A DNA stretch of 64,000 nt from NCBI GenBank assembly GCA_964510885.1, contig CAZEDL010000001.1, forward strand, positions 64,684-128,683. The letters are read 5' to 3'. Shown in pieces: positions 1-64,000 of the stretch; positions within the stretch are counted from its first letter, which is position 1, and each line of letters begins with the position of its first letter. Under the pieces are notes generated by a model that was not told the origin of the DNA, ran no database searches, and was given only the letters and a program-made list of their open reading frames with translations. The DNA comes from an uncultured Gammaproteobacteria bacterium. GTDB taxonomy: Bacteria > Patescibacteriota > Patescibacteriia > Magasanikbacterales > GWA2-37-8. The translations under genes and the position numbers were made by a program.

Positions 1-251
1 AGTAATTTAATTACTTGCTTTGTTTTTAAGTACCTTATTTGGTCTAAAATATTAATAGACTTTATCAATAAATCTTCATGAGATTTTCCATTCATTTTTC
101 CAAATCCCTTTATACGGTAAACTCTGGTTTTAATTATCTTTTTTTTCTTTATAATTGATTCAACTATTTTAATAACCTTGTCTGGAGTAATGTGGGCGAA
201 CGCCTCAACAAGCTCAAGGTTATTAAAAATATCATCGTTATTTTTTTGCAT
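1..251 (-). CDS. hypothetical protein, 3'-truncated by the window edge; part of the AT-rich element
   Basis: ATG at 249-251 (reverse strand) opens a frame (MQKNNDDIFNNLELVEAF...) that runs to position 1 with no stop. It overlaps the stop of the upstream minus-strand gene by 14 nt. It is open-ended, which is presumably why it is not in the ORF track. Confidence 0.3.
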   Translation of the reverse strand, partial: MQKNNDDIFNNLELVEAFAHITPDKVIKIVESIIKKKKIIKTRVYRIKGFGKMNGKSHEDLLIKSINILDQIRYLKTKQVIKL

Positions 252-1218
252 AGCTGATTAGTTTATCTGCCTGTCTATTAATGAAATCAAAAACAACGGG
301 GTGTCGAATGTCTGACAAATTTTTATAAATCTGTAGCTTCTGCTTATGATCAATAAATAGGCTAAATAGCTTGTCTAAATCAATTTTATTTATAGCTTCG
401 TATACAAGTAATTGGCCCACATCTCTTTTTATCTCATCCTGGGCTGACTTAAAAATATAAATATCTTTATTTTTATAAATTAATTCTTGTTTGTGCAGAC
501 TTAACAAAATATCACTCATTTGCCCTCCTGTAACTTTAAGCATTCTTGCAATTGCGCGGTATTCGACTTTTGTTACTCTGCCGACCAAATATATAATACT
601 AGCTACAAGCAGTATCTTATCTTTTAAATCTATGGCTATATTTAAAATTTCTTTAGGGAGATCTAAAAACTCATTTTTCTTTGCTAAATTTTTTATATGA
701 ACATAAAATTGTTCTACCAAATCACTATCGCCACGCTTTAGAAGTTCAAGATTGGGAATGCGAACATTTCTACTATCTTGTTTATTTGTTTTATTTAGTA
801 TCTCAATATTAATATTGCTAAAGTGATACCAATATATTTCAGGAGTACTTTGTTTCTTCGTCACCTCATTTATATTGGCAACAACAAATAAAATTGTTGG
901 CAAGTTTATTTCTTTACAAAAATCAATGAATTTGCGAGAACTTGTATAAGTTCCATCTATAATTTTTTGCTCAGTTCCTTTTAATTGAAAAAATACCACA
1001 TTGTTTAAGTAGTCCCCGTGCATGCTAGCCGCTGCTTTTCTCAGCCTTAAAAAACCATCAGTATCAGGTGTATTATCCTTTATGCCGTGAAATTGCAGAT
1101 CAAATTGATCGCCATGTTTATTCATGAAGTAGTCACTTATAATAGAAACCGCTTTTTCATCCAATCGATTCTGCTTATTATATTTAGTCATAGTGATTCT
1201 ATAATTTTTCACCCCCAC
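238..1218 (-). CDS. hypothetical protein (326 aa) of the integrated element, AT-rich, no recognisable domain
   Basis: Long ORF in the track. Lys/Ile/Asn-rich composition typical of the low-GC element. Tightly coupled to the downstream gene. Confidence 0.5.
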   Translation of the reverse strand: MGVKNYRITMTKYNKQNRLDEKAVSIISDYFMNKHGDQFDLQFHGIKDNTPDTDGFLRLRKAAASMHGDYLNNVVFFQLKGTEQKIIDGTYTSSRKFIDFCKEINLPTILFVVANINEVTKKQSTPEIYWYHFSNINIEILNKTNKQDSRNVRIPNLELLKRGDSDLVEQFYVHIKNLAKKNEFLDLPKEILNIAIDLKDKILLVASIIYLVGRVTKVEYRAIARMLKVTGGQMSDILLSLHKQELIYKNKDIYIFKSAQDEIKRDVGQLLVYEAINKIDLDKLFSLFIDHKQKLQIYKNLSDIRHPVVFDFINRQADKLISYAKK

Positions 1219-1263
1219 CCCCCTCGCTTGATATAAATAAAAATGCCTCTGATCAAGGCATTT

Positions 1264-1722
1264 TTAGTCACTTAAAATTTCAGCTTCACTTCCTGCAAGC
1301 TCTCCTTCAATATAACCAGAATCATTGGTCTGGTTTACTCGTCGTAGTATCTCAGCCATTGTAAAGCGGTGATTATGATCAATTTCGCTCTTATCTTTCC
1401 AGCCAAAGTTGTTCTTGGCGATAAAAATAGCCCCAATCGGCGGCCGGCCGGACAACAAATAAGTCTCTAGCCAACTTTCCGCATAACTTCTCGCTCTTTT
1501 TATCGTGGGAAGAAATTCGTCGCGTTCGGCATAATCAACTAGGGTCCTGCGACTACAGCCTAGCATTACCGCTAGGCCAGACATAGTAAAGGGTTGTTTA
1601 TTTGCTTCGCAATGAGCCTTATAAGCTTCGATTCTAGCTTCTAGCTCTTCTGGAGAGTTCCAGAGCCTGGGACGCCTGCTAGAGACCTTTTGGAGTTGTT
1701 TTTCGTAAGCAGGAAGTGCCAT
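1264..1722 (-). CDS. terS: phage terminase small subunit (P27/Terminase_2-like)
   Basis: 152 aa. The HTH-like block PFTMSGLAVMLGCSRRTLVDYAER, followed by GAIFIAKNNFGWKDKSE, matches the conserved core of P27-family small terminases. Confidence 0.7.
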   Translation of the reverse strand: MALPAYEKQLQKVSSRRPRLWNSPEELEARIEAYKAHCEANKQPFTMSGLAVMLGCSRRTLVDYAERDEFLPTIKRARSYAESWLETYLLSGRPPIGAIFIAKNNFGWKDKSEIDHNHRFTMAEILRRVNQTNDSGYIEGELAGSEAEILSD

Positions 1723-1783
1723 ATAAGTAAGGAAAGGTTATTTTCCTTAATTTTAGCACTTTTTTGGCTTAACTACAATCTTT

Positions 1784-2041
1784 TTATTCACTTTTAAGTC
1801 CTTTTTTGACGAGACAGTTGTTAAAAGTAGATTTGTTATAGTTTAGTACGTTTTTATTTTCAGTTATTGCTTCAGTTTGAGCCATTCTACCAACAGGGGC
1901 AATATATGCAGCCTCAGCCTGTTTATAACAATTTTTAATAATAAATGAGGGACGAACGCTATACCAAAAGAAAAATACACCTAGAATTAACAAAGAGCTT
2001 AAGATGATAACAACAAATTTATTCTCAAAAAATTTAGCCAT
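1784..2041 (-). CDS. small membrane protein (85 aa), single N-terminal TM helix
   Basis: ORF track. The hydrophobic segment VVIILSSLLILGVFFFW is predicted as a TM helix. It is divergent from the primase/integrase block. Confidence 0.4.
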   Translation of the reverse strand: MAKFFENKFVVIILSSLLILGVFFFWYSVRPSFIIKNCYKQAEAAYIAPVGRMAQTEAITENKNVLNYNKSTFNNCLVKKGLKSE

Positions 2042-2063
2042 AAGTTAAAAAATAAATAAAAAC

Positions 2064-2194
2064 GGACGCCCGACCTGCGAAACAACAATTGGCGTCCGAA
2101 GATGCCTTTTGTGTTGGTCGGAACGTCCGTTCCAGTACACAAAAAGGCAAAGGGTTTTTTACCCAAATCTTCGGACAAAGTTTGTTGTTTCGCG
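2064..2194. promoter_or_regulatory. highly structured ~130-bp region of nested perfect inverted repeats (candidate origin, operator or ncRNA of the element)
   Basis: Perfect arms: 2077-2088/2183-2194 (gcgaaacaacaa), 2093-2102/2167-2176 (gtccgaagat), 2104-2114/2137-2148 (gccttttgtgt), plus 2064-2070/2124-2130 (acggacg). Confidence 0.4.
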
Positions 2195-2431
2195 GCGTTA
2201 TGGTACCTCTAAATATAATAAGAAGTCAAATAAGATGGTCAGATTTAGGCTAACTTTAAAGTAATACATAAGGTGTGGATAATACATGAAAATTCTGTTG
2301 ATGCAGTATTTATAAAATGTTAATATTATTTATAGCTGAACGACAGAATTAGAAAAAAATCAGAAAATTAACAGTGGATAAGCACCACTTGTAAAAAAAA
2401 TTCTTAATCTTCGAGGCTAGGCAACCTCAGC

Positions 2432-2470
2432 AAAAAAGCCAGATTTCGACTATTCGAGTCTGGCTTTTTA
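2432..2470. terminator. bidirectional intrinsic terminator-like hairpin
   Basis: aaaaagccaga...tctggcttttt: GC stem flanked by an A-run and a T-run. Confidence 0.45.
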
Positions 2471-2521
2471 TTTATATCTAAAAGCGTGTAAAAAGTTAGA
2501 CTCTAAAAGTCGAACCAATTT

Positions 2522-2603
2522 ACGTGCTTGAAAATAAAACTCGTCTTTCACGAGGTAGATCGGATTCAAGCACGTATCTACTTAATTAAGAAAGACGAGT
2601 TTT
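2522..2603. promoter_or_regulatory. interleaved perfect inverted repeats, A-B-A'-B' arrangement
   Basis: A 2522-2532 acgtgcttgaa / A' 2564-2574 ttcaagcacgt. B 2537-2550 aaaactcgtctttc / B' 2590-2603 gaaagacgagtttt, followed by a T-run. Confidence 0.4.
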
Positions 2604-2635
2604 GTGTTTTTATCAAGAATAGTTAGTCCGGATTT

Positions 2636-2788
2636 ATGGTTAGTTCCCAGCAAATACAGGAACTGCAGGTAATTCTCAAGGAAGAATATGGCAAAGATAT
2701 TACCTTGGATCAGGTGTCGTTATTAGCGAACGGCTTAGTTAATTATTTCGATTTATTAGCAAAAATTTATCATCGTACTCAATAAATT
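2636..2788 (+). CDS. small ORF (50 aa) upstream of the zinc-ribbon/primase genes; possible small regulator
   Basis: ATG at 2636. Product MVSSQQIQELQVILKEEYGKDITLDQVSLLANGLVNYFDLLAKIYHRTQ. Below the ORF-track cutoff. Lies in the divergent control region. Confidence 0.25.
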
Positions 2789-2794
2789 ATATAT

Positions 2795-3016
2795 ATGCCA
2801 ATTTATTTAACTTGTCCTAAATGCAATTTGTTAATTGAACCAATAGTGATTATTCGTTTTATGAAAAATAAAAATTACACAGAAAAGCAAGATATAAAAT
2901 TTAAGTTTTGTTTGAAGGCTATTTGTTCCGAGTGTAGAGATTATATAAAATTTCTTCCTCATACAGATGAAAACATTAATTTATTTGATAATTCAGAACT
3001 CATATGGAAGAAATAA
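2795..3016 (+). CDS. small zinc-ribbon protein (CxxC...CxxC)
   Basis: 73 aa with CPKC and CSEC pairs. Overlaps the primase start by 13 nt, so translationally coupled. Confidence 0.45.
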   Translation: MPIYLTCPKCNLLIEPIVIIRFMKNKNYTEKQDIKFKFCLKAICSECRDYIKFLPHTDENINLFDNSELIWKK

Positions 3017-4767
3017 AAAAAGCCGCTTTACGATATTTGGAATTGGGTTTGTCTGTTATACCGCTTAAGCCAAAATCAAAAAATCCTTACATCTCTTCAT
3101 GGAAAGAATTTCAAAATAGACGTGCTAGTTTAGATGAAATTCAAAAATGGTGGGAGCAGCCAGATCTCAATATTGGTATAATTTGTGGACAGGTATCAAA
3201 TATAGTGGTGGTTGATATTGATAAAAATGATCCAGAAATTATTAAATCTTTGAAATTACCTCCTACTTTTATAGTAAAAACTGGTCGTGGTTTTCATTAT
3301 TATTATAGATATCCGACAGGTCTAAAAATTCCTGTAATTAAATGTTATTGGGGTGAGATTCGGGGCAATGGAGGTTATGTAGTCGGATCTCCTTCTATTC
3401 ATGTAAACGGTCAGATATACGAAGCTATATCAGATCTTTCAAGTATTGATGAGCTACCTGTGCTACCTGCTGAGTTACTTAAACGTTTTGGTGAAATGTC
3501 CAAAGGAAATAAATACGAACAGATCGTTCAAGGTGTTGCAGAAGGCGGAAGAAATAATGCTGCCGCTAGTTATATAGGTACAATTATAAATAAGATAGAT
3601 AAAGACAGGTGGGAAACAACAGCCTGGAATCTTGTGCTTTTTTGGAATTCTAAAAATATACCGCCTTTAGAAACGGCAGAACTAAGACGTACATTTGAAA
3701 GTATATGTTCGAGAGAAGTGGGTAAGCGAGAAAGCGTTCCTGGTTTTGCTGAAGATAAACCAATAAAACATTCAAACTTTACTATCACGAAATGTAGTGA
3801 AATGTTAACAAAAGAAGTCGAAAAATTTCCCTATATTATTGATCGGATCGTTCCCGAGCATGCAATTACTGCTATTACCGCTGATACCGGTAAGGGGAAG
3901 AGTTTGTTCGCGCTATTTTTGGCTAAAGCGGTCGCTGCGGGAGAAAAATTATTTGGTGAGTTTGAAGTTAAAAAAAATAAAGTCTTATTTATTGACCAGG
4001 AAATGGATGGGGATTTAATCATAGGACGTTTCAAATCAATAATCACCGAGAATATCGATATCGATTATATTTATGAACAATTTTGGACTATCAATAACGA
4101 AGAAGACTATGAATGGCTAAAGAATGAAATTATTTCTCAAAAGTACGGGTTAATTATTTTTGATACCCTAACGACCATACACACTCTCGAAGAGAACAGT
4201 GCTGATGATATGAAAAAACTTAATAAATTATTCCTACGTCTTATCAAAGAAACGGGCACTACTATAATTTATTTACATCATCATCGTAAACAGCAAAGTG
4301 GAGAAGCTCGAAATGGGTCATTATCCCGTGGATCAACTGAAATTACTGCTAAAGTGGCTAGTCATTTAAGATTGGAATCTAAAAGAGAGGGCGGGTTCTT
4401 AGAAGAAAAGATGATATTAAATATGACCTTAACACAGGAAAAAGCCAGAAGACCAGAAAGCATCTCGACGATTGGAATAAAGGTTACCCATGATAAAAAA
4501 AGTAAGATTACCACCTATGACTATCAGGGGATGGTTGAAGAGAATTTTGGACAAATAGAACAGGCCAAGAATTTAATTATCAAGGAACTTGAAGAAGATT
4601 ATCCTGAATTAACTGTTAGACAAGTTAAAGAGCACTCAGATATAGGATTAAACAGCATAAGAATAGCATTCAAGGAGCTTGTGAGGAAAGGTGTTTTAGA
4701 CTCTCGCAAGGCTGAGCATAATACATGCTATTATTTTTTGCGACCCCAACAGGTAACCACTCTTTAG
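3004..4767 (+). CDS. replication primase-helicase: bifunctional Prim-Pol domain + PriCT_1 + RecA/D5-like P-loop NTPase + C-terminal wHTH
   Basis: N-terminal LSVIPLKPKSKNPY...VVVDIDKND (Prim-Pol). PriCT-like segment NLVLFWNSKNIPPLETAELRRTFESI. Walker A ADTGKGKS. Confidence 0.8.
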   Translation: MEEIKKAALRYLELGLSVIPLKPKSKNPYISSWKEFQNRRASLDEIQKWWEQPDLNIGIICGQVSNIVVVDIDKNDPEIIKSLKLPPTFIVKTGRGFHYYYRYPTGLKIPVIKCYWGEIRGNGGYVVGSPSIHVNGQIYEAISDLSSIDELPVLPAELLKRFGEMSKGNKYEQIVQGVAEGGRNNAAASYIGTIINKIDKDRWETTAWNLVLFWNSKNIPPLETAELRRTFESICSREVGKRESVPGFAEDKPIKHSNFTITKCSEMLTKEVEKFPYIIDRIVPEHAITAITADTGKGKSLFALFLAKAVAAGEKLFGEFEVKKNKVLFIDQEMDGDLIIGRFKSIITENIDIDYIYEQFWTINNEEDYEWLKNEIISQKYGLIIFDTLTTIHTLEENSADDMKKLNKLFLRLIKETGTTIIYLHHHRKQQSGEARNGSLSRGSTEITAKVASHLRLESKREGGFLEEKMILNMTLTQEKARRPESISTIGIKVTHDKKSKITTYDYQGMVEENFGQIEQAKNLIIKELEEDYPELTVRQVKEHSDIGLNSIRIAFKELVRKGVLDSRKAEHNTCYYFLRPQQVTTL

Positions 4768-5016
4768 TTTAGTAGTTTGTTTGTTAGTATATAAACTATT
4801 AATAAACCAATAAGCACATTCTTTAGACTTGTAAGAAGAGTCTAAAGATGGTCTGCATTTTCCCCTTAATCAATAAACTACTAAACTGTAAAGATGTTTT
4901 TTATCTTAGATTAGCCAAGAATGTATTTATTAAAAAATCTTAATAACCTAAAAATAAACTAATACTCTTTTTACTTAAGAACTAAGCTAGACTATAATAG
5001 TTAAAAATAAATTCAT

Positions 5017-6606
5017 ATGGAAAATAAACCGCTACAGTGTATTATCTACGCTCGCGTATCCTCTAAAGAACAAGAGGAAACAGGGTACTCTCTGGATGCA
5101 CAGGAGAATTTATTAGCTACCTATGCTCAAAAGCAGGGATATAAGGTGGCAAAAACTTTCAAAATTACTGAATCGGCGAGTGGGAAACAGATCAGAAAAA
5201 TGTTTAACGACATGATGATTTATACGACAAAGCATTCAGTGCCCATCATCTTGTGTGAGAAAATCGATCGTCTTACCAGAAATCTAAAGGATGCAGCATT
5301 AATTAGTGATTGGCTAAACGAAGATGAGCGACGAGAAGTTCATTTTGTAAAAGAGTCGTTTGTAGTCAATAAAAACACCCGAGCCCATGAGAACCTGGTG
5401 TGGGATATGAAGGTAGCGATAGCTAGATTTTATACTAATAACCTTTCCGAAGAGGTTAAAAAGGGTCAAAAAGAGAAAATATCTCAAGGCGGCTATCCAT
5501 GTATGCCGCCCCTTGGTTACAAGACTATTGGAGAAAAAGGACATAAAATTTGCGTACCCGATGAAACAAAAGCTCCTCTTATTGCTAAAGCCTTTGAGCT
5601 ATATTCAGCCGGCCAATATTCAATTAATGCTTTGTGCAGGACAATGCACGAAGCTGGTCTTAGAAACCGTAACGGAGCAATGGTAAGCAAAACTCAGATG
5701 CATCGTTATCTAAGCGAGACGTTCTACTGTGGCCATTTCTATTGGAATGGAAAAATGTATAAAGGCACTCATACGCCCATAATCTCCCAAGAGCTCTATA
5801 ATTTAGTTCAACATAAACTAGTTCGCTCTTCTTCTAATCCTCAGTATAAGAAGCATTTAACAGTGTTTAAAGCGGCTATAAAGTGCGGTGAATGCGGGGG
5901 AGTTATAACTTGGGAACTTCAGAAGCAACATTGGTACGGCCATTGTAATCATTATAGGAAGTGCAGCCAAAAGAGTTACCTGCGTCAAGAAGAAGTAGAA
6001 AAACAGCTATTCCCTTATTTTGATAAAATTGCACCAAAAAATGACCGCATACTGCAATGGCTTGACGAAGCCTTAAAGGAGCATCATGGGGAAGAGATTA
6101 AACTTACTACCACAAAAAGAAGCCAATTAAATGCTCAATTTGAGCGTATTCAAAAAAGATTAGAAGCCATGTATCTTGATAAGCTCGACGGTCGGATCAC
6201 TATGGAATTTTATGACACTAAATTTAAAGAATTTACGGAAGAGAAAGAAGTCATACTTAGCGAACTCCAAAAATTAAATAACGATAACAATCTGTACTAC
6301 GAAGCTGGTTATGCCATCCATCTTTTAGCCAGTAAAGCGAAAGAAATTTATCAAAGTGAAAAGGCTACAGTTGAGGAGAAAAGATTATTACTGAGTTACG
6401 TATTTTCGAACCAAACACTAAAAGATCGAACCTTAGCCGTAAATTACACTCCAGCATTTGAATTTCTCGCAAAATGGGTACCACTCCTCAATCGTAGTTT
6501 CGAACCATCAAAAAAGAGCTTAGATAAAATGAAAACAGAGGCTTTTGCCTCTGCTCGTTCGGTTGTGCTCCGGGGGTGGGATTCGAACCCACGACCAATT
6601 GGTTAA
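5017..6606 (+). CDS. large serine recombinase (integrase)
   Basis: Catalytic N-terminus IYARVSSKEQEETGYSLDAQE with DRLTR motif, recombinase domain and Cys zinc ribbon (CGECGG...C..C). The last ~38 nt of the CDS overlap the 3' end of tRNA-Asn. Confidence 0.85.
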   Translation: MENKPLQCIIYARVSSKEQEETGYSLDAQENLLATYAQKQGYKVAKTFKITESASGKQIRKMFNDMMIYTTKHSVPIILCEKIDRLTRNLKDAALISDWLNEDERREVHFVKESFVVNKNTRAHENLVWDMKVAIARFYTNNLSEEVKKGQKEKISQGGYPCMPPLGYKTIGEKGHKICVPDETKAPLIAKAFELYSAGQYSINALCRTMHEAGLRNRNGAMVSKTQMHRYLSETFYCGHFYWNGKMYKGTHTPIISQELYNLVQHKLVRSSSNPQYKKHLTVFKAAIKCGECGGVITWELQKQHWYGHCNHYRKCSQKSYLRQEEVEKQLFPYFDKIAPKNDRILQWLDEALKEHHGEEIKLTTTKRSQLNAQFERIQKRLEAMYLDKLDGRITMEFYDTKFKEFTEEKEVILSELQKLNNDNNLYYEAGYAIHLLASKAKEIYQSEKATVEEKRLLLSYVFSNQTLKDRTLAVNYTPAFEFLAKWVPLLNRSFEPSKKSLDKMKTEAFASARSVVLRGWDSNPRPIG

Positions 6607-6639
6607 CAGCCAACTGCGCTACCGCTGCGCTACCCCGGA
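6568..6639 (-). tRNA. tRNA-Asn (anticodon GTT)
   Basis: Reverse complement folds as a cloverleaf: acceptor TCCGGGG/CCCCGGA, D-arm GCGC/GCGC, anticodon stem GTTGG/CCAAT with loop CTGTTAA, T-arm GTGGG-TTCGAAT-CCCAC. No CCA encoded. Confidence 0.85.
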
Positions 6640-6736
6640 ATATTTTTAAGTAAAAATAGTATAGCCGAAGCCCTAGAGCATGTCAATATTACTTTTATTA
6701 GAGTTTAGCGTAACTCCGTGATACAGTATCCTACAT

Positions 6737-7240
6737 ATGCTTCGCTTAATTCGTCCCACTCAAAAATACAAAAAAAGTTTCCTCGCTGCCTTTACCCCAG
6801 ATAGCCAATATTTGCACTATGACAAAAAAGCTATCACCGCTGATTTTCCACAGTTCATTAGAGAATTAAAGTGTCGGGCACACGGGAAATATCTCCCGCC
6901 CGGCTACATGCCCGATATGTTCTACTGGCTAGTCGAAGACGACCAATACATCGGCACAGCCACGCTCCGGCCGCGTCTAAATGCCCACTTACGTCGGATT
7001 GGTGGAAATATTGGCTATATGATCGCCCCACGCGCCCGTCGCCAGGGTTATGGCACCCAAATTTTAGCGCTCGCCCTTAAAAAAGCTAACCAACTGGGGC
7101 TTAAAAAAGTTCTAATCACATGTGATGAAACCAACGATCCATCCTATAAAATAATCATTGCCAATGGCGGCAGGTATAAAAACAGAGTGAAGCAAGGCGT
7201 AGGATTGCCAGATAAGTTACGCTTCTACATTACGCTCTAG
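6737..7240 (+). CDS. GNAT family N-acetyltransferase
   Basis: Motif A RRQGYGTQIL and overall GNAT-like layout, 167 aa. Followed by hairpin plus T-run terminator at 7239-7267. Confidence 0.6.
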   Translation: MLRLIRPTQKYKKSFLAAFTPDSQYLHYDKKAITADFPQFIRELKCRAHGKYLPPGYMPDMFYWLVEDDQYIGTATLRPRLNAHLRRIGGNIGYMIAPRARRQGYGTQILALALKKANQLGLKKVLITCDETNDPSYKIIIANGGRYKNRVKQGVGLPDKLRFYITL

Positions 7241-7267
7241 CCGGCCTTTTGAGGTCGGCTTTTTTGT
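7239..7267 (+). terminator. intrinsic terminator after the GNAT gene
   Basis: agccggcc...ggtcggct followed by tttttt. Confidence 0.5.
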
Positions 7268-7302
7268 GCTAATATAGAGCCATTATATTTATAGGCTGCG
7301 CT

Positions 7303-8022
7303 ATGACCAAAGAAGGGCTGCCAGCACCAGAGTACAAACACGTAATAATTCCACCTGAAAGGAAGGAACGATCTGATTTTATCAAACAGAGATGGGAGAT
7401 TTATGCTGTGACTGAGATGTTACCTCCTGATGTCGTCACATTTTTGCAGACGGTAGAAAAACTATTCGCTTCTGGAGTAACCGTGCTACAACTGCGAGAC
7501 AAATTAGCGAACCAAGACATGCTCCGAAACGTGGGAGCGGAATTGTGTAAATTAGCCGAGCGATATGAAGCTTGCCTAATTGTAAATGATGACCCATCTC
7601 TTGCGATTGATGTTCGTGCGGCTGGAGTACACCTCGGACAATCCGATATGCCAGTTGCTGCCGCCCGAAAGCGCTTAGGTAAGGAAGCGGTGATAGGTGT
7701 ATCAGTCCACTCGACTGCCGAAGCGTTTGCTGCGCTTCAGGCCGGCGCTGACTACATAGCTGTAAATGGAGTTTTTCCTTCTGCTAGTAAACAGGTTACG
7801 CCGCTCGGACTCGAGACGGTTTCCGCTATCCGCTCTGCATTCCCAGATGCCCCAATATTAGGCATTGGAGGCATCACCCCGGCCAACGCTCGCCAAGTTA
7901 TTCAAGCCGGAGCCGACGGGATAGCTATGATTTCAGCATTATTTAAGTCAAAGGATATTCCAGCCACCGTTGCTCACCTCCAAACCATTATTCATCAGGC
8001 AAAAAATTCACCATCATTATAA
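7303..8022 (+). CDS. thiE: thiamine-phosphate synthase (ThiE/TMP-TENI family)
   Basis: VLQLRDK, LIVNDDPSLA, AGVHLGQSDMP and GIGGITPANARQVIQAGADGIAMISALF match the ThiE TIM-barrel motifs. The true start may be an internal Met. Confidence 0.6.
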   Translation: MTKEGLPAPEYKHVIIPPERKERSDFIKQRWEIYAVTEMLPPDVVTFLQTVEKLFASGVTVLQLRDKLANQDMLRNVGAELCKLAERYEACLIVNDDPSLAIDVRAAGVHLGQSDMPVAAARKRLGKEAVIGVSVHSTAEAFAALQAGADYIAVNGVFPSASKQVTPLGLETVSAIRSAFPDAPILGIGGITPANARQVIQAGADGIAMISALFKSKDIPATVAHLQTIIHQAKNSPSL

Positions 8023-8027
8023 AATTT

Positions 8028-8684
8028 ATGTGTTTTTCAGCTTCGGCCAGCTTTACTGCCAGTGCCGGCCTAGCCGTTATCGGGGGAGTATCGCTTAAAA
8101 AAACCACTCTTCGTTCACACTATCTGCTTGCGAGCATCCCACTGTTATTTGGTATCCAACAGGGGATAGAAGGCTTATTATGGATGGCCTTCAATCACGG
8201 CTTGTTTCGCGAGTATATTTCTGCGTTGAGCCTGGCGTACGGTTTTTTTGCTTTTTGCCTATGGCCAGTATATGTACCGCTCGCCGTATTTGTAATTGAA
8301 CGCCAATACTGGCGACGGGTGGTGATGTGTGCGCTCTTATTTCTTGGTGTCGGTATCAGCTTATGGCTATCATATTATGTCTACCTCCAGCCTTTTTCAG
8401 TGGGAGTCCTTAATGAAAGTTTGCATTATCGGATAGAATTAACCGGTGCCGAAGCCAAAGCCTGTCTGATTGCCTATGTACTGGTAGTTTTTGCAGCTCC
8501 ATTCTTTTCGCGCCAGCGTTATATTCGCCTATTTGGGTGCGCTCTTTTGGCTTCAGCTGCGGTATCATTCTATTTCTATTTATTTGCGGCCTATTCAGTC
8601 TGGTGCTTTTTTGCCGCCATTTTGAGCGGTGTCATATTTTTTGAAGTAAGCCGCCAGCAATCCGATACTCCCTATGTCAAATAA
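8028..8684 (+). CDS. polytopic membrane protein, unknown function
   Basis: 218 aa with 6 or more hydrophobic helices. Lies directly upstream of, and overlapping, the MFS gene. Confidence 0.45.
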   Translation: MCFSASASFTASAGLAVIGGVSLKKTTLRSHYLLASIPLLFGIQQGIEGLLWMAFNHGLFREYISALSLAYGFFAFCLWPVYVPLAVFVIERQYWRRVVMCALLFLGVGISLWLSYYVYLQPFSVGVLNESLHYRIELTGAEAKACLIAYVLVVFAAPFFSRQRYIRLFGCALLASAAVSFYFYLFAAYSVWCFFAAILSGVIFFEVSRQQSDTPYVK

Positions 8685-9927
8685 GTTTTTCAGTCCGATG
8701 AAAATTATTTTATTCACGGTGTTCGTGGATGTGCTTGGGCTTGGTATTTTGATTCCAGTTATACCGATTCTCCTGGCTGACCCCGCGTCACCCCACTATC
8801 TACTGCCTGCTGGCTGGACGCTTGATCGGGGTTACATCACTCTTGGTTTCCTATTAGCGGTTTTTCCGTTCATGCAATTTTTATCCGCTCCAATCCTTGG
8901 GCAATTATCCGATAAATACGGCCGCAAGCGTTTGCTAGCACTCTGTCTTGCCGGTACCAGCGGGGGATATGCCTTATTTGCGCTTGCCATTATAATCAAA
9001 AGCATCCCATTATTATTTATAGCTAGAGCTATCGACGGTATCACCGGCGGTAATATAGCTATTGCTCAAGCAGCTATTGCCGACATCAGTAAGCCCTCCG
9101 ATCGCGTGAAAAATTTTGGCCTTATGGGCGCCACTTTTGGTGTCGGGTTTATTGTTGGGCCATTTCTTGGCGGGGTATTATCCGACAGCTCGATTATGCC
9201 GTGGTTTAGCGCTGCCACGCCTTTTTGGTTTGCGACCGCGCTGGCTTTTTTAAATACCGTATTCGTATCATATTTTTTCCCCGAAACAAATCGCGAAATC
9301 AAACGCCACCTCCAAATAAATTGGCGCCAGTCACTGCAACACATTGCTGCAGCAGCCACCCATGCCCGTTTGCGTGTTGTATTTTTGTCCAATTTTTTCT
9401 TTCAGGGAGGTTTCACTTTTTTTACTACTTTTTTCAGCGTATTTTTATTTAGCCGGTTTGGTGTAACGCAAAGTCAAATTGGCACCTATTTCGCCGTGAT
9501 TGGGGTGTGTATTGCTCTCGGGCAAGCGTTGGTAGTACGCCGTTTATCAGGAAAATTTCAGCCGGCGTCAATTTTGCGTGTCACACTAATCTTAGTTGGT
9601 TTATACTTGCCACTCCACTTTCTGCCAGCTGCGTGGTGGCAGATGTTTTTCCTCGCCCCTCTTTTTGCTGTTTTAGTCAGTTTGACCCAAAGTAACATGA
9701 CAGGCCAGGTGAGTCTCAGTGCGGCTGGTTCGGTCCAAGGGGAGGTGCTAGGGATTAATGCGAGTGTCCAAGCCCTAGCGCAATCAGTTCCACCCGTTCT
9801 AACTGGTTTTATCGCAGCTTCATTAAGCCCAAGCGCACCTATTGTGGTAGCTGCTATCACCATCTTACTCGCAGGGCTTATCTTTATTGTAGGATTTACT
9901 AAACCAAGGGAACCCGTCAAAACCTAA
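8674..9927 (+). CDS. MFS transporter
   Basis: MFS motif A GQLSDKYGRKRLL, ~12 predicted TM segments, 417 aa. Confidence 0.8.
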   Translation: MSNKFFSPMKIILFTVFVDVLGLGILIPVIPILLADPASPHYLLPAGWTLDRGYITLGFLLAVFPFMQFLSAPILGQLSDKYGRKRLLALCLAGTSGGYALFALAIIIKSIPLLFIARAIDGITGGNIAIAQAAIADISKPSDRVKNFGLMGATFGVGFIVGPFLGGVLSDSSIMPWFSAATPFWFATALAFLNTVFVSYFFPETNREIKRHLQINWRQSLQHIAAAATHARLRVVFLSNFFFQGGFTFFTTFFSVFLFSRFGVTQSQIGTYFAVIGVCIALGQALVVRRLSGKFQPASILRVTLILVGLYLPLHFLPAAWWQMFFLAPLFAVLVSLTQSNMTGQVSLSAAGSVQGEVLGINASVQALAQSVPPVLTGFIAASLSPSAPIVVAAITILLAGLIFIVGFTKPREPVKT

Positions 9928-9930
9928 TTA

Positions 9931-9957
9931 AAAAACCGACCTTTAGGGTCGGTTTTT
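9931..9957. terminator. bidirectional intrinsic terminator between convergent genes
   Basis: aaaaaccgacc-tttag-ggtcggttttt. Confidence 0.55.
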
Positions 9958-9960
9958 ATT

Positions 9961-10527
9961 TTATTGTACTACGTACGTACGGGAATATTTATAAACCGGC
10001 TCTCGCTTATATCCAGTTGATGCTGTATACCGAGTATACGCAGAATTAGTGTTACCTCCGCCCACCATCGCTTGTGGCTCCAGAGTAGTGGCGTAGCTTG
10101 TTGCGACATATGTTTTTTTGTAACTTGAGTTAGCTGCGTTAGTGCGCACATACTCAGAATCTGCAGCCGGTTTAGGAATTAGAGTAGCCTGTGGCACAAA
10201 GGTTCGAGTATAGTAAACTCGATCGTTGCTCACCGTATAACCCATATTTACATATGCAGGGGTATAGGTAGTATCGGTATCATAGTAATATCGATAATTA
10301 GAGCCGCCACCAACATTTTCCTGTGAGCGGAAACAATTGGTTCCTTGCGGACTATCGTTCAGCGGAGGATTAAAGGTGTAATTTAAACGGCCTTCCCCGT
10401 CATAATAAGTCCGAGTATAGTCATAATTGGTCTCAATACCGTAGTTATATGGACAGGCGGCCGCAGCTGGCAGCAAGGCCAATAGGGTAGAAAAAGTGCT
10501 TAATAGAGCAATCAGAAGATAACGCAT
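9961..10527 (-). CDS. secreted Tyr/Thr-rich low-complexity protein
   Basis: Signal peptide MRYLLIALLSTFSTLLALLPAAAA. Mature part has recurring Y-[TKS]-R-T-[YF]-V-like motifs (YTRTYY, YTRTFV, YKKTYV, YSRTYVV). Confidence 0.5.
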   Translation of the reverse strand: MRYLLIALLSTFSTLLALLPAAAACPYNYGIETNYDYTRTYYDGEGRLNYTFNPPLNDSPQGTNCFRSQENVGGGSNYRYYYDTDTTYTPAYVNMGYTVSNDRVYYTRTFVPQATLIPKPAADSEYVRTNAANSSYKKTYVATSYATTLEPQAMVGGGNTNSAYTRYTASTGYKREPVYKYSRTYVVQ

Positions 10528-10631
10528 AAATAAGGCTAAAATTAGATACTAAACAGCTTAGTATAGCACAAAAATGGCCTCTTGTCAAGATCCATTGGCC
10601 AGCGTATACTTACTTTTTTAAATAAGATTTT

Positions 10632-11222
10632 ATGGTAATTCGTTCTGCTGAAGCCCAGCTTCCGACTGAATACGGCATGTTTAAGATTTTTATTTACACT
10701 TCAGATGCCGATAAGCGAGAGTATGTAGCCTTAACAATTGGCGATCTCACCAAGCAACCTATACTAGCGCGTATCCATTCACAGTGTCTCACCGGTGATG
10801 CTTTTGGCTCGCTTAAATGTGATTGCGGTCCGCAGCTGCATGCCAGCCTAAAAGTAATTGGCTCCTCCGAAGCCGGCATCTTGTTGTATTTAAATCAAGA
10901 AGGTCGGAGCATTGGCCTCAGTAACAAAATCAAAGCCTATGCCCTCCAGGATCAGGGTATGGATACGGTGGAAGCGAACGCAGCGCTCGGCTTTGCTCCC
11001 GATGCCCGCAATTACACTGTGGCTGCTGATATCCTAAAAGATCTTGGTGTTACGACCATTGCACTCCTCACCAATAATCCCGACAAAGTCACTCAAATTA
11101 AACAGTATGGAATCACCATATCGCATCGCTTGCCACTCGAGATCGCTGCGCAACCTAAGAATCGTGATTATTTGCTTGTCAAAAAAAATAAAATGGGCCA
11201 CCACCTCGATCAATTCGAATAA
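10632..11222 (+). CDS. ribA: GTP cyclohydrolase II
   Basis: HSQCLTGDAFGSLKCDCGPQL zinc-binding motif and a conserved C-terminal half. Confidence 0.85.
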   Translation: MVIRSAEAQLPTEYGMFKIFIYTSDADKREYVALTIGDLTKQPILARIHSQCLTGDAFGSLKCDCGPQLHASLKVIGSSEAGILLYLNQEGRSIGLSNKIKAYALQDQGMDTVEANAALGFAPDARNYTVAADILKDLGVTTIALLTNNPDKVTQIKQYGITISHRLPLEIAAQPKNRDYLLVKKNKMGHHLDQFE

Positions 11223-11224
11223 TT

Positions 11225-12334
11225 TTGTTCAGATCTATGGTAAAATCGGTATCAGATGATTTATTTTTAGCCCGCACGCTAGCGCTAGCTAAGAAAGGTC
11301 GTGGTCACACAAGTCCGAATCCGCTCGTTGGGTGTGTAATTGTAAAAAATAATCGGGTTCTGGCCGAAGGGTACCATCACCGCCTTGGCGGAGCTCATGC
11401 AGAAATCGAAGCTCTCGCCGCCGCCAAAAAACACGGAGTATCGGTGCGTGGTGCCACCCTGTATGTTAATTTAGAACCGTGCTCATACCAGGGGCGTCAG
11501 CCGCCCTGCGCTCCGGCTCTCGTGGCGGCCGGCATTACCCGAGTAGTTTTTTGTACGATCGATCCCAATCCTCGGGTAGCAGGAAAAGGCGCCGCGCTCT
11601 TACGCCAATCAAGTATCGAAGTAAGCTCCGGCCATCTCGAAGCCGAGGCACGCGCGTTGAATGAATCTTTTTTTACCTACCACGAAACTAAGCGCCCGTT
11701 CATCGCCCTTAAATATGCCGCCAGCCTCGACGGCAAAATTGCTACCTATACCGGCGATTCTAAATGGATAACTAATGAGGCTTCGCGCGCGTATGCACGG
11801 TCTCTACGTGGAATATACCAGGCTATCTTGGTTGGAATAGGCACAGTGCTCACTGACGATCCACATCTCGGCTCACGCCAAAAAAACACCACCGACCCGC
11901 TGCGGATTATTCTAGATAGTTCACTACGCATCCCTCTCTCAAGCCAAGTGCTGCGTGATAACAATGTCCTTATCGTCACAACCCACCTGGCTAGCAAAAC
12001 TAAACTGGCTGCACTCAAAAAACGCGGTTTCTCTGTGGTTTCGTTTAGAGGAAAAACTATTCCTATTCCCGCCCTCTTAAAAGTTTTAAAAGAGCGTGAA
12101 ATAATTAGCGTGTTAGTTGAAGGTGGTGGAACCGTACTCGGCAGTTTTATTGATCAGGGGTTGGTTGATAAGGTGTACATATTTCAAGCTCCACTTATCG
12201 TGGGTGGAGTCGGCGCGATTAGTGCGGTCGGCGGCCGAGGCGCCAAAACTATTAAATCTTCCCTGTACTTACAGCGGGTAGAGCGTCATGCTATTGGTTC
12301 TGATCTGTTGACGATTGGGTATCTGCGAGCTTAG
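11225..12334 (+). CDS. ribD: bifunctional riboflavin biosynthesis deaminase/reductase
   Basis: CMP/dCMP deaminase zinc motif HAEIEAL...LEPCSYQGRQPPC plus a C-terminal RibD reductase domain. Confidence 0.85.
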   Translation: MFRSMVKSVSDDLFLARTLALAKKGRGHTSPNPLVGCVIVKNNRVLAEGYHHRLGGAHAEIEALAAAKKHGVSVRGATLYVNLEPCSYQGRQPPCAPALVAAGITRVVFCTIDPNPRVAGKGAALLRQSSIEVSSGHLEAEARALNESFFTYHETKRPFIALKYAASLDGKIATYTGDSKWITNEASRAYARSLRGIYQAILVGIGTVLTDDPHLGSRQKNTTDPLRIILDSSLRIPLSSQVLRDNNVLIVTTHLASKTKLAALKKRGFSVVSFRGKTIPIPALLKVLKEREIISVLVEGGGTVLGSFIDQGLVDKVYIFQAPLIVGGVGAISAVGGRGAKTIKSSLYLQRVERHAIGSDLLTIGYLRA

Positions 12335-12368
12335 AATATCAAAAGATTTATTTTTAATAATTATTAGT

Positions 12369-12968
12369 ATGGTTATCGATGCCAAAACAGTTCGCACCAC
12401 TACAGCGCCAATTGGCGATATATTTCTCGAGCGTTGGTCGCCGCGTGCCTTATCTGGCGAGGCCTTGAGTGACGAAGAAGTAAAAGCGCTATTTGAAGCG
12501 GCGCGCTGGGCCCCGTCTTCCTACAATAATCAGCCCTGGCGCTTCGTGATCGCCACCAAAGATTCCCCCGAATGGGGTACTATTTTTGGCCTGCTTGGCG
12601 AGTTCAACCAGAGTTGGTGTAAGCAGGCGAGTCTCCTTGCAGTTGTTATCTCTAGTAATAAATTCGCCTACAATGGCGAGCCGTCGCCCACTCATTCCTA
12701 TGATACCGGCTCTGCTTGGATGAGTCTCGCCCTCGAAGCATCTCGCCGCGGCTTGGTAGCCCATGGGATGCAAGGGTTTGATTACGCCCGGGCTAAAACC
12801 GAACTAAAAATTCCCGACGATTACACTGTTGAGGCTATGTTTGCAGTTGGTAAACACGGTAAAAAAGAAGATCTGTCAGCAGAGTTACAGGCCAAAGAGC
12901 AGCCTTCTGATCGCAACCCTATTTCTGAGTTCGTCTTTAAAGGTGCTTTTGGTCAAAGAATTTTTTAA
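12369..12968 (+). CDS. nitroreductase-family flavoprotein
   Basis: SSYNNQPWRF hallmark. Start chosen at the internal Met after the ribD stop (the ORF track begins at 12315). Confidence 0.65.
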   Translation: MVIDAKTVRTTTAPIGDIFLERWSPRALSGEALSDEEVKALFEAARWAPSSYNNQPWRFVIATKDSPEWGTIFGLLGEFNQSWCKQASLLAVVISSNKFAYNGEPSPTHSYDTGSAWMSLALEASRRGLVAHGMQGFDYARAKTELKIPDDYTVEAMFAVGKHGKKEDLSAELQAKEQPSDRNPISEFVFKGAFGQRIF

Positions 12969-12980
12969 TGTTAAAAGTAT

Positions 12981-13214
12981 ATGATGTCCCATTTACTCTT
13001 TCCCCCAGGCTTTGGTTTTATGTTTATTTTCATGATTATCGCCACCGTCTTTTGGATTTGGATGTTGGTTGATTGTGTTACCCGTAAGTTCACTAGTCAA
13101 GTTGAAAAAATTGCCTGGGTTCTTGGGATGCTTTTTTTCCACGTAATTATTTCAATTGTCTATTATTTTGCCGTCAAAAAAAGCAATCCGACTGGAGTCA
13201 TGAAAACACCTTAA
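12981..13214 (+). CDS. small membrane protein with PLD-nuclease N-terminal (PLDc_N)-like domain
   Basis: Two TM helices and the W..WML.D...KIAWVL...YYF pattern. Confidence 0.5.
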   Translation: MMSHLLFPPGFGFMFIFMIIATVFWIWMLVDCVTRKFTSQVEKIAWVLGMLFFHVIISIVYYFAVKKSNPTGVMKTP

Positions 13215-13290
13215 ACACATAGAACATCAAGCCGCTGCCGACATACCCGCGCATGGGCCAGCTCACGAGGGGGATCAACGGTTTATGGCT

Positions 13291-13327
13291 AAATAAAAAA
13301 TCCTTGTTTTAGCAAGGATTTTTTATT
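13291..13327. terminator. bidirectional intrinsic terminator
   Basis: aaaaaatccttg-tttta-gcaaggatttttt. Confidence 0.55.
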
Positions 13328-13329
13328 TA

Positions 13330-13443
13330 TTATGTCCGGACGATTTTTTTCTTAACAATGTGCTTGGTTTTCTTTTTCAAGCGTTTACCAATCTTGGTAT
13401 TTTTTTTCGCCTGATTCATGCGAGCTTTGAGAGCGCTGTTCAT
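13330..13443 (-). CDS. small highly basic ORF (37 aa), unassigned
   Basis: MNSALKARMNQAKKNTKIGKRLKKKTKHIVKKKIVRT. Sits between a terminator and tkt. Not matched to any ribosomal protein I can recognise. Confidence 0.2.
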   Translation of the reverse strand: MNSALKARMNQAKKNTKIGKRLKKKTKHIVKKKIVRT

Positions 13444-13520
13444 AACACGAAATAAATAAGTAATAAGGTACTGCTTGAGTATGCCACAAGGGAATTAAAA
13501 ATTCAAGTCTAGTCAGCCTC

Positions 13521-15371
13521 TTAGGTTAATTTTTTTACTATACCTACAATGGCCTCGGCTGAAATTCCTTCATACTCAAGTAGTTCTTCCGGCTTCCCAC
13601 TCATCGACATCTTGGTTACAGCCAGAGAGTGCACAACTGCCCCGGTGTCAAATACTGCGCTACGCACCGCTTCAGCCAGGCCGCCTTCGGGGTAATGGTC
13701 TTCAACTACAATAAGATGCTTGGTTTCAGTTGCAGCCGTGGTGAGAGTGATGGTGTCAATTGGTTTAACACTATAAAGGTCTATGACTCGAACCATAATA
13801 CCTTCCTGTTGTAATAGGTCATAAGCCTTTAAAGCTTCATGCAAAGTTATACCCGCTGCCACGATCGTGGCCGCATCAGTCGCACTCGTTTTAAGTGTTT
13901 TGCTTCCGCCGATCGGAAATTTCTCGTCGGTAGAGTAGAGGATTGCGGTATCTTTGCGGGTAGTCCGCATATAGATAAGCCCAGGCGTTTCAGCCATCGT
14001 GGCAGTTAATTTTTCTGTCGACACCGCATCACTCGGGTACAGTACCGTGCTGCCAAGCACCGCCCGGAACAAACTAATATCTTCTAGGGCCATCTGTGAT
14101 GACCCATCTTCACCAATCGATACACCTGCATGAGACCCAACAAATTTTATATTCCCCTCAGAATATTGACTCATCCGAATCTGATCAGCTGCCCGGGTGA
14201 AAAATGCGGCAAAGGTAGATACGAAAGGAATTTCGCCGCGCCGCGATAGCCCAAGGGCGGTGCTTACCATATTCTGCTCGGCAATATACATTTCAAAAAA
14301 TCGCTCCGGCGCTGTTTTTTTAGCCAGTTCGGCATAGGTAGAGTTGCTTGTTTCCGCATCAAGCACGACCACTCGTTCATTAGCGGTTACTAGTTTGGCA
14401 AGCGCGTTGCCGTAGGCGCGGCGGGTGGAGGTGGGTTTATCGTAATGTGAAGAAGCTGGAATCTGGAAGTTAGAATTTGGAAAATTGTTTCGGATTTCGG
14501 ATTTTAGATTCCGGATTTCCGTCTTCAATGGTTGTTCTATAATACCCCTTATATTTAAATCCACCTCACCAAGTTCTGCTAACGCTTTTTCTAACTCTTC
14601 CTTTGAAAGCGTTTTACCATGCCACCCATCTTTATTTTCTAAAAATGAAACACCTTTACCCTTCACCGTCTTGGCAATTATCATAACTGGTTTGTCAGTG
14701 GTACTCTGAGCGGTTTCAAACGCAGTTGCTATCTCTTCAAGATTATGGCCATCTATTTCAATCGCTTTCCACCCAAAGGACTCAACTCGGGCAACATACG
14801 TATCAGTGTCATGCCCGAGCATCGTTTCACCGCGCTGACCTAGGCGATTTATGTCAATAATCCCAACCAGATTATTTAATCTATAATGGCTAGCCACTTC
14901 GAGTGCCTCCCACACTGATCCTTCAGCCATTTCACTGTCCCCAAGCAGAACATACGTCCGATAGGATAAGTTTCGAAGCCGCGCCTGCAGCGCCATCCCC
15001 AGGCCAATCGATAATCCTTGGCCAAGCGAACCGGTCGCTGCCTCAGTATAAGGAAATTTCAATGTCGGATGACCTTCCAGACGGCTGCCAAATTTTCTAA
15101 GCGTATTTAATTCTTTCGCTTCAATCGCACCGGCCGCTGCATAGAGTGAGTAAAATAGGGGAGAGGCATGGCCTTTGCTAAAAATCAGCCGGTCGTTATT
15201 AATGTATGCTGGATCATCTAGTTTGGCTTTAAAAATTCCGCCAAATAGCAACACGGACATAACATCAGCTGCCGATAGCGAAGAACTAGGGTGCCCTGAT
15301 CCGGCTGCTGTGGTAGAAGTTAAGCATAGATAACGAACCAGTTTAGCAATTTTAAATAATTGTTCATCCAT
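13521..15371 (-). CDS. tkt: transketolase
   Basis: N-terminal TPP motif AAGSGHPSSSLSAADVM, full three-domain length of 616 aa. Confidence 0.9.
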   Translation of the reverse strand: MDEQLFKIAKLVRYLCLTSTTAAGSGHPSSSLSAADVMSVLLFGGIFKAKLDDPAYINNDRLIFSKGHASPLFYSLYAAAGAIEAKELNTLRKFGSRLEGHPTLKFPYTEAATGSLGQGLSIGLGMALQARLRNLSYRTYVLLGDSEMAEGSVWEALEVASHYRLNNLVGIIDINRLGQRGETMLGHDTDTYVARVESFGWKAIEIDGHNLEEIATAFETAQSTTDKPVMIIAKTVKGKGVSFLENKDGWHGKTLSKEELEKALAELGEVDLNIRGIIEQPLKTEIRNLKSEIRNNFPNSNFQIPASSHYDKPTSTRRAYGNALAKLVTANERVVVLDAETSNSTYAELAKKTAPERFFEMYIAEQNMVSTALGLSRRGEIPFVSTFAAFFTRAADQIRMSQYSEGNIKFVGSHAGVSIGEDGSSQMALEDISLFRAVLGSTVLYPSDAVSTEKLTATMAETPGLIYMRTTRKDTAILYSTDEKFPIGGSKTLKTSATDAATIVAAGITLHEALKAYDLLQQEGIMVRVIDLYSVKPIDTITLTTAATETKHLIVVEDHYPEGGLAEAVRSAVFDTGAVVHSLAVTKMSMSGKPEELLEYEGISAEAIVGIVKKLT

Positions 15372-15404
15372 AGTGGAGTATAAAATAATTTAGAATCAAA
15401 ACAA

Positions 15405-15824
15405 CTAATCAGGTCTTTTCAAAGACAGCATAATTCGTTCAGCTCTATCCAAATGAGCTGCCACCGTAGAGGCAGAGCCAACCAAATCTGCGATCTCTCG
15501 GTTTGATCTTTTTTGATCGGCGCTATCTTCAAATGGCAGCTGTAACAAATGCTCATACTTATCTGCTCTCAAGACTTCCTTCTTATTATCTCCAGTACTC
15601 ATTCTCAATTCTGCGAGCTCTGCTCTTAGTCTCTCTTTACAATATATAACCATATCTTTTCCCAGCCCATGACGTAAAGTTAGCAACAAAGCTTTAACCG
15701 CATCCATGTTATCAAATGCAGATTGCAAAAAATCGTTACCCAACGAGGTATAGCCGACAAACGAATTCTTATCCGCTGCTCGTCGTTGTAATTTCCCTTC
15801 TATCCTTTCACCGATCATATGCAA
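15405..15824 (-). CDS. hypothetical protein with sigma-70 region-4-like HTH at the C-terminus
   Basis: The segment LPFEDSADQKRSNREIADLVGSASTVAAHLDRAERIM resembles region-4 HTH. Sits between zwf::gnd and tkt. Confidence 0.35.
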   Translation of the reverse strand: MHMIGERIEGKLQRRAADKNSFVGYTSLGNDFLQSAFDNMDAVKALLLTLRHGLGKDMVIYCKERLRAELAELRMSTGDNKKEVLRADKYEHLLQLPFEDSADQKRSNREIADLVGSASTVAAHLDRAERIMLSLKRPD

Positions 15825-15833
15825 GAGTAGTAG

Positions 15834-18206
15834 TTATTTTTTAACACTGTGGCCTCCAAACTGATTACGCATTGTAGACAGTAATTGCCCGGTATAGCTT
15901 GGCTTCTTTTTCGATTTCACGCGGAAATTAAACGAATCTTCAATCACAGGGGCAGGTACTTTTAATTTCTTGGCAGTTTTCACCGTCCACTCGCCTTCGC
16001 CCGTATAGTTTACCGCTCCCGAGACTGATTTCAAATTTTCACCATATGCTTCAAAGCCGCTTTTCAGCCAGCCGACCAGCCGTGATTCTATTACGCTGCC
16101 GCGGTTGTACAGCCGTGCCACCTCAGTGAGGTTTGGTTTGAAGTTAGATTTTTTCATCACGGCAAAACCTTCGGCAATTGCCTGCATCATACCATATTCA
16201 ATCCCATTATGTACCATTTTAATAAAATGCCCAGCACCAGCGCCATCAAACATGGCATAGCCTTCGGGCAGCGCGAGATCAACCCATAAGTGCTCAAGCC
16301 GCTTGGCTCGTTTTTGTCCGCCACCAATCATGAGGCAGGCACCATTCCTGGCTCCGGCCGGACCACCAGATACTCCCACATCCAAAAAGTGAATGCCTCG
16401 TTTTTCAAGCAATTTACCACGTCGTTCGGAATCAAGGTAAAACGAATTACCTCCATCTATAATCGTGTCACCCCGCTCAACATAGTTAATAAGCCCGTCT
16501 TGCGTGCCAAATAGTACCTCATCAACGGGCGCTCCTGCAGGCACCATCATCCAAATCAATCGCGGAGCGGGCAGGCTGTCGACTAATTCTTTAAGTGTAG
16601 TTGCGGTCCGTGCGCGAATTTCTTGTCCAAGCGTCATGGCGACTTCATGGGTACGATTAAATAGAGTGGTGCTCCAGCCTTTTTCTGCCAACCGTCGAGC
16701 CACATTTGCCCCCATTTTTCCGAGACCAATAATACCAATTGATTTTGAAAGCACAATCGGCATAGAGGCAGCCGGCTTGGTTTCAGTAATGACTGCTACA
16801 TCCGGTTCGTATTGCTCGAGTATCACTCCGTTATTTTTCCATACGTGAATAATTGGGTCGATAAATTTCCACATTGCTTTAATCTCTCGAGTCTCATTAA
16901 ACAGTGTTTGGTCGCCCATAATACAGTCGAGAAGAATTTTTTTGTATTCTTCGACATAAAGCATGTCGCTCTTCTGCCCCCGCAGTAAAAAATCGATCGT
17001 TCGCTCATCGAGCTTATATTCTATACCCGGCAATTTAGACCAAAATTTAATACTAATGCCTTCGGTAGGCTCGACCGAAAAAATAATTTGATTCTGATGA
17101 TGTGGCTCCCCAGGGGGACACCAGCAAGGAGATGTATGTTTAAAGGTTACAATAATTTCTTTTTTGCGTACTCCGAGCCGTTTTCCACTCTCGAGCATGA
17201 TAGGCACCCCACTCCACCGCGGAGAGTCAAGCTCAAAGGTGAGCTTAAAGTACGTTTCGTTATTAGAATTTTTGGCCACGCCAACAATGTCTTGGTATCC
17301 GGCATATTGTGCCCGGCGGGTAGATTTTTTAATATCTTTAGCAGATAACTTGGGAAGTTTTTCAAGCAGTTTCATGCGTTCATCACGGATTGCCTCAGGC
17401 GAAAACTCAGCCGGCTGATTCATAGTTACAAGTCCCAGCATTTGCAAGAGATGGTTCTGCCCCATATCACGCAGCGCCCCCACGGAGTCATAATACCGAC
17501 CTCGCTCTTCCACTCCGAGCGTTTCCCAAAGACGCAAATCAATTCGCTCAATAAATTGATTATTCCATATGGGCTCGAATAAATTATTGGCAAATCTAAA
17601 GCTCAAAATATTCTGCAACATCGTTTTGGCCAAGTAGTGATCGATGCGATAAATTTGTTCTTCCTTAAATAGCTTGCCTAATCGTTCATCTAGTCGTTCG
17701 GCCGTTTTTAAATCGTTGCCAAACGGTTTTTCTACCAGCACACGACTCCAGCCTTCCGCTGCGGAACAAGGCTTGGTTAAATTAGACTGCGCTAAATTTT
17801 CTACAATCGGTTCGATAAATGTTGGCGGCACGGCCAAATAAAAGAGTTTATTCGAGCAAGCCTTCCATTCGCCATCGATATACCCTAGGCGTTCAGCCAG
17901 CGAACGATACGCCTGAAGCGCATCAAAATCACCCTGTTGCCACTCAATCCGTTTCAAAAATCCAGCCACCTGATCGGCTGGTGTAGTTTTGAATTCAGCT
18001 CGCTCCAAAATAATCTGCCGCACCTGGTCACGGAATGCCTCTGCCGTTAAATTTCGATGTGAAAATCCAATAATATGAAATAAGCGGGGTAATTTTTTTT
18101 CTAAATAGAGATGAAATAATGCGGGCACGATTTTGCGCCCCATCAAATCGCCAGTAGCCCCAAAAATAATAAGGATCGTAGGTAATGTAAGAGAGGTAAA
18201 ATCCAT
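15834..18206 (-). CDS. fusion protein: glucose-6-phosphate dehydrogenase (N-terminal ~480 aa) + short-form 6-phosphogluconate dehydrogenase, decarboxylating (C-terminal ~300 aa)
   Basis: G6PD motifs IIFGATGDLMGRKIVPAL and RIDHYLAKTMLQNI. 6PGDH motifs IGIIGLGKMGANVARRL, GAGHFIKMVHNGIEYGMMQAIAEG and RNQFGGHSV. Single uninterrupted 790-aa frame. Confidence 0.85.
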   Translation of the reverse strand: MDFTSLTLPTILIIFGATGDLMGRKIVPALFHLYLEKKLPRLFHIIGFSHRNLTAEAFRDQVRQIILERAEFKTTPADQVAGFLKRIEWQQGDFDALQAYRSLAERLGYIDGEWKACSNKLFYLAVPPTFIEPIVENLAQSNLTKPCSAAEGWSRVLVEKPFGNDLKTAERLDERLGKLFKEEQIYRIDHYLAKTMLQNILSFRFANNLFEPIWNNQFIERIDLRLWETLGVEERGRYYDSVGALRDMGQNHLLQMLGLVTMNQPAEFSPEAIRDERMKLLEKLPKLSAKDIKKSTRRAQYAGYQDIVGVAKNSNNETYFKLTFELDSPRWSGVPIMLESGKRLGVRKKEIIVTFKHTSPCWCPPGEPHHQNQIIFSVEPTEGISIKFWSKLPGIEYKLDERTIDFLLRGQKSDMLYVEEYKKILLDCIMGDQTLFNETREIKAMWKFIDPIIHVWKNNGVILEQYEPDVAVITETKPAASMPIVLSKSIGIIGLGKMGANVARRLAEKGWSTTLFNRTHEVAMTLGQEIRARTATTLKELVDSLPAPRLIWMMVPAGAPVDEVLFGTQDGLINYVERGDTIIDGGNSFYLDSERRGKLLEKRGIHFLDVGVSGGPAGARNGACLMIGGGQKRAKRLEHLWVDLALPEGYAMFDGAGAGHFIKMVHNGIEYGMMQAIAEGFAVMKKSNFKPNLTEVARLYNRGSVIESRLVGWLKSGFEAYGENLKSVSGAVNYTGEGEWTVKTAKKLKVPAPVIEDSFNFRVKSKKKPSYTGQLLSTMRNQFGGHSVKK

Positions 18207-18250
18207 AAAAAATTCAAAAATGATACCAAAATCGTAACATGTGAGAATTA

Positions 18251-18282
18251 AAAAAGCAATCCATAAACGGATTGCTTTTTTG
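18251..18282. terminator. bidirectional intrinsic terminator
   Basis: aaaaagcaatcc-ataaac-ggattgctttttt. Confidence 0.5.
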
Positions 18283-18400
18283 TCATTTTTTTCAGATCTT
18301 TCCTGTGAAACAAACTAGTTAGTATCACAGGAAACCGGATCTGAAAAAAATGTGTTTGCCCTAGCCACCTACACGGATGGCACTTGGGCTCTGATCGCCA

Positions 18401-18883
18401 CTACTCAGGCCGGTCAGACCAGCACATCACCGACCACGTCGGCTGGATCGGATTCATGTAGCAGTACAGCTGCAGCCGAATTGTGTTGCCGCTCTCGCTA
18501 ATGGGCATGGCCCGGAGAGCACTGCGCTCGTCACAGGTATAGACGGTATTATCCCCAGTCACGACCTCAGCGTACTGCAACGAGCAGGCCAGCTCGTCCC
18601 TTCTGAAGTCGAATTTCGCGCCATAACCGTTGAATCTTCCACCCTCTCGCCTGCACTTTTCAGGAGTAATCTCCTCACAGTCTATGGTGTCGTAACAGAG
18701 CCAGATCCTTTGCTGATTTGCCGCGCCCTCCAAATGGCTCCAGAGCATGTTATCGCAGTCGACGCTGCGCGGCTTAGCCATATCGGCAACCGAATCCGCC
18801 ATGTCAACCCCCTCCTCTTGCGATGGTCGCAGGCTAGGGGCGCAACCCAGAAGAAAGATCATCGTGATAGAGCATGTTTTCAT
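18401..18883 (-). CDS. Cys-rich lipoprotein, high-GC islet 1
   Basis: Lipobox signal MKTCSITMIFLLGCAPS. Perfect SD aaggag 7 nt upstream. Local GC ~58-60% versus ~47% in neighbours. Confidence 0.5.
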   Translation of the reverse strand: MKTCSITMIFLLGCAPSLRPSQEEGVDMADSVADMAKPRSVDCDNMLWSHLEGAANQQRIWLCYDTIDCEEITPEKCRREGGRFNGYGAKFDFRRDELACSLQYAEVVTGDNTVYTCDERSALRAMPISESGNTIRLQLYCYMNPIQPTWSVMCWSDRPE

Positions 18884-19240
18884 CAGAGTCTCCTTGGTTT
18901 TTGCGAGTCAGACTGCTTTTACCATCAAGCACAGATTTATGCCGAAGGCAATAGCGGCCTTTCGCAGAAAAAATTTATATCACAAATTTAGTATTACGTA
19001 AATACATTTTTACAAAATACACATATTGATGTGGATAAACTTCTTGTCGCACCTTTTTCAATCGGTTATTATCAGATAAAATATAAAAATTCCAATGCTG
19101 ACAATTTTTGAAAAAAGTAAAAAATATTTTTTATTTATTACAACCATCTAATCCCGGACTTATCGGGATTTTTTTGACACCATATCTAATTAGTCTGTGT
19201 AAATAATCCATACATGTTTATTTTTAATATAGAGTGTCAT

Positions 19241-20254
19241 ATGTCCAAAATAATAGCCGAATATATCTGGCTTGATGGTGCCAAACCCACCGCTCAGCTA
19301 CGTTCTAAAACAAAAATCATCGAAGGTCATGTATCTTCACTTCTCGATATCCCCGAATGGGGATTTGACGGATCGAGCACTCAGCAAGCCGCTGGGCATT
19401 CGAGTGACTGCCTCCTGCGCCCGGTTCACTTTGTGAAAGATCCAATCCGGGGCGAACCTCACATTTTAGTGATGTGCGAAGTCTTCACCGCCGATGGCAG
19501 CGTCCACCCCACTAACACCCGGGCTCGTCTACGCGAAGTTAACGAACGCTTTGCCCACGAAGAATCATGGTTCGGCATTGAACAAGAATATGTCCTGATG
19601 CAGGCCGGTAAACCAGCAGGCTGGCCAAGCAATGGCTTCCCCAAGCCACAGGGTGATTTTTATTGTGGAGTGGGGGAGGGTGCAGTCTCTGGGCGAGATC
19701 TGGTAGAAGCCCATATGCAGGCCTGCCTTGATGCTGGCCTCCGCTTCTGCGGTATTAATGCCGAAGTAATGCTCGGCCAATGGGAATTTCAGATTGGCCC
19801 CCTGCCACCACTGCAACTTAGTGATGAAATGTGGATTGCGCGCTGGCTTCTGCTCCGGCTCGGTGAAGATTACGGATATAGTGTATCGCTAGATCCCAAA
19901 CCGATAAAAGGCGACTGGAATGGCTCCGGTGGTCATACTAACTTTAGCACCAAAGCTATGCGCTCTCCTGGCGGTATGCAGGCCATTGAAGCCGCCTGCA
20001 AGAAATTTGGCGAGCGCCACCAGGCGCATATCGAAGTATACGGTGCCAATAACCACGAACGCCTCACCGGCAAACATGAAACTTGTGGTATTAATGAATT
20101 TAAGTATGGCGTGAGTCACCGCGGCGCCTCAATCCGGATCCCCATGGCGAGCGCCAACAATGGGTATGGGTATCTAGAGGATCGCCGCCCGGCGGCCAAT
20201 GCTGATCCGTATCAGGTGTGTGCCATTATAGTCGAGACAGCGTGCCGAAATTAG
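19241..20254 (+). CDS. glnII: glutamine synthetase type II
   Basis: N-terminal EYIWLDG signature of GSII, ~340 aa, conserved catalytic C-terminal half. Confidence 0.8.
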   Translation: MSKIIAEYIWLDGAKPTAQLRSKTKIIEGHVSSLLDIPEWGFDGSSTQQAAGHSSDCLLRPVHFVKDPIRGEPHILVMCEVFTADGSVHPTNTRARLREVNERFAHEESWFGIEQEYVLMQAGKPAGWPSNGFPKPQGDFYCGVGEGAVSGRDLVEAHMQACLDAGLRFCGINAEVMLGQWEFQIGPLPPLQLSDEMWIARWLLLRLGEDYGYSVSLDPKPIKGDWNGSGGHTNFSTKAMRSPGGMQAIEAACKKFGERHQAHIEVYGANNHERLTGKHETCGINEFKYGVSHRGASIRIPMASANNGYGYLEDRRPAANADPYQVCAIIVETACRN

Positions 20255-20265
20255 ATAGTAAAAAA

Positions 20266-20300
20266 TAAAAAACAGCACCTAAAATAAAGTGCTGTTTTTT
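20266..20300. terminator. bidirectional intrinsic terminator
   Basis: aaaaaacagcac-ctaaaataaa-gtgctgtttttt. Confidence 0.55.
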
Positions 20301-20436
20301 AATATTTCTTCGAGAAGCATCTTATCATTCCAATATGTATTTTGGAACGATAAGATGGACAGCTTCTCGAGAAAGAGGCGGCCCACCGTGTGGTGGCCGC
20401 GGCCGGTGTGGCAATGGTGGTTGATGGCAGAGAGGG

Positions 20437-21153
20437 CTAGGTCGCCGCGGATGCTGGGTAGATCACATCAATCAGCATCAGGAACACCGCTGCCTGCACG
20501 TCGCTTAAGCGGTTTTGTAGGCAAGCATTGCCCACCGCTGCGTAGCCGCTCGCGCGGCTGTCAATAGGGGCGGACTTGCTTTCGTCCTTGAACACTACGT
20601 GGTAGTGTCCTAGGCATGCCTGCAAGTAGGGCTGTCCAGGGACAAATACCACAAACAGACTCATCCTTGCCTCTGCAGAGGGCGCTGGGAAGGCCTCGCC
20701 CTCCGGGAGGCGCCTCGACGCCGCCACAGCGGCCATGTGAACTGCCTGCTCTTCAATGTCGATCAACCAGTGGTTAAAAAGCATCTCAAGGGTGGCCCTG
20801 ACTTCACTCTTGCGGAGCATCCGCGGCCCCTCCTCCTCCCCGAGCTGGAAATTGGCGAATGGCCCCTTGTCATCCTCGCCGATGAAGAGCTGGAAGACCG
20901 GCGGTGTTGTCATCGGCAGGTGGGTCGCCTGCTCGACAGCCGCACGCAGTTCACCCGCGTTGGCCTCATCGATAACCCTGTGCTGCAGCAAGAAATCCAC
21001 CCAAAGCGTGCCGGCCCGGCGCGACTTCACGGGGACCCCGTTCTCGGGATCACCGTCCGGCACCAGAAAGGCTGTGTGCCGGCCTCCTTCGCTGCTTTTC
21101 ACCAACGAGAAGCGGGTCTGAGCGCTACTATCACCTTTCGTTTTAGCGAACAT
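20437..21153 (-). CDS. hypothetical cytoplasmic protein, high-GC islet 2
   Basis: ATG at 21151-21153 (reverse strand) with SD aaggag 6 nt upstream. ~60% GC. Shadow ORFs on the plus strand were rejected. Confidence 0.5.
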   Translation of the reverse strand: MFAKTKGDSSAQTRFSLVKSSEGGRHTAFLVPDGDPENGVPVKSRRAGTLWVDFLLQHRVIDEANAGELRAAVEQATHLPMTTPPVFQLFIGEDDKGPFANFQLGEEEGPRMLRKSEVRATLEMLFNHWLIDIEEQAVHMAAVAASRRLPEGEAFPAPSAEARMSLFVVFVPGQPYLQACLGHYHVVFKDESKSAPIDSRASGYAAVGNACLQNRLSDVQAAVFLMLIDVIYPASAAT

Positions 21154-21450
21154 CGGCACTCCTTCTTTATGAGGCGCTATACCACCTGTCTTATTCGTTT
21201 GTACCTACAAACGGGCTAGGTGGGTGCACGCTTTATTCGTCTAAATACAAACAAAATGCGCTCCAACCTAGTCTTTTATTTAAAAGTGAATTCGAACCTA
21301 TTCAAAACAAGAGATCTTATTATAAAAAATTAAGCCTGTCAAGGTATGCTAGATGAGCATTCTTTTAAAAAACCCCCTGACGATTCTTCATAAAACTTTT
21401 AACAGACTGCGGTTGTTATAATTTCCATCTCCTGTTACTATGATGTCGCT

Positions 21451-22113
21451 ATGCACCAACAAACATTCACCAGCCAAACTGATTTTATCACCGCCGCTCT
21501 GTCGGAAGTAAAAAAATCTATTTCGGCAGCGGAAGAAACCTGCTTTATTGCTCTATCCGGCGGCCAAACACCTTTGCCTGTCTACGCTGCCCTCAATCCC
21601 GAAGATGTCACTCGGGCTGAATTTTTTCTCGCCGACGAACGCTGTATGCCACTCGATGATAAAGATTCAAATTACCGCGCGATTCGTGAAGTGTTGCCCG
21701 AAGAAGCAATCCTCCAACCAATCGATACCGCACTCCCTCCAGCCGAAGCAGCGCTAGCGTATTCGCAGGAAATAGATGTTGTACCAAATAGCCGGTTTGA
21801 TTTAATTATTCTCGGCCTCGGCCAAGATGGCCACACCGCATCGCTATTTCCAAATGATGTTACCGCTCACGAATCTCTGGGCACCGTGATCCCGACTCTC
21901 AACCCTTCCGCTCCACATCCGCCTGTGCGAGAGCGGGTCACCCTTACCTTCAACACCATCCTAAAAGCTAAAAAATTATTACTTCTCATAAGCGGCGCTG
22001 AAAAAGCCGCTGCTGTAGAAGAATTAGTGCACGGATCAAAAACACCTCTCGAATTTCCCGCTAAGCGGTTATTGGGACATCCGCAATTAAAGATTCATTT
22101 TTTAAAAAAGTAA
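21451..22113 (+). CDS. pgl: 6-phosphogluconolactonase
   Basis: IALSGGQTP and LGLGQDGHTASLFPN signatures. Confidence 0.8.
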   Translation: MHQQTFTSQTDFITAALSEVKKSISAAEETCFIALSGGQTPLPVYAALNPEDVTRAEFFLADERCMPLDDKDSNYRAIREVLPEEAILQPIDTALPPAEAALAYSQEIDVVPNSRFDLIILGLGQDGHTASLFPNDVTAHESLGTVIPTLNPSAPHPPVRERVTLTFNTILKAKKLLLLISGAEKAAAVEELVHGSKTPLEFPAKRLLGHPQLKIHFLKK

Positions 22114-22183
22114 ATAGTAAACAGATAACAGTAAATAGAAAAATGTTGACTCTATTGTCTGTTGTCTATTTACTGTTGTCTAT

Positions 22184-23164
22184 ATGCAGACCAATTTCTG
22201 GAAAACCCTCCCCAAACCCTTCTTCTGCCTCGCCCCCATGGCCAATGTTACCGATGCTGCCTTTCGCCGGATCATTGCCAAATATGGGAAGCCTGACGTC
22301 ACCTGGACAGAATTTGTCTCTGCCACCGGCCTCTGTTCTCCAGGCAAAGACGTACTTCTGACCGATTTTTGGTATACTGAATCAGAACGCCCGATTGTAG
22401 CCCAAATTTTTGGTTCCACTCCCGAACATTATTATCAGGCCGCTCTATTGATTCAAGAGCTTGGGTTTGATGGTATCGATATCAACATGGGCTGCCCCGA
22501 TAAGAGTGTCAGTTGCAAGCAAGGCTCGGGTGCTGGCCTCATCCTCGAACCCAAACTCGCCCAAGAAATTATTAAGGAAACCAAACGCGGGGCAGGCCCG
22601 CTGCCCGTTTCCGTAAAGACACGATTGGGGTATAATGTGAACGTCCTTGATACTTGGCTGCCGAATTTACTCGAAACTGAGCCAGCTGCCATTACCCTGC
22701 ATTGCCGAACTAAAAAAGAATTATCGCTCGTGCCAGCTCATTGGGAAGAAGTTGGTAAAGCCGCAGCCATTCGCGATAAGTACGATAGCTCAGAAAATAA
22801 AACCCTCATCATTGGCAACGGTGATGTCAAAGACAGAGCCGAAGGTGAAGCTAGAGTTCGTGAAACTGGGTGCGACGGCATTATGATCGGACGGGGAATT
22901 TTTGGTACCCCCTGGCTTTTCAACAAAGACCGCGACTACAAAACCATCAACCGAGACGAAAAGTTAAGAGTCCTAGCTGAGCATACTAAATTATTTGAAG
23001 AGCTCTTCCACGATAAAAAAGGCTTTGACGTGATGAAAAAACATTTTAAAGCGTACGTAAACGGGTTTGACGGCGCCAAAGAATTACGAATCAAACTCAT
23101 GGAGTGCCACACTGCTGCCGAGGTCGAAGCAATTATTGCTGAACATAATTTTGATAATTTTTAA
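22184..23164 (+). CDS. dus: tRNA-dihydrouridine synthase
   Basis: FCLAPMANVTDAAFRRI, IAQIFGS and DGIDINMGCP motifs. Confidence 0.85.
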   Translation: MQTNFWKTLPKPFFCLAPMANVTDAAFRRIIAKYGKPDVTWTEFVSATGLCSPGKDVLLTDFWYTESERPIVAQIFGSTPEHYYQAALLIQELGFDGIDINMGCPDKSVSCKQGSGAGLILEPKLAQEIIKETKRGAGPLPVSVKTRLGYNVNVLDTWLPNLLETEPAAITLHCRTKKELSLVPAHWEEVGKAAAIRDKYDSSENKTLIIGNGDVKDRAEGEARVRETGCDGIMIGRGIFGTPWLFNKDRDYKTINRDEKLRVLAEHTKLFEELFHDKKGFDVMKKHFKAYVNGFDGAKELRIKLMECHTAAEVEAIIAEHNFDNF

Positions 23165-23173
23165 TTACTACCT

Positions 23174-23527
23174 ATGGTCGACATCCAAGAAATTTTTAGC
23201 CGCATGCAAATTGCCAAAAAAAAGCAGAAAGACCTGAAAACAACCTACCGCGATGCCCTTAATAGCGCCGGTGAATATAAAGAAATTTTAGAAAAATTAA
23301 AGACGCTTCGCGAAAAGAAAAAACAAATCGAAACGGCGGTAAAGGCTCAGTTTTCTGGTGAGTTTAGCCAGCTCGATGCGATTAAAACCGACTTGGAATC
23401 AGACACTGTTTTACTGAGCGATGCCGCCATGACTCTACTTATGAAAGGGGAGCATGTTGAAGTGCAAGACGAATATCACAATGTCTACGACCCGGTATTT
23501 TTAGTAAAATTCAAAAAGGGTTCCTAA
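23174..23527 (+). CDS. hypothetical coiled-coil protein
   Basis: ORF track. Lys/Glu-rich N-terminal half. Confidence 0.4.
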   Translation: MVDIQEIFSRMQIAKKKQKDLKTTYRDALNSAGEYKEILEKLKTLREKKKQIETAVKAQFSGEFSQLDAIKTDLESDTVLLSDAAMTLLMKGEHVEVQDEYHNVYDPVFLVKFKKGS

Positions 23528-23549
23528 TTAATTTTTAACGGTACTTAGT

Positions 23550-24077
23550 ATGAATACAGACCAGCGTGCAATAATTATTGGGATCGCTGCCGTAGTATTA
23601 GTAGTTGGCGGCTATTTTGGTTGGAAAAAAATCTTAGTCAATCCGCCTCAACCTGCGGCTACTGCTAGCGAACAAGCTGCACCCTCGCCGGCCGATGTAA
23701 AATCTGCGTCCGAAGGTGCTGAAACTAGCGACGTCAACACGATGCCGTCTACAATCGATAAACAGCAGCCAGCCACACCTGTGACCAAAACAGCGTCCGG
23801 CCCACTGTCATATGAAGCGGCTCTCAATCTATACCGCCAAGCCGGGGGTTATTTTCAGCTTGTAAAATGCAGCGCCAGCCCGGGCATGATCAGTCTGAAA
23901 AGGGGAGTTAAATTTATGGTAGACAATCGAGACAAAACCCTACACCGTATTGGATTTGGGAAAGCCGCCTACACGGTAAAGGGCTATAGCTTCCTCATAC
24001 TCACCGCCACAGCCCCTGGCACTGTCACCTTAACCTGTGACGGCGGGGGAGCGGGCCAAGTAAATATCGAAGGATAA
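23550..24077 (+). CDS. membrane-anchored hypothetical protein
   Basis: N-terminal TM IIIGIAAVVLVVGGYFGW, Pro/Ala linker, C-terminal globular part. Confidence 0.4.
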   Translation: MNTDQRAIIIGIAAVVLVVGGYFGWKKILVNPPQPAATASEQAAPSPADVKSASEGAETSDVNTMPSTIDKQQPATPVTKTASGPLSYEAALNLYRQAGGYFQLVKCSASPGMISLKRGVKFMVDNRDKTLHRIGFGKAAYTVKGYSFLILTATAPGTVTLTCDGGGAGQVNIEG

Positions 24078-24085
24078 CGGGTGTA

Positions 24086-24114
24086 TTGACAACCAGGGCT
24101 TTTTGTGATATACT
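24086..24114 (+). promoter_or_regulatory. consensus sigma-70 promoter
   Basis: TTGACA at 24086-24091, 17-nt spacer, TATACT at 24109-24114. Lies 14 nt upstream of the zinc-ribbon gene. Confidence 0.5.
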
Positions 24115-24127
24115 AAGTACATAAAAT

Positions 24128-24571
24128 TTGGGCAACGGAGTATCACAAAGTTCCCAAACGTTATTCGCTAATCAGCCAAAAGCTGAAGCGGGAGGTCGAA
24201 CCTTAAACAACTCTCAAAAAACATTTTGGGAACATATACCAAGCAAAACTATGACTTTTGGTACCGATCGGCAAATGTACGATGTGGACATGACCTGCGC
24301 TAAATGCGGGGCTCACATCTCTCAGTTGCCTTTTCAACCGTCTGGTGATCGCCCGGTTTACTGTGTAGACTGTAACCGCGCTTTCCGTCAATCTCGCACG
24401 GGTGGTATGGGAGGCGGCATGAGCCGCGGCCCACGCGCTCCGCGCCAGATGTACAGCGTCAATTTGAGCTGTGCTAGCTGCGGAACCGGCATCACTCAGT
24501 TGCCTTTCCAGCCAACTGGTGACAAGCCAGTATATTGCCGAGACTGCATGCAGGCTCGCCGCAATGGCTAA
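24128..24571 (+). CDS. tandem zinc-ribbon protein with an internal duplication
   Basis: Two ~50-aa repeats, each C-x2-C...LPFQP[ST]GD[RK]PVYC-x-DC. Confidence 0.55.
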   Translation: MGNGVSQSSQTLFANQPKAEAGGRTLNNSQKTFWEHIPSKTMTFGTDRQMYDVDMTCAKCGAHISQLPFQPSGDRPVYCVDCNRAFRQSRTGGMGGGMSRGPRAPRQMYSVNLSCASCGTGITQLPFQPTGDKPVYCRDCMQARRNG

Positions 24572-24587
24572 ATTCTTCTCAGAATTT

Positions 24588-24622
24588 CAAACTCCTTCGC
24601 TTAACAGCGAGGGAGTTTTTTA
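24588..24622 (+). terminator. intrinsic terminator
   Basis: aaactccttcgc-ttaaca-gcgagggagtttttt. Confidence 0.55.
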
Positions 24623-24652
24623 TTACAAAGTGTAGCGAATAATCACCCCCAC

Positions 24653-24773
24653 TTGTCATTCTGATCCGCCCCAGGCGGAGAAGGATTCCGTAAAGTCAAA
24701 CTCTTGCTGAAGTCAGCGCTAAGGGATTCCCCCAAAGGGGCCGCTTTGCGGTTCGTTTCACTCAGAATGACAG
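24653..24773. repeat. MITE-like nested palindromic repeat element (GTCATTC...GAATCC family), copy 1
   Basis: Left arm GTCATTCTGA[tccgccccaggcggag]AAGGATTCC. Right arm GGGATTC[ccccaaaggggccgctttgcgg]TTCGTTTCACTCAGAATGACAG, shared with the element at 36419-36447. Confidence 0.6.
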
Positions 24774-24842
24774 TTATTCACCACGGCTAACACTTGATTT
24801 ATTTATATTTTTCGCTATAATAAGCCTAATTAAGATAATAGG

Positions 24843-25946
24843 ATGTCAAAATCGCTTTCCCAAATTAAAGTACTCGTCGCCCTCTCCGGTGGCGTCGACT
24901 CAGCAGTCGCCGCTGCGTTGTTAGTAGAGGCCGGCTATGCCGTGACTGGGGCCTACATGGTCAATTATGACGGCCAAACGAACCAAGGTGAATCTTGCTG
25001 GGTGCCCGATTACCAGGATGCAGCGAGAGTTGCCGCCAGTCTCGGCATCAAGCTTCTTAAATTCGACTTTACCAAAGAATACAAAGAAGCTGTTCTAGAT
25101 CACATGTTTAGCGAATATGAAGCCGGCCGCACCCCAAATCCAGATGTGCTCTGTAATAAATATGTAAAATTTGGGGCGTGGCTGAGTAAAGCCCGCGAGC
25201 TTGGTTTTAGTTATCTGGCGACCGGCCACTATGCCCGGGTAAGCCACGAAGGCCCCGCCCGCCTACTCGAAGCGGCTGACAAAAACAAAGATCAGACCTA
25301 TTTTTTGCATCAATTAACCTCAGAACAACTAGGCAGCGTACTGTTCCCAATTGGCGATTACACCAAACCAGACGTTCGTGAGCTTGCCAAAAAATATAAC
25401 CTGCCGGTGGCAGATAAAGCCGAAAGCATGGGGATTTGCTTTATCGGCGAAGTGCCGATGAAAGAATTTTTGCAAACTCGCATCAAACCTCAGCCTGGAA
25501 ATATTATTTTTTCAGATGGCACAATAATTGGGCAACATGAAGGTCTCGCTTTTTATACTATCGGCCAGCGACAAGGTTTATCGCTTAGCCATAAACCTGA
25601 CGTAGAGAAGTCAGAGCACGCAAATAGCCATACCAAACCATTGTACGTAGTTGCAAAAGAGTTAGCGACGAACTCGCTTGTTGTCGGTTTTGAGTCTGAT
25701 CCATTGCTGTATCGAGTGCTCATCCCGCTTGAAAAAGTTCATTTTATAAATAGACAACCGGCCGCTTTTCCATTACAATGCCAGGTACGTTTTCGCCACC
25801 GCGAAGCTCTTCAAGAATGCATAGTTACCGAAGATTCACAGGCTATTGAAGTTCGTTGCCAAAATCCCGAACGTGCCGCGACTCCCGGCCAATATGCCGT
25901 CTTTTACAAATCCGGCGAGTGCCTCGGTGGAGGAATTATTAACTAA
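24843..25946 (+). CDS. mnmA: tRNA-specific 2-thiouridylase
   Basis: PP-loop VALSGGVDSAV, CNKYVKFG motif, full length of 367 aa. Confidence 0.85.
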   Translation: MSKSLSQIKVLVALSGGVDSAVAAALLVEAGYAVTGAYMVNYDGQTNQGESCWVPDYQDAARVAASLGIKLLKFDFTKEYKEAVLDHMFSEYEAGRTPNPDVLCNKYVKFGAWLSKARELGFSYLATGHYARVSHEGPARLLEAADKNKDQTYFLHQLTSEQLGSVLFPIGDYTKPDVRELAKKYNLPVADKAESMGICFIGEVPMKEFLQTRIKPQPGNIIFSDGTIIGQHEGLAFYTIGQRQGLSLSHKPDVEKSEHANSHTKPLYVVAKELATNSLVVGFESDPLLYRVLIPLEKVHFINRQPAAFPLQCQVRFRHREALQECIVTEDSQAIEVRCQNPERAATPGQYAVFYKSGECLGGGIIN

Positions 25947-25953
25947 TACTGGT

Positions 25954-27903
25954 ATGCTGCAGTCACTGTTCAAACAGCCTTTTTTTTCTTCACGCGGCGC
26001 GCGTCTTATTACCCTGCTATACACAGCGCTCGTTGCTATTAGTTATGATGTGTTATTCTGGAATAAGACCTATGGACTGAACGTGCTAATTTTTGCGGCG
26101 TTCAGTGTCGCGGGATGTTGCCTGCTCTTATCAGCTCGAAATATAAAAATAACTAAATGGGCCCTACTTTTCATAATCCCATTGGCCGCGTTTTCAATCG
26201 CAACTTTATTTTACAGCAATGAACTGCTCAGCACGTTTAGTCTATTCGCGGTTATTGTGTCGTTATTAGCTTTTGGGTTAATTTCCAGCCTGATCCCGAA
26301 CGGACAACCATTTCGAATTCTCTCTATTCCTTTTTTGCGCCAGCCAGATCAGCCGTTTGAAGAGTGGGGTGCAATGTACCGTGATCTGTTACGGCCTTCC
26401 GAAACAGATTCCAAGCCAATTTATCGTCAAATTGTTTGGGGTCTCCTGATTGCTGTGCCGTTACTGGCTATTTTTACAGCTCTGTTTGCGTCTGCTGATG
26501 CCGTGTTCAGCGGCTGGATTGCCAATATAACGCATTTCAAAATTGATGCCAGCCTGCTTTGGCGTATAGTCCGCACGCTGGGCGTAGCCTGGTTTTTAGG
26601 CGGGGCACTATACGTAGCTTTTCGGCCGACCTATTCACTGGCTACACCGCTCAAAGGAACCAAGCCGCTTGAGGCAGTTGTCTCAGGTATCGTTTTACTG
26701 CTTATTAATTTATTATTCCTTGCTTTCATCAGTATCCAGCTCCGCTATTTATTTGGTGACTCAACCTTTGTATTGCAAAACAATCTCACATTTGCGGAAT
26801 ATGCGCGCCAAGGTTTTTTCCAATTAGTGGCAGTAATGAGCCTCTCAACCCTGCTTATTTTAGCCGCCAATCGTTCCTACTCGCACCATGGGCGTCCGGT
26901 CTGGTTGGCAGCACTCAAGCTTTTGCTCCTTTCTCAGGTAGTAGTAATTGGTATCTCCGCTCTAAAGCGTATGCACCTCTATCAGGAAGCCTACGGTTTT
27001 ACCGTGCTGCGCCTATATGTAGAATGGTTTATTTATTTCCTATTCATTGCTGCGGCAGTAATTGCTATGGCGGTCATGGTACGAAAAATTTCCTTTGCCC
27101 GCTTAGTGCACGCCCTATTAGCACTGAGCATTCTGGCAGTAGTCGAGGTATCACTGGCAAATGTTGATGGACTGATTGCTGCTCAGAATGTTAATCGTTT
27201 TCTTAAAGAGAATAAATCAATTGACACATCGTACTTACGGCAATTATCACTAGATGTCGTGCCGAGCAGCTTGCAAGTTCTTAATGATAGCGGCAAACTT
27301 GCCACACTTGATTTGCGAGACAAAGCTAATCTCTATGAAATTATAAAACAGGCTGAAGAAAAACTGGTAAAGCGCACGAACTGGCGCGAATACCACACCG
27401 GTGACGCTGCACTTCTAAATCAAATAGCCATCGCTAAAAAAAATCCAGCCTTTAATATTTTGCAAGCAGCAGCTGATAAACAAATAGACTTTAATAAAAT
27501 TAAAAACAAATTATTAACCTACGAAAACCAAGTTTTATCTCTCTGTAAAGAGCTCGGCGTAGATGGAATCGTATTTGATGCTAATTCTAACTCCTGTATC
27601 TATACCTATCCTGATCAAAAGATACATCTATTCGAAACTGCTGGTACTTCTAATAGTGCAAACCAACCAATTACCACATACCACTACTCAATTTACCAAA
27701 GATTCTTTAATAACAAGCCAGCCGTTAAATTATTTGAACAAACCTTTGTTCAAGAAGCTGTAATGTCTAGTACCACCTTTAATTATATACTAGAGCGCAA
27801 CGGCAACGTTGCCGCAATCAATCCTCAAACGCTCGAGGCCTACGAATATTCACCGCACGAGGATAATGGTAAAATTATTTTAGTTAAAAATCTGTTGCAA
27901 TAG
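25954..27903 (+). CDS. large polytopic membrane protein with C-terminal soluble domain, unknown function
   Basis: ~10 TM helices in the first 400 aa. Start placed at the first ATG after the mnmA stop (the ORF track opens earlier at 25846). Confidence 0.5.
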   Translation: MLQSLFKQPFFSSRGARLITLLYTALVAISYDVLFWNKTYGLNVLIFAAFSVAGCCLLLSARNIKITKWALLFIIPLAAFSIATLFYSNELLSTFSLFAVIVSLLAFGLISSLIPNGQPFRILSIPFLRQPDQPFEEWGAMYRDLLRPSETDSKPIYRQIVWGLLIAVPLLAIFTALFASADAVFSGWIANITHFKIDASLLWRIVRTLGVAWFLGGALYVAFRPTYSLATPLKGTKPLEAVVSGIVLLLINLLFLAFISIQLRYLFGDSTFVLQNNLTFAEYARQGFFQLVAVMSLSTLLILAANRSYSHHGRPVWLAALKLLLLSQVVVIGISALKRMHLYQEAYGFTVLRLYVEWFIYFLFIAAAVIAMAVMVRKISFARLVHALLALSILAVVEVSLANVDGLIAAQNVNRFLKENKSIDTSYLRQLSLDVVPSSLQVLNDSGKLATLDLRDKANLYEIIKQAEEKLVKRTNWREYHTGDAALLNQIAIAKKNPAFNILQAAADKQIDFNKIKNKLLTYENQVLSLCKELGVDGIVFDANSNSCIYTYPDQKIHLFETAGTSNSANQPITTYHYSIYQRFFNNKPAVKLFEQTFVQEAVMSSTTFNYILERNGNVAAINPQTLEAYEYSPHEDNGKIILVKNLLQ

Positions 27904-27908
27904 ATTGT

Positions 27909-29765
27909 ATGATTTCTTCCGTTCAACTTCGTCAGATGTATTTAAATTTTTTTAAAAGCAAAGGGCACGCCATTATCCCTTCAGCTTCGGTTATCCCGGA
28001 TAACGACCCAACGGTGCTGTTCACCACCGCCGGCATGCACCCATTAGTCCCATATCTCATGGGCCAAAAGCACCCGGCCGGCAGCCGTCTCGTGAATGCG
28101 CAAAAGTGTATCCGTACTCAGGATATTGATGAAGTGGGGGACAATCGCCATGACACATTTTTCGAAATGCTCGGCAACTGGTCGCTCGGTGATTATTTTA
28201 AATCAGAGGCGATTGAATGGAGCTACGAATTTTTAACTAGCCAGGAGTATCTTGGTATTGACCCGCGCAAACTTGCAGTTACGGTATTTGTCGGCGAACC
28301 TGAAAACAAAATCCCTCGCGATGAAGAAGCCGCCGCTATGTGGCGTTCTATCGGCGTACCGGATCATAAAATTGCTTTTTTACCTCGTAAAAATAATTGG
28401 TGGGGCCCAGCTGGCCAAACTGGCCCGTGCGGCCCAGACACTGAGATGTTCTATTGGATGGGCGAAGGTGAATTCCCGCCCGAAGGCAGCCACCCCGGCC
28501 AAGACGAAGACAATTGGCTCGAAATCTGGAATGACGTCTTCATGCAATACAATAAAGTTGGTGACGGCAAATATGAACCCTTGGCCCAAAAAAATGTCGA
28601 TACCGGCATGGGTCTTGAACGCACTCTCATGGTGCTTAATGGCTATGCCGATGTTTTTCAAATCGACACCTTCTGGCCGCTGATCCAAAAAATTCAAGAG
28701 ATTTCTGGTCGTGAATATATCGAAAATAAAGACGTCACCAAAGCCATGCGCATTGTGGCTGACCACCTCCGCACCGCCACCATGATCATGGGCGATAATC
28801 GCGGCATTGCCCCTGGCAATACTGACCAAGGGTATATTGTCCGCCGCCTCATCCGCCGCGCTGTGCGCTATGGCCGCACGCTTGGTATCCAAGATAATTT
28901 TGCTCAAATTATTGCTGAAGCTGTAATTGAGATATTTAAAGATGTATATCCAGAACTCCTTAAAAATAAAGATTTTGTCCTCACCGAAATGGCCCGGGAA
29001 GAAAGTAAATTCCGCAACACCGTGGAACAAGGTCTCAAAGAATTTGAAAAATTGGTTAACGGGTTCCGAATGGCGTTCGAAAAAACCGGCCAGCAGATTA
29101 CTGAAATTTCTGGCAAACACGCCTTCAAACTATACGACACCTACGGCTTTCCTCTTGAAATGACTCAAGAATTAGCTATTGAAAATGGACTGACCGTGGA
29201 TGTAAACGGCTTTGATTTGGCTTTCAAAGAACATCAGGAGAAGTCCCGCGCCGGAGCTGAACAAAAATTCGCTGGCGGGCTCGCTGATCACAGTGAAATT
29301 TCGACGCGCTATCACACGGCCACCCATTTACTGCATGCCACCCTGATAAAAATTCTCGGCCCTCATGCCACCCAGCGGGGGAGTAATATCACCCAAGAAC
29401 GCATGCGTTTTGATTTTGCGCATCCCCAAAAACTCACTCCTGAACAAGTTAAACAAGCTGAAGATCTTGTTAACGCAGCAATTGCGCGTGATTACCCAGT
29501 TAGCTGGCAAGAAATGACGTTTGAAGAGGCCAAAGCCAAAGGCGCCATCGGGCTATTTGAAGATAAATATCAAGCCAAAGTAAAAGTCTACACCGTCGGC
29601 GACACAAATGAGCTTGCCAGCGCCGATCCCACCATGCCTACCTACAGCCGCGAAGTCTGTGGCGGGCCGCATGTCGAACACACTGGCCTTATAGGCAAGT
29701 TCAAAATTACCAAAGAAGAAGCCGTTAGTGCGGGGGTACGCCGTATTAAAGCGATCGTCGAGTAA
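27909..29765 (+). CDS. alaS: alanyl-tRNA synthetase, short form lacking the C-terminal C-Ala/DHHA1 domain
   Basis: Class II AlaRS N-terminus FKSKGH...TTAGMH...QKCIRT...HDTFFEMLGNWSLGDYFK. Editing-domain motifs HTATHLLH and CGGPHV present. Ends at 618 aa. Confidence 0.9.
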   Translation: MISSVQLRQMYLNFFKSKGHAIIPSASVIPDNDPTVLFTTAGMHPLVPYLMGQKHPAGSRLVNAQKCIRTQDIDEVGDNRHDTFFEMLGNWSLGDYFKSEAIEWSYEFLTSQEYLGIDPRKLAVTVFVGEPENKIPRDEEAAAMWRSIGVPDHKIAFLPRKNNWWGPAGQTGPCGPDTEMFYWMGEGEFPPEGSHPGQDEDNWLEIWNDVFMQYNKVGDGKYEPLAQKNVDTGMGLERTLMVLNGYADVFQIDTFWPLIQKIQEISGREYIENKDVTKAMRIVADHLRTATMIMGDNRGIAPGNTDQGYIVRRLIRRAVRYGRTLGIQDNFAQIIAEAVIEIFKDVYPELLKNKDFVLTEMAREESKFRNTVEQGLKEFEKLVNGFRMAFEKTGQQITEISGKHAFKLYDTYGFPLEMTQELAIENGLTVDVNGFDLAFKEHQEKSRAGAEQKFAGGLADHSEISTRYHTATHLLHATLIKILGPHATQRGSNITQERMRFDFAHPQKLTPEQVKQAEDLVNAAIARDYPVSWQEMTFEEAKAKGAIGLFEDKYQAKVKVYTVGDTNELASADPTMPTYSREVCGGPHVEHTGLIGKFKITKEEAVSAGVRRIKAIVE

Positions 29766-29777
29766 CCAAGCCTCTCC

Positions 29778-29860
29778 TTGTCATTCCCGCGCAGGCGGGA
29801 ATCCAGTGGTCGCTCGCCAAATTAGTAATTGCTAGATTCCCGCCTGCACGGGAATGACAA
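29778..29860. repeat. MITE-like nested palindromic repeat element, copy 2
   Basis: GTCATTCCCGCGCAGGCGGGAATCC ... GATTCCCGCCTGCACGGGAATGACAA. Each arm is itself a hairpin. Confidence 0.6.
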
Positions 29861-29861
29861 T

Positions 29862-30317
29862 ATGCCAAACTTTCTTAAAAAATTTCTCCTCCAATTCTGG
29901 ACTCACCGCGATCAATTTATCCGGTATTTTACCATTGGCGTGAGTGCCTATCTTTTGGATATTGGCACCTTATACCTATTTAAGGAAAAACTACATGTGC
30001 GCGAAACCCTGGCTGTGATCATGAACCAGCCAATCATCATTATCTATGTTTTTTTACTCAACCGTTTTTGGTCTTTTAAATCGACCGGAATTGCTTATAA
30101 GCAGCTCGTGCGATTCTTTGTAGTGGCTGGTAGCAATTACCTCATTGCTACCGCCTGGATTTGGCTAATTAGTGAGCAATTAGGTGTTCAATACATCCTT
30201 GCTCGCACTGCCAACATTATCCTCGCTATCAGTTGGAACTTTTTACTCTACAAGTACTGGGTGTACCGAGTGCCCCCAGTAAGCAACCCCGAAAATAGGG
30301 GAGAAACCTCTGCCTAA
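29862..30317 (+). CDS. GtrA-family membrane protein
   Basis: Four TM helices and a LNRFWSF-type motif. Start set at ATG 29862, downstream of the repeat (the track ORF starts inside the repeat). Confidence 0.55.
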   Translation: MPNFLKKFLLQFWTHRDQFIRYFTIGVSAYLLDIGTLYLFKEKLHVRETLAVIMNQPIIIIYVFLLNRFWSFKSTGIAYKQLVRFFVVAGSNYLIATAWIWLISEQLGVQYILARTANIILAISWNFLLYKYWVYRVPPVSNPENRGETSA

Positions 30318-30403
30318 CCACGATATGTGCATAAGTCAGACCTAAAAATCCTTGACGAATACCCAATTTTCCGCTACACTATCGGCATCTTAATTTTTTT
30401 GAG

Positions 30404-30619
30404 ATGGCAAACCAAGATGTTATCGAAATAAATGGATCTATCACTGAGCTGCTTCCGGCAGGCACATTTCGTGTCACGCTCGAGAGCGGGCAGGTGATTA
30501 TTGCCCATTTATCAGGTAAAATGCGTCTCAATAAAATTCGTCTATCGCTTGGAGATCAGGTGAAAGTTGCCATGACCCCTTACGATTTGACCAAAGGAAG
30601 AATCACATTCCGTTTTTAA
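30404..30619 (+). CDS. infA: translation initiation factor IF-1
   Basis: 71-aa S1-fold protein, conserved throughout. Confidence 0.9.
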
Positions 30620-30794
30620 AATCTACTATTTTAATAATATCAACCAGTGCGGTGTAGCTTTGCCGGTTCGTTCCCATGATACTAGGTCCGGAACGAAAAA
30701 TGTGCAGGGCGATGATATCGCGGCAGTGGTTGGTATTTTTTGTTCACTCGGATCTAATCCGTGTAATCAACACCACTTAGTATAATCTGTGTAT

Positions 30795-30908
30795 ATGAAA
30801 GTACGCGCCTCAGTAAAAAAAATTTGCAACAAATGTAAAATTGTTCGCCGCTCGGGCAAGCTCCGAGTCATTTGCGTTACCTCAAAGCACAAACAACGCC
30901 AAGGTTAA
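30795..30908 (+). CDS. rpmJ: 50S ribosomal protein L36
   Basis: [37 protein letters not shown], 37 aa, below the ORF-track cutoff. A -10 TATAAT sits just upstream. Confidence 0.85.
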
Positions 30909-30943
30909 TTTATTCGCATCTTTAATTACCACATTACACACGT

Positions 30944-31330
30944 ATGCGTATCTCCGGTATCACTCTTCCTAAGGAAAAACGGATTGTAGTAGCTCTTAAC
31001 TACCTCTACGGCATTGGCCCAAGCCTATCGAAGAAAATCTTGGCTATGGCCAAAATCGACGAAAGCATTCGCACCAAAAATCTGACCAACGAACAGGAAG
31101 ATTTGCTGCGCTCGATTATTGAAAAAACCTACAAAACCGAAGGCGACCTGCGCCGCGAAGTTCAGGCCAACATCAAGCGCCTCAAAGATATTAAAGCTTT
31201 CCGTGGTATTCGCCATATGAAACACTTGCCTGTTCGCGGTCAGCGCACCAAAACCAATTCCCGCACCGTCCGCGGCAATGTCCGCAAGACCATGGGCAGC
31301 GGCCGCAAAGAAACCGGCCAGAAGACATAA
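30944..31330 (+). CDS. rpsM: 30S ribosomal protein S13
   Basis: Conserved N-terminus ...GITLPKEKRIVVALNYLYGIGPSLSKKIL. Confidence 0.9.
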   Translation: MRISGITLPKEKRIVVALNYLYGIGPSLSKKILAMAKIDESIRTKNLTNEQEDLLRSIIEKTYKTEGDLRREVQANIKRLKDIKAFRGIRHMKHLPVRGQRTKTNSRTVRGNVRKTMGSGRKETGQKT

Positions 31331-31367
31331 CCTTACTTCCTAGCTACTCCTCGATAATTCCTTTCGT

Positions 31368-31808
31368 ATGACCGAAGATATCAAAAAAACTTCTGCTGCC
31401 GCCGCTGCTAAAGCCGACAGCGGCAAAGTAGTAAAAGCCAAAAAGAAAAAAATCGTAAAGCAAGTTCCGCGTGGCAGTGCCTATATCCAGGCTTCGTACA
31501 ACAACACCATCATCAGTATCACTGATCCAAATGGCAACGTGCTTGGCTGGTCTTCTGCTGGTGGCCATGGTTTTAAAGGCCCGAAAAAAGCTACCCCGTA
31601 TGCGGCCAGTGTGGTAGTAAAAGAACTCCTTACCAAAATCGCTGACTACGGCCTGCGTGAAGTGAATGTCTTCATCAAAGGCATTGGTGGCGGCCGCGAA
31701 AGTGCTATCCGCGCCTTGCATATCAATGGACTTAACGTGCTGGCTATCACCGACACCACTCCGATCCCGCACAATGGTTGCCGCCCACCGAAACGCCGCC
31801 GCGTCTAA
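31368..31808 (+). CDS. rpsK: 30S ribosomal protein S11
   Basis: ASYNNTIISITDPNGNVLGWSSAGGHGFKG core. Has an N-terminal Lys/Ala-rich extension. Confidence 0.9.
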   Translation: MTEDIKKTSAAAAAKADSGKVVKAKKKKIVKQVPRGSAYIQASYNNTIISITDPNGNVLGWSSAGGHGFKGPKKATPYAASVVVKELLTKIADYGLREVNVFIKGIGGGRESAIRALHINGLNVLAITDTTPIPHNGCRPPKRRRV

Positions 31809-31846
31809 TCTTTATACTACTTACTTTACCCTGAAGACTTACGAAT

Positions 31847-32458
31847 ATGGCCCGTAATTTAGAACCAAAACACAAAATGTGCCGCAAATTCGGCGAGAAG
31901 CTCTGCGACTCTCCGAAATGTCCGGTCACCCGCCGCAGCTACCCACCAGGGCAGCATGGCCCAAACCAGAAAGGTCACAAAAAGATCTCTGGCTATGGCC
32001 GTCAGCTCCGCGAAAAACAGAAAGTAAAAAAAATCTACGGCATTCTGGAACGCCAGTTCAGCAACTATGTGGCTGAAGCTGCTAAAAAGACCGGTGACAC
32101 CAGTAAATTTTTGGTCACCTATCTTGAATCCCGCCTTGACAACGTCGTATACCGCATGGGTATTGCCAAGTCTCGCCGCGCCGCTCGTCAGCTAGTCAGC
32201 CATGGTCATATTGCAGTGAACGGCAAAAAACTCACCATCCCGTCTTACCGCGTTCGCGTCGGTGAATCCATCGGTGTGCGCGAAGAAGCTCGCAAGAAAA
32301 CCATTTTTGCCCCCCTCGCCGAAGCACTGGCCAAAGTTGAAACTCCGGCGTGGCTTAGTATCGAACCAAAAACCTTAACGGGTAAAGTCCTTAATTCCCC
32401 CATAGTAGATAATCTTCACTTTGACGCCAAGTCAATCATTGAGTTTTACTCTCGTTAA
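31847..32458 (+). CDS. rpsD: 30S ribosomal protein S4
   Basis: MARNLEPKHKMCRKFGEKLC... and S4 domain. Confidence 0.9.
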   Translation: MARNLEPKHKMCRKFGEKLCDSPKCPVTRRSYPPGQHGPNQKGHKKISGYGRQLREKQKVKKIYGILERQFSNYVAEAAKKTGDTSKFLVTYLESRLDNVVYRMGIAKSRRAARQLVSHGHIAVNGKKLTIPSYRVRVGESIGVREEARKKTIFAPLAEALAKVETPAWLSIEPKTLTGKVLNSPIVDNLHFDAKSIIEFYSR

Positions 32459-32524
32459 TTTCTGCCCTTATTTTGGCAGAGCCGAGTCCGCACTCTGTGG
32501 ACCGGATAAACTACTTCACACACT

Positions 32525-33343
32525 ATGGAAAATTTTCTTCTCCCCGCCAAAGTCGAGTTCCAGCCAGGTGCTACTGCTCATTCTGGTTCGGTGACCATCA
32601 TGCCATGTTACCATGGCTATGGCACCACCCTTGGCAACGCTCTGCGCCGTGTTTTACTGTCTTCGCTCCCAGGCTCAGCCGTTGAATATTTCAAAATCAA
32701 AGGTGTGCAGCATGAATTTTCGACCATCGAAGGCGTCAAAGAAGACGTAATGGAAATCATGCTTAATTTGAAACAGCTCTCAGTTGCGGTATTTTCCGAC
32801 GAACCAGTGACGCTTCACCTGACCAAAAAAGGCCCAGGCGTTGTTACTGCCGCTGATATCGAATCCAATTCAAGCATTGACATCATCAACAAAAATTTGG
32901 TCATCGCCAACCTCACCGGCACCAAGACTCTTGAAATGGACATTATTGTTGGCAAAGGCCGCGGGTACAAACCAGTTGAAGAAAAAAATAAACAGAACTA
33001 TGACCTTGGCACAATCGTCATGGACTCTGTCTATACTCCGGTAAAAGATGTCGGGTATAAAGTTGAATACACTCGCGTTGGCGACATCACCAACTACGAA
33101 AAACTTTCTATTGCTATCGAAACCAACGGCACCATTTCCCCAGAAGAAGCCCTTCGCCAGAGCACCGAAATTTTGATGAACCACTTCACCATTATTCTTG
33201 ATGGTATCAAAGCTGCTCCAGCCGCTGAAATGACCATGCCAGCCGAAGAAGCCAAAGAGGAAGAAGCGACCGAAACTGATGAAGCAGCCAGCGAAGAAGA
33301 GGCAGAACCGAAAGCCAAAGCCAAAAAAGCTAAAAAGAAATAA
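32525..33343 (+). CDS. rpoA: DNA-directed RNA polymerase alpha subunit, N-terminal domain only; alpha-CTD replaced by an acidic/Lys-rich tail
   Basis: The alpha-NTD is conserved through ...IETNGTISPEEALRQSTEIL. It then ends in EEAKEEEATETDEAASEEEAEPKAKAKKAKKK at 272 aa. Confidence 0.8.
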   Translation: MENFLLPAKVEFQPGATAHSGSVTIMPCYHGYGTTLGNALRRVLLSSLPGSAVEYFKIKGVQHEFSTIEGVKEDVMEIMLNLKQLSVAVFSDEPVTLHLTKKGPGVVTAADIESNSSIDIINKNLVIANLTGTKTLEMDIIVGKGRGYKPVEEKNKQNYDLGTIVMDSVYTPVKDVGYKVEYTRVGDITNYEKLSIAIETNGTISPEEALRQSTEILMNHFTIILDGIKAAPAAEMTMPAEEAKEEEATETDEAASEEEAEPKAKAKKAKKK

Positions 33344-33366
33344 TTACCGCATTTAATGATTAAGGT

Positions 33367-33717
33367 ATGAGACACCAAAAAAAGAAAGTAACGCTTGATC
33401 GAAAAACAGCCTCCCGCAAAGCCCTTCTCACTGGCCTCGCCGAGAGTTTGATTTTGTACGAAAAAATCGTTACCACGAAAGCCAAAGCCAAAGCCACCCG
33501 CTCGCTCGTAGAACGTCTGATTACCAAAGCGAAGCCGGCGACTCTTGCAGCCCGCCGCCAGGTAATCCCAGTTCTACACACCGAGAACGCGGTCAAAAAG
33601 TTAATGACCGAACTTGGCCCGCGCTATGCCACCCGCCCCGGTGGGTATACGCGCATCACCGCCCTTAAAAATCGCAAAGGCGATGGCGCTGAAGAGGTAG
33701 TACTAGAACTTGTCTAA
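33367..33717 (+). CDS. rplQ: 50S ribosomal protein L17
   Basis: MRHQKKKVTLDRKTASRKALL... Confidence 0.9.
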   Translation: MRHQKKKVTLDRKTASRKALLTGLAESLILYEKIVTTKAKAKATRSLVERLITKAKPATLAARRQVIPVLHTENAVKKLMTELGPRYATRPGGYTRITALKNRKGDGAEEVVLELV

Positions 33718-33807
33718 TATTTAGCAGTAATTAGTAAGAATTATTAGTTGCACTCAATCATTCATCAGCTAATTACTAATTACCCATTACTAATTACTCA
33801 TAAAGGT

Positions 33808-34164
33808 ATGTCACGTATTAAACGCACCAAATATGTCCTCGACGCGACCCGCCAAAGCCCGGGGCGCATTGCTACCAAAATCGCTACGATTTTGATTGGC
33901 AAGCACAAAGTCAGCTACTCCACCCACCTCGACAATGGTGACAAGGTGGTGGTTGAAAATGCCGACAAAATTACGTTTACCGGTAAAAAACTGGATCAAA
34001 AAGATTATAAACACCACACTATGCATCCGGGTGGTTTGAAAGTTAAGCCTGCCAAGACCTTGCTCAAAGAAAGCCCGGCCGAAGTTATCCGCCATGCGGT
34101 AGTCAAAATGTTACCTAAAAACAAACTGCGCGAAGCCCGCCTGCGCCGGTTAACGTTTAAATAA
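33808..34164 (+). CDS. rplM: 50S ribosomal protein L13
   Basis: Conserved L13 core. Start chosen at the internal ATG 33808 (MSRIKRTKY...); the ORF track opens at 33748. Confidence 0.8.
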   Translation: MSRIKRTKYVLDATRQSPGRIATKIATILIGKHKVSYSTHLDNGDKVVVENADKITFTGKKLDQKDYKHHTMHPGGLKVKPAKTLLKESPAEVIRHAVVKMLPKNKLREARLRRLTFK

Positions 34165-34173
34165 TCCTCTGTT

Positions 34174-34581
34174 ATGACCAAAATCAACGCCAAAGATACC
34201 AAAATCCGCAGCGTCGGCCGCCGCAAATCAGCCGCAGCCCGCGTCCGCATCGACCAGGGGACTGGTGTAATCACCGTCAACGGCATGCCGCTTGAAAAGT
34301 ATTTTCCATACAAAGAATGGCAGGAAATCGTAATGGCCCCGCTCAAAGCTGTGTCCAAAGAAAAGAACACCGACGTATCGGTTAAAACCGACGGCGGCGG
34401 CAAAAAAGGCCAGGCTACAGCCATCCAACTCGGCATCGCCCGCGCCCTCGTGCAATTCAACGAAGACTTCAAAAAAACCCTCAAATCCCTCGGCGTACTC
34501 ACCCGCGACGCACGCGTCAAAGAACGCAAGAAACCGGGTCTTAAGAAAGCTCGTCGTGCACCGCAGTGGAGCAAACGTTAA
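34174..34581 (+). CDS. rpsI: 30S ribosomal protein S9
   Basis: C-terminal ...GGGKKGQATAIQLGIARAL...ARRAPQWSKR. Confidence 0.9.
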   Translation: MTKINAKDTKIRSVGRRKSAAARVRIDQGTGVITVNGMPLEKYFPYKEWQEIVMAPLKAVSKEKNTDVSVKTDGGGKKGQATAIQLGIARALVQFNEDFKKTLKSLGVLTRDARVKERKKPGLKKARRAPQWSKR

Positions 34582-34595
34582 ACTCGAGTTGCAAC

Positions 34596-34624
34596 AAAAG
34601 CGCCTTTATGGCGCTTTTTTGTTT
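34596..34624 (+). terminator. intrinsic terminator ending the ribosomal operon
   Basis: aaaagcgcc-tttat-ggcgctttttt. Confidence 0.6.
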
Positions 34625-34718
34625 TAAAAACTTGCTGCAAAACACGGCAGACAGGTGAGATAGGAAAATAAAATTTAGGGTTGATTTTAAGGGGAAAGCA
34701 TAGTACTTTAGGGGTACT

Positions 34719-34859
34719 ATGGAAGACCCCAAACAACCCAAAAAAAAAGTTCCCGAAGGAGGTTACAGACCGAAAGGCCAACCTATTGATTTTTTGCTAC
34801 TGAAAAAAATTGTTGAGTCTATTATTCAGGAGGAGGACGAAGATGACGACGATGACTAA
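34719..34859 (+). CDS. small ORF (46 aa) with poly-acidic C-terminus, directly upstream of the PIN gene
   Basis: MEDPKQPKKKVPEGGYRPKGQPIDFLLLKKIVESIIQEEDEDDDDD. Its stop lies 3 nt before the PIN gene ATG. Confidence 0.25.
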   Translation: MEDPKQPKKKVPEGGYRPKGQPIDFLLLKKIVESIIQEEDEDDDDD

Positions 34860-34861
34860 TT

Positions 34862-35404
34862 ATGTTGGATTCTTCCTTGATAGAAAAAATTAAGGGCAAG
34901 CATGTTCTTCTAGATACTTGCGCCTTGAGTTTTGTCCAGAACAGTATTTTTGAGCAGCACACAGAGGATCTTTTTAATGAAATTTTCCAGCTACACTGCC
35001 CTATAGTCACTAATGAGCTGATAAAAATTGAGTTTCTAAGAGATTCTAAATCATTGTCACAGGCGAGAAAAAAAGACTCTTTAATTGAAGCGCTGTGCGA
35101 AGCAGCCATTCCAATTAGGAGCGAACAAAATTTGTTCAAGGAAGCGGTTGAAATTTCTAACATCTATCAATATAGAGGAGTTAAAGGAGTGGAATTGGTA
35201 GATCTTTTAACATCAAGCTTTTTAAAATTATATTCAAGTAATCTCGTTTTATTTACCGAAAACCACAAAGATTTTCCGCTCTTAATCCACGATCGTTTGG
35301 GTACGGTAACTTTAGATAAAAAACAGGAAATCTCGACCTTCAGTTTTTATAGTTTTAATTATAAAAACTTTCAAGAATGTCAAAAAAGGTTTCCTGTAAA
35401 ATAA
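34862..35404 (+). CDS. PIN-domain protein (VapC-like nuclease fold)
   Basis: N-terminal VLLDTCAL, central acidic residues, and a C-terminal LFTENHKDFPLL motif typical of PIN domains. Confidence 0.5.
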   Translation: MLDSSLIEKIKGKHVLLDTCALSFVQNSIFEQHTEDLFNEIFQLHCPIVTNELIKIEFLRDSKSLSQARKKDSLIEALCEAAIPIRSEQNLFKEAVEISNIYQYRGVKGVELVDLLTSSFLKLYSSNLVLFTENHKDFPLLIHDRLGTVTLDKKQEISTFSFYSFNYKNFQECQKRFPVK

Positions 35405-35482
35405 AGCCAGATTTTTAAAATGCAATTTCAGGGGTTTTTTATTTCTTTTTTCAAAATCAAGCTACAATTCAGGTCAAATTCT

Positions 35483-36334
35483 ATGAGCTCTGATCAGGCG
35501 TCAAAAAACATAACAAAAACCTTTAAACCAATCTTTCCGAATGACCAAATTTTGCGTGGAGGCAGTCACACTTATGACGAGGGAACGAGATCAAGCGACT
35601 TAGACTTTTACATAATAATAAGCCATCCTTGGAATGTCTACCGCAACCGCGCCCACTATTCGTCTGAAATAGCAAAACTTAAAACCGAACTGCAGACTAT
35701 CAATCTTTCCATCCTAATCGTCCCCAAATACTTCTTCAAAAAAGGCTACTACTACGTCTACGGCCAAGATGAAACCGGAGCCATAATCGAATCAAAAATC
35801 AACAAAAAAATCATCTACCGCCACAGCCTAAAATTCGCCCTCTTTTACCACCTTGAATTCCTGCGCGCAGCAGATGATAAGGAAAAAGCCAGATTGCTAA
35901 TAAAAACAGCCAAGCAATTATCCGCTGCCGTGCTCATGCGCCAAAGCGCCAAACCTAAATCTCCCATTTTTTCCAAGGAGAACCTAAAAACCGGCCTCGA
36001 AAAAATAACCAACCTAGCCTATAAACTCCTGACCGAAATCCTGTCAGCCAATCCCGAACACATTTCTCACGCCGAATTAGAATCCTGGGGTAGGGAAGTG
36101 GCCGCATTTTTGATTGCCGAAGCCGACCGCAAGCATCGCTATCTTAAATTTTCAAATGCGAATTATCTCATCTACAACATCCGTTTTATAACCAAAAAAG
36201 ACTTCTCATTTCTATTTCATAACCCGGATAAATATATCATTAAAAAATTAAAAGAAGTGGTATTAAAACGAGACACCTCAGACGCCACCCATGCTTATTT
36301 TAAAAAAGTCATTTTTCCAGCGTTGATCTTTTAG
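35483..36334 (+). CDS. nucleotidyltransferase-fold protein (pol-beta-like NTase) with helical C-terminal domain
   Basis: GGSHTYDEGTRSSDLDFYII fits the G[SG]-x(9-13)-D-x-D NTase motif. The start is uncertain; the track ORF begins at 35420. Confidence 0.45.
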   Translation: MSSDQASKNITKTFKPIFPNDQILRGGSHTYDEGTRSSDLDFYIIISHPWNVYRNRAHYSSEIAKLKTELQTINLSILIVPKYFFKKGYYYVYGQDETGAIIESKINKKIIYRHSLKFALFYHLEFLRAADDKEKARLLIKTAKQLSAAVLMRQSAKPKSPIFSKENLKTGLEKITNLAYKLLTEILSANPEHISHAELESWGREVAAFLIAEADRKHRYLKFSNANYLIYNIRFITKKDFSFLFHNPDKYIIKKLKEVVLKRDTSDATHAYFKKVIFPALIF

Positions 36335-36356
36335 AGATTAAATATGCCATAAATAC

Positions 36357-36447
36357 TCGTCATCTTGAGCGCAGCAAAGAATCCCACAACGCCAAATACA
36401 AGCCGCCGTAAACCACAAGGGATTCTTCGTTTCACTCAGAATGACAG
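36357..36447. repeat. MITE-like nested palindromic repeat element, copy 3
   Basis: GTCATCTTGAGCGCAGCAAAGAATCCC ... GGGATTCTTCGTTTCACTCAGAATGACAG. The ~27-bp arms are inverted around a ~37-bp loop. Confidence 0.6.
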
Positions 36448-36537
36448 CGGTGCCAAATTGACGCACTCACTTATTTCCACTATCATAAAGCCACCAATTT
36501 TACTCTCAACCAAGAATCCAGTTTATTCTAAAGTACT

Positions 36538-37131
36538 ATGCTCAACGAAGTAGTTTTTGATATTGAAACCCAAAACACCTTTGCTGACGTCGATAATGAT
36601 TTTAAAAAACTCAAAGTATCTGTTGTTTCCATTTACCGCTACGAAACCAATACCTACGAAAGTTTCGAAGAACACGAACTTGGCAAGTTGTGGCCAATTT
36701 TAGAGCGAGCCGACCGAATAATTGGCTATAACAGCGGCCACTTCGACTTACCAGTGTTAAACAATTACTACCTTGGTGACTTGCAACAATTGCCACACCT
36801 CGACCTGATCGTAAAAATCAAAGAAAGCCTCGGTATCCGCCTCAAACTCGACGATGTGGCCAAAGCCACGTTGGATAATGTCCAAAAAAGCGCCGAAGGC
36901 CTCCAGGCTATCCGCTGGTGGAAAGAAGGCAAGCTTGATGAAATCAAAAAATACTGCGAACAGGATGTCCGGGTTACCAAAGAAGTCTATGAATTCGGCC
37001 GCGATAATCGCCAATTATTTTACAAAACCCTAACCAACGAAGTCTTGCCATTTGCCGTTGACTTCAGCTTCCCCAAAAGCGACGCCAACGCCCCAGCCAA
37101 AAAAGCCATCAATCTTACTCTTCCGTTCTAA
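36538..37131 (+). CDS. DEDDy-type 3'-5' exonuclease (RNase H-like fold)
   Basis: Exo motifs VFDIETQN, GYNSGHFDLPVL and YCEQDV. Confidence 0.6.
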   Translation: MLNEVVFDIETQNTFADVDNDFKKLKVSVVSIYRYETNTYESFEEHELGKLWPILERADRIIGYNSGHFDLPVLNNYYLGDLQQLPHLDLIVKIKESLGIRLKLDDVAKATLDNVQKSAEGLQAIRWWKEGKLDEIKKYCEQDVRVTKEVYEFGRDNRQLFYKTLTNEVLPFAVDFSFPKSDANAPAKKAINLTLPF

Positions 37132-37132
37132 T

Positions 37133-38335
37133 ATGCTCGCTAAGCCTGCAAACCCGCGCAAAGTCTATTTGGATCACGCTGCTACTACCCCAACCGACCC
37201 GGCAGTAGTCGCCGCCATGCAGCCCTACTTTGGTGAAATTTTTGGTAATGCTTCATCGCTCTACAGCGCCGGGCAAGCTGCCCACAAGACACTATCAGAG
37301 TGCCGTAAAAAAGTGGCTGAGCTACTTGGCACCGAATCTGACACTATCATTTTCACCGGTGGTGGTAGTGAATCTGATAATCTGGCTATCTATGGCCTGG
37401 CCAGGGCTCATGCTTCCCATGGTAAGCATCTAATTTCCGTAGCCATCGAGCACCATGCCGTTCTATATCCGCTGGAAGACTTGGCAGCAGAAGGCTTTGA
37501 AGTCACCTATATCACACTTGATAGTACCGGCAAGGTTAACCCGGCAGATGTTATAAAAGCCATCCGTCCTGATACCGTCCTCGTCACTATTATGTATGCC
37601 AATAATGAAATTGGCACTATCGAGCCAATTGCCGAAATTGGCAAAGAACTCCTCAAATATCGCCGCGAACACAAAACTGCGTATCCATATTTCCATACCG
37701 ATGCCTGCCAGGCAACTGGATACCTTGATCTGAATGTCGAGCGCCTCCACGTCGACCTCATGACCATCAATGGCAGCAAAATGTATGGGCCAAAAGGGGT
37801 CGGAGCGTTATACATTCGCCGCGGTACCATAATTAAACCGATTATGCGCGGCGGCAGCCAAGAGTCTAAGTTGCGCCCTGGCACCGAAAACACGTCTGGC
37901 ATTGTTGGCCTGACCAAAGCCCTAGAATTAGCTCAGGCTGAAAAAGAAGTTGAAACTAATCGTGTACGTTCACTCAGTCACTATTTCTGGAATGAATTGC
38001 AAAAAAGGGTACCGAATATCTCACTGCACGGCCCAGAGATAGGCGAAAATCGCTTGCCCAACAACCTTAACATCGCTTTTCACGGCCTATCAGCCGAAGC
38101 TTTGCTCTTATACCTCGATAGTATCGGTATCATGTGCTCGGCCGGATCTGCCTGCACAGCCCGTTCAACCAGCGTTTCTCATGTGCTTAAAGCAATCGGG
38201 GTAGGGGACACCGAATGCGAAGCCGCCCTCCGCTTCTCACTCGGTCACCTGACCCAAAAAGAAGACATCGATTACGTGCTCGAACACCTTCCACCCATGG
38301 TAGAGATGCTGCGTCAAGCAGAGAGGCATAAATAA
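37133..38335 (+). CDS. iscS: cysteine desulfurase (NifS/IscS family)
   Basis: VYLDHAATTP, PLP-lysine region and SAGSACT-like C-terminal motif. Start at ATG 37133, after the exonuclease stop. Confidence 0.85.
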   Translation: MLAKPANPRKVYLDHAATTPTDPAVVAAMQPYFGEIFGNASSLYSAGQAAHKTLSECRKKVAELLGTESDTIIFTGGGSESDNLAIYGLARAHASHGKHLISVAIEHHAVLYPLEDLAAEGFEVTYITLDSTGKVNPADVIKAIRPDTVLVTIMYANNEIGTIEPIAEIGKELLKYRREHKTAYPYFHTDACQATGYLDLNVERLHVDLMTINGSKMYGPKGVGALYIRRGTIIKPIMRGGSQESKLRPGTENTSGIVGLTKALELAQAEKEVETNRVRSLSHYFWNELQKRVPNISLHGPEIGENRLPNNLNIAFHGLSAEALLLYLDSIGIMCSAGSACTARSTSVSHVLKAIGVGDTECEAALRFSLGHLTQKEDIDYVLEHLPPMVEMLRQAERHK

Positions 38336-38338
38336 GAC

Positions 38339-38368
38339 AAAAACACCCAGCCTGGAGCTGGGTGTTTT
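38339..38368 (+). terminator. intrinsic terminator
   Basis: aaaacacccagc-ctgga-gctgggtgtttt. Confidence 0.55.
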
Positions 38369-38400
38369 AAATAGTACAGCGTTTACTTTTTTGGCTTAAT

Positions 38401-39084
38401 TTGCTAGGATTAGAGCATATGACTCCTGGCACTCTATTTATTGTAGCAACCCCCATTGGCAATCTCGGTGACATCTCGGCACGCGCTATTACCACGCTAA
38501 AAGAGGCTGATCTCATTCTCTGTGAAGACACCCGGGTAACTAAAAAACTCCTAGAACATTTCGGCATTCTAAACGCTACCGAAAGTTACCATCACCATAG
38601 TGACGTCAAAAAAACCAATCACATTATCGAGCAACTCCTCAACGGTAAAAACCTGGCACTAGTAAGTGACGCCGGAACGCCAGGAATAAGCGACCCAGGC
38701 AACTTGTTAGTAAAAGAAGCGACTGCCAAAAATATTTCAGTGATACCAATCCCCGGAGCCTGCGCTGCTATTGCCGCCCTTAGTATCTCCGGATTTCCAA
38801 CCGATAAATTCTTATTTCTCGGTTTTCCGCCGCACAAAAATAAGCGCCAAAAATTTTTTAAAGAAGCTGCCGCTTCACCAGTCACCGTAGTATTTTACGA
38901 ATCAGGTCATCGCATTAAAAAATGCCTTCAAGAACTTTCGGAAATTTTGTCACCTAATCATAATCTACTAGTGGGGAGGGAGTTAACCAAGAAATTTGAA
39001 ACTGTTTACCGCGGCACTATTGAAACTATTAAAAGTGAAGTTATGGACGAACGGGGGGAATTTGTAATCATAGTCAGCAGATAA
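38401..39084 (+). CDS. rsmI: 16S rRNA (cytidine1402-2'-O)-methyltransferase
   Basis: LFIVATPIGNLGDISARAI...ILCEDTRVTKKLL, tetrapyrrole-methylase fold. Confidence 0.85.
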   Translation: MLGLEHMTPGTLFIVATPIGNLGDISARAITTLKEADLILCEDTRVTKKLLEHFGILNATESYHHHSDVKKTNHIIEQLLNGKNLALVSDAGTPGISDPGNLLVKEATAKNISVIPIPGACAAIAALSISGFPTDKFLFLGFPPHKNKRQKFFKEAAASPVTVVFYESGHRIKKCLQELSEILSPNHNLLVGRELTKKFETVYRGTIETIKSEVMDERGEFVIIVSR

Positions 39085-39098
39085 AAGGTAATGGCCGT

Positions 39099-39806
39099 AT
39101 GAGAAAGTATCTTGATTTTATTTGGGGTGGTCGAGAGCAAGCAGAAGCCCGTCATAAAGCGCCACATGATGTCCTTGAGTACCATACCGAAACATATGAC
39201 CTGGCAATAACAACTGAATTTTTAAATTTTGTCCTGGAACATTTTGATGATATCCAAGATGCGCAAACGTTAGCACTCAAACTCAAAGATCTGATAAATG
39301 ACCCGCGCCATGTTAGCGCTATTGGTGAGCGCTCACAGGGAGGTATTACTATTAGCCCAATTAAAACCGCCGGCTACTCTAAGGCATTTAATGTAGAATT
39401 AGCTGGTCAAAACTTTTTTCTAAAATTTGCAGAGCGCGAATCAAGAAGTCCTATAGTTGCCGGTGGCGCCAAAGAATTCGCTGACACCATGGGCGCTGCA
39501 GAAGACCCAGTCGTTGAAGCTATTTTAGCTAAATATAAAGCGCAAATTAACAAACCGCTCCTTGGATACAGCGACGCCTCCATCAATTACTTCGTTACCC
39601 GCTCAGTAAACTTAAAACCTCTTGACGCCTTAGGTGCATCCTTCCCAACACTTAAAGCCACAAATGAATTCTCTCGGCGGTGGTTAGCGTTAAGTCAAGA
39701 GTTAGAAAAACAAGGTTATGATGACATAAAACCATGGAATATGTTTTACGATAACACCACCGATACTATTGTCTTATTTGATATTTCAAAAAAAACCAAG
39801 CGCTGA
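39099..39806 (+). CDS. hypothetical protein
   Basis: 235-aa ORF. No motif recognised with confidence. Confidence 0.4.
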   Translation: MRKYLDFIWGGREQAEARHKAPHDVLEYHTETYDLAITTEFLNFVLEHFDDIQDAQTLALKLKDLINDPRHVSAIGERSQGGITISPIKTAGYSKAFNVELAGQNFFLKFAERESRSPIVAGGAKEFADTMGAAEDPVVEAILAKYKAQINKPLLGYSDASINYFVTRSVNLKPLDALGASFPTLKATNEFSRRWLALSQELEKQGYDDIKPWNMFYDNTTDTIVLFDISKKTKR

Positions 39807-39810
39807 ATGT

Positions 39811-41349
39811 ATGAATAAACCAAACATCTATTTTCTCACCACTGCCATTCCCTACGCCAACGCCGAACCGCATATCGGCTTCGCCTTAGAAATTCTCTAT
39901 GCCGATGTCATGGCCCGCTATCAGCGCCTGCTTGGCAAAGAGGTGTATTTCCTAACTGGCACCGACGAACACGGGCAAAAAGTCATGAAAACTGCCCGCG
40001 AATACGGCCTCACTGCAGCAGATTACGCCAGTAAAATGTCTGCCTTATTTCAAAATCTGGCGGATCAATGGAACATTAGCAATAATGATTTTATTCGCAC
40101 CACCGAGGAGCGCCATATCGAACGCGCCCAGGCTTTTTGGAAAGCCGTTGAAACCACCGGTGATATTTACAAAAAAGCTTACACCGGCCTCTATTGCGTG
40201 GGCTGTGAAGCCTTCAAAACTGAAAAAGATTTAGTAGATGGCAAATGTCCAGATCACCAGCGTGTTCCAGAATTACTAACCGAGGAAAATTATTTTTTCC
40301 GACTATCTCGCTACCAAGAGCCTTTAGAATTTTTATTCGAACAAAATAAAAATTTTGTCTATCCCGAAAGCAAATACCACGAAATGCTGAACATGCTGAA
40401 AAGCGGGCTCGAAGATGTTAGTATCTCGCGTGTAGCTGAAAAACTCCCGTGGGGAGTACCCGTGCCAGGGGATTCATCACAGGTCATGTATGTCTGGTTC
40501 GATGCGCTAACGAATTATATTACTGCTCTTGGCTACGGCTCAAAAGACGACAACCTGTTCAAAAAATTCTGGCCTGGCATCAACATGGTCGGCAAAGAAA
40601 TTAACCGCTTTCACTCACTGCTCTGGCCAGCGATGCTACTCAGTGCCGGTGTAGATATTCCGAAGCAGATAGCTGTCCACGGCTGGATCACCGTCGATGG
40701 CCAAAAAATGAGCAAATCAGTCGGCAATGTTATTAACCCGCTCGAACTAATTGAAATGTATCCGCTCGAAGCCGTGAGGTACTTCTTGATGCGTGAAATC
40801 CCCTTTGATAATGACGGTGATTTTTCACATACCAAATTCAAAGACCGCTACACCGGTGATTTGGCCAATGGTATCGGCAACCTAACTAACCGCGTACTGA
40901 CCATGATCGAAAAATATGCCGATAATAAAGTGCCGCCGGTGACCGAAGTCAACCAATCGCTTATTTCGTACCTAGCGGAAACCGTTTGGCCTGCCTACAC
41001 CGTCGCCATGGAACGCTGGCGCTTTGACCTGGCACTCGATGCCTGTGCCAAATTTATTACCCACTGCGACCAGCTTATTTCCGACACTGAACCGTGGAAA
41101 TTAGCCAAAGCAGGGGAGATGGGTAAAGTCCATAATCTGCTCTATCACCTGGCCGAAGCCTTGCGCCATATTGCCATTATGCTATGGCCGGTGATGCCAG
41201 AAACTGCCGAAAAAATACTCGTTCAACTCGGTCTTGACCCGGCCACAGAGAACAAGAAACCATTAGCCGATTTGCAACAATGGGTAGAATTAATTGTGGG
41301 AAATAAAATTGATAAGCAAGCCATGCTTTTCCCGCGTCTTGAAAAATAA
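39811..41349 (+). CDS. metG: methionyl-tRNA synthetase
   Basis: PYANAEPHIGF (HIGH region), KMSKSVGN and an anticodon-binding domain. Start placed at ATG 39811. Confidence 0.9.
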   Translation: MNKPNIYFLTTAIPYANAEPHIGFALEILYADVMARYQRLLGKEVYFLTGTDEHGQKVMKTAREYGLTAADYASKMSALFQNLADQWNISNNDFIRTTEERHIERAQAFWKAVETTGDIYKKAYTGLYCVGCEAFKTEKDLVDGKCPDHQRVPELLTEENYFFRLSRYQEPLEFLFEQNKNFVYPESKYHEMLNMLKSGLEDVSISRVAEKLPWGVPVPGDSSQVMYVWFDALTNYITALGYGSKDDNLFKKFWPGINMVGKEINRFHSLLWPAMLLSAGVDIPKQIAVHGWITVDGQKMSKSVGNVINPLELIEMYPLEAVRYFLMREIPFDNDGDFSHTKFKDRYTGDLANGIGNLTNRVLTMIEKYADNKVPPVTEVNQSLISYLAETVWPAYTVAMERWRFDLALDACAKFITHCDQLISDTEPWKLAKAGEMGKVHNLLYHLAEALRHIAIMLWPVMPETAEKILVQLGLDPATENKKPLADLQQWVELIVGNKIDKQAMLFPRLEK

Positions 41350-41357
41350 ACCAATCT

Positions 41358-41381
41358 CTCATTCCCGCAGTGTCGGGAATG
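41358..41381. repeat. solo hairpin of the same repeat family
   Basis: CTCATTCCCGCAGTGTCGGGAATG. Confidence 0.5.
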
Positions 41382-41421
41382 TAATAATCCAACGCTTTAC
41401 TTAATTTTTAAAAAGGAGCAT

Positions 41422-42087
41422 ATGGTCACAGCGGATCTAATCATACTAGCCGTTATCATACTATTTGGGTACCTCGGTTTTAAAACCGGACTGATTCACG
41501 CCCTCGGATCACTGGTCGGTACGATTCTTGGCATTTATTTAGCCGGCCATTATTACGAACAGCTTACTAAATTGCTGGTGGATTTCACTGACTGGAACCC
41601 TAATTTCGTGCGTGTCCTCGTGTTTGTTCTAATATTTTTTATCAGCAATCGCCTGATTGGAATCACTTTTTGGGGCATCGGGAAAATTTTTACCATCGTG
41701 TCGGCTGTGCCGTTTCTCGGGGCAGTTGATAAGCTGCTCGGTGGTATTCTGGGGTTGCTAGAGGGGATTATACTAGTTGGGATTGCCATTTTCTTTATTA
41801 CTAAATTTCCGCCGTCGCCGCGCATCATGGATAATTTAGATAAATCAAAGACCGCTCCGCCGGTGGTGCAATTTACCAAGTTCTTATGGCCGCTTTTGCC
41901 GAAAGAATTGGTAAATCTAGTCAATGAATTTTCCGGTTTTTCACTGCCGCAGAGTTTTGATATGCCGAAATTCCCGCCCGGAATTTCTTTCCCAAAAAAT
42001 ATCAATGATTTAAAAAATTTCAAATTTCCAGCTAATTTCTCTTATCCTGGTGCGAACTCAACTTCCACCGCCACCAGCACCCAATAA
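41422..42087 (+). CDS. CvpA-family membrane protein with PxxP-rich C-terminal tail
   Basis: N-terminal DLIILAVIILFGYLGFKTGLIHALGSLVG resembles CvpA. Four TM helices. Confidence 0.5.
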   Translation: MVTADLIILAVIILFGYLGFKTGLIHALGSLVGTILGIYLAGHYYEQLTKLLVDFTDWNPNFVRVLVFVLIFFISNRLIGITFWGIGKIFTIVSAVPFLGAVDKLLGGILGLLEGIILVGIAIFFITKFPPSPRIMDNLDKSKTAPPVVQFTKFLWPLLPKELVNLVNEFSGFSLPQSFDMPKFPPGISFPKNINDLKNFKFPANFSYPGANSTSTATSTQ

Positions 42088-42092
42088 ATTCT

Positions 42093-42950
42093 ATGCTTAT
42101 CGACACCCACTGTCACGTTCATTTTAAAGCGTTTGAACAAGATGGCGCCGCCGTGATTGCCGCTACCCGGGCCAAGGGTGTCATTATGAATCTAGTGGGA
42201 ACCCAGCGTGATACCAGTAAAAATGGAGTTGATTTTGCCAGTCGATACGAGGGTTGCTATGCCAGTGTTGGGCTTCATCCCGTACACTTATTTTCCCAGC
42301 ACATCGATGAAGAAGAATCATCTTTTAATACTCGCGAAGAATCGTTTGATTACGATTTCTACAAACAGCTAGCACTGCATCCTAAAACAATTGCGATTGG
42401 GGAGTGCGGGCTTGACCTCTACCGATTACCACCCGATCTTTCGTCAGCAGCCGTACTTCAAAAGCAACAAGCTGTCTTTCGAGATCATTTCCGGTTGGCT
42501 GTTGAAACTAATTTACCGCTTGCCATTCACGTGCGCGACGCCTACCCCGAGATGATTGCGCTCCTGAAAGAGTTGATGGAGGAATATAACCAAACTTCTC
42601 TTCGCTCTGTTATTCACTGCTATATCGGCAATTGGGAGTACGCGCAAGAATTTTTAAAACTCGGCTCATACCTTGGTTTTACCGGCATTATTACTTTTCC
42701 ACCCAAAAAAAGTGACCCTGCCGCTCAAGCGGCACTGCTTGAAGTCGTAAAAAACTGTCCACTTGACCGAATGGTATTAGAAACCGATTCACCCTATCTA
42801 GCGCCCATTCCATTTCGTGGCAAACGAGCTGAACCGTGGATGGTACTGGAAGTCGCTAAAAAAATTGCCGCTATTAAAAATCTGACCACCGCAGAAGTAA
42901 CGGAGGCAACCACTGCTAACGCACGCCGACTCTTTTCTAAAATTTCCTAA
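42093..42950 (+). CDS. tatD: TatD-family metal-dependent hydrolase
   Basis: MLIDTHCHV, GECGLD and downstream His/Asp ligands. Confidence 0.85.
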   Translation: MLIDTHCHVHFKAFEQDGAAVIAATRAKGVIMNLVGTQRDTSKNGVDFASRYEGCYASVGLHPVHLFSQHIDEEESSFNTREESFDYDFYKQLALHPKTIAIGECGLDLYRLPPDLSSAAVLQKQQAVFRDHFRLAVETNLPLAIHVRDAYPEMIALLKELMEEYNQTSLRSVIHCYIGNWEYAQEFLKLGSYLGFTGIITFPPKKSDPAAQAALLEVVKNCPLDRMVLETDSPYLAPIPFRGKRAEPWMVLEVAKKIAAIKNLTTAEVTEATTANARRLFSKIS

Positions 42951-42970
42951 TTCTGATAATCAGCCAACCT

Positions 42971-45664
42971 ATGTCCGATCAGTTTAAAACATCTTCCGCC
43001 ACCTGGCACAGTCTTGCCGCAGCCGATGTTTTAAAACAGCTTGCATCGCATAGTGACGTCGGCCTTGATTCGACCGAGGCTGGTAAACGCCTCGCCACCT
43101 ATGGCTTTAATGAATTACAGGGTGGCAAAAAAATTTTAGCGCTTGGCCTTCTAATCGAACAATTTAAAAATGTACTCATTTTAATTTTACTCGGAGCCAG
43201 CCTGGTTTCAGGATTTCTGGGGCATGGTCTCGAAGCTGTGGCTATCGCCGTAATTGTACTATTTGCGGTACTGCTCGGTTTTATTCAGGAATATCGGGCC
43301 GAAAAAGCTATCGATTCTTTGAAAAAAATGGCGGCTCCAACTGCCCTTGTCCTACGAAATGGAGAGGAGCAAGAAGTTCCGGCCAAAGAATTAGTCTCTG
43401 GGGATATCATCATTATTGCCACCGGCGACAAAATTCCAGCTGATGCCCGACTTATCCAAGCCGTGAATTTAAAAATTGAAGAAGCTGCACTTACCGGTGA
43501 ATCAATCGCCGTCGAAAAAAATACTGCCGCAATCAGTGATCTCAATGCCCCGCTTGGTGATCGTAAAAATCTGGTATTTTCTGGAACGTCTGCCACCTAT
43601 GGAAGGGGGCTAGCCGTAGTAGTTGCGACCGGTATGGCAACTGAATTTGGTAAAATTGCCCACCTGCTGCAATCGGTGGAGAGTGCTCCCACCCCGCTCC
43701 AGCAAAACTTAGATAAAGTCGGAAAAAATTTAGCCAAAATTGCCTTCGTACTTGTAATAGTAGTGGTCGGTCTTGGTCTCATGCGGGGTCAACCATTCTT
43801 GGAACTATTTATTTTCGGAATTGCGCTCGCTGTCGCGGTGGTTCCAGAGGCATTGCCTGCCGTAGTCACCATTTCTCTCGCCATCGGCGTGCAACGTATG
43901 GTGCAACGCAACGCATTAGTGCGTCGTCTGCCTGCCGTGGAAACACTTGGTGCCACCACTATTATTTGCTCCGACAAAACCGGCACTCTGACCAAAGATG
44001 AAATGACAGTGCGAAAAATTCTATTACCCGATGTGGGAATTATTGAAGTTTCCGGCAGTGGCTATGAACCACGGGGTTCTTTCACCCTGAATAAGGGCAG
44101 TTGGCAACCAACTGATCAGCTGAAAAACCTGCTTCAAGCCGCGGCCCTGTCATCAGATGCACATATCAAACAACATGAAGGTCAGTGGGAAGTAAGTGGC
44201 GACCCAACCGAAGGCGCCCTAGTGGTAGCAGCTGCCAAAACTGGACTTGATAAATCAGTCCTTGATACCGAATATGTCCGGGTAGCCGAGATACCTTTTA
44301 GCTCCGAAACAAAGCGAATGACTACGCTTCATCGCTATGGAAACAATTATCATATTTACAGCAAAGGTGCGGTAGAAGTAATTTTAAATTCATGCACCCA
44401 CAGCCTAGAAAATTCCGCTAGAAAGCCACTTGACCAAGCGGCTCGAGAAAAAATTATTAATACCGCCGAATTACTCTCCGGCGAAGCCTTGCGCGTCATA
44501 GCTGTTGCAATAGGTAGCTCTGAAACGGAAAATATTCGTGACACCGAGCTTACCTTTCTCGGATTGTTCGGCATGATTGATCCGCCCCGCCCCGAAGCTA
44601 AAGCTGCTATTGAGACCTGCAAACAAGCCGGTATTAAACTAGCCATGATCACCGGCGATCACCCTACGACTGCCCGCGCTATTGCTACGGAGCTTGGCCT
44701 TATGTCGCCTGGTGGGCGTGTGGTGATTGGGTCGGAGCTCGAAAATATAAATGATCAAGAATTAGAAGCTGATATCGAAACCATTTCTGTCTTTGCTCGC
44801 GTGTCACCGGCTCATAAATTACGCATCGTGAGCGTGCTCCAAAAAAATGGCCATATTGTAGCTATGACTGGTGACGGAGTGAACGATGCTCCTGCTCTCA
44901 AAAAAGCCGACATCGGCATTGCCATGGGCATAGCCGGCACTGACGTTAGTAAAGAAGCGGCCGACATGATGTTAACCAACGATAATTTTGCCTCCATCGT
45001 CGCTGCCGTCGAAGAAGGGCGAATTATTTTTGGAAATATCAAAAAATATTTAATGTACCTGTTATCTTCAAATATTGGTGAAATGGGCTTGATGATCGGC
45101 GCCAGCCTGCTCGGATTGCCACTACCACTCAGTGCCGTACAAATCCTCTACGTAAATTTAGCCACCGATGGCCTGCCTGCGCTGGCTCTAGCCGTTGACC
45201 CACCTGCTAAAGATATTATGAACGAGCCACCACGTACCACCAAAAATGGTATTTTCACTCGCCCGGTTATTTCGCTTATCACCGTTGGTGGACTGGTTTC
45301 AACCACTTTGAACCTCGGGTTATTCATCTGGGCCTACAACTCGGGCCGCACCGCCGCCGAAGCTATGACCATGGTATTTGTCTCTCTCGTCTTAATTCAA
45401 TTCTTTAAAGCCTACAGCTTCCGCTCTGAACGCCATTCTATTGTTAGCGGCTTTTTTAGCAATAAATGGCTTAACCGCGCCGTTGCTTGGGAGCTCTTAT
45501 TGCTTATAGCCATTATCTATGTCCCGTTCCTCCAGAAACCCTTTAACACCTTTGCCTTAACAGTAAGCGATTGGCTAATAGCTATCGGCACAGCCTGTCT
45601 GGTAGTTCCTGCCCTTGAGATTGCCAAATATATCAGCCGGCAACACACTCGCCACAAAATTTAA
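42971..45664 (+). CDS. cation-transporting P-type ATPase (type II, Ca2+/Mg2+-like)
   Basis: [35 protein letters not shown] and 10 TM helices. Confidence 0.85.
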
Positions 45665-45713
45665 AACCCTTATACAGCGAGAAAAAGCATCCACAAACCA
45701 GTTAAAAAATATC

Positions 45714-45742
45714 TTGACGCAGAGGTAATTTTGCTCTACAAT
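45714..45742 (+). promoter_or_regulatory. sigma-70-like promoter of the atp operon
   Basis: TTGACG, 17-nt spacer, TACAAT. The track TTG start at 45731 lies inside this promoter. Confidence 0.5.
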
Positions 45743-45751
45743 AGGGGCCTT

Positions 45752-46045
45752 ATGGATGAATTCAACAAGCCACTACCGAAATCAACCATCGTTCCAGATG
45801 AAGAGCGAAGGTATTATATGTTTGCCTTAAAAATTGTCGGTGATTTCGGTGCTGCCATTGCTGTACCCGTAGCAATTCTGTCTTATCTCGGCAAGCGCCT
45901 CGATGCTCGTTTCAATAGCGATCCCTATCTACTCATTACCGGTTTTGTCCTGGCTGCCGTGTTTTCTGGTTTTATTATTTTCAAAAAAACGAAGCAATAC
46001 GGCAAACAGTACGAAGCCATGACCAAACAATCTAAAAAACCATAA
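45752..46045 (+). CDS. AtpI/AtpZ-like small membrane protein preceding atpB
   Basis: Two TM helices. Position and size typical of ATP synthase protein I. Start uncertain (ATG 45752 or 45818). Confidence 0.4.
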   Translation: MDEFNKPLPKSTIVPDEERRYYMFALKIVGDFGAAIAVPVAILSYLGKRLDARFNSDPYLLITGFVLAAVFSGFIIFKKTKQYGKQYEAMTKQSKKP

Positions 46046-46060
46046 TTCCGACGTACATCT

Positions 46061-46843
46061 ATGGCCCTTCATATTCCTACCCTCGCGCCTGAAGCACTAT
46101 TTCATATTGGCCCGGTCACTATTACCAACACTCTAGTGAATGCTTGGCTCGCCCTACTCATCCTGCTTGCTGTTGGGCTCTACCTTCGTAAACAGATCAG
46201 CCTTCGCCCTGGCAAAGTCCAGAACACAGTGGAATTTTTTCTTGATATTTTACTTGGTTACTTTGATCAAGTTACCGGCGACCGTAAAAAAACGTTAAGT
46301 TTTTTGCCAGTCGTTGGTCCTATCTTCTTTTTCATCCTGCTATCAAACTGGCTCGGACTGCTCCCTGGCACCGGCAGTATTACGGTTGGCCATAATTTCT
46401 TACTGCGTCCTGCCAATACCGACCTCAACCTCACTATAGCCATGGCATTGGTCACAGTAGTTTCTTCACACTTATTTGGTTTTTTTACCGTCGGCTTCTT
46501 TACCCACGTCAATAAATTCATTCAGGTAAAATCTCTGCTTAAGAGCTTTAAAAAAGGCCCTATCGGAATTTTTCAAGGCGTGGTTGAATTTGCTGTTGGT
46601 TTGATCGAAGTTGTCAGCGAGCTGTCCAAAGTCTTATCACTGTCACTGCGTTTATTTGGTAATATTTTTGCCGGTGAAGTTCTGCTAACTGTTATTTATA
46701 GCATCGTGGCTATTGCAGTGCCCACCCCCTTTATGCTGCTCGAATTACTCGTTGGCCTTATCCAGGCCAGCGTGTTTGCTATTTTAGCCCTGGTGTATAT
46801 GACGGTCGCCTCGGCCGCCCCGCATGGGGACGAAGCTCATTAA
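46061..46843 (+). CDS. atpB: F0F1 ATP synthase subunit a
   Basis: LSLRLFGNIFAGEVLL motif with the conserved Arg. Confidence 0.85.
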   Translation: MALHIPTLAPEALFHIGPVTITNTLVNAWLALLILLAVGLYLRKQISLRPGKVQNTVEFFLDILLGYFDQVTGDRKKTLSFLPVVGPIFFFILLSNWLGLLPGTGSITVGHNFLLRPANTDLNLTIAMALVTVVSSHLFGFFTVGFFTHVNKFIQVKSLLKSFKKGPIGIFQGVVEFAVGLIEVVSELSKVLSLSLRLFGNIFAGEVLLTVIYSIVAIAVPTPFMLLELLVGLIQASVFAILALVYMTVASAAPHGDEAH

Positions 46844-46904
46844 TTAGCTTCTTCGATTTAGTATCGTGTCGACCATTCTAAATCGATATGTTAATTAAAG
46901 GTGA

Positions 46905-47219
<315 letters not shown>

Positions 47220-47289
47220 AGACCAATCGATCGGATATGGATAGGGCCATGTCCGATTATCTTGGATTATTTAAGTTTACGATAGTAGT

Positions 47290-47928
47290 ATGACATTAAA
47301 TATTTTTGATACCGCCCACGCCATGACCGCGCCTGTTTCCAAAGAGTCTCTTCCGGCCGAACACACCGCGCCTGCCGGAGAGCACAGTGCAGTTACCACG
47401 CATGGAACTGCTCCTGCAGAAACCGGTCTGTTAGCCTCACTTGGAATTAACCCTAGCCTATTTGCCTTCCAGCTGATCAACTTTTTGATTGTTATCGGCA
47501 TTGTCTGGTTTGTTATCTTGAAGCCATTAACAACCAAGATGACCGACCGTCAAAAAATGATCGATGACAGCCTAGATCAAGCGGAAAAAATCAAAGACCG
47601 CCTCGTTAAAAGCGATCAAGAATATCAGGTCAAAATGGATCAGGCAAAAGTTGAAGCCAATAAAATCCTAGAAAAAGCAACCAGCGAAGCCGATGCTACA
47701 GCTGCCGCGCTTAAAGTTAAGGCCAAAAAAGATATTGAAGCGCTTATCGATCAGGCCAAACGAAATTTGCAAATTGAACGCGATGATATGATGGCTGGCA
47801 TTAAAAAGGAAGCGGCAGATTTAGTGGTAATGGCCTTGGAGAAAATTCTGATTGAAAAAAATACTAGCACCGAAGACAAAAGAAATATTGAAACAATGCT
47901 GAAACAAATCTCGTATGAAAGCAAATAG
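47290..47928 (+). CDS. atpF: F0F1 ATP synthase subunit b, with N-terminal extension
   Basis: TM helix LINFLIVIGIVWFVIL followed by a long coiled coil. Confidence 0.75.
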   Translation: MTLNIFDTAHAMTAPVSKESLPAEHTAPAGEHSAVTTHGTAPAETGLLASLGINPSLFAFQLINFLIVIGIVWFVILKPLTTKMTDRQKMIDDSLDQAEKIKDRLVKSDQEYQVKMDQAKVEANKILEKATSEADATAAALKVKAKKDIEALIDQAKRNLQIERDDMMAGIKKEAADLVVMALEKILIEKNTSTEDKRNIETMLKQISYESK

Positions 47929-48298
47929 TTCTGTACAATACGCCCACGCCTTGTACGAGCTAAGTCAAAAGACTAGCGACAGTGCAATCTTGGTGGCCAA
48001 TCTTGTCAGCAGCCTGAGGAGTAAACATGCCCTGAACCTTCTACCCAAGATTTTAAAAGAATTCGAGGCCTACGCTGCCAAACGAGATGGAATCATCGCC
48101 TTGAAAGTAGAGAGCGCGAACCCGCTTACCGCCGACATGACAGCAGAAATCAATCGCATCTTCGGGGGCAAAACGGCCATCACCGCCACCACCGATGAAA
48201 GTCTGATCGGAGGGGTAATAGTTAAAACCGACGACATGATCTTTGACGGCAGCATCAAAAAACAGTTAACTCGCCTCAAACATAAATTGGCCGCCTAA
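47915..48298 (+). CDS. atpH: F0F1 ATP synthase subunit delta (short, 127 aa)
   Basis: C-terminal OSCP-like ...LIGGVIVKTDDMIFDGSIKKQL. The N-terminal domain is shortened. Confidence 0.7.
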   Translation: MKANSSVQYAHALYELSQKTSDSAILVANLVSSLRSKHALNLLPKILKEFEAYAAKRDGIIALKVESANPLTADMTAEINRIFGGKTAITATTDESLIGGVIVKTDDMIFDGSIKKQLTRLKHKLAA

Positions 48299-48324
48299 CC
48301 CTTAGCCATTGAAACTTATATTGT

Positions 48325-49827
48325 ATGTCAACTAACTCCATAATCGCTGAACTCAAAAAAAATATTGCTTCGTTTGAAAAGCAAGTTGAAGTCGAAGAAG
48401 TCGGCACCGTGCTTGAAGTCGGTGACGGTATTGCGCGCCTCAGTGGATTATCTAATTGCCAGGCCAATGAAATGTTAGAATTTGTAGCCGCAGGCAAAGG
48501 TGACTCCACCTACGGGGTAGCCCTTAACCTTGAAGAAGAAACTATCGGCGCAGTGCTACTCGGAGAGTACCGCCATATCAAACAAGGCGACTCAGTAAAG
48601 CGCACTGGTCGTATTTTATCCGTCCCGGTTGGCGAACAACTCATTGGCCGCGTGGTTAATCCACTTGGAGAAATCATCGATGGGGGGGCTAAAATTAATA
48701 CCAAAACTTTCTACCCAATCGAAAAAATCGCTCCAGGCGTCATGAGCCGCGAGCCAGTCAACCAGCCGGTACAAACCGGTATCAAAGCCATCGATGCTAT
48801 GATCCCCATTGGTCGTGGTCAGCGCGAGCTGATTATCGGCGACCGCCAAACCGGTAAAACAGCCGTGGCTATTGATACGATTATCAATCAAAAAGGCCAA
48901 GACATGATCTGTGTCTATGTTGGTATTGGCCAGAAAGAATCGAAAATTGCCCGCATCGTGGCCAAATTAAAAGAAGCGGGCGCCATGGAATACACCGTAG
49001 TGGTTAGTGCCGGAGCATCTGACCCTGCTTCACTTTTGTATATCGCCCCCTACGCCGGCGTTGCCATTGCCGAATACTTCATGGACAAAGGCAAGGATGT
49101 ACTCGTTATTTACGACGACCTATCTAAACAAGCCTGGGCATACCGCGAAATCTCACTCTTGCTCCGCCGCCCGCCGGGCCGCGAAGCCTACCCTGGCGAC
49201 GTATTCTACTTGCACTCTCGTCTCCTCGAGCGTGCCTGCCGCCGCAACAAAGAAGCTGGTGGCGGCTCTATCACCGCCTTGCCAATCATCGAAACCCAGG
49301 CTGGTGATATTTCAGCCTATATCCCAACCAACGTTATTTCCATCACCGACGGTCAAATCTTCCTTGAAAGTGACTTGTTCTTTCGCGGCATTCGTCCGGC
49401 TTTGAACGTGGGTATTTCAGTCTCACGCGTCGGCTCAAGCGCCCAAACCAAACCAATGAAAAAAGTCGCCGGTAAAATGAAACTCAGCATGGCCCAATTC
49501 CGTGAACTCGAAGCCTTTGCCCAATTTGCCAGCGACCTCGACGCCGATACCAAAAAACAAATTGACCTTGGTCAGCGCCTCATGGAAATCCTGAAGCAAC
49601 CACAATATCAACCATTGCCAGTAGCTAACCAAGTGGCGATTATTTATGCTATCAGTAATGGTTACGCGAATGACGTGGCGGTGAAAGATGTTCGCGCCTG
49701 GGAAACCAAGTTGCACGAATTTTTGAATCACAGTAAACCAACGCTACTTAATAAAATCAGTGACGGCGGCTGGGACGAATCAATCGAAACCGAATTAAAA
49801 GAAGCTATCACTGAATTTAAAAAATAA
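48325..49827 (+). CDS. atpA: F0F1 ATP synthase subunit alpha
   Basis: GDRQTGKT P-loop, full length. Confidence 0.95.
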
Positions 49828-49829
49828 CC

Positions 49830-50267
49830 ATGATTACTTTAGATCAAATCGAACAGGAAGCTGAAAAATTCTGTCGAGCTGTTAAATATTCAGTTGAGCA
49901 CCTTGAAGATATAAACGACGGAACTATGGCTCTGCTTAATTCACAGATGGATGCTTTAGACGAATTAGCTGGCCAATTTGACGATCAAGAAGGTTGGGGT
50001 GAAGCCGCAAAAAAAGGTTGGAATATTATAAATGAAGCCAGAGATGAATTCCACACCGCCTTTCCCAAAGAAAAAGAAACCTTTGAAAGAAGGATGGAAA
50101 AAGAAGAAAGAGGCAGTAAAAACTTTTTTTCTGATCTGCAAAGAGACTTGCTTCAAGGTATGAGAAACGATAGGTACAATGATGAAGCAGGGAATATTTC
50201 GCCACGAAGACTAGAAAAATACGGTGAAGATAAAAAATTCGGCCCACCTCCAGGGTTAAAAAGATAA
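49830..50267 (+). CDS. hypothetical acidic protein inserted between atpA and atpG
   Basis: 145-aa ORF lying 2 nt after the atpA stop and 7 nt before atpG. AT-rich relative to the flanking atp genes. Confidence 0.5.
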   Translation: MITLDQIEQEAEKFCRAVKYSVEHLEDINDGTMALLNSQMDALDELAGQFDDQEGWGEAAKKGWNIINEARDEFHTAFPKEKETFERRMEKEERGSKNFFSDLQRDLLQGMRNDRYNDEAGNISPRRLEKYGEDKKFGPPPGLKR

Positions 50268-50274
50268 CTGCAGT

Positions 50275-51162
50275 ATGGCTCTAAGCACCAAAACCATTCG
50301 TCGCCGCATCAAATCCATCAGCAATACCAAGAAAATTACCAAAGCGATGGAGATGATTAGCGCTGTCAAAATGCGTCGCGCCGTAGCGAACACCTTATCA
50401 AGCCGGAGTTATGCCGATCTCGCTTCTGAAATGCTTCACAGCATCGCCGAACAAACCAACGTTAAAAAGCATCCACTACTAGCTCACCGCCCCGCCAAGC
50501 ATATCGCTTTAATTTTTATTACAAGTAATCGCGGTCTGGCCGGCGGCTTCAATTCCAAGCTTCTCCAGGAAGTACACCGCTACATCCTGCGCATGAAAGC
50601 CGAACACAATGCCGCGGTTGATGTCATTTTACTTGGAAAAAAAGGCCGCAAAATTTATCAAAACTTTGGACACACCATCGTATCCGAATTCGAAAAAATT
50701 GATGTTACTACCAAGATCGAAGAAATCCTCCCGATCGCCACGCTGATGAGTCAAGAATTTATTAGCAAAAAATATGATCGAATTGCAGTTGCTTTTACCG
50801 ATTTTGTTTCAGCCTTGCAGCAAATTCCTAAAATAAAAGTGATCCTGCCTCTGAAGCCAGAAGATATGGCAGTTGGCGTTAAAGCCAAAGCATATGCCCC
50901 AATCAACAACCTAACTTTTGAACCAAATACCACCGATGTATTAAACAAGTTGCTACCCCGCCTTATTGAAATGCAATTATACCAAGCTGTGCTAGAATCA
51001 GACGCCTCCGAACACAGTGCTCGCATGATGGCCATGAGAAGCGCAACTGACGCTGCCAAAGATATGATTAAAGACCTACAAACCAGCTTTAATAATGCCC
51101 GCCAAGCCGGTATTACCAAAGAAATTGCCGAAGTAATCGGTGGCGCGGCTGCTTTAGAATAA
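50275..51162 (+). CDS. atpG: F0F1 ATP synthase subunit gamma
   Basis: N-terminal MALSTKTIRRRIKSISNTKKITKAMEMISAVKMRRA and a conserved C-terminus. Confidence 0.9.
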   Translation: MALSTKTIRRRIKSISNTKKITKAMEMISAVKMRRAVANTLSSRSYADLASEMLHSIAEQTNVKKHPLLAHRPAKHIALIFITSNRGLAGGFNSKLLQEVHRYILRMKAEHNAAVDVILLGKKGRKIYQNFGHTIVSEFEKIDVTTKIEEILPIATLMSQEFISKKYDRIAVAFTDFVSALQQIPKIKVILPLKPEDMAVGVKAKAYAPINNLTFEPNTTDVLNKLLPRLIEMQLYQAVLESDASEHSARMMAMRSATDAAKDMIKDLQTSFNNARQAGITKEIAEVIGGAAALE

Positions 51163-51165
51163 AAT

Positions 51166-51804
51166 ATGACAAGCAAATATTCATTTTTTGGTGCCTTGGT
51201 ATTGCTAGTTTTGTTTGGATTTGGCTGCAGCCAAGCTGAGCCAAACACCACGGCCACACCAGACGAAGTCACCTCAGAGACACCTACAGCTCCAGAAACT
51301 ACACCAATTGACGCTCCAAATAACACCAGTGAAATTTCGGCTATTTTTAACAAAGTCGAAGCCCCATTTACATTTGAATACCCGAGTAATTGGAAGGACA
51401 ATAGCTACGAAGCTGCGGAACAAGGGCAAATTTGGCATTTTACTGACGATACCTCTATCCCTGTCATGGGCGTTGTCATTCCACCAAAAAAAATCGGCAA
51501 TTTGTATGACCCAGGACAATTTGATACTTGCGATAGTTTCCCAAGTAAAAAAGACCTGGACATAATATTTAATCCAACCGAAAAAAATCCAGATAAACAG
51601 ATAATCGGCCAGGCCTGCCGCCGGTGCGACGTAAGCGACCCCGAGTGCAAGACACCGCTTGGAGATGTGCCAGATTTAGCCTATATCCGATGGTGGGGTG
51701 GATCGGATCACAAAACCATGAATCTTATACTTTTTAACTCCCAGATTCCAAATTTAATTGAGCTAATAAAGAAGATTGGGCCAACTATAGAGTCTAAAAA
51801 ATAA
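51166..51804 (+). CDS. lipoprotein inserted between atpG and atpD
   Basis: Signal plus lipobox LVLFGFGCS, then a Thr/Pro-rich linker and a Cys-containing domain. 3-nt and 19-nt gaps to the flanking atp genes. Confidence 0.5.
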   Translation: MTSKYSFFGALVLLVLFGFGCSQAEPNTTATPDEVTSETPTAPETTPIDAPNNTSEISAIFNKVEAPFTFEYPSNWKDNSYEAAEQGQIWHFTDDTSIPVMGVVIPPKKIGNLYDPGQFDTCDSFPSKKDLDIIFNPTEKNPDKQIIGQACRRCDVSDPECKTPLGDVPDLAYIRWWGGSDHKTMNLILFNSQIPNLIELIKKIGPTIESKK

Positions 51805-51814
51805 CTCCGATTAA

Positions 51815-53191
<1,377 letters not shown>

Positions 53192-53192
53192 T

Positions 53193-53498
53193 ATGGAATC
53201 CTTTAAATCCGACGAGATCCACAAAACACATGCAGCTGGTGAATTAAGAAAATTCCTTCTATCTGAAGGCATGGTTGATAAAAAAACTGGCGAAATTAAT
53301 ATTGATCACTTTAAAAAATTGCATGAGGAAATATTTACCCTCCCGGGAATCGACAGCATAGCTGAGGATGACGTGCTTCTACAGTCAATGCTTGAGAAAG
53401 TTGCCACAGATCTAGCACTTAAAGCGGAGCATCAAAAAAGCTTTGTAGCGCAAGCTACGCATAGTATCCGAAAAATGCTGCTTAACGAACCGTTATGA
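53193..53498 (+). CDS. hypothetical protein inserted between atpD and atpC
   Basis: ATG 1 nt after the atpD stop. Overlaps the atpC start by 4 nt. Confidence 0.4.
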   Translation: MESFKSDEIHKTHAAGELRKFLLSEGMVDKKTGEINIDHFKKLHEEIFTLPGIDSIAEDDVLLQSMLEKVATDLALKAEHQKSFVAQATHSIRKMLLNEPL

Positions 53499-53911
53499 TT
53501 CACTTCAAAATTATCACCCCAGAAAAAGTAATTTTTGCCTCTGAAGTTGACCAGGTAAGCCTTATGACTGCGACCGGTGAAATTACCATTTTGCCTCATC
53601 ACATTCCACTAGTCACCCTGCTTGAACCAGGAGAATTGCGTTATAAAAAGAATGGACAAGAATTTCCATTGGCAGTATCGGGTGGGTTTGCTGAAGTAAA
53701 GGCTGACAATAGCTTGTTCATTCTAGCTGACACCGCTGAACATGCAGCTGAAATTGATTTAGACCGTGCAAAAGCCGCTCATCACAAAGCCTTACAAACC
53801 ATGCAATCAGCCAGGGTCTCCGATGATACTAGTTACGCAGCTATGCAATCTGCACTTGAACGCGCCCTCAACCGCGTTAAAGTAGGCAATAAATATCGCC
53901 GTCTTCCATAA
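53495..53911 (+). CDS. atpC: F0F1 ATP synthase subunit epsilon
   Basis: N-terminal beta-sandwich I..PE...F...V..V...T..GE..ILP.H.P plus a C-terminal helical hairpin. Confidence 0.85.
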   Translation: MIHFKIITPEKVIFASEVDQVSLMTATGEITILPHHIPLVTLLEPGELRYKKNGQEFPLAVSGGFAEVKADNSLFILADTAEHAAEIDLDRAKAAHHKALQTMQSARVSDDTSYAAMQSALERALNRVKVGNKYRRLP

Positions 53912-53917
53912 TCTAGT

Positions 53918-54922
53918 ATGAACGAAATACACCGGACCTTTCTAGATGAAAAAGAAAGCAAGTTGCCAAACGATACTCTGCCGCGAATGCCTGCTGAATA
54001 TCTGTATGGACATGGCATGAAGGAATTTTGGAACAAAGATGCTTCATTGGCTTCCTATCGTGCTTTCTACGACAAGTTGATCGATCAGGCTGGCCCAGAA
54101 ATTGCTGAAACCATAAAACTTCAAATCAATTCACACATTTCTGAAAATAATAAATTACTGCTTACCGCCATCGGCGGCGGTGATTTTTATGTAGAGCGAC
54201 GCTATATTAATTTGTTACTTGATGCTGGAATCAACATTCCTCTCGTCAGGCCGCACGAAATTGAATACGAAGATATCCTCGCTCAAAGCAAAAGATTAAG
54301 AAATGATTTGCCGGATACCACTGAAATTAGTCCATTACATGGCGATTTTAGTGATCTAAACATAGCACACCCTCCTGGACACGAGTCTATCGAACAATAT
54401 ACCGGGCTTACGACTATAGTTGGAGCGGCACTTTCAAACCAAAGAGATCCTGAAACATGGATCAAGCAGCTGTCTGAACAGTTGCCAGAGAACGACCTCG
54501 TGTTATGCGATTTTGGTTTACCTGCCGCCAACCCTTCAGTAGAGGACGGTCGATATAAAAGCCCGAATGGCTGCACCTCTCCCATCGAAGAACAGTGGTT
54601 TACAAATGCGTTTGTCGGGTATCTTGTCGAGACCCGCACAGCCCCGGGTCCGATTGGCGAAGTTTCCATCCGCCGCCAAATTGAACCATTGCCGGATAAT
54701 ATCGGGTACTCAATTGTAATTGTAGGAGAAGAAACGAAAGAAGATGGCTCAACGAAAAGCATGGAACTGCATCGCTACACCCGCTTTGATCCTAGTTATC
54801 TTGGAGAACTATTCAAAAAGCACGGTTTTGATACGGTAAACAGTTGGACCGTTGGCTACGGCGCGATGCTGTTCAAAAAAATGAATTCGAAAGATTCCGA
54901 TAGTAACAGCCGACAAAGTTAA
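53918..54922 (+). CDS. hypothetical protein (334 aa) immediately downstream of atpC
   Basis: ORF track. No domain recognised. Confidence 0.4.
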   Translation: MNEIHRTFLDEKESKLPNDTLPRMPAEYLYGHGMKEFWNKDASLASYRAFYDKLIDQAGPEIAETIKLQINSHISENNKLLLTAIGGGDFYVERRYINLLLDAGINIPLVRPHEIEYEDILAQSKRLRNDLPDTTEISPLHGDFSDLNIAHPPGHESIEQYTGLTTIVGAALSNQRDPETWIKQLSEQLPENDLVLCDFGLPAANPSVEDGRYKSPNGCTSPIEEQWFTNAFVGYLVETRTAPGPIGEVSIRRQIEPLPDNIGYSIVIVGEETKEDGSTKSMELHRYTRFDPSYLGELFKKHGFDTVNSWTVGYGAMLFKKMNSKDSDSNSRQS

Positions 54923-55003
54923 CTAAGGCAAGTGTAACAAGAACCCCCTAAACACGTCTTCTATATATCACGCCAGCTTGTCGGCGCGATTTTTGGCTTT
55001 TCT

Positions 55004-56764
55004 ATGAAAGAAAGTACTAAAACAACTCTCTCAATATATTGGTCCGAAGGCCGTAAACAATGGTGGTATGTGCTCACCATTGTTTTTAGCGTCATGGCAG
55101 CCTCGGGCTTACGCGTAATTATCCCTTTATACTTCAAGGATTTTTTTGACATTCTTGGGAATCAGTCCGCCTCTCAGGCAGGTGCAGCTGAGCTCGTCAG
55201 TCTACTTGGCAAGATAGCCATACTAGAATTTATTAGCTTTGGGGCGTGGCGCATTACCTTTCAGGCGTCGACTAATTTTCAGAGTCAAGCTCTCGTAAAC
55301 CTGGCTGCCCGTTGCTTTAATTACCTGCATCGACATTCTTTTTCTTTCTTCAATAACAACTTTGTCGGGTCACTGGTAAAGCGAGTGAACTGGTTTACCA
55401 AAGCTTTTGAAAGTATTTGCGATCGCATCGTTTTCGACTTTTTACCCTTGGGCGTTGACCTGGCGATTATCTTGTTTATTTTGTTTCAGAAACAATTGTA
55501 CCTTGGTATTGGTGTGCTTATCTGGACAATTCTATTTCTGACCATAAACTGGATCTTTACCGCGTACAAATTGAAATACGATTTACAGCGTAATGAGGCT
55601 GAAACCAAAGTCACCGGCATCCTAGCCGACACCATTACCAACCATAGCAATGTTAAGCTGTTCAATGGCTACCAGCGCGAGATTGCCCGCTACAGCGATG
55701 CCAACGCCATAGTAAAACGCATCCGCCGGTTCACCTGGACGCTCGATAATATCTTTGATGCCGTGCAAGGCTTGTTGGTAGTCGCGCTTGAACTCGGGCT
55801 GTTATATGGAGCAGTAAAATTATGGCAAATTGGCCAAGTGACCATCGGGGATTTTGTTTTACTGCAATCCTACGCCATAATCTTGTTCGATAAAGTCTGG
55901 AATTTCGGCAAAGTTATTCGCCGCACCTACTCCGACCTGGCGGATGCAGACGAAATGACCACAATTTTGCTGACGCCACATGAAATTAAAGACAGCCCTA
56001 CTGCTAAAACTCTAATTGTCAAAGACGGTACTATCGAATTCAAAAAAGTAGATTTCTACTACCACGAAACCCGTAAGATCTTCTCCAAATTCAACCTATT
56101 AATTGCCAGTAAAGAAAAAGTGGCACTGGTTGGCCCCTCAGGCGCTGGCAAATCAACGGTCGTTAAATTACTACAGCGCATTCACGAATTAAGCGGGGGA
56201 AAAATTCTGATCGATGGCCAAAAAATAACTGATGTAACCCAAGAAAGCCTGTGGGAAGCCATTAGCCTTGTGCCTCAAGAACCAGTTTTGTTTCACCGCA
56301 GTTTGCTCGAAAATATTCGGTATGGAAAACCCACAGCAACTGATGACGAAGTAATCGCGGCTGCCAGACAGGCTCATTGCCACGAATTTATTTCTGGATT
56401 CCCGGATCAGTACAATACCTTTGTCGGCGAACGCGGAGTGAAGCTCTCGGGCGGAGAACGCCAGCGTGTCGCAATTGCGAGAGCCATTCTGCGCAATGCG
56501 CCAATTCTAATTCTCGACGAGGCCACGTCAAGTCTTGATTCTGAATCGGAAACCTTGATTCAGGACGCGCTAAATACACTAATGGCCAATAAAACGGTAA
56601 TTGTTATCGCCCACCGACTGTCGACTATCATGAAGATGGACCGAATCATGGTGATAGACCATGGCGAGCTGATTGAAACTGGTACCCATGTCGAACTACT
56701 CGGGAACGAGGCCGGGCTCTACCATTCACTCTGGAAATTACAGGCAGGGGGATTTATCGCTTAA
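55004..56764 (+). CDS. ABC transporter, fused permease/ATPase (exporter type)
   Basis: Six N-terminal TM helices. Walker A GPSGAGKST, signature LSGGERQRVAIARA, Walker B ILILDEATS. Confidence 0.85.
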   Translation: MKESTKTTLSIYWSEGRKQWWYVLTIVFSVMAASGLRVIIPLYFKDFFDILGNQSASQAGAAELVSLLGKIAILEFISFGAWRITFQASTNFQSQALVNLAARCFNYLHRHSFSFFNNNFVGSLVKRVNWFTKAFESICDRIVFDFLPLGVDLAIILFILFQKQLYLGIGVLIWTILFLTINWIFTAYKLKYDLQRNEAETKVTGILADTITNHSNVKLFNGYQREIARYSDANAIVKRIRRFTWTLDNIFDAVQGLLVVALELGLLYGAVKLWQIGQVTIGDFVLLQSYAIILFDKVWNFGKVIRRTYSDLADADEMTTILLTPHEIKDSPTAKTLIVKDGTIEFKKVDFYYHETRKIFSKFNLLIASKEKVALVGPSGAGKSTVVKLLQRIHELSGGKILIDGQKITDVTQESLWEAISLVPQEPVLFHRSLLENIRYGKPTATDDEVIAAARQAHCHEFISGFPDQYNTFVGERGVKLSGGERQRVAIARAILRNAPILILDEATSSLDSESETLIQDALNTLMANKTVIVIAHRLSTIMKMDRIMVIDHGELIETGTHVELLGNEAGLYHSLWKLQAGGFIA

Positions 56765-56810
56765 CAAGCGGCTAGACAAAAACCATAAAAAAGGCTACTA
56801 TTAGCCAATT

Positions 56811-58445
56811 ATGGACTACGTTGCCAATTATCTGCAAAAAATCTCCTCTGCCTTTCAGGGCAGCGGCTCTATTCGTATCTCCACGTTTGTTGAAGATCAT
56901 TTAAGGATGCAACCGCTTCTTCATCTGCTGGCTCAAGAACCAGACCCAGACATGTCGGCTCTGATCTATTCGCTATTACGCTTGCCGCCAGAAATCCTCT
57001 CCGTCAAAAACATTATCATGGGCCAATCCGACCGGGTATTTGATGCGGCCGAGCATTCAATTACCGGCCCAGATTGGAAGGTTACCAAAGCCATCGCCCG
57101 CACTCGTCGTTGTCACTACAACGCCAGCACGAGTACGCTGGCGGTGTGCGCCACCAGCCTGTCTGATATCCACGATCTCGTCACCATGCTGACAGCGCTA
57201 TATATTGAATTTAATAAATTAAATCAGGCACTTAGCAAAAACAACCTGCGTGATCTTTCGGCCTGCTTTACTCCAGCCGATTGGAAAAAACTCACGGAAC
57301 TGCTCGGTGAACGTTTGCCTGATTTTATTGCGGCCGCTAAAACTCCCACTAATTACGAGCTAACCCTGCTGTCTGGTTCTAATCTTGAATATACCAAAGC
57401 GGTGCAAGAATGGTGGATCAACATCGCCTCGAGCCGTAAAAAATATCACTTTAACATCTACAACCAGCCAGTCTACTTCGTTTCATCTAACTCGCATTCA
57501 CTCATCAATTTATTATCTGGTTTCCCATATTTCAAGCGGTCGCTCTTGCGCCAGGTTGAAAATGAACGTTTGAATAAAAATACAGACGAGTTCAAAGCCG
57601 AACAAGTAACCGAGGAAAATATTTGCTATTATCTATCTCGCTTTGCCGAAGCCAAAGATAAATCATATCGCAAAGCCAAGATTTCTTACGAAGAAAAATG
57701 TGGCCTGATCCGCCTGCCAGCCTACGAAAACATTGATATTGATGCCCAAATTTTTTCTATCAAAGATTTTGTGCGAAACGCCGAGATAGATCGACGGTTG
57801 CAACTTAAGCCTGAACAAAAATTACGCCTGTTAAAAAGCAACGCTTTGATTTTTAATATTGCCTATCCGCTTGGCCTTAACGCTTATAATATCCTAAAAG
57901 AAGTCAGCGAAAATGTAACTGCTGTCAGAGGCGTCTACATCATGGGTAAAGCCGCATCGCTAAATGCTGGCATTGGTGATATTACCATACCGCAATTCGT
58001 TCTAAACAAGCATACTAATAATCAAATTTTCTTACACAACACCTTTAACGTAGAAGATTTTCAGCCTTACTTCCCAAAAAACTCTATCTTCTCAGAACAA
58101 AAAGCTGTTACCGTCCCTGGCACATTTTTGCAAAATGAGGACACGCTCCAAGAGGATTATCAAAAAGGCTACAGCATTATTGAAATGGAAGCCGGCCCAT
58201 ACCTGGAGCGCGTGTACGAAATGCAATATCCTAATCGTTATCCGGTAAATGACACCTTTGTGCTGCGGCCCCGGTTCCGCCTCGGAGCTGCCTATTATGT
58301 ATCTGATACCCCGCAAAACAAAGGCGTTAATCTTGGCGCCAAACGCCTTACCTGGGAGGGGTTAAATGCCACTTATGCAATTAGCATCGGCATCTTAAAC
58401 GATATTATTAAAACTGAAGACCGGCTGCTCCGCCCGCACGACTAA
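56811..58445 (+). CDS. hypothetical protein with C-terminal PNP/UDP-1 (MTA/SAH-nucleosidase-like) domain
   Basis: The C-terminal ~200 aa carry GIGDITIP, IIEMEAGPY and YVSDTP blocks, resembling MtnN/PNP family motifs. The N-terminal ~330 aa are unassigned. Confidence 0.4.
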   Translation: MDYVANYLQKISSAFQGSGSIRISTFVEDHLRMQPLLHLLAQEPDPDMSALIYSLLRLPPEILSVKNIIMGQSDRVFDAAEHSITGPDWKVTKAIARTRRCHYNASTSTLAVCATSLSDIHDLVTMLTALYIEFNKLNQALSKNNLRDLSACFTPADWKKLTELLGERLPDFIAAAKTPTNYELTLLSGSNLEYTKAVQEWWINIASSRKKYHFNIYNQPVYFVSSNSHSLINLLSGFPYFKRSLLRQVENERLNKNTDEFKAEQVTEENICYYLSRFAEAKDKSYRKAKISYEEKCGLIRLPAYENIDIDAQIFSIKDFVRNAEIDRRLQLKPEQKLRLLKSNALIFNIAYPLGLNAYNILKEVSENVTAVRGVYIMGKAASLNAGIGDITIPQFVLNKHTNNQIFLHNTFNVEDFQPYFPKNSIFSEQKAVTVPGTFLQNEDTLQEDYQKGYSIIEMEAGPYLERVYEMQYPNRYPVNDTFVLRPRFRLGAAYYVSDTPQNKGVNLGAKRLTWEGLNATYAISIGILNDIIKTEDRLLRPHD

Positions 58446-58446
58446 T

Positions 58447-59520
58447 ATGCCATCCTTCTACAAAGAGCTCAAAGAAATTTTATCCGCCGAACCACGTTAC
58501 CGCCAAACTCAAGTACACAAAGCCTGGTTTGACCCGAGTGTCCATGGATACGAAGACATCAGCACCTTGCCGTTGGTTTTGCGGGAAAAGCTAAAAAAAT
58601 TTCCCTGGATGAGCGTAGCCACTCACACTCTTCTTACGAGTAAAGAAGATAACACTCGTAAGCTGCTCTTAAAATTGCATGACAACCAATATATCGAAAT
58701 GGTGCTTATGGGGCGCGCTAAATTAACCCAGGATGCCGCCGAGCATCCAGGGTTCCGTTATACCATTTGTATTTCTTCGCAAGCCGGCTGCCCGATGCGC
58801 TGCGCCTTTTGTGCCACCGGCAAACAAGGTTTTAAACGCAACTTATCAGTCCCCGAAATTGTCGACCAATATCGCTTCGCTCAAAAGATGCTCGCGCCAA
58901 CGGGGGATAGAGTGGCCAACATTGTACTCATGGGCCAAGGCGAGCCGCTCCTTAATTATGACAATGTCAAAGAAGCACTGACAATTCTACTTGACCACAC
59001 CGACCTTGGCGAAACCAAAATTACTGTTTCGACCGCCGGTGTCCCAAGCGTTATGGAAAAAGTGCTCGTCGATGATTTTCCTCCGGTGCGGTGGGCTATT
59101 TCTCTGCACAGCGCCATCGAAGAATCACGCCAAGAGATAATGCCGTCGAATAAACCCGGCTTCCTCGAATTTTTAGTTGACTGGACCAATAAATATCATG
59201 CTCGTTTCCCGAGTCGCACCCATTTTATTGGCCTCGAATATATCATGCTCCACACCGTAAACGATGATAACAAACACCTTGATGCCTTGGTAAAATTGGC
59301 TCGTCGCATGCCGCATATCCGCATCAATCTTATCCCATATAATCGCATTGGCGACGACCCCATCGACAACAAAACTATTTTTGACCGCACGCCGGCCGAG
59401 CGCATCAATCACTGGCACGAAACGCTGATGAAAGAAGGATTCACCACCACCGTGCGCTATTCGCAAGGCCAAGATATCGCCGCCGCCTGCGGACAACTCA
59501 GAAATAAAGAAACGACCTAA
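58447..59520 (+). CDS. rlmN: radical SAM 23S rRNA/tRNA adenine-C2 methyltransferase
   Basis: CISSQAGCPMRCAFCATG radical-SAM cluster motif. GQGEPLLNYDNV. Conserved C-terminal Cys. Confidence 0.85.
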   Translation: MPSFYKELKEILSAEPRYRQTQVHKAWFDPSVHGYEDISTLPLVLREKLKKFPWMSVATHTLLTSKEDNTRKLLLKLHDNQYIEMVLMGRAKLTQDAAEHPGFRYTICISSQAGCPMRCAFCATGKQGFKRNLSVPEIVDQYRFAQKMLAPTGDRVANIVLMGQGEPLLNYDNVKEALTILLDHTDLGETKITVSTAGVPSVMEKVLVDDFPPVRWAISLHSAIEESRQEIMPSNKPGFLEFLVDWTNKYHARFPSRTHFIGLEYIMLHTVNDDNKHLDALVKLARRMPHIRINLIPYNRIGDDPIDNKTIFDRTPAERINHWHETLMKEGFTTTVRYSQGQDIAAACGQLRNKETT

Positions 59521-59536
59521 TCAGTCGTTTCTTTTC
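59509..59536. terminator. bidirectional terminator hairpin between convergent genes
   Basis: gaaacgac-ctaatca-gtcgtttc followed by tttt. Overlaps both stop codons. Confidence 0.45.
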
Positions 59537-60267
59537 ATTATAAGGCCGCAAAAAGGGGAATAACTTGGGTGATTAGGTATCGGGAGGTAAGCTGAGACAA
59601 AAGATTTTAAGCGAATTATTTTTATCAGTATTTTTTTAAACCAATTTCTTTGTTCAGGCTCTACCCAAAACCTAAACCCACCAAACCAACCAGAGTAAAT
59701 AGCCGAAAAACCCTGTTTTTCCAAATGTTTTTGCCATACTCTAGGGTCCATAGCCGGCAAATGATGACGCTCAACATTCGCCCGGTCGAGCCACATATGA
59801 AGCCATTTTTGAATAGAGCCGCTAAAATTAGGCGTCGTTATGAGCAGGTAACCGCCGGGTTTTACCAATGGTACATGTCGGTCAATAACCGCCAAAAAAT
59901 CGGAGAAATGCTCAATAAATCCAAATGAGCACACCACATCATATTGAGTAGTGGGAGAAAATTTAAAAAAATCTTCCCGACTAAACGAACCCACTTGGTA
60001 GCCTTTGGCTTTGAACCACCGAGGCAAATCACTCGTTACGCGCGGCGTTAGATCCATTCCGTTCAATTCATAGCCACGCTGCCCAAACACCGACAAATAA
60101 CTACCCGGGAAGCAGCCAATTTCAAATACGCTTTTAGTGCTTGGCGGAAAATATTTTTTAATAAACTGCGCGAGCGCATCACTGCGCCGCGGCACTTTCA
60201 ACGCCTGGTCTGAATAAGCGTCATCCCAATATTCCTGGGGGGCAAAATTGTGATGATTATTAGTCAT
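59521..60267 (-). CDS. class I SAM-dependent methyltransferase
   Basis: Motif I VFEIGCFPGSYL and post-I acidic residue ELNGMDL. Confidence 0.7.
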   Translation of the reverse strand: MTNNHHNFAPQEYWDDAYSDQALKVPRRSDALAQFIKKYFPPSTKSVFEIGCFPGSYLSVFGQRGYELNGMDLTPRVTSDLPRWFKAKGYQVGSFSREDFFKFSPTTQYDVVCSFGFIEHFSDFLAVIDRHVPLVKPGGYLLITTPNFSGSIQKWLHMWLDRANVERHHLPAMDPRVWQKHLEKQGFSAIYSGWFGGFRFWVEPEQRNWFKKILIKIIRLKSFVSAYLPIPNHPSYSPFCGLIMKRND

Positions 60268-60416
60268 AAAACAATTACAGTGTAAGAAAAAAGATCTTTT
60301 TTGTCAAAAACAAAATACCGCCGTGAAACTCCTACTCTGCTCACTATCTCTATGAGCAAAGGGGAATGGCGGTATTGAAGTGGGCCGAAGGGCGGGGATG
60401 GTCGGGGGGTGGCGGG

Positions 60417-60725
60417 CTAGGAGAGGCGGCGGCGGAAGATGATAACACCGCCAGCTACGCCGAGAACGAAGAAGAACAAGCCGTGCTCGCCCGAGGTAGC
60501 TGGCCGGGTCACCTGGCAGCCTCCTCCGCTCGGCTGCGCCGGGGCGTCTGGCCTCTTACTTGTTCCATACCCGTCGTCCGGGTCTTGGGCAGTCCGCAGT
60601 TGCCGATCGACAGCGGCATCAGTCGGCCATGCACTCATGTCCAGTGGCTCCGGAGGCAGCCCATCTCCGCAAGCTGTAAGCAGCAGTGCCAACACCGGAA
60701 AATTTAGAGATTTTTGTCGCATCAT
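60417..60725 (-). CDS. small secreted lipoprotein with C-terminal hydrophobic anchor plus RRR tail, high-GC islet 3
   Basis: MMRQKSLNFPVLALLLTACGDG lipobox. SD gaggagg 8 nt upstream. GC above 62%. Ends ...GLFFFVLGVAGGVIIFRRRLS. Confidence 0.4.
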   Translation of the reverse strand: MMRQKSLNFPVLALLLTACGDGLPPEPLDMSAWPTDAAVDRQLRTAQDPDDGYGTSKRPDAPAQPSGGGCQVTRPATSGEHGLFFFVLGVAGGVIIFRRRLS

Positions 60726-60846
60726 TGGCGCACCTCCTCGGCCATCGTGGCCGAGTATGGGCGACATATTAGTGAAATTCATCTAAAAAGTCAATGGTTG
60801 TGGCCATTCCTATTATTAGCTATAATGGCAACGTTATTTATAGCCT

Positions 60847-63762
60847 ATGGCCAACTTAAATCAAGCCCAAAAACAAGCCATTGAATACACTGCTGGCCCG
60901 CTCATGATTGTGGCCGGTGCCGGCACTGGCAAAACCACCGTGATTACCAAAAAAATCGCTTATCTTATCAAGCAAAATTTAGCCACACCCGAACAGATTC
61001 TAGCCCTCACCTTTACCGACAAAGCGGCCGCCGAAATGGGGGAACGCGTCGACCAGTTATTACCCCTTAATTATGTTGAGCTGCAAATTTCAACCTTCCA
61101 CTCCTTCTGCCAGCGCCTGCTCGAACAATACGGCCTCACCATTGGGCTTGGCAACCATTTCAAACTCCTCACCACCATTGATGCCTGGTTATTAGTCCGG
61201 CAAAATTTTGACCGCTTCAAACTTGAGTATTACCGACCACTAGCCAACCCCAATCGCCATATCCACGAACTGATCAAGCATTTTACTAAATGCAAAGACG
61301 AGCTGATTAGCCCCGAAGACTACCTAGCCTATGCCGAAAGTAAACGCCTAGACAGCGGTGACATGAATATCGAAGAACACGATCGTTTGTCAGAATTGGC
61401 CGGGGCGTACCACACCTATAACCAAATCTTGCTCGAAAATAACGTCCTTGATTTTGGCGACTTGATCAAATACACGATTGACCTGTTGCAAACCCGGCCT
61501 GGCATTCTCAAAAAACTGCAGGAACGCTTTAAATATATTCTGGTTGATGAATTCCAAGATGTAAACTGGGCCCAATATTTTTTGGTTAAACTCCTAACTG
61601 GCCCCGAGAATCAATTAACCATCGTGGGTGATGATGATCAAAGTATCTACGCCTTCCGTGGCGCCTCAGTATCAAATATTCTCCGATTCAAAGATGATTT
61701 TCCGCAGGCAAAAGAAATCGTACTTACCGATAACTACCGCTCCGTCCCCGAAGTACTCGATGCTAGTTACAAATTAATCACTGGAAACAACCCAGATCGC
61801 CTAGAAGTAAAACTTGGTATTGATAAAAAACTCCGTGCCGGCCGGAGCGAAAACGGCCAAGTAGCCTATATGCACTATCCGACTGGCGATGCCGAGGTAG
61901 CCGGAGTCCTTGAAAAAATCACCGAATTACGGCAAAACGACCCATCGCTACAGTGGAGTGACTGCGCTATCTTGGTGCGCGCCAATAGCCATGCCGATCC
62001 ATTGGTGGCCGCCTGCGAACGACAGGGCATTCCCTATGAATTTTTAGCCTCGGCTGGCCTTTATCGCCAAGGTATCATTCTCGACTGCCTGAACTTTCTA
62101 AAACTCCTTGATAATCACCACGAAGCCTCTGCAATCTATCGGTTGCTCCGCCTACCGTTTTGGAAATTCAAAGAAAACGACCTCCAAAAAATCACCTTTA
62201 GCGCCAAAAAGAAAAGTATTTCGTATTATGAAACCATCAAACGCGGCCGCGAATTTGGGGTATCCGAAGATGGTCTAGCAATCCTTGATCGCTTGGTAAC
62301 TCTCATTCATGACGGCATGAAAACTGCGCGCGAAGAATATCCCACCGTGGTCTTGCTTGGATTCCTGGAAAAGAGCGGTTATTTCGAGCACCTACGCATA
62401 CAAGGCAATCAAGGAGCCTTGCGTGACATCACCTATCTTAATCAATTTTTAGAACAAATAGAAAAATACGAAACCAGTAACCCAAGCAGCGCCACCGTGG
62501 CCGGATTCCTCAGCCATTACCAGTATCTACTAGAAATGGGCGACGAAGGCTCGCTCACCGGCACCGAACGCCAGAATGACGCCGTGCGCATTATGACGGT
62601 GCACGCGGCCAAAGGCCTAGAATTCAAACATGTTTTTGTCATCAACCTGGTTGAAGATCGCTTCCCCACGCGCCGTCGCGGCGAACCAATTGAAATTCCA
62701 ACCGAATTAATCAAAGAAAACCTGCCGACCGGGGACGCCCATATTCAAGAAGAACGCCGTTTATGCTACGTAGCCATGACTCGCGCTAAAGACGGCCTCT
62801 ACCTATCAAGCGCCGCCTCATATGGCGGTGTCCGCGAAAAAAAGATAAGCCGATTTTTAACCGAACTTGAATATGCAGCCGGTACAGTCGCTAAAAAATC
62901 TGACGACATCGACCTGCCGAGCCCCATCTCAAAAACCAGTCCCGCCACAGCTGAATATGAACTTCCCGATACGTTTTCTTTTTCCCAAATCAAATCCTAT
63001 CAAACCTGTCCCTATCAATATAAATTAGCAAACGTTCTCAAACTTCCCACCCGCAGCAATGCCAGCCTCAGTTTCGGCACCTCACTCCACAGTACCCTGC
63101 AACATTTTTATGAGCGTATCCAAGAATTAAATCGGGCTGAGCAAGTGTCGCTTTTTGCCTTGCCCCAAGCCCCAGCTCCACACACCGGCATCCGCGTACC
63201 ATCACTTGATGAATTGTTAGCGCTGTATGAACACTACTGGATAGGAGATTGGTACGGCGAAAAAACCCAGCGCGAAAAATATTACGCTGATGGTAAAAAA
63301 ATCCTGCAGACATTCTATAAATCGCAGATAGACAACTGGACTATTCCCGTGACGCTCGAAGGTTCATTTAAAATTAGGGTAGGGGAGTACCTGCTGCGCG
63401 GCCGCATCGACCGCATCGACCAATTACCCGATGGTACGCTTGAAATTATTGACTACAAAACCGGTAAACCCAAAGAAAAATTAGTCGGCGATGATAAAGA
63501 ACAACTCTTGATATACCAAGTAGCCGTAAAACAATTGCCGCAATATCAACATATCGGCACCCCCAGCCAACTAACTTTTTATTATCTCAACAATAATTCC
63601 AAACTCTCATTCCTCGGCTCTGATAAAGAAATCGCCGCCCTGCAAGATCGATTGCTCGAAACTATTCTAAAAATCCGTAGCGGCGATTTCACCCCCACCC
63701 CTAGCCAATTCACCTGCCGCTCCTGCGACTTCAAGGAAATTTGCGAATTTAGAATTTTATAA
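60847..63762 (+). CDS. UvrD/PcrA-family helicase fused to a C-terminal PD-(D/E)XK Cas4/AddB-like Fe-S nuclease domain
   Basis: Walker A AGAGTGKTT and helicase motifs through about aa 650. C-terminal GRIDRID...IIDYKTGK and CPYQYK...C..C..C. Confidence 0.85.
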   Translation: MANLNQAQKQAIEYTAGPLMIVAGAGTGKTTVITKKIAYLIKQNLATPEQILALTFTDKAAAEMGERVDQLLPLNYVELQISTFHSFCQRLLEQYGLTIGLGNHFKLLTTIDAWLLVRQNFDRFKLEYYRPLANPNRHIHELIKHFTKCKDELISPEDYLAYAESKRLDSGDMNIEEHDRLSELAGAYHTYNQILLENNVLDFGDLIKYTIDLLQTRPGILKKLQERFKYILVDEFQDVNWAQYFLVKLLTGPENQLTIVGDDDQSIYAFRGASVSNILRFKDDFPQAKEIVLTDNYRSVPEVLDASYKLITGNNPDRLEVKLGIDKKLRAGRSENGQVAYMHYPTGDAEVAGVLEKITELRQNDPSLQWSDCAILVRANSHADPLVAACERQGIPYEFLASAGLYRQGIILDCLNFLKLLDNHHEASAIYRLLRLPFWKFKENDLQKITFSAKKKSISYYETIKRGREFGVSEDGLAILDRLVTLIHDGMKTAREEYPTVVLLGFLEKSGYFEHLRIQGNQGALRDITYLNQFLEQIEKYETSNPSSATVAGFLSHYQYLLEMGDEGSLTGTERQNDAVRIMTVHAAKGLEFKHVFVINLVEDRFPTRRRGEPIEIPTELIKENLPTGDAHIQEERRLCYVAMTRAKDGLYLSSAASYGGVREKKISRFLTELEYAAGTVAKKSDDIDLPSPISKTSPATAEYELPDTFSFSQIKSYQTCPYQYKLANVLKLPTRSNASLSFGTSLHSTLQHFYERIQELNRAEQVSLFALPQAPAPHTGIRVPSLDELLALYEHYWIGDWYGEKTQREKYYADGKKILQTFYKSQIDNWTIPVTLEGSFKIRVGEYLLRGRIDRIDQLPDGTLEIIDYKTGKPKEKLVGDDKEQLLIYQVAVKQLPQYQHIGTPSQLTFYYLNNNSKLSFLGSDKEIAALQDRLLETILKIRSGDFTPTPSQFTCRSCDFKEICEFRIL

Positions 63763-63777
63763 AAATTGTTAGTACTA

Positions 63778-64000
63778 TGAACTGGCGTAATAAAGTCGAG
63801 CACTGGCGCAGAAATATTGATGGAATGAAAAATTATAACGATATAATGGACAATTCAACCATGGCAGAATTTACAGATAAGATTGATCGCTCCCGTCTCA
63901 ATCTAGAAGAACACACAGATATTGAACAGTTAAGCCCAACTCAGAAAGCGTGCTTAGAAAAAATTCATAAATTTATTGCTACTACCACTGAATTATTTAA
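63778..64000 (+). CDS. hypothetical protein, 5' part only (runs off the window)
   Basis: ATG at 63778 opens a frame (MNWRNKVEHWRRNIDGMKNY...) that has no stop before the window ends. Confidence 0.3.

What the first reader, a model, noticed from the sequence alone, without database searches (positions are those of the whole stretch)
1..6639. tRNA-Asn-integrated, AT-rich element with serine integrase + Prim-Pol primase-helicase + lone terS: phage-satellite-like architecture
The left 6.6 kb is ~15% lower in GC than the rest of the window. It ends exactly at tRNA-Asn(GTT), and the large serine recombinase ORF reads ~38 nt into the tRNA 3' end, the usual signature of integration that reconstitutes a tRNA. 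The cargo visible here is: integrase; a Prim-Pol/PriCT_1/RecA-like replication protein preceded by a coupled zinc-ribbon ORF; and, diverging from a palindrome-packed control region, a small membrane protein, a P27-type terminase SMALL subunit and two unknown genes. There is no large terminase, portal, capsid or tail within 6.6 kb. Established knowledge: phage-inducible chromosomal islands and P4-like satellites typically carry exactly int + pri/rep + terS to hijack helper-phage packaging. A serine-integrase version in a reduced-genome (possibly CPR) bacterium would be unusual. The alternative is the right arm of a larger prophage whose structural genes lie upstream of position 1.
Basis: partly seen in the sequence, partly recalled or inferred. 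Interest (0 to 1): 0.72.

Follow-up and report, generated by a model that had tools for sequence, protein, structure and literature searches.

The report
Satellite-like mobile island in CPR bacterium
The left 6.6 kb of the window is one end of a small mobile DNA island inserted into a tRNA gene of an ultra-small (CPR) bacterium; it has its own integration and replication genes plus one lone phage DNA-packaging gene, which is the hallmark of elements that travel in another virus's capsids and has not been described in this bacterial group.

Summary
Window 1-6566 has 34.7% GC against 46.0% for the host. It abuts tRNA-Asn(GTT), and a 529-aa large serine integrase reads 40 nt into the tRNA 3' end. 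The region also encodes a Prim-Pol/PriCT_1/RepA-like helicase and a small terminase. The host is a Magasanikbacteria-like CPR bacterium.

The left end lies outside the window and could not be recovered, so the element's size and its other att site are unknown. Relatives favour a small island over a prophage arm:
- **Closest TerS (63% identity):** it sits alone in a bounded ~17-kb tRNA-Trp island with a serine integrase, a primase and defence genes, and no TerL.
- **Primase relatives:** they sit in small islands where a conserved backbone carries swappable defence cargo.
- **Other TerS homologues:** about 90 are followed directly by TerL. Here a terminator and a DUF4365 nuclease-like gene follow instead.

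Best reading (about 0.55): a PICI-like, defence-carrying phage satellite of a new lineage. No helper phage, excision or packaging has been shown. Main rivals are a non-satellite defence island (0.25) and a prophage arm (0.12).

The parts
1..251 (-). 5' part of a cargo ORF that runs off the left edge of the window (83 aa visible). Its ATG overlaps the stop of the DUF4365 gene.
   Evidence: Translation. No Pfam, PHROG or PADLOC hit. Weak similarity (27% over 79 aa, E 2e-8) to residues ~232-310 of the RelA_SpoT cargo protein of related island L002.
238..1218 (-). Cargo gene: DUF4365 (PD-(D/E)xK, DREN-type nuclease domain) protein of 326 aa, or 317 aa from the ATG at 1191 as called by NCBI. Putative defence nuclease.
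   Evidence: PF14280 at 1.2e-6, 29 bits, above the 24.3-bit cutoff. DUF4365 is the nuclease domain of SPARDA short-Argonaute systems (PMC10810196 abstract). No PADLOC hit. The AF2 single-sequence model was unusable (pLDDT 36). The 317-aa form is in the NCBI record.
1238..1266 (-). Intrinsic-terminator-like hairpin (12 pairs plus a T run) that starts at the terS stop codon.
   Evidence: An equivalent hairpin follows the terS of L089 (10534-10570).
1264..1722 (-). Lone small terminase subunit (TerS), P22 gp3 / PF16677 type, 152 aa.
   Evidence: PF16677 1.3e-20; phrog_606 1.1e-21. All 16 family-invariant residues are present. AF2 model pLDDT 74, top PDB fold hit P22 gp3 3p9a (prob 0.97, TM 0.49-0.55). 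44% identical to the annotated TerS of C. perfringens phages. In 91 homologous loci the next ORF is TerL.
1784..2041 (-). First gene of the leftward operon: 85-aa protein with one N-terminal hydrophobic helix. Function unknown.
   Evidence: No family hit. Called as a gene in the NCBI record.
2054..2203 (.). Conserved ~146-nt long imperfect hairpin in the divergent control region. Candidate replication origin or structured regulatory RNA.
   Evidence: MFE -65.4 kcal/mol, z -6.4 on either strand. 89-91% identical over 96-110 nt to L004 7922-8029, while the primase genes are ~67% identical in DNA and 48% in protein. RNAalifold gives 43 pairs, 5 compensatory and none broken. No Rfam match.
2204..2635 (.). 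Rest of the control region. It contains a terminator-like hairpin at 2439-2470 (+) and nested palindromes at 2521-2608 upstream of the rightward operon.
2636..2785 (+). orf49, first gene of the rightward operon. Candidate recombination-directionality factor or regulator.
   Evidence: Homologues (45-50% identity) lie immediately upstream of the related serine integrases in L256 and L257. Partly called on Logan contig L001.
2795..3016 (+). 73-aa CxxC...CxxC zinc-ribbon-like ORF. It overlaps the primase start by 13 nt.
   Evidence: The identical ORF is called on Logan contig L001.
3004..4767 (+). Replication protein: Prim-Pol + PriCT_1 + RepA-like (AAA_25) helicase, 587 aa.
   Evidence: Pfam 1.6e-28, 9.7e-11 and 2.5e-23. 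PDB sequence hits are RSF1010 RepA 1g8y and pRN1 ORF904 1rni. All invariant residues of 18 full-length homologues are present.
5017..6606 (+). Large serine integrase, 529 aa. Its last 13 codons and stop are the complement of the tRNA-Asn 3' part.
   Evidence: PDB hits are the TP901-1 and A118 integrases. The same overlap with tRNA-Asn occurs in L005 (28% identity) and L256 (52% identity).
6533..6556 (-). Terminator hairpin for the tRNA gene, embedded in the integrase coding sequence.
   Evidence: The structure is conserved in L005 and L256, where the sequence and the encoded peptide differ.
6567..6639 (-). tRNA-Asn(GTT), the integration target and the int-proximal junction (attR).
   Evidence: 92% identical to the tRNA-Asn at the junction of L005.

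Best explanation
Window 1-6639 is the integrase-proximal part of a small island, probably 10-17 kb, integrated by a large serine integrase into the 3' part of tRNA-Asn in a Magasanikbacteria-like CPR bacterium. The island is built from exchangeable modules that circulate among CPR mobile elements: (i) an integrase (with orf49) whose attP lies in its own 3' end and which supplies the tRNA 3' segment and its terminator; (ii) a Prim-Pol/RepA-type replicase operon next to a conserved long hairpin that may be the origin; (iii) a leftward arm carrying a lone, terminator-bounded phage small terminase followed by separately transcribed, probably anti-phage cargo (a DUF4365 nuclease and more). Proposed mechanism, with only the anatomy shown and every step inferred: on infection by a pac-type helper phage the island excises and replicates from its own origin. 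Its TerS then binds an island pac site and recruits the helper's TerL, so island DNA is packaged into helper capsids, as in a PICI-like satellite that also brings defence genes to its host.
For: Anatomy and intact domains. TerS identity comes from four independent lines: Pfam/PHROG hits, the fold match to P22 gp3, annotated TerS of cultured phages, and TerL as the immediate neighbour in 91 homologous loci (44 Terminase_6N, 41 Terminase_3). Among all TerS loci with more than 1.5 kb downstream, only L089 lacks any TerL-like sequence. L089 is also the closest relative (63% identity). It is a bounded ~16.9-kb island in a 593-kb contig with the same layout: a serine integrase overlapping the tRNA-Trp 3' end, a primase, a divergent control region, terS plus terminator, then type I R-M, DUF4238 and NERD genes, and a degenerate tRNA remnant at the far end. 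A phage contig (L092) has a 58%-identical TerS directly upstream of TerL, so a plausible donor or helper lineage exists. Primase relatives (43-48% identity) lie in small low-GC islands. L002 is about 10 kb by GC profile, and the others are truncated by contig ends. Their cargo is RelA_SpoT/PDC-S33, a NACHT/Cap4-nuclease protein, Lamassu LmuB or a C5 methylase, and none has structural genes. L002 and L253 share a 98%-identical integrase but carry different cargo. L005 shows the same integrase/tRNA-Asn overlap with a 23-nt att repeat 13.2 kb away. A terminator follows the terS stop. No TerL exists in the 64-kb window.
Against: The left end is not in the window and could not be retrieved, so size, second att site and absence of structural genes are unverified. 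In a few phage loci TerL lies 1.4-6.5 kb from terS (L228, L137, L159, L200), so TerL beyond base 1 is possible. Most primase-family relatives have no terS, so terS is not a core gene of the family. No AlpA-, Stl- or MerR-type regulator, capsid-size or interference gene was recognised. No helper phage, excised circle or packaged form has been shown. Only two independent lone-terS islands are known so far: this one and L089.
Confidence: 0.55

Rival explanations
1. It is a non-satellite integrative replicon or defence island, like a pipolin or a cargo-type tycheposon. It integrates, excises and replicates with its own integrase and Prim-Pol helicase and spreads by transformation or generalised transduction. 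The terS-like gene would be a captured phage gene now serving as a DNA-binding regulator or anti-phage decoy, or a recent passenger.
For: Most relatives with the same replicase backbone carry only defence cargo and no terS. The cargo is swapped on a constant backbone. No other hijacking or regulatory satellite gene was recognised. The island TerS subclade has its own C-terminal tail, which differs from the nearest phage TerS.
Against: The TerS keeps every invariant residue of a family that is otherwise almost always coupled to TerL. It is 63% identical between two islands whose integrases are only 26% identical and whose replicases are unrelated, which indicates selection for the terS module itself.
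Confidence: 0.25
2. It is the right arm of an ordinary temperate phage whose TerL, portal, capsid, tail and lysis genes lie to the left of base 1, with DUF4365 as a moron inserted between terS and terL.
For: The element is truncated by the window edge and low GC continues to base 1. Four TerS loci have TerL 1.4-6.5 kb downstream. The TerS family is a genuine phage family.
Against: A strong terminator follows terS, then at least 1.26 kb of non-terminase genes. The closest TerS and all close replicase relatives are in small islands (three of them bounded) with no structural genes. In about 90 phage loci TerL overlaps or abuts terS.
Confidence: 0.12
3. It is an integrated filamentous (inovirus-like) prophage, like the elements that carry the most similar integrases.
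For: The closest integrase relatives (52-55% identity, L256 and L257) sit next to Zot and gpII-like Rep genes, and L256 ends in tRNA-Asn.
Against: The window has no Zot or rolling-circle Rep. Replication here is by a Prim-Pol helicase, and a TerS has no role in inovirus assembly.
Confidence: 0.02

Closest known systems
Phage-inducible chromosomal islands (PICIs, e.g. SaPIs), as defined in de Sousa et al. 2023 (PMC10085698)
   Same: A site-specific integrase, its own primase-replicase, a lone terS without TerL or structural genes, accessory or defence genes after terS, and an expected size near 10-17 kb judged from relatives.
   Different: The integrase is a serine type and sits at the end of the replication operon, transcribed into the tRNA. 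No alpA/stl/merR regulator or capsid-morphogenesis gene was recognised. The replicase is a Prim-Pol + RSF1010-RepA-like helicase. The host is a CPR bacterium. Helper dependence is untested.
[quoted passage not shown]
   Same: tRNA-integrated 10-20-kb elements of streamlined genomes with an integrase plus primase/helicase backbone. One evolutionarily linked group contains terS-bearing (PICI-like) members and cargo-bearing members.
   Different: Tycheposons almost all use a specific tyrosine recombinase lineage (910 of 937). Their PICI-like members were never seen with extra cargo, whereas this island and L089 combine terS with defence cargo. No homology of hallmark genes was tested.
Pipolins (PMC11551731)
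   Same: Bimodular, self-replicating integrative elements at tRNA genes that hold exchangeable defence systems (abstract). The L002/L253 pair shows the same behaviour.
   Different: The defining primer-independent PolB is absent. The replicase here is a Prim-Pol helicase, and pipolins are not defined by a terS.
PLE of Vibrio cholerae, and PICMIs of marine vibrios (own knowledge, not tested here)
   Same: PLE is a satellite that uses a large serine recombinase. PICMIs are minimal satellites built around an integrase plus a lone terS.
   Different: There is no sequence relationship. PLE has no terS, and PICMIs lack a replicase and use tyrosine integrases.
Phage P22 gp3 small terminase (PDB 3p9a; PF16677)
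   Same: The TerS here belongs to this Pfam family and the model's best fold match is gp3.
   Different: 21% identity. It is not adjacent to a TerL, and its C-terminal tail is shared only with the other island-borne copies.

Membership tests
PICI (five core components, PMC10085698) | Integrase (tyrosine or serine treated as exchangeable) | tested here: met
   Large serine integrase 5017-6606.
PICI | Regulation module homologous to alpA, merR or stl | tested here: not met
   No such Pfam or PHROG hit in any visible ORF. orf49 and the zinc-ribbon ORF are uncharacterised. The part left of base 1 is unseen.
PICI | Primase-replicase module | tested here: met
   Prim-Pol + PriCT_1 + AAA_25 protein 3004-4767. 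Homology to PICI Pri-Rep profiles was not tested.
PICI | Capsid-morphogenesis / interference gene | tested here: not met
   None recognised in 1-6639. SaPI-type PICIs also lack the proteobacterial marker.
PICI | Small terminase without TerL or other structural or lysis genes | tested here: inconclusive
   The terS is present and lone within the window, and there is no TerL in 64 kb. The element is cut at base 1.
PICI | Induction, replication and packaging dependent on a helper phage | not testable with these tools
   Needs read mapping, viromes or culture.
Large serine recombinase (phage-type serine integrase) | N-terminal resolvase catalytic domain + recombinase domain + zinc ribbon / coiled coil | tested here: met
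   PF00239 2e-23, PF07508 8.5e-16, PF13408 5e-4 (below cutoff). The YARVSSKEQ motif is present. PDB hits are TP901-1 and A118.
Small terminase, PF16677 (P22 gp3 type) | Profile match above the curated cutoff, family-invariant residues, and fold | tested here: met
   73.9 bits against a 29.4-bit cutoff; invariant residues present; top fold hit 3p9a.
Small terminase, PF16677 (P22 gp3 type) | Encoded next to its TerL partner | tested here: not met
   A terminator and then the DUF4365 gene follow. No TerL-like sequence exists in the window.
Temperate tailed prophage | TerL, portal, major capsid, tail and lysis genes within the att-bounded element | tested here: inconclusive
   None in the visible 6.6 kb. 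The region left of base 1 is unavailable.
Tycheposon | tRNA integration by the tycheposon-specific tyrosine recombinase lineage and shared hallmark genes | tested here: not met
   The integrase is a serine recombinase. Hallmark-gene homology was not tested.
Pipolin | Primer-independent family-B DNA polymerase (piPolB) | tested here: not met
   No PolB domain in any ORF.
Inovirus prophage | Zot-like morphogenesis ATPase and rolling-circle Rep | tested here: not met
   Absent from the window. Present in L256, which carries the related integrase.

The most novel reading that the evidence does not exclude
This island and L089 are the first phage satellites of Candidate Phyla Radiation bacteria. 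They would form a lineage that integrates into tRNA genes with large serine integrases whose genes overlap the tRNA, replicates with its own primase-helicase, pirates a pac-type helper phage through a lone P22-gp3-type TerS, and delivers anti-phage cargo. That would add a fourth layer (satellite on phage on episymbiont on host) to CPR biology. The 146-nt conserved hairpin would be its origin or a new structured regulatory RNA.
Probability: 0.45. Interest if true: 0.75.

Novelty: new variant of a known kind. Interest (0 to 1): 0.6.

Why it matters
CPR/Patescibacteria are a large share of bacterial diversity. Their genomes are tiny and few mobile elements are known in them. I found no paper describing phage satellites in them. 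If these islands are satellites, they show that capsid piracy and satellite-borne defence extend to ultra-small episymbionts. They would also provide a natural vehicle (tRNA-specific serine integrase, compact replicon, packaging gene) for genetic tools in an almost intractable group. Even under the more conservative reading, the comparison uncovers a modular family of CPR integrative replicons in which one backbone carries interchangeable defence systems, much like pipolins and tycheposons in other phyla. It also shows an integrase lineage that is shared with inovirus-like prophages.

Tried and rejected
**Extending the contig leftwards (all failed)**
- Exact-protein look-ups of the integrase, TerS, DUF4365 (326-aa and 317-aa forms) and a host protein found nothing.
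- The primase exists only on a 2.4-kb Logan contig.
- The source genome is not among the GTDB representatives.
- The proteins are recorded only from an unindexed 400,724-bp NCBI contig.

**Looking for the second att site**
- No tRNA-Asn fragment repeat exists in the 64-kb window.
- No tRNA-Arg 3' repeat was found in L002.

- The P27/Terminase_4 assignment of terS is rejected, because the match is to PF16677.
- PADLOC gave no credible defence-system hit for the window's ORFs.
- PDB sequence searches with TerS and DUF4365 returned only noise.

**Characterising DUF4365**
- The AF2 single-sequence model of DUF4365 was unusable (pLDDT 36).
- DUF4365 has no relatives in IMG/VR.

**Looking for terS in relatives**
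- No terS homologue was found in the primase relatives L002, L004, L253 and L254 by tblastn.
- Pfam and PHROG scans of the small ORFs of L002 and L004 also found none.
- L173, the best JGI TerS hit, is too short downstream to classify.

**Finding more copies of the conserved hairpin**
- The one exact match in IMG/VR (L255) is a chance hit inside a GC-rich coding region.
- There was no Rfam family match.


Full report
**1. The observation**

The left 6.57 kb has 34.7% GC against 46.0% for the rest of the window. No host stretch of the same length falls below 43.7% (sd 1.0%), and the low GC runs to base 1.

ARAGORN and Rfam place tRNA-Asn(GTT) at 6567-6639 on the minus strand.

ORF 5017-6606(+) is a large serine integrase:
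- It has Resolvase, Recombinase and zinc-ribbon domains and matches phrog_95 at 3e-71.
- Its PDB sequence hits are the TP901-1 and A118 integrases.
- It overlaps the tRNA by 40 nt and ends at the TAA that is the complement of the anticodon loop.

Upstream in the same direction lie orf49 (2636-2785), a CxxC...CxxC ORF (2795-3016) and the replicase (3004-4767). The zinc-ribbon ORF overlaps the start of the replicase by 13 nt. The replicase is a Prim-Pol/PriCT_1/AAA_25 protein whose PDB relatives are pRN1 ORF904 and RSF1010 RepA.

A 594-nt control region separates this operon from four leftward genes: an 85-aa membrane protein, a small terminase, a DUF4365 protein and a truncated ORF.

The one factual error is the terminase type. 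It is PF16677 GP3_package / phrog_606, not P27.

No structural-gene family matches any ORF of the region. 91 TerL queries find nothing anywhere in the 64 kb.

**2. Host and provenance**

The window's proteins are recorded from one 400,724-bp NCBI contig. The host alanyl-tRNA synthetase is 73-78% identical to proteins named Candidatus Magasanikbacteria, Parcubacteria or Patescibacteria, so the CPR guess is right.

The contig could not be extended:
- It is not indexed for context look-ups.
- It is not among the GTDB representatives.
- The only other copy is a 2.4-kb Logan contig.

The left boundary is therefore unknown, and no tRNA-Asn fragment is repeated within the window.

**3. Is the terS real, and is 'lone' unusual?**

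- **Conserved residues:** the protein keeps all 16 invariant residues of 38 homologues.
- **Fold:** the AlphaFold model (pLDDT 74) has P22 gp3 (3p9a) as its best PDB match (prob 0.97, TM about 0.5).
- **Cultured relatives:** these are annotated small terminases at the left ends of C. perfringens phage genomes.
- **Genomic context:** I fetched 160 loci encoding homologues from IMG/VR and metagenomes. In 91 loci with room downstream, the next ORF starts at or near the terS stop. It matches Terminase_6N in 44 cases and Terminase_3 in 41, and only one neighbour hits an unrelated family.
- **Exceptions:** most of the remaining loci still have TerL 0.6-6.5 kb away. The only locus with more than 1.5 kb downstream and no TerL at all is L089.

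In the window, a 12-bp-stem terminator begins at the terS stop. The remaining 1.26 kb is filled by the DUF4365 gene and the start of another ORF.

**4. The closest relatives are small islands**

- **L089 (TerS 63% identical; 593-kb JGI contig, host GC about 0.48).** The order is: serine integrase (26% identical to ours), whose 3' end overlaps tRNA-Trp; a Toprim primase; small ORFs; a divergent control region; a 395-aa ORF; terS plus terminator; then type I R-M, DUF4238 and NERD genes. A degenerate copy of the tRNA-Trp 3' end lies about 16.9 kb from the tRNA. There are no TerL or PHROG structural hits.
- **L092 (phage-like contig).** A 58%-identical TerS sits directly upstream of a Terminase_3 TerL.
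- **L002 (primase 43% identical; ~10-kb low-GC island at tRNA-Arg).** The serine integrase overlaps the tRNA. The cargo is a 999-aa RelA_SpoT protein.
- **L253.** Its integrase is 98% identical to that of L002, but the cargo is Lamassu LmuB plus PADLOC candidate systems.
- **L254.** The cargo is a C5 methylase.
- **L004 (primase 48% identical).** It has a tyrosine integrase and a 1,955-aa NACHT/Cap4-nuclease protein. For these four islands.
- **L005 (GTDB MAG).** It shows exactly the window's integrase/tRNA-Asn overlap, with a 23-nt att repeat 13.2 kb away. Its cargo is R-M, GmrSD and SLOG genes.
- **L256 and L257 (integrases 52-55% identical, the closest found).** They carry Zot and gpII-like Rep genes, so they are inovirus-like prophages. 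L256 also ends in tRNA-Asn, and both have an orf49 homologue just upstream of the integrase.

Integrase, replicase, terS and cargo therefore behave as exchangeable modules. The DUF4365 gene occupies the cargo position. DUF4365 is the nuclease domain of SPARDA defence systems, but no defence function is shown here.

**5. Mechanism**

What is shown:
- an intact integrase, replicase and TerS;
- insertion at the tRNA, with the element supplying the tRNA 3' segment;
- a terminator hairpin for the tRNA inside the integrase coding sequence, conserved in structure but not in sequence in L005 and L256.

What is inferred:
- excision, possibly aided by orf49;
- replication from an origin, for which the 146-nt hairpin is a candidate;
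- TerS-directed packaging by a helper phage's TerL;
- benefit to the host from the cargo.

The hairpin is 89-91% identical to L004, while the primase genes are only about 67% identical in DNA. RNAalifold finds 43 pairs, of which 5 are compensatory and none broken.

**6. Comparison with known systems**

By the five-component PICI definition, the visible part has three components (integrase, replicase, terS). It lacks a recognisable regulator and a capsid-morphogenesis gene, and its gene order differs. It therefore works like a PICI but is not shown to be one.

It parallels tycheposons, which combine tRNA insertion with an integrase plus primase/helicase backbone and have terS-bearing or cargo-bearing members. 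It also parallels pipolins, which are self-replicating platforms for defence genes. It lacks the defining recombinase of the former and the defining polymerase of the latter.

No paper in the searched library describes satellites in CPR bacteria.

**7. Verdict**

The satellite-like reading is the best supported (about 0.55) but unproven. The main rivals are a non-satellite defence island (0.25) and a prophage arm (0.12).

Novelty: a new variant of a known kind. Interest: 0.6.

Noticed in passing
window 2054-2203; L004 7922-8085: A ~146-nt long imperfect hairpin in the divergent control region is 89-91% identical between two elements whose primases are only 48% identical in protein. It has 5 compensatory pairs, none broken, and no Rfam match. 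The 5' flank ACGGACGCCCGACC is also complementary to the central GGTCGGAACGTCCGT, so an alternative pairing or pseudoknot is possible. It may be an origin or a new structured RNA.
   Followed up: partly
window 6533-6556 (minus); L005 ~14108-14136; L256 ~11497-11522: The intrinsic terminator of the tRNA-Asn gene lies inside the integrase coding sequence. The hairpin is kept in three elements while its sequence and the encoded peptide differ, so the element supplies both the tRNA 3' end and its terminator.
   Followed up: partly
window 2636-2785; L256 9461-9592; L257 9820-9951 and 9484-9630: The 49-aa ORF that opens the rightward operon has 45-50% identical homologues immediately upstream of the related serine integrases in two other elements. 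This makes it a candidate recombination-directionality factor or regulator.
   Followed up: partly
L256 and L257 (IMG/VR contigs): The closest integrase relatives belong to inovirus-like prophages (Zot, gpII-like Rep). L256 is inserted at tRNA-Asn. The cargo includes a D12 methyltransferase (L256) and a reverse transcriptase (L257). One serine-integrase lineage therefore serves both filamentous prophages and Prim-Pol islands.
   Followed up: partly
L002 versus L253: The two islands share a 98%-identical integrase and an 85%-identical 216-aa protein but carry entirely different cargo (RelA_SpoT/PDC-S33 versus Lamassu LmuB + PDC-S31 + PDC-M36A). This indicates recent cargo swapping on one backbone.
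   Followed up: partly
L002 13811-13842 and 13969-14000: A perfect 32-nt repeat of the 5' half of tRNA-Arg lies 158 nt beyond the tRNA on the host side, while no repeat of the 3' half was found at the far end of the island. It may be the scar of an earlier or tandem integration.
   Followed up: no
L005 3646-4965: A complete histidyl-tRNA synthetase gene lies between the 23-nt att repeats of the 13.2-kb island, among defence genes (SLOG, PRTase-CE, GmrSD-HNH, EcoRI-type methylase).
   Followed up: no
window 1-251 (minus); L002 7165-7398: The truncated leftmost ORF is weakly similar (27% over 79 aa, E 2e-8) to a region downstream of the RelA_SpoT domain in the 999-aa cargo protein of L002.
   Followed up: no
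window 2521-2608: Two interleaved palindromes (TACGTGCTTGAA/TTCAAGCACGTA and AAAACTCGTCTTTC/GAAAGACGAGTTTT) lie just upstream of orf49. They could form alternative hairpins, as in an attenuator or operator.
   Followed up: no
window 15834-18206 (minus): The host encodes a single 790-aa fusion of glucose-6-phosphate dehydrogenase (residues 10-467) and 6-phosphogluconate dehydrogenase (residues 489-790).
   Followed up: no

Follow-up and report, generated by a model that had tools for sequence, protein, structure and literature searches.

The locus described here raises the question of how three short, GC-rich blocks of DNA, each with one small orphan gene, came to lie between the core genes of a CPR genome with a GC content of ~45%. 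The window (the whole stretch of DNA analysed, 64,000 nucleotides) has a GC content of 44.8%; several of its genes share 68-73% amino acid identity with their counterparts in L007, and its genome groups with the Magasanikbacteria/Uhrbacteria-type CPR lineages, not with Saccharibacteria. The blocks, denoted islets 1, 2 and 3 and encoding the proteins p1, p2 and p3, respectively, look by composition and placement like ordinary small foreign-DNA insertions, and such an origin, with one orphan gene brought in by each insertion, is the reading that we consider probable.

The 56 core genes of the window have a mean GC of 0.460 (sd 0.039, maximum 0.542) and a mean GC3 of 0.462 (sd 0.064, maximum 0.625), and the native intergenic DNA is mostly 25-45% GC. 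Measured against these core genes, p1 (18401-18883, minus strand) has a GC of 0.557 (z 2.5) and a GC3 of 0.696 (z 3.7), p2 (20437-21153, minus strand) 0.604 (z 3.7) and 0.728 (z 4.2), and p3 (60417-60725, minus strand) 0.615 (z 4.0) and 0.631 (z 2.7). The three genes singled out as anomalously GC-rich in an earlier note on this DNA are thus genuinely so (55.7, 60.4 and 61.5% versus 46.0 ± 3.9%, n=56), and the GC3 of p1 and p2 lies above that of every core gene. The codon positions of p2 (0.64, 0.44 and 0.73 for GC1, GC2 and GC3) follow the order GC3 > GC1 > GC2, as is typical of real genes in moderately GC-rich DNA. In a 200-nt GC profile, the maxima of islets 1, 2 and 3 are 0.59, 0.65 and 0.68, the latter two being the top peaks of the window; islet 1 is no more than on a par with the peaks within ribD and atpA (0.58) and is therefore the weakest of the three by raw GC. 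The GC predicted from the amino acid sequences with the codon table of the CPR genome itself is 0.501 for p1, 0.525 for p2 and 0.576 for p3, and the values observed in this comparison (0.560, 0.606 and 0.620) leave a synonymous excess of +0.058 (z 2.3), +0.082 (z 3.2) and +0.045 (z 1.8), respectively; the raised GC of p3 is due for the most part to Gly, Pro and Ala. The untranslated 3' tails directly past the stop codons, all on the minus strand, are 58% GC in islet 1 (18353-18400), 70.5% in islet 2 (20376-20436) and 79% in islet 3 (60379-60416). Because the excess is partly synonymous and extends into these non-coding tails, amino acid content alone is insufficient to account for it; the windowed GC and codon-usage analysis that the earlier note had called for thus finds GC, GC3 and the synonymous component all raised in the islets.

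Islet 1 is separated from G6PD/6PGDH by a native bidirectional terminator hairpin (18250-18282; an A-run, a 13-bp perfect stem and a T-run; -16.2 kcal/mol, z -6.3), similar to one found in L005. Next to it, on the 3' side of p1, lies an AT-rich, near-perfect palindrome of 69 nt (18284-18352; -32.1 kcal/mol, z -9.0) that is missing from L002 and L005 and, because it lacks a trailing T-run on both strands, is not a canonical terminator. The 5' leader of p1 (18884-18960, minus strand, 48% GC) holds the ribosome-binding site (AAGGAGA-5 nt-ATG), and a promoter-like site, TTGGAA-16-GATAAT, is located further upstream (19095-19068). In islet 2, a bidirectional terminator hairpin directly past GSII (20260-20307; -18.4 kcal/mol, z -6.5) adjoins an AT-rich, imperfect palindrome of 70 nt with bulges (20306-20375), which lies on the 3' side of p2, is missing from L002 and L005 and, folded as 20304-20377, reaches -34.9 kcal/mol (z -9.2). 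The 5' leader and AT-rich upstream DNA of p2 (21154-21342, minus strand; 50% GC in 21154-21235) contain the ribosome-binding site GAAGGAG-5 nt-ATG and the best promoter-like site of the region, TTGACA-17-TAAGAT (21342-21314). In islet 3, an imperfect hairpin of 66 nt (60313-60378; -30.7 kcal/mol, z -6.2 for 60310-60380) is followed by a T-rich run on the minus strand and could plausibly act as the intrinsic terminator of p3; on the 5' side, a GC-rich hairpin (60726-60766, minus strand; -22.2 kcal/mol, z -3.8) overlaps with its 3' arm the ribosome-binding site GAGGAGG, located about 6 nt from the ATG. All three ORFs thus possess AGGAG-type ribosome-binding sites, as had been claimed, and the long opposite-strand ORFs reported at each islet are present as well (18710-18991; 20737-21219 and 20756-21121; 60366-60707 and 60439-60786). 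Each inserted stretch also holds AT-rich DNA, namely the palindrome and the promoter region, that is not donor-like, which counts against a foreign origin.

The descriptions of the proteins in the earlier note hold overall, except that p2 consists of 238 rather than 240 aa. The 160-aa product of islet 1, which contains 10 Cys, is probably a lipoprotein (MKTCSITMIFLLG|C, plus 8 additional Cys), its lipobox, FLLGC, being identified by inspection at residues 10-14 after a rather short signal peptide. The 102-aa p3 begins with MMRQKSLNFPVLALLLTAC, has a predicted lipoprotein signal (LLLTA|C; lipobox LLTAC at residues 15-19, by inspection) and combines a Gly/Pro/Asp/Ala-rich middle part with a tripartite C-terminus that ends in a hydrophobic stretch and RRR. 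Both proteins resemble the bacterial lipoproteins that are substrates of Lgt and LspA (PROSITE PS51257) in the basic n-region, the hydrophobic core and the lipobox Cys (FLLG|C in p1, LLTA|C in p3), although the Cys of p1, at residue 14, falls just under the usual lower limit. No lipoprotein family could be assigned to p1 or p3, and no Lgt, LspA or Lnt genes were seen within the 64-kb window. The p2 protein has no signal peptide. Among its internal segments of ~80 aa, the A versus B score was reached in 19 of 500 shuffles and the A versus C score in 3 of 500, and the similarity of B and C was not significant in the shuffle test, which is at most a weak, suggestive hint at three internal repeats. 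Single-sequence AlphaFold models have a pLDDT of 36.5 for p1 and 37.6 for p2.

The C-terminus of p3 (GGGC ... GLFFFVLGVAGGVIIF-RRRLS, with the Cys 11 residues from the helix) may represent a second membrane anchor or a sorting tag. It matches the MYXO-CTERM model TIGR03901 with 15.7 bits (E 0.014), below the cut-off of 20, and the JDVT-CTERM model NF033191 with 13.4 bits (E 0.053), below the cut-off of 27. MYXO-CTERM and JDVT-CTERM are Cys-containing tripartite sorting signals processed by CPBP-type 'myxosortases' (10.1101/2023.06.07.544157; PMC11980579) and have been described in Myxococcota and Pseudomonadota rather than in CPR (10.1101/2023.06.07.544157). In p3, the GGGC, the hydrophobic helix and the terminal RRR come in the same order, and the alignments cover almost the whole of each HMM; unlike in these tags, however, the gap of 11 residues between Cys and helix includes charged residues and Pro, and the DP motif of JDVT-CTERM is missing. 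No CPBP-family (PF02517) protease was detected among the window proteins scanned.

Syntenic loci were available from two relatives per locus, at ~25% protein-level divergence, about the distance between genera or families. L002/L004 and L005 share with the window the gene order tkt-G6PD/6PGDH-GSII-pgl-dus, with 58-88% amino acid identity, and lack islets 1 and 2: the two spacers measure 198/398 bp and 81/110 bp there, compared with 1007-1034 bp and 1196 bp in the window. Islet 3 is missing from L067 and L068, in which UvrD is 75-82% identical and other genes occupy the interval between RlmN and UvrD. The alignments identify native sequence on either side of the inserts. The comparison across relatives proposed earlier thus places all three genes outside the gene complement of the nearest syntenic relatives at these loci, and high-GC homologues conserved at the same positions, the observation that would have spoken for composition driven by amino acid content, were not found in those relatives. 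Because the window, L004 and L005 are roughly equidistant from one another, a single gain of each islet is a more parsimonious scenario than its loss on two occasions, although the islets could instead have been lost from the relatives. In other CPR genomes, GC-rich, domain-less and mutually unrelated genes also adjoin GSII: the gene in L040 has a GC of 0.63 within a 43% GC locus, that in L008 has a lipobox-like start and a GC3 of 0.72, and L007 contains a GC-rich patch past GSII with no codon-position structure. No similarity was detected among p1, p2 and p3 or between them and the GC-rich GSII neighbors of L040 and L067.

Under the insertion reading, each islet would consist of ~0.4-0.9 kb of compositionally foreign DNA from a moderately GC-rich source, ~58-62% GC if unameliorated; by rule of thumb, a GC3 of 0.63-0.73 corresponds to a donor of roughly 58-62% GC. 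Each block would have been fixed in an intergenic spacer of the ~45% GC, Magasanikbacteria-related CPR genome, contributing a single orphan gene that is oriented against most of its neighbors. The captured gene would now be served by a Shine-Dalgarno sequence, by AT-rich, promoter-like DNA ahead of it and by a hairpin or terminator behind it; p1 and p3 are predicted to leave the cytoplasm and to be held at the cell surface by a lipid anchor, and p2 is predicted to be cytoplasmic. The simplest route of insertion would be illegitimate recombination of environmental DNA without a dedicated recombinase.

One alternative is that the islets contain native, fast-evolving, lineage-specific genes, for example, for surface proteins under diversifying selection, which are ancestral but disappeared from the sampled relatives by loss or replacement, and owe their GC content to amino acid composition combined with the GC-ending codons of highly expressed genes. 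In three relatives, the spacer between RlmN and UvrD is occupied by three different genes, which suggests a turnover hotspot; the predicted GC of p3 covers most of its anomaly, and the lack of homologues is as compatible with rapid divergence as with transfer. The ribosomal-protein genes at 34174-34581 (z 2.6) and 30944-31330 (z 2.0) are synonymously GC-enriched as well, and part of the islet GC3 signal could reflect expression-linked codon bias. Such native genes are nevertheless an unlikely explanation: neither amino acids nor translational selection can produce non-coding 3' tails of 58-79% GC, the GC3 of 0.70-0.73 exceeds the core maximum, and two independent losses per islet would be needed among three equidistant genomes.

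It is quite unlikely that the blocks, instead of being protein genes, represent GC-rich remnants of non-coding elements, structured RNAs or very young ORFs arisen de novo, in which case the ORFs would be by-products of GC-rich sequence that is poor in stop codons. Both strands carry long, overlapping ORFs, several in all, an ORF of 102 codons, such as p3, has by our own calculation a chance of roughly 5% per frame at 63% GC, the proteins have neither homologues nor, as modeled for p1 and p2, a confident fold, and the relative L007 has a GC-rich patch past GSII that lacks codon-position structure. However, an ORF of 238 codons is very unlikely to arise by chance (~4e-4 per start in random sequence of 60% GC, own calculation), and the codon-position GC pattern, ribosome-binding sites, lipoboxes and terminal helix with RRR occur in the assigned frames only. 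Islet 2 folds with z-scores of only -2.1 and -3.2 (20 shuffles). At the gathering score, tRNA-Asn alone reached the Rfam threshold across the whole window, and a permissive search yielded hairpin-type, sub-threshold matches on palindromes only (e.g., Phe_leader, 41.4 versus 55 bits); on these Rfam results and the modest folding z-scores, the structured-RNA version was rejected.

A more far-reaching version of the insertion reading, which we regard as unlikely, is that this CPR lineage repeatedly captures short GC-rich fragments from an unsampled partner at a few intergenic hotspots (the RlmN-UvrD interval and the DNA beside GSII) and that added AT-rich promoters and hairpins turn them into genes for surface lipoproteins. 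It is fitted by one observation, the unrelated GC-rich genes beside GSII in L040, L008 and L007, and, if true, would make visible a route by which new surface proteins, host-derived or de novo, come into being.

The hairpins that had been noted to bound the islets are real and very stable, but in this CPR genome they carry no signature of mobility. Comparable long inverted repeats occur in intergenic DNA without a GC islet (22106-22181, 29778-29860, 36359-36445 and 13290-13329), so the hairpins do not specifically mark the islets. No integrase, transposase, IS element or tRNA adjoins the islet borders, and no convincing direct repeats were found there; the nearest recombinase is encoded at 5017-6606, the serine recombinase and tRNA-Asn lying 12 kb away within a separate low-GC element. 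The 9-nt repeat GGGCTAGGT (20434 and 21213) brackets p2, as do two of the three copies of GGGCTAGG in the window, all of which fall within islets; as a target duplication, both were rejected because, by our own estimate, chance alone produces ~2 such pairs of 9-mers and ~6 such triples of 8-mers in a comparable amount of GC-rich DNA. Insertion of integron-like or hairpin-targeted cassettes, that is, of an ORF with a 3' imperfect palindrome, by site-specific recombination at folded single-stranded DNA appears highly improbable. Each block does contain a single, promoter-distal ORF followed by an imperfect, bulged palindrome of 66-70 nt, attC-like in size and position, and the palindromes are missing from the empty sites of the relatives. 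However, the R''/R' core sites (RYYYAAC ... GTTRRRY) are not present at the palindrome ends when these are read directly, no sequence is common to the three palindromes, which are AT-rich and match the CPR genome rather than a cassette, similar palindromes without GC islets exist elsewhere in the window, and no tyrosine recombinase was found among the larger window ORFs scanned.

Searches for a donor returned little besides the proteins themselves. A word-indexed phmmer search of 5.8 billion proteins with p1, p2 and p3 yielded self-matches only, and an exhaustive phmmer search of 1.84 billion representatives with p2 added three matches to highly repetitive proteins (E 7e-7 to 2e-4), which were rejected as spurious because their E-values sum 5-13 weak stretches. 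The protein clusters of p1, p2, p3 (121-aa form) and GSII are all tiny, those of the three islet proteins being singletons. There were no matches to p2 in JGI metagenome contigs, to the three proteins in IMG/VR, to islet 2 among plasmids and phages by blastn, or to the opposite-strand ORFs in Pfam; Pfam, NCBIfam, PHROGs and PADLOC yielded only the sub-threshold C-terminal tags of p3, and a PDB sequence search with p1 and p2 nothing meaningful. A literature search with the run and assembly accessions found no paper. As no donor homologue was found for any of the three proteins, the case for foreign origin is one of composition and phyletic pattern. Of the horizontal acquisition from a high-GC donor proposed in the earlier note, the acquired-like DNA stands (synonymous excess, GC-rich tails, absence in relatives), but the donor does not.

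The more specific suggestion, that the genes were recently taken from a high-GC actinobacterium on which the CPR cell lives as an episymbiont and serve interaction with that host, is very improbable, and an actinobacterial origin is unsupported. Uptake of foreign DNA is generally assumed for CPR bacteria, the composition is GC-rich, and two of the three products resemble surface lipoproteins. However, the best matches predicted in Actinobacteria did not materialize, none of the three proteins having any match, actinobacterial or other, despite the dense sampling of that phylum, and p1 was found in the assembly of the same sample solely on the CPR contig, with no second copy. The islet GC3 of 0.63-0.73 is lower than the GC3 of typical actinomycetes, whose genomes have 65-72% GC, and a donor of 58-62% GC would fall below typical Actinomyces-like hosts; to our knowledge, Saccharibacteria are the sole CPR lineage with established actinobacterial hosts, and the genome of the window is Magasanikbacteria-like. 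The sole family-level hint, in p3, leads to the Cys-containing tags of Myxococcota and Pseudomonadota (10.1101/2023.06.07.544157).

That fragments of a GC-rich organism were spliced into a CPR contig during assembly or binning is scarcely credible: the source is a metagenome-assembled genome and the Logan contigs break inside or beside hairpins, but independent contigs of two runs (SRR16481186 and SRR16481187; 18331-20273, 20469-22394, 58975-60532 and 59168-60571) pass at 100% identity from islet DNA into core genes for all three islets, collinear native sequence flanks every block on both sides, and three clean intergenic placements are unlike chimeric joins.

If the islets were acquired recently, they point to places in a very small, streamlined genome that are still open to foreign DNA and its expression. 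Two of the products would be located at the cell surface, where the CPR cell meets its partner, and are thus reasonable candidates for strain-specific interaction factors; of the earlier proposal that they are secreted lipoproteins acting on a host, the lipoboxes of p1 and p3 are borne out, and the host-interaction biology, with no homologues, is not. Compared with known systems, the islets share with integron gene cassettes the single ORF followed by a bulged, imperfect palindrome of ~70 nt but differ in having no conserved core sites, IntI integrase or array, with a single unit per site. The closer parallel is with the known small genomic islets of acquired ORFans. The present islets differ from those in that tRNA, integrase, IS element and convincing border repeats are missing, in their single-gene size (0.4-0.9 kb) and in exceeding the recipient genome in GC content, the reverse of what is usual for foreign or ORFan DNA in bacteria, most of which is AT-richer. 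They share with them the atypical GC and GC3, sharp boundaries, intergenic placement between syntenic genes, absence from relatives and lack of detectable homologues and, as they stand, are a routine example of orphan-gene islets of a kind already known.

Three minus-strand ORFs stand out from the window (GC 44.8%), and for the GC-rich blocks around them (islets 1, 2 and 3) we lean towards a reading in which foreign, moderately GC-rich DNA was inserted in three small, independent events, each bringing one orphan gene, two of these genes probably encoding surface lipoproteins. Against a reference set of 56 core genes, from which the three candidates and the left-end low-GC element were left out (GC 0.460 ± 0.039, maximum 0.542; GC3 0.462 ± 0.064, maximum 0.625), the ORFs of p1 (18401-18883), p2 (20437-21153) and p3 (60417-60725) have a GC of 0.557, 0.604 and 0.615 (z 2.5, 3.7 and 4.0) and a GC3 of 0.696, 0.728 and 0.631 (z 3.7, 4.2 and 2.7), bearing out the high GC reported for them in the earlier note. 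At fine scale, GC peaks at 0.59, 0.65 and 0.68 in islets 1, 2 and 3; a 300-nt scan ranks islets 2 and 3 above every other GC peak of the window, and islet 1 is only on par with peaks inside ribD and atpA. Given their amino-acid sequences and the synonymous codon usage of the host, the ORFs would be expected to have a GC of 0.501, 0.525 and 0.576, compared with 0.560, 0.606 and 0.620 observed, a synonymous excess (z 2.3, 3.2 and 1.8) to be read beside that of ribosomal-protein genes, which likewise favour GC-ending codons (z 2.0-2.6). Amino-acid content and codon choice both contribute to the excess, and in p3 the former (Gly/Pro/Ala/Asp) accounts for most of it. The non-coding DNA from each stop codon to the adjacent palindrome is 58% (p1), 70.5% (p2) and 79% (p3) GC, with 48-62% in the 5' leaders; native intergenic DNA is mostly 25-45% GC. 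Since this non-coding GC is explained neither by amino acids nor by translational selection, the blocks (about 18353-18960, 20376-21235 and 60379-60770) are compositionally distinct as wholes. The Shine-Dalgarno sites described earlier are found 5-7 nt ahead of the ATG (AAGGAGA for p1, GAAGGAG for p2, GAGGAGG for p3), as are shadow ORFs on the opposite strand.

The order transketolase, G6PD/6PGDH fusion, GSII (the type II glutamine synthetase gene between islets 1 and 2), pgl and dus is common to the window and two loci from relatives, L002 (identical to L004; GCA_964585245.1) and L005, with protein identities to the window of 58-88%. In these relatives, the G6PD-GSII spacer measures 198 and 398 bp versus about 1010-1030 bp in the window, and the GSII-pgl spacer 81 and 110 bp versus 1196 bp; islets 1 and 2 are missing from the syntenic sites, and alignments place native sequence on either side of the extra DNA. 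Upstream of pgl, this native sequence comprises a -10 region and the apparent right arm of an ancestral terminator of GSII. Ahead of GSII, a TGTGGATAA motif (19031-19039), identical to a DnaA-box consensus, and a terminator-like hairpin with a T-run behind it (19150-19175) are kept in the window, L002 and L005 within a spacer that is not conserved, and together may regulate GSII as a leader or attenuator. For islet 3, two metagenome contigs (L067 and L068) encode a UvrD 75-82% identical to that of the window with RlmN directly upstream, as in the window, and both lack p3 and the neighboring methyltransferase gene. Between RlmN and UvrD, L067 carries an unrelated 229-aa minus-strand orphan (969-1658; GC 0.546 vs 0.513 for the locus) and L068 a 93-aa plus-strand ORF; this spacer is a turnover hotspot. 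No such genes occupy the relatives' loci at any of the three islets, which favors acquisition, as the earlier note had proposed, over a composition driven by amino acids.

The main rival explanation, which is less likely, holds that p1, p2 and p3 are native genes that evolve fast and have been lost from the few relatives compared. The window, L002/L004 and L005 are separated by about equal pairwise distances, so that gain, needing one event per islet, is somewhat favored by parsimony over loss, which needs two. The codon-position GC of p2 (0.64/0.44/0.73) follows the classic pattern of genuine genes from moderately GC-rich DNA. The inserted stretches also hold AT-rich promoter-like DNA (best match TTGACA-17-TAAGAT, 21342-21314); under the insertion reading, the genes either underwent domestication in this genome or came via an intermediate with AT-rich regulatory DNA. 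An assembly artefact is unlikely, as independent Logan contigs of two runs (SRR16481186 and SRR16481187) reproduce islet-to-core-gene sequence at 100% identity over 18331-20273 (islet 1 and GSII), 20469-22394 (most of p2, its upstream region, pgl and the start of dus), and 58975-60532 and 59168-60571 (the end of RlmN, the methyltransferase gene, the palindrome and the 3' half of p3). Short-read graphs tend to break at hairpins; the Logan contigs stop there, leaving the hairpin-proximal junctions without independent coverage.

In a search of 5.8 billion proteins, p1, p2 and p3 returned only themselves, and each forms a singleton cluster. Apart from a sub-threshold tag in p3, Pfam, NCBIfam, PHROGs, PADLOC and IMG/VR gave no match for any of the three, nor did PDB sequences for p1 and p2, JGI contigs for p2, or plasmids and phages for islet 2. 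An exhaustive phmmer search of p2 against 1.84 billion representatives gave, besides p2 itself, only three repeat-rich proteins, regarded as spurious because their scores add up many weak stretches. AlphaFold, run on single sequences, yielded no usable model of p2 (pLDDT 37.6) or p1 (36.5). The N-terminus of p1, MKTCSITMIFLLG followed by C, is a short lipoprotein-type signal, and its eight further cysteines fit an extracytoplasmic, disulfide-bonded protein. There is no signal peptide in p2, and a three-fold internal repeat in it is only weakly supported. The p3 protein begins with MMRQKSLNFPVLALLLTA followed by C and ends in SGGGCQVTRPATSGEHGLFFFVLGVAGGVIIFRRRLS, a C-terminus that aligns below threshold with nearly the whole of the MYXO-CTERM (15.7 bits, cut-off 20, E 0.014) and JDVT-CTERM (13.4 bits, cut-off 27) models. 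These are Cys-containing tripartite sorting tags of Myxococcota and some Pseudomonadota that are cleaved by CPBP-type proteases (10.1101/2023.06.07.544157; PMC11980579). The C-terminus of p3 resembles the tripartite layout, but 11 residues, charged ones among them, lie between the Cys and the helix, and the DP motif is absent; no CPBP protease was seen among the window proteins scanned, and the putative tag is a lead rather than a family assignment.

The proposal that an actinobacterial host was the donor, with best matches expected in high-GC Actinobacteria, finds no support in these self-matches or in the lineage. That the genome belongs to the CPR was a reasonable guess: the two closest genomes, recorded as "uncultured Gammaproteobacteria", share its CPR-like gene order, several syntenic genes of a Candidatus Magasanikiibacteriota MAG (L007) are 68-73% identical, and the next-best relatives of GSII are from Uhrbacteria and Magasanikbacteria. 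It is not a member of Saccharibacteria, the lineage with known actinobacterial hosts. Among the core genes of the window are those for ATP synthase and MetRS and a ribosomal-protein/rpoA cluster; its AlaRS is short (618 aa), and its RpoA, at 272 aa, aligns with no more than the N-terminal portion of the model. The G6PD/6PGDH gene beside islet 1 (15834-18206, minus strand) encodes a single 790-aa polypeptide in which glucose-6-phosphate dehydrogenase (N and C domains) is fused to 6-phosphogluconate dehydrogenase; the fusion is kept in L004 and L005 as an 811-aa protein next to pgl and transketolase.

GSII itself (19241-20254, plus strand) is eukaryote-like and 85-88% identical in the two closest relatives. 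Its identity is 62-73% across CPR, Marinimicrobia, Thermoanaerobaculia, Saprospiraceae, Dehalococcoidia and Verrucomicrobia (loci L004-L066), a patchy distribution that suggests repeated transfer of the gene, and its GC is mildly raised in all hosts examined. Unrelated GC-rich, domain-less genes lie immediately beside GSII in three other CPR genomes: a 278-aa gene directly after it in L040 (4907-5743; GC 0.627, GC3 0.74, locus 43% GC), a 471-aa gene with a lipobox-like start (SIFAC) 130 nt after it in L008 (11134-12549; GC3 0.72), and a GC-rich patch after it in L007 (11120-11390) with a small SD-preceded minus-strand ORF. None of these genes, nor the L067 orphan, has a Pfam family above threshold, and most are GC-rich. 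Such neighbors could raise the interest of the islets; the adjacency may be mere sampling, since every locus examined was chosen for containing GSII. In a Paceibacterota MAG (L015), two GC-elevated patches without codon-position structure (2726-3075 and 9076-9775) both have an ORF containing the peptide-like string AKQNQKFPF and may represent copies of a non-coding element.

That hairpins bound each islet was borne out, with a qualification. Very stable long hairpins lie near p1 (18284-18352, z -9.0), p2 (20304-20377, z -9.2) and p3 (60310-60380, z -6.2), with short A-run/stem/T-run terminators at 18250-18282 and 20260-20307, but inverted repeats of equal length occur in intergenic regions without a GC anomaly (22106-22181, 29778-29860, 36359-36445 and 13290-13329), making such hairpins a trait of the spacers of this genome and not of the islets. 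Among the long islet hairpins, only that of p3 has a T-run behind it on the coding strand and resembles a terminator; bidirectional terminators come after the p1 and p2 palindromes, and that at 18250-18282 looks native, having a counterpart in L005. The attenuator-like palindrome and terminator upstream of the G6PD/6PGDH start (18247-18363, minus strand) match Rfam Phe_leader below threshold (41.4 bits, gathering 55, E 9e-5), probably as merely two adjacent hairpins. The AT-rich 76-nt double inverted repeat at 22106-22181 occupies the whole pgl-dus spacer (70 bp; 44 bp in L002) and is a further hairpin-forming insertion. The repeats at 29778-29860 and 36359-36445, and L007 11033-11070, have arms that start with GTCAT and finish with GAATCC (e.g. 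TTGTCATTCCCGCGCAGGCGGGAATCCAG), with a GTCATTCTGAGC...GCGAAGAATC copy directly after GSII in L007, and seem to form a family of palindromic repeats dispersed in these genomes.

No recombinase, IS element or tRNA was found at any islet border. The sole recombinase, a 529-aa CcrB/XisF-like large serine recombinase (5017-6606), overlaps or abuts tRNA-Asn (6567-6639, minus strand) and ends a separate low-GC block (1-6640; 29-39% vs 45% GC), probably an integrated mobile element of compositional sign opposite to that of the islets. A 9-nt direct repeat, GGGCTAGGT, flanks p2 (20434 and 21213), its 8-nt core recurring at the p3 stop codon; it was rejected as evidence of insertion, as about two 9-mer pairs and six 8-mer triples are expected by chance in 2 kb of 60% GC DNA. 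Like integron attC sites, imperfect palindromes of 66-70 nt lie on the 3' side of each islet ORF; unlike attC sites, they have no R''/R' cores and no shared sequence, match the AT-rich composition of the host and resemble other palindromes in the genome, and a reading of the islets as integron cassettes was rejected. The islets are best regarded as a new instance of a familiar phenomenon rather than as a new kind of system.
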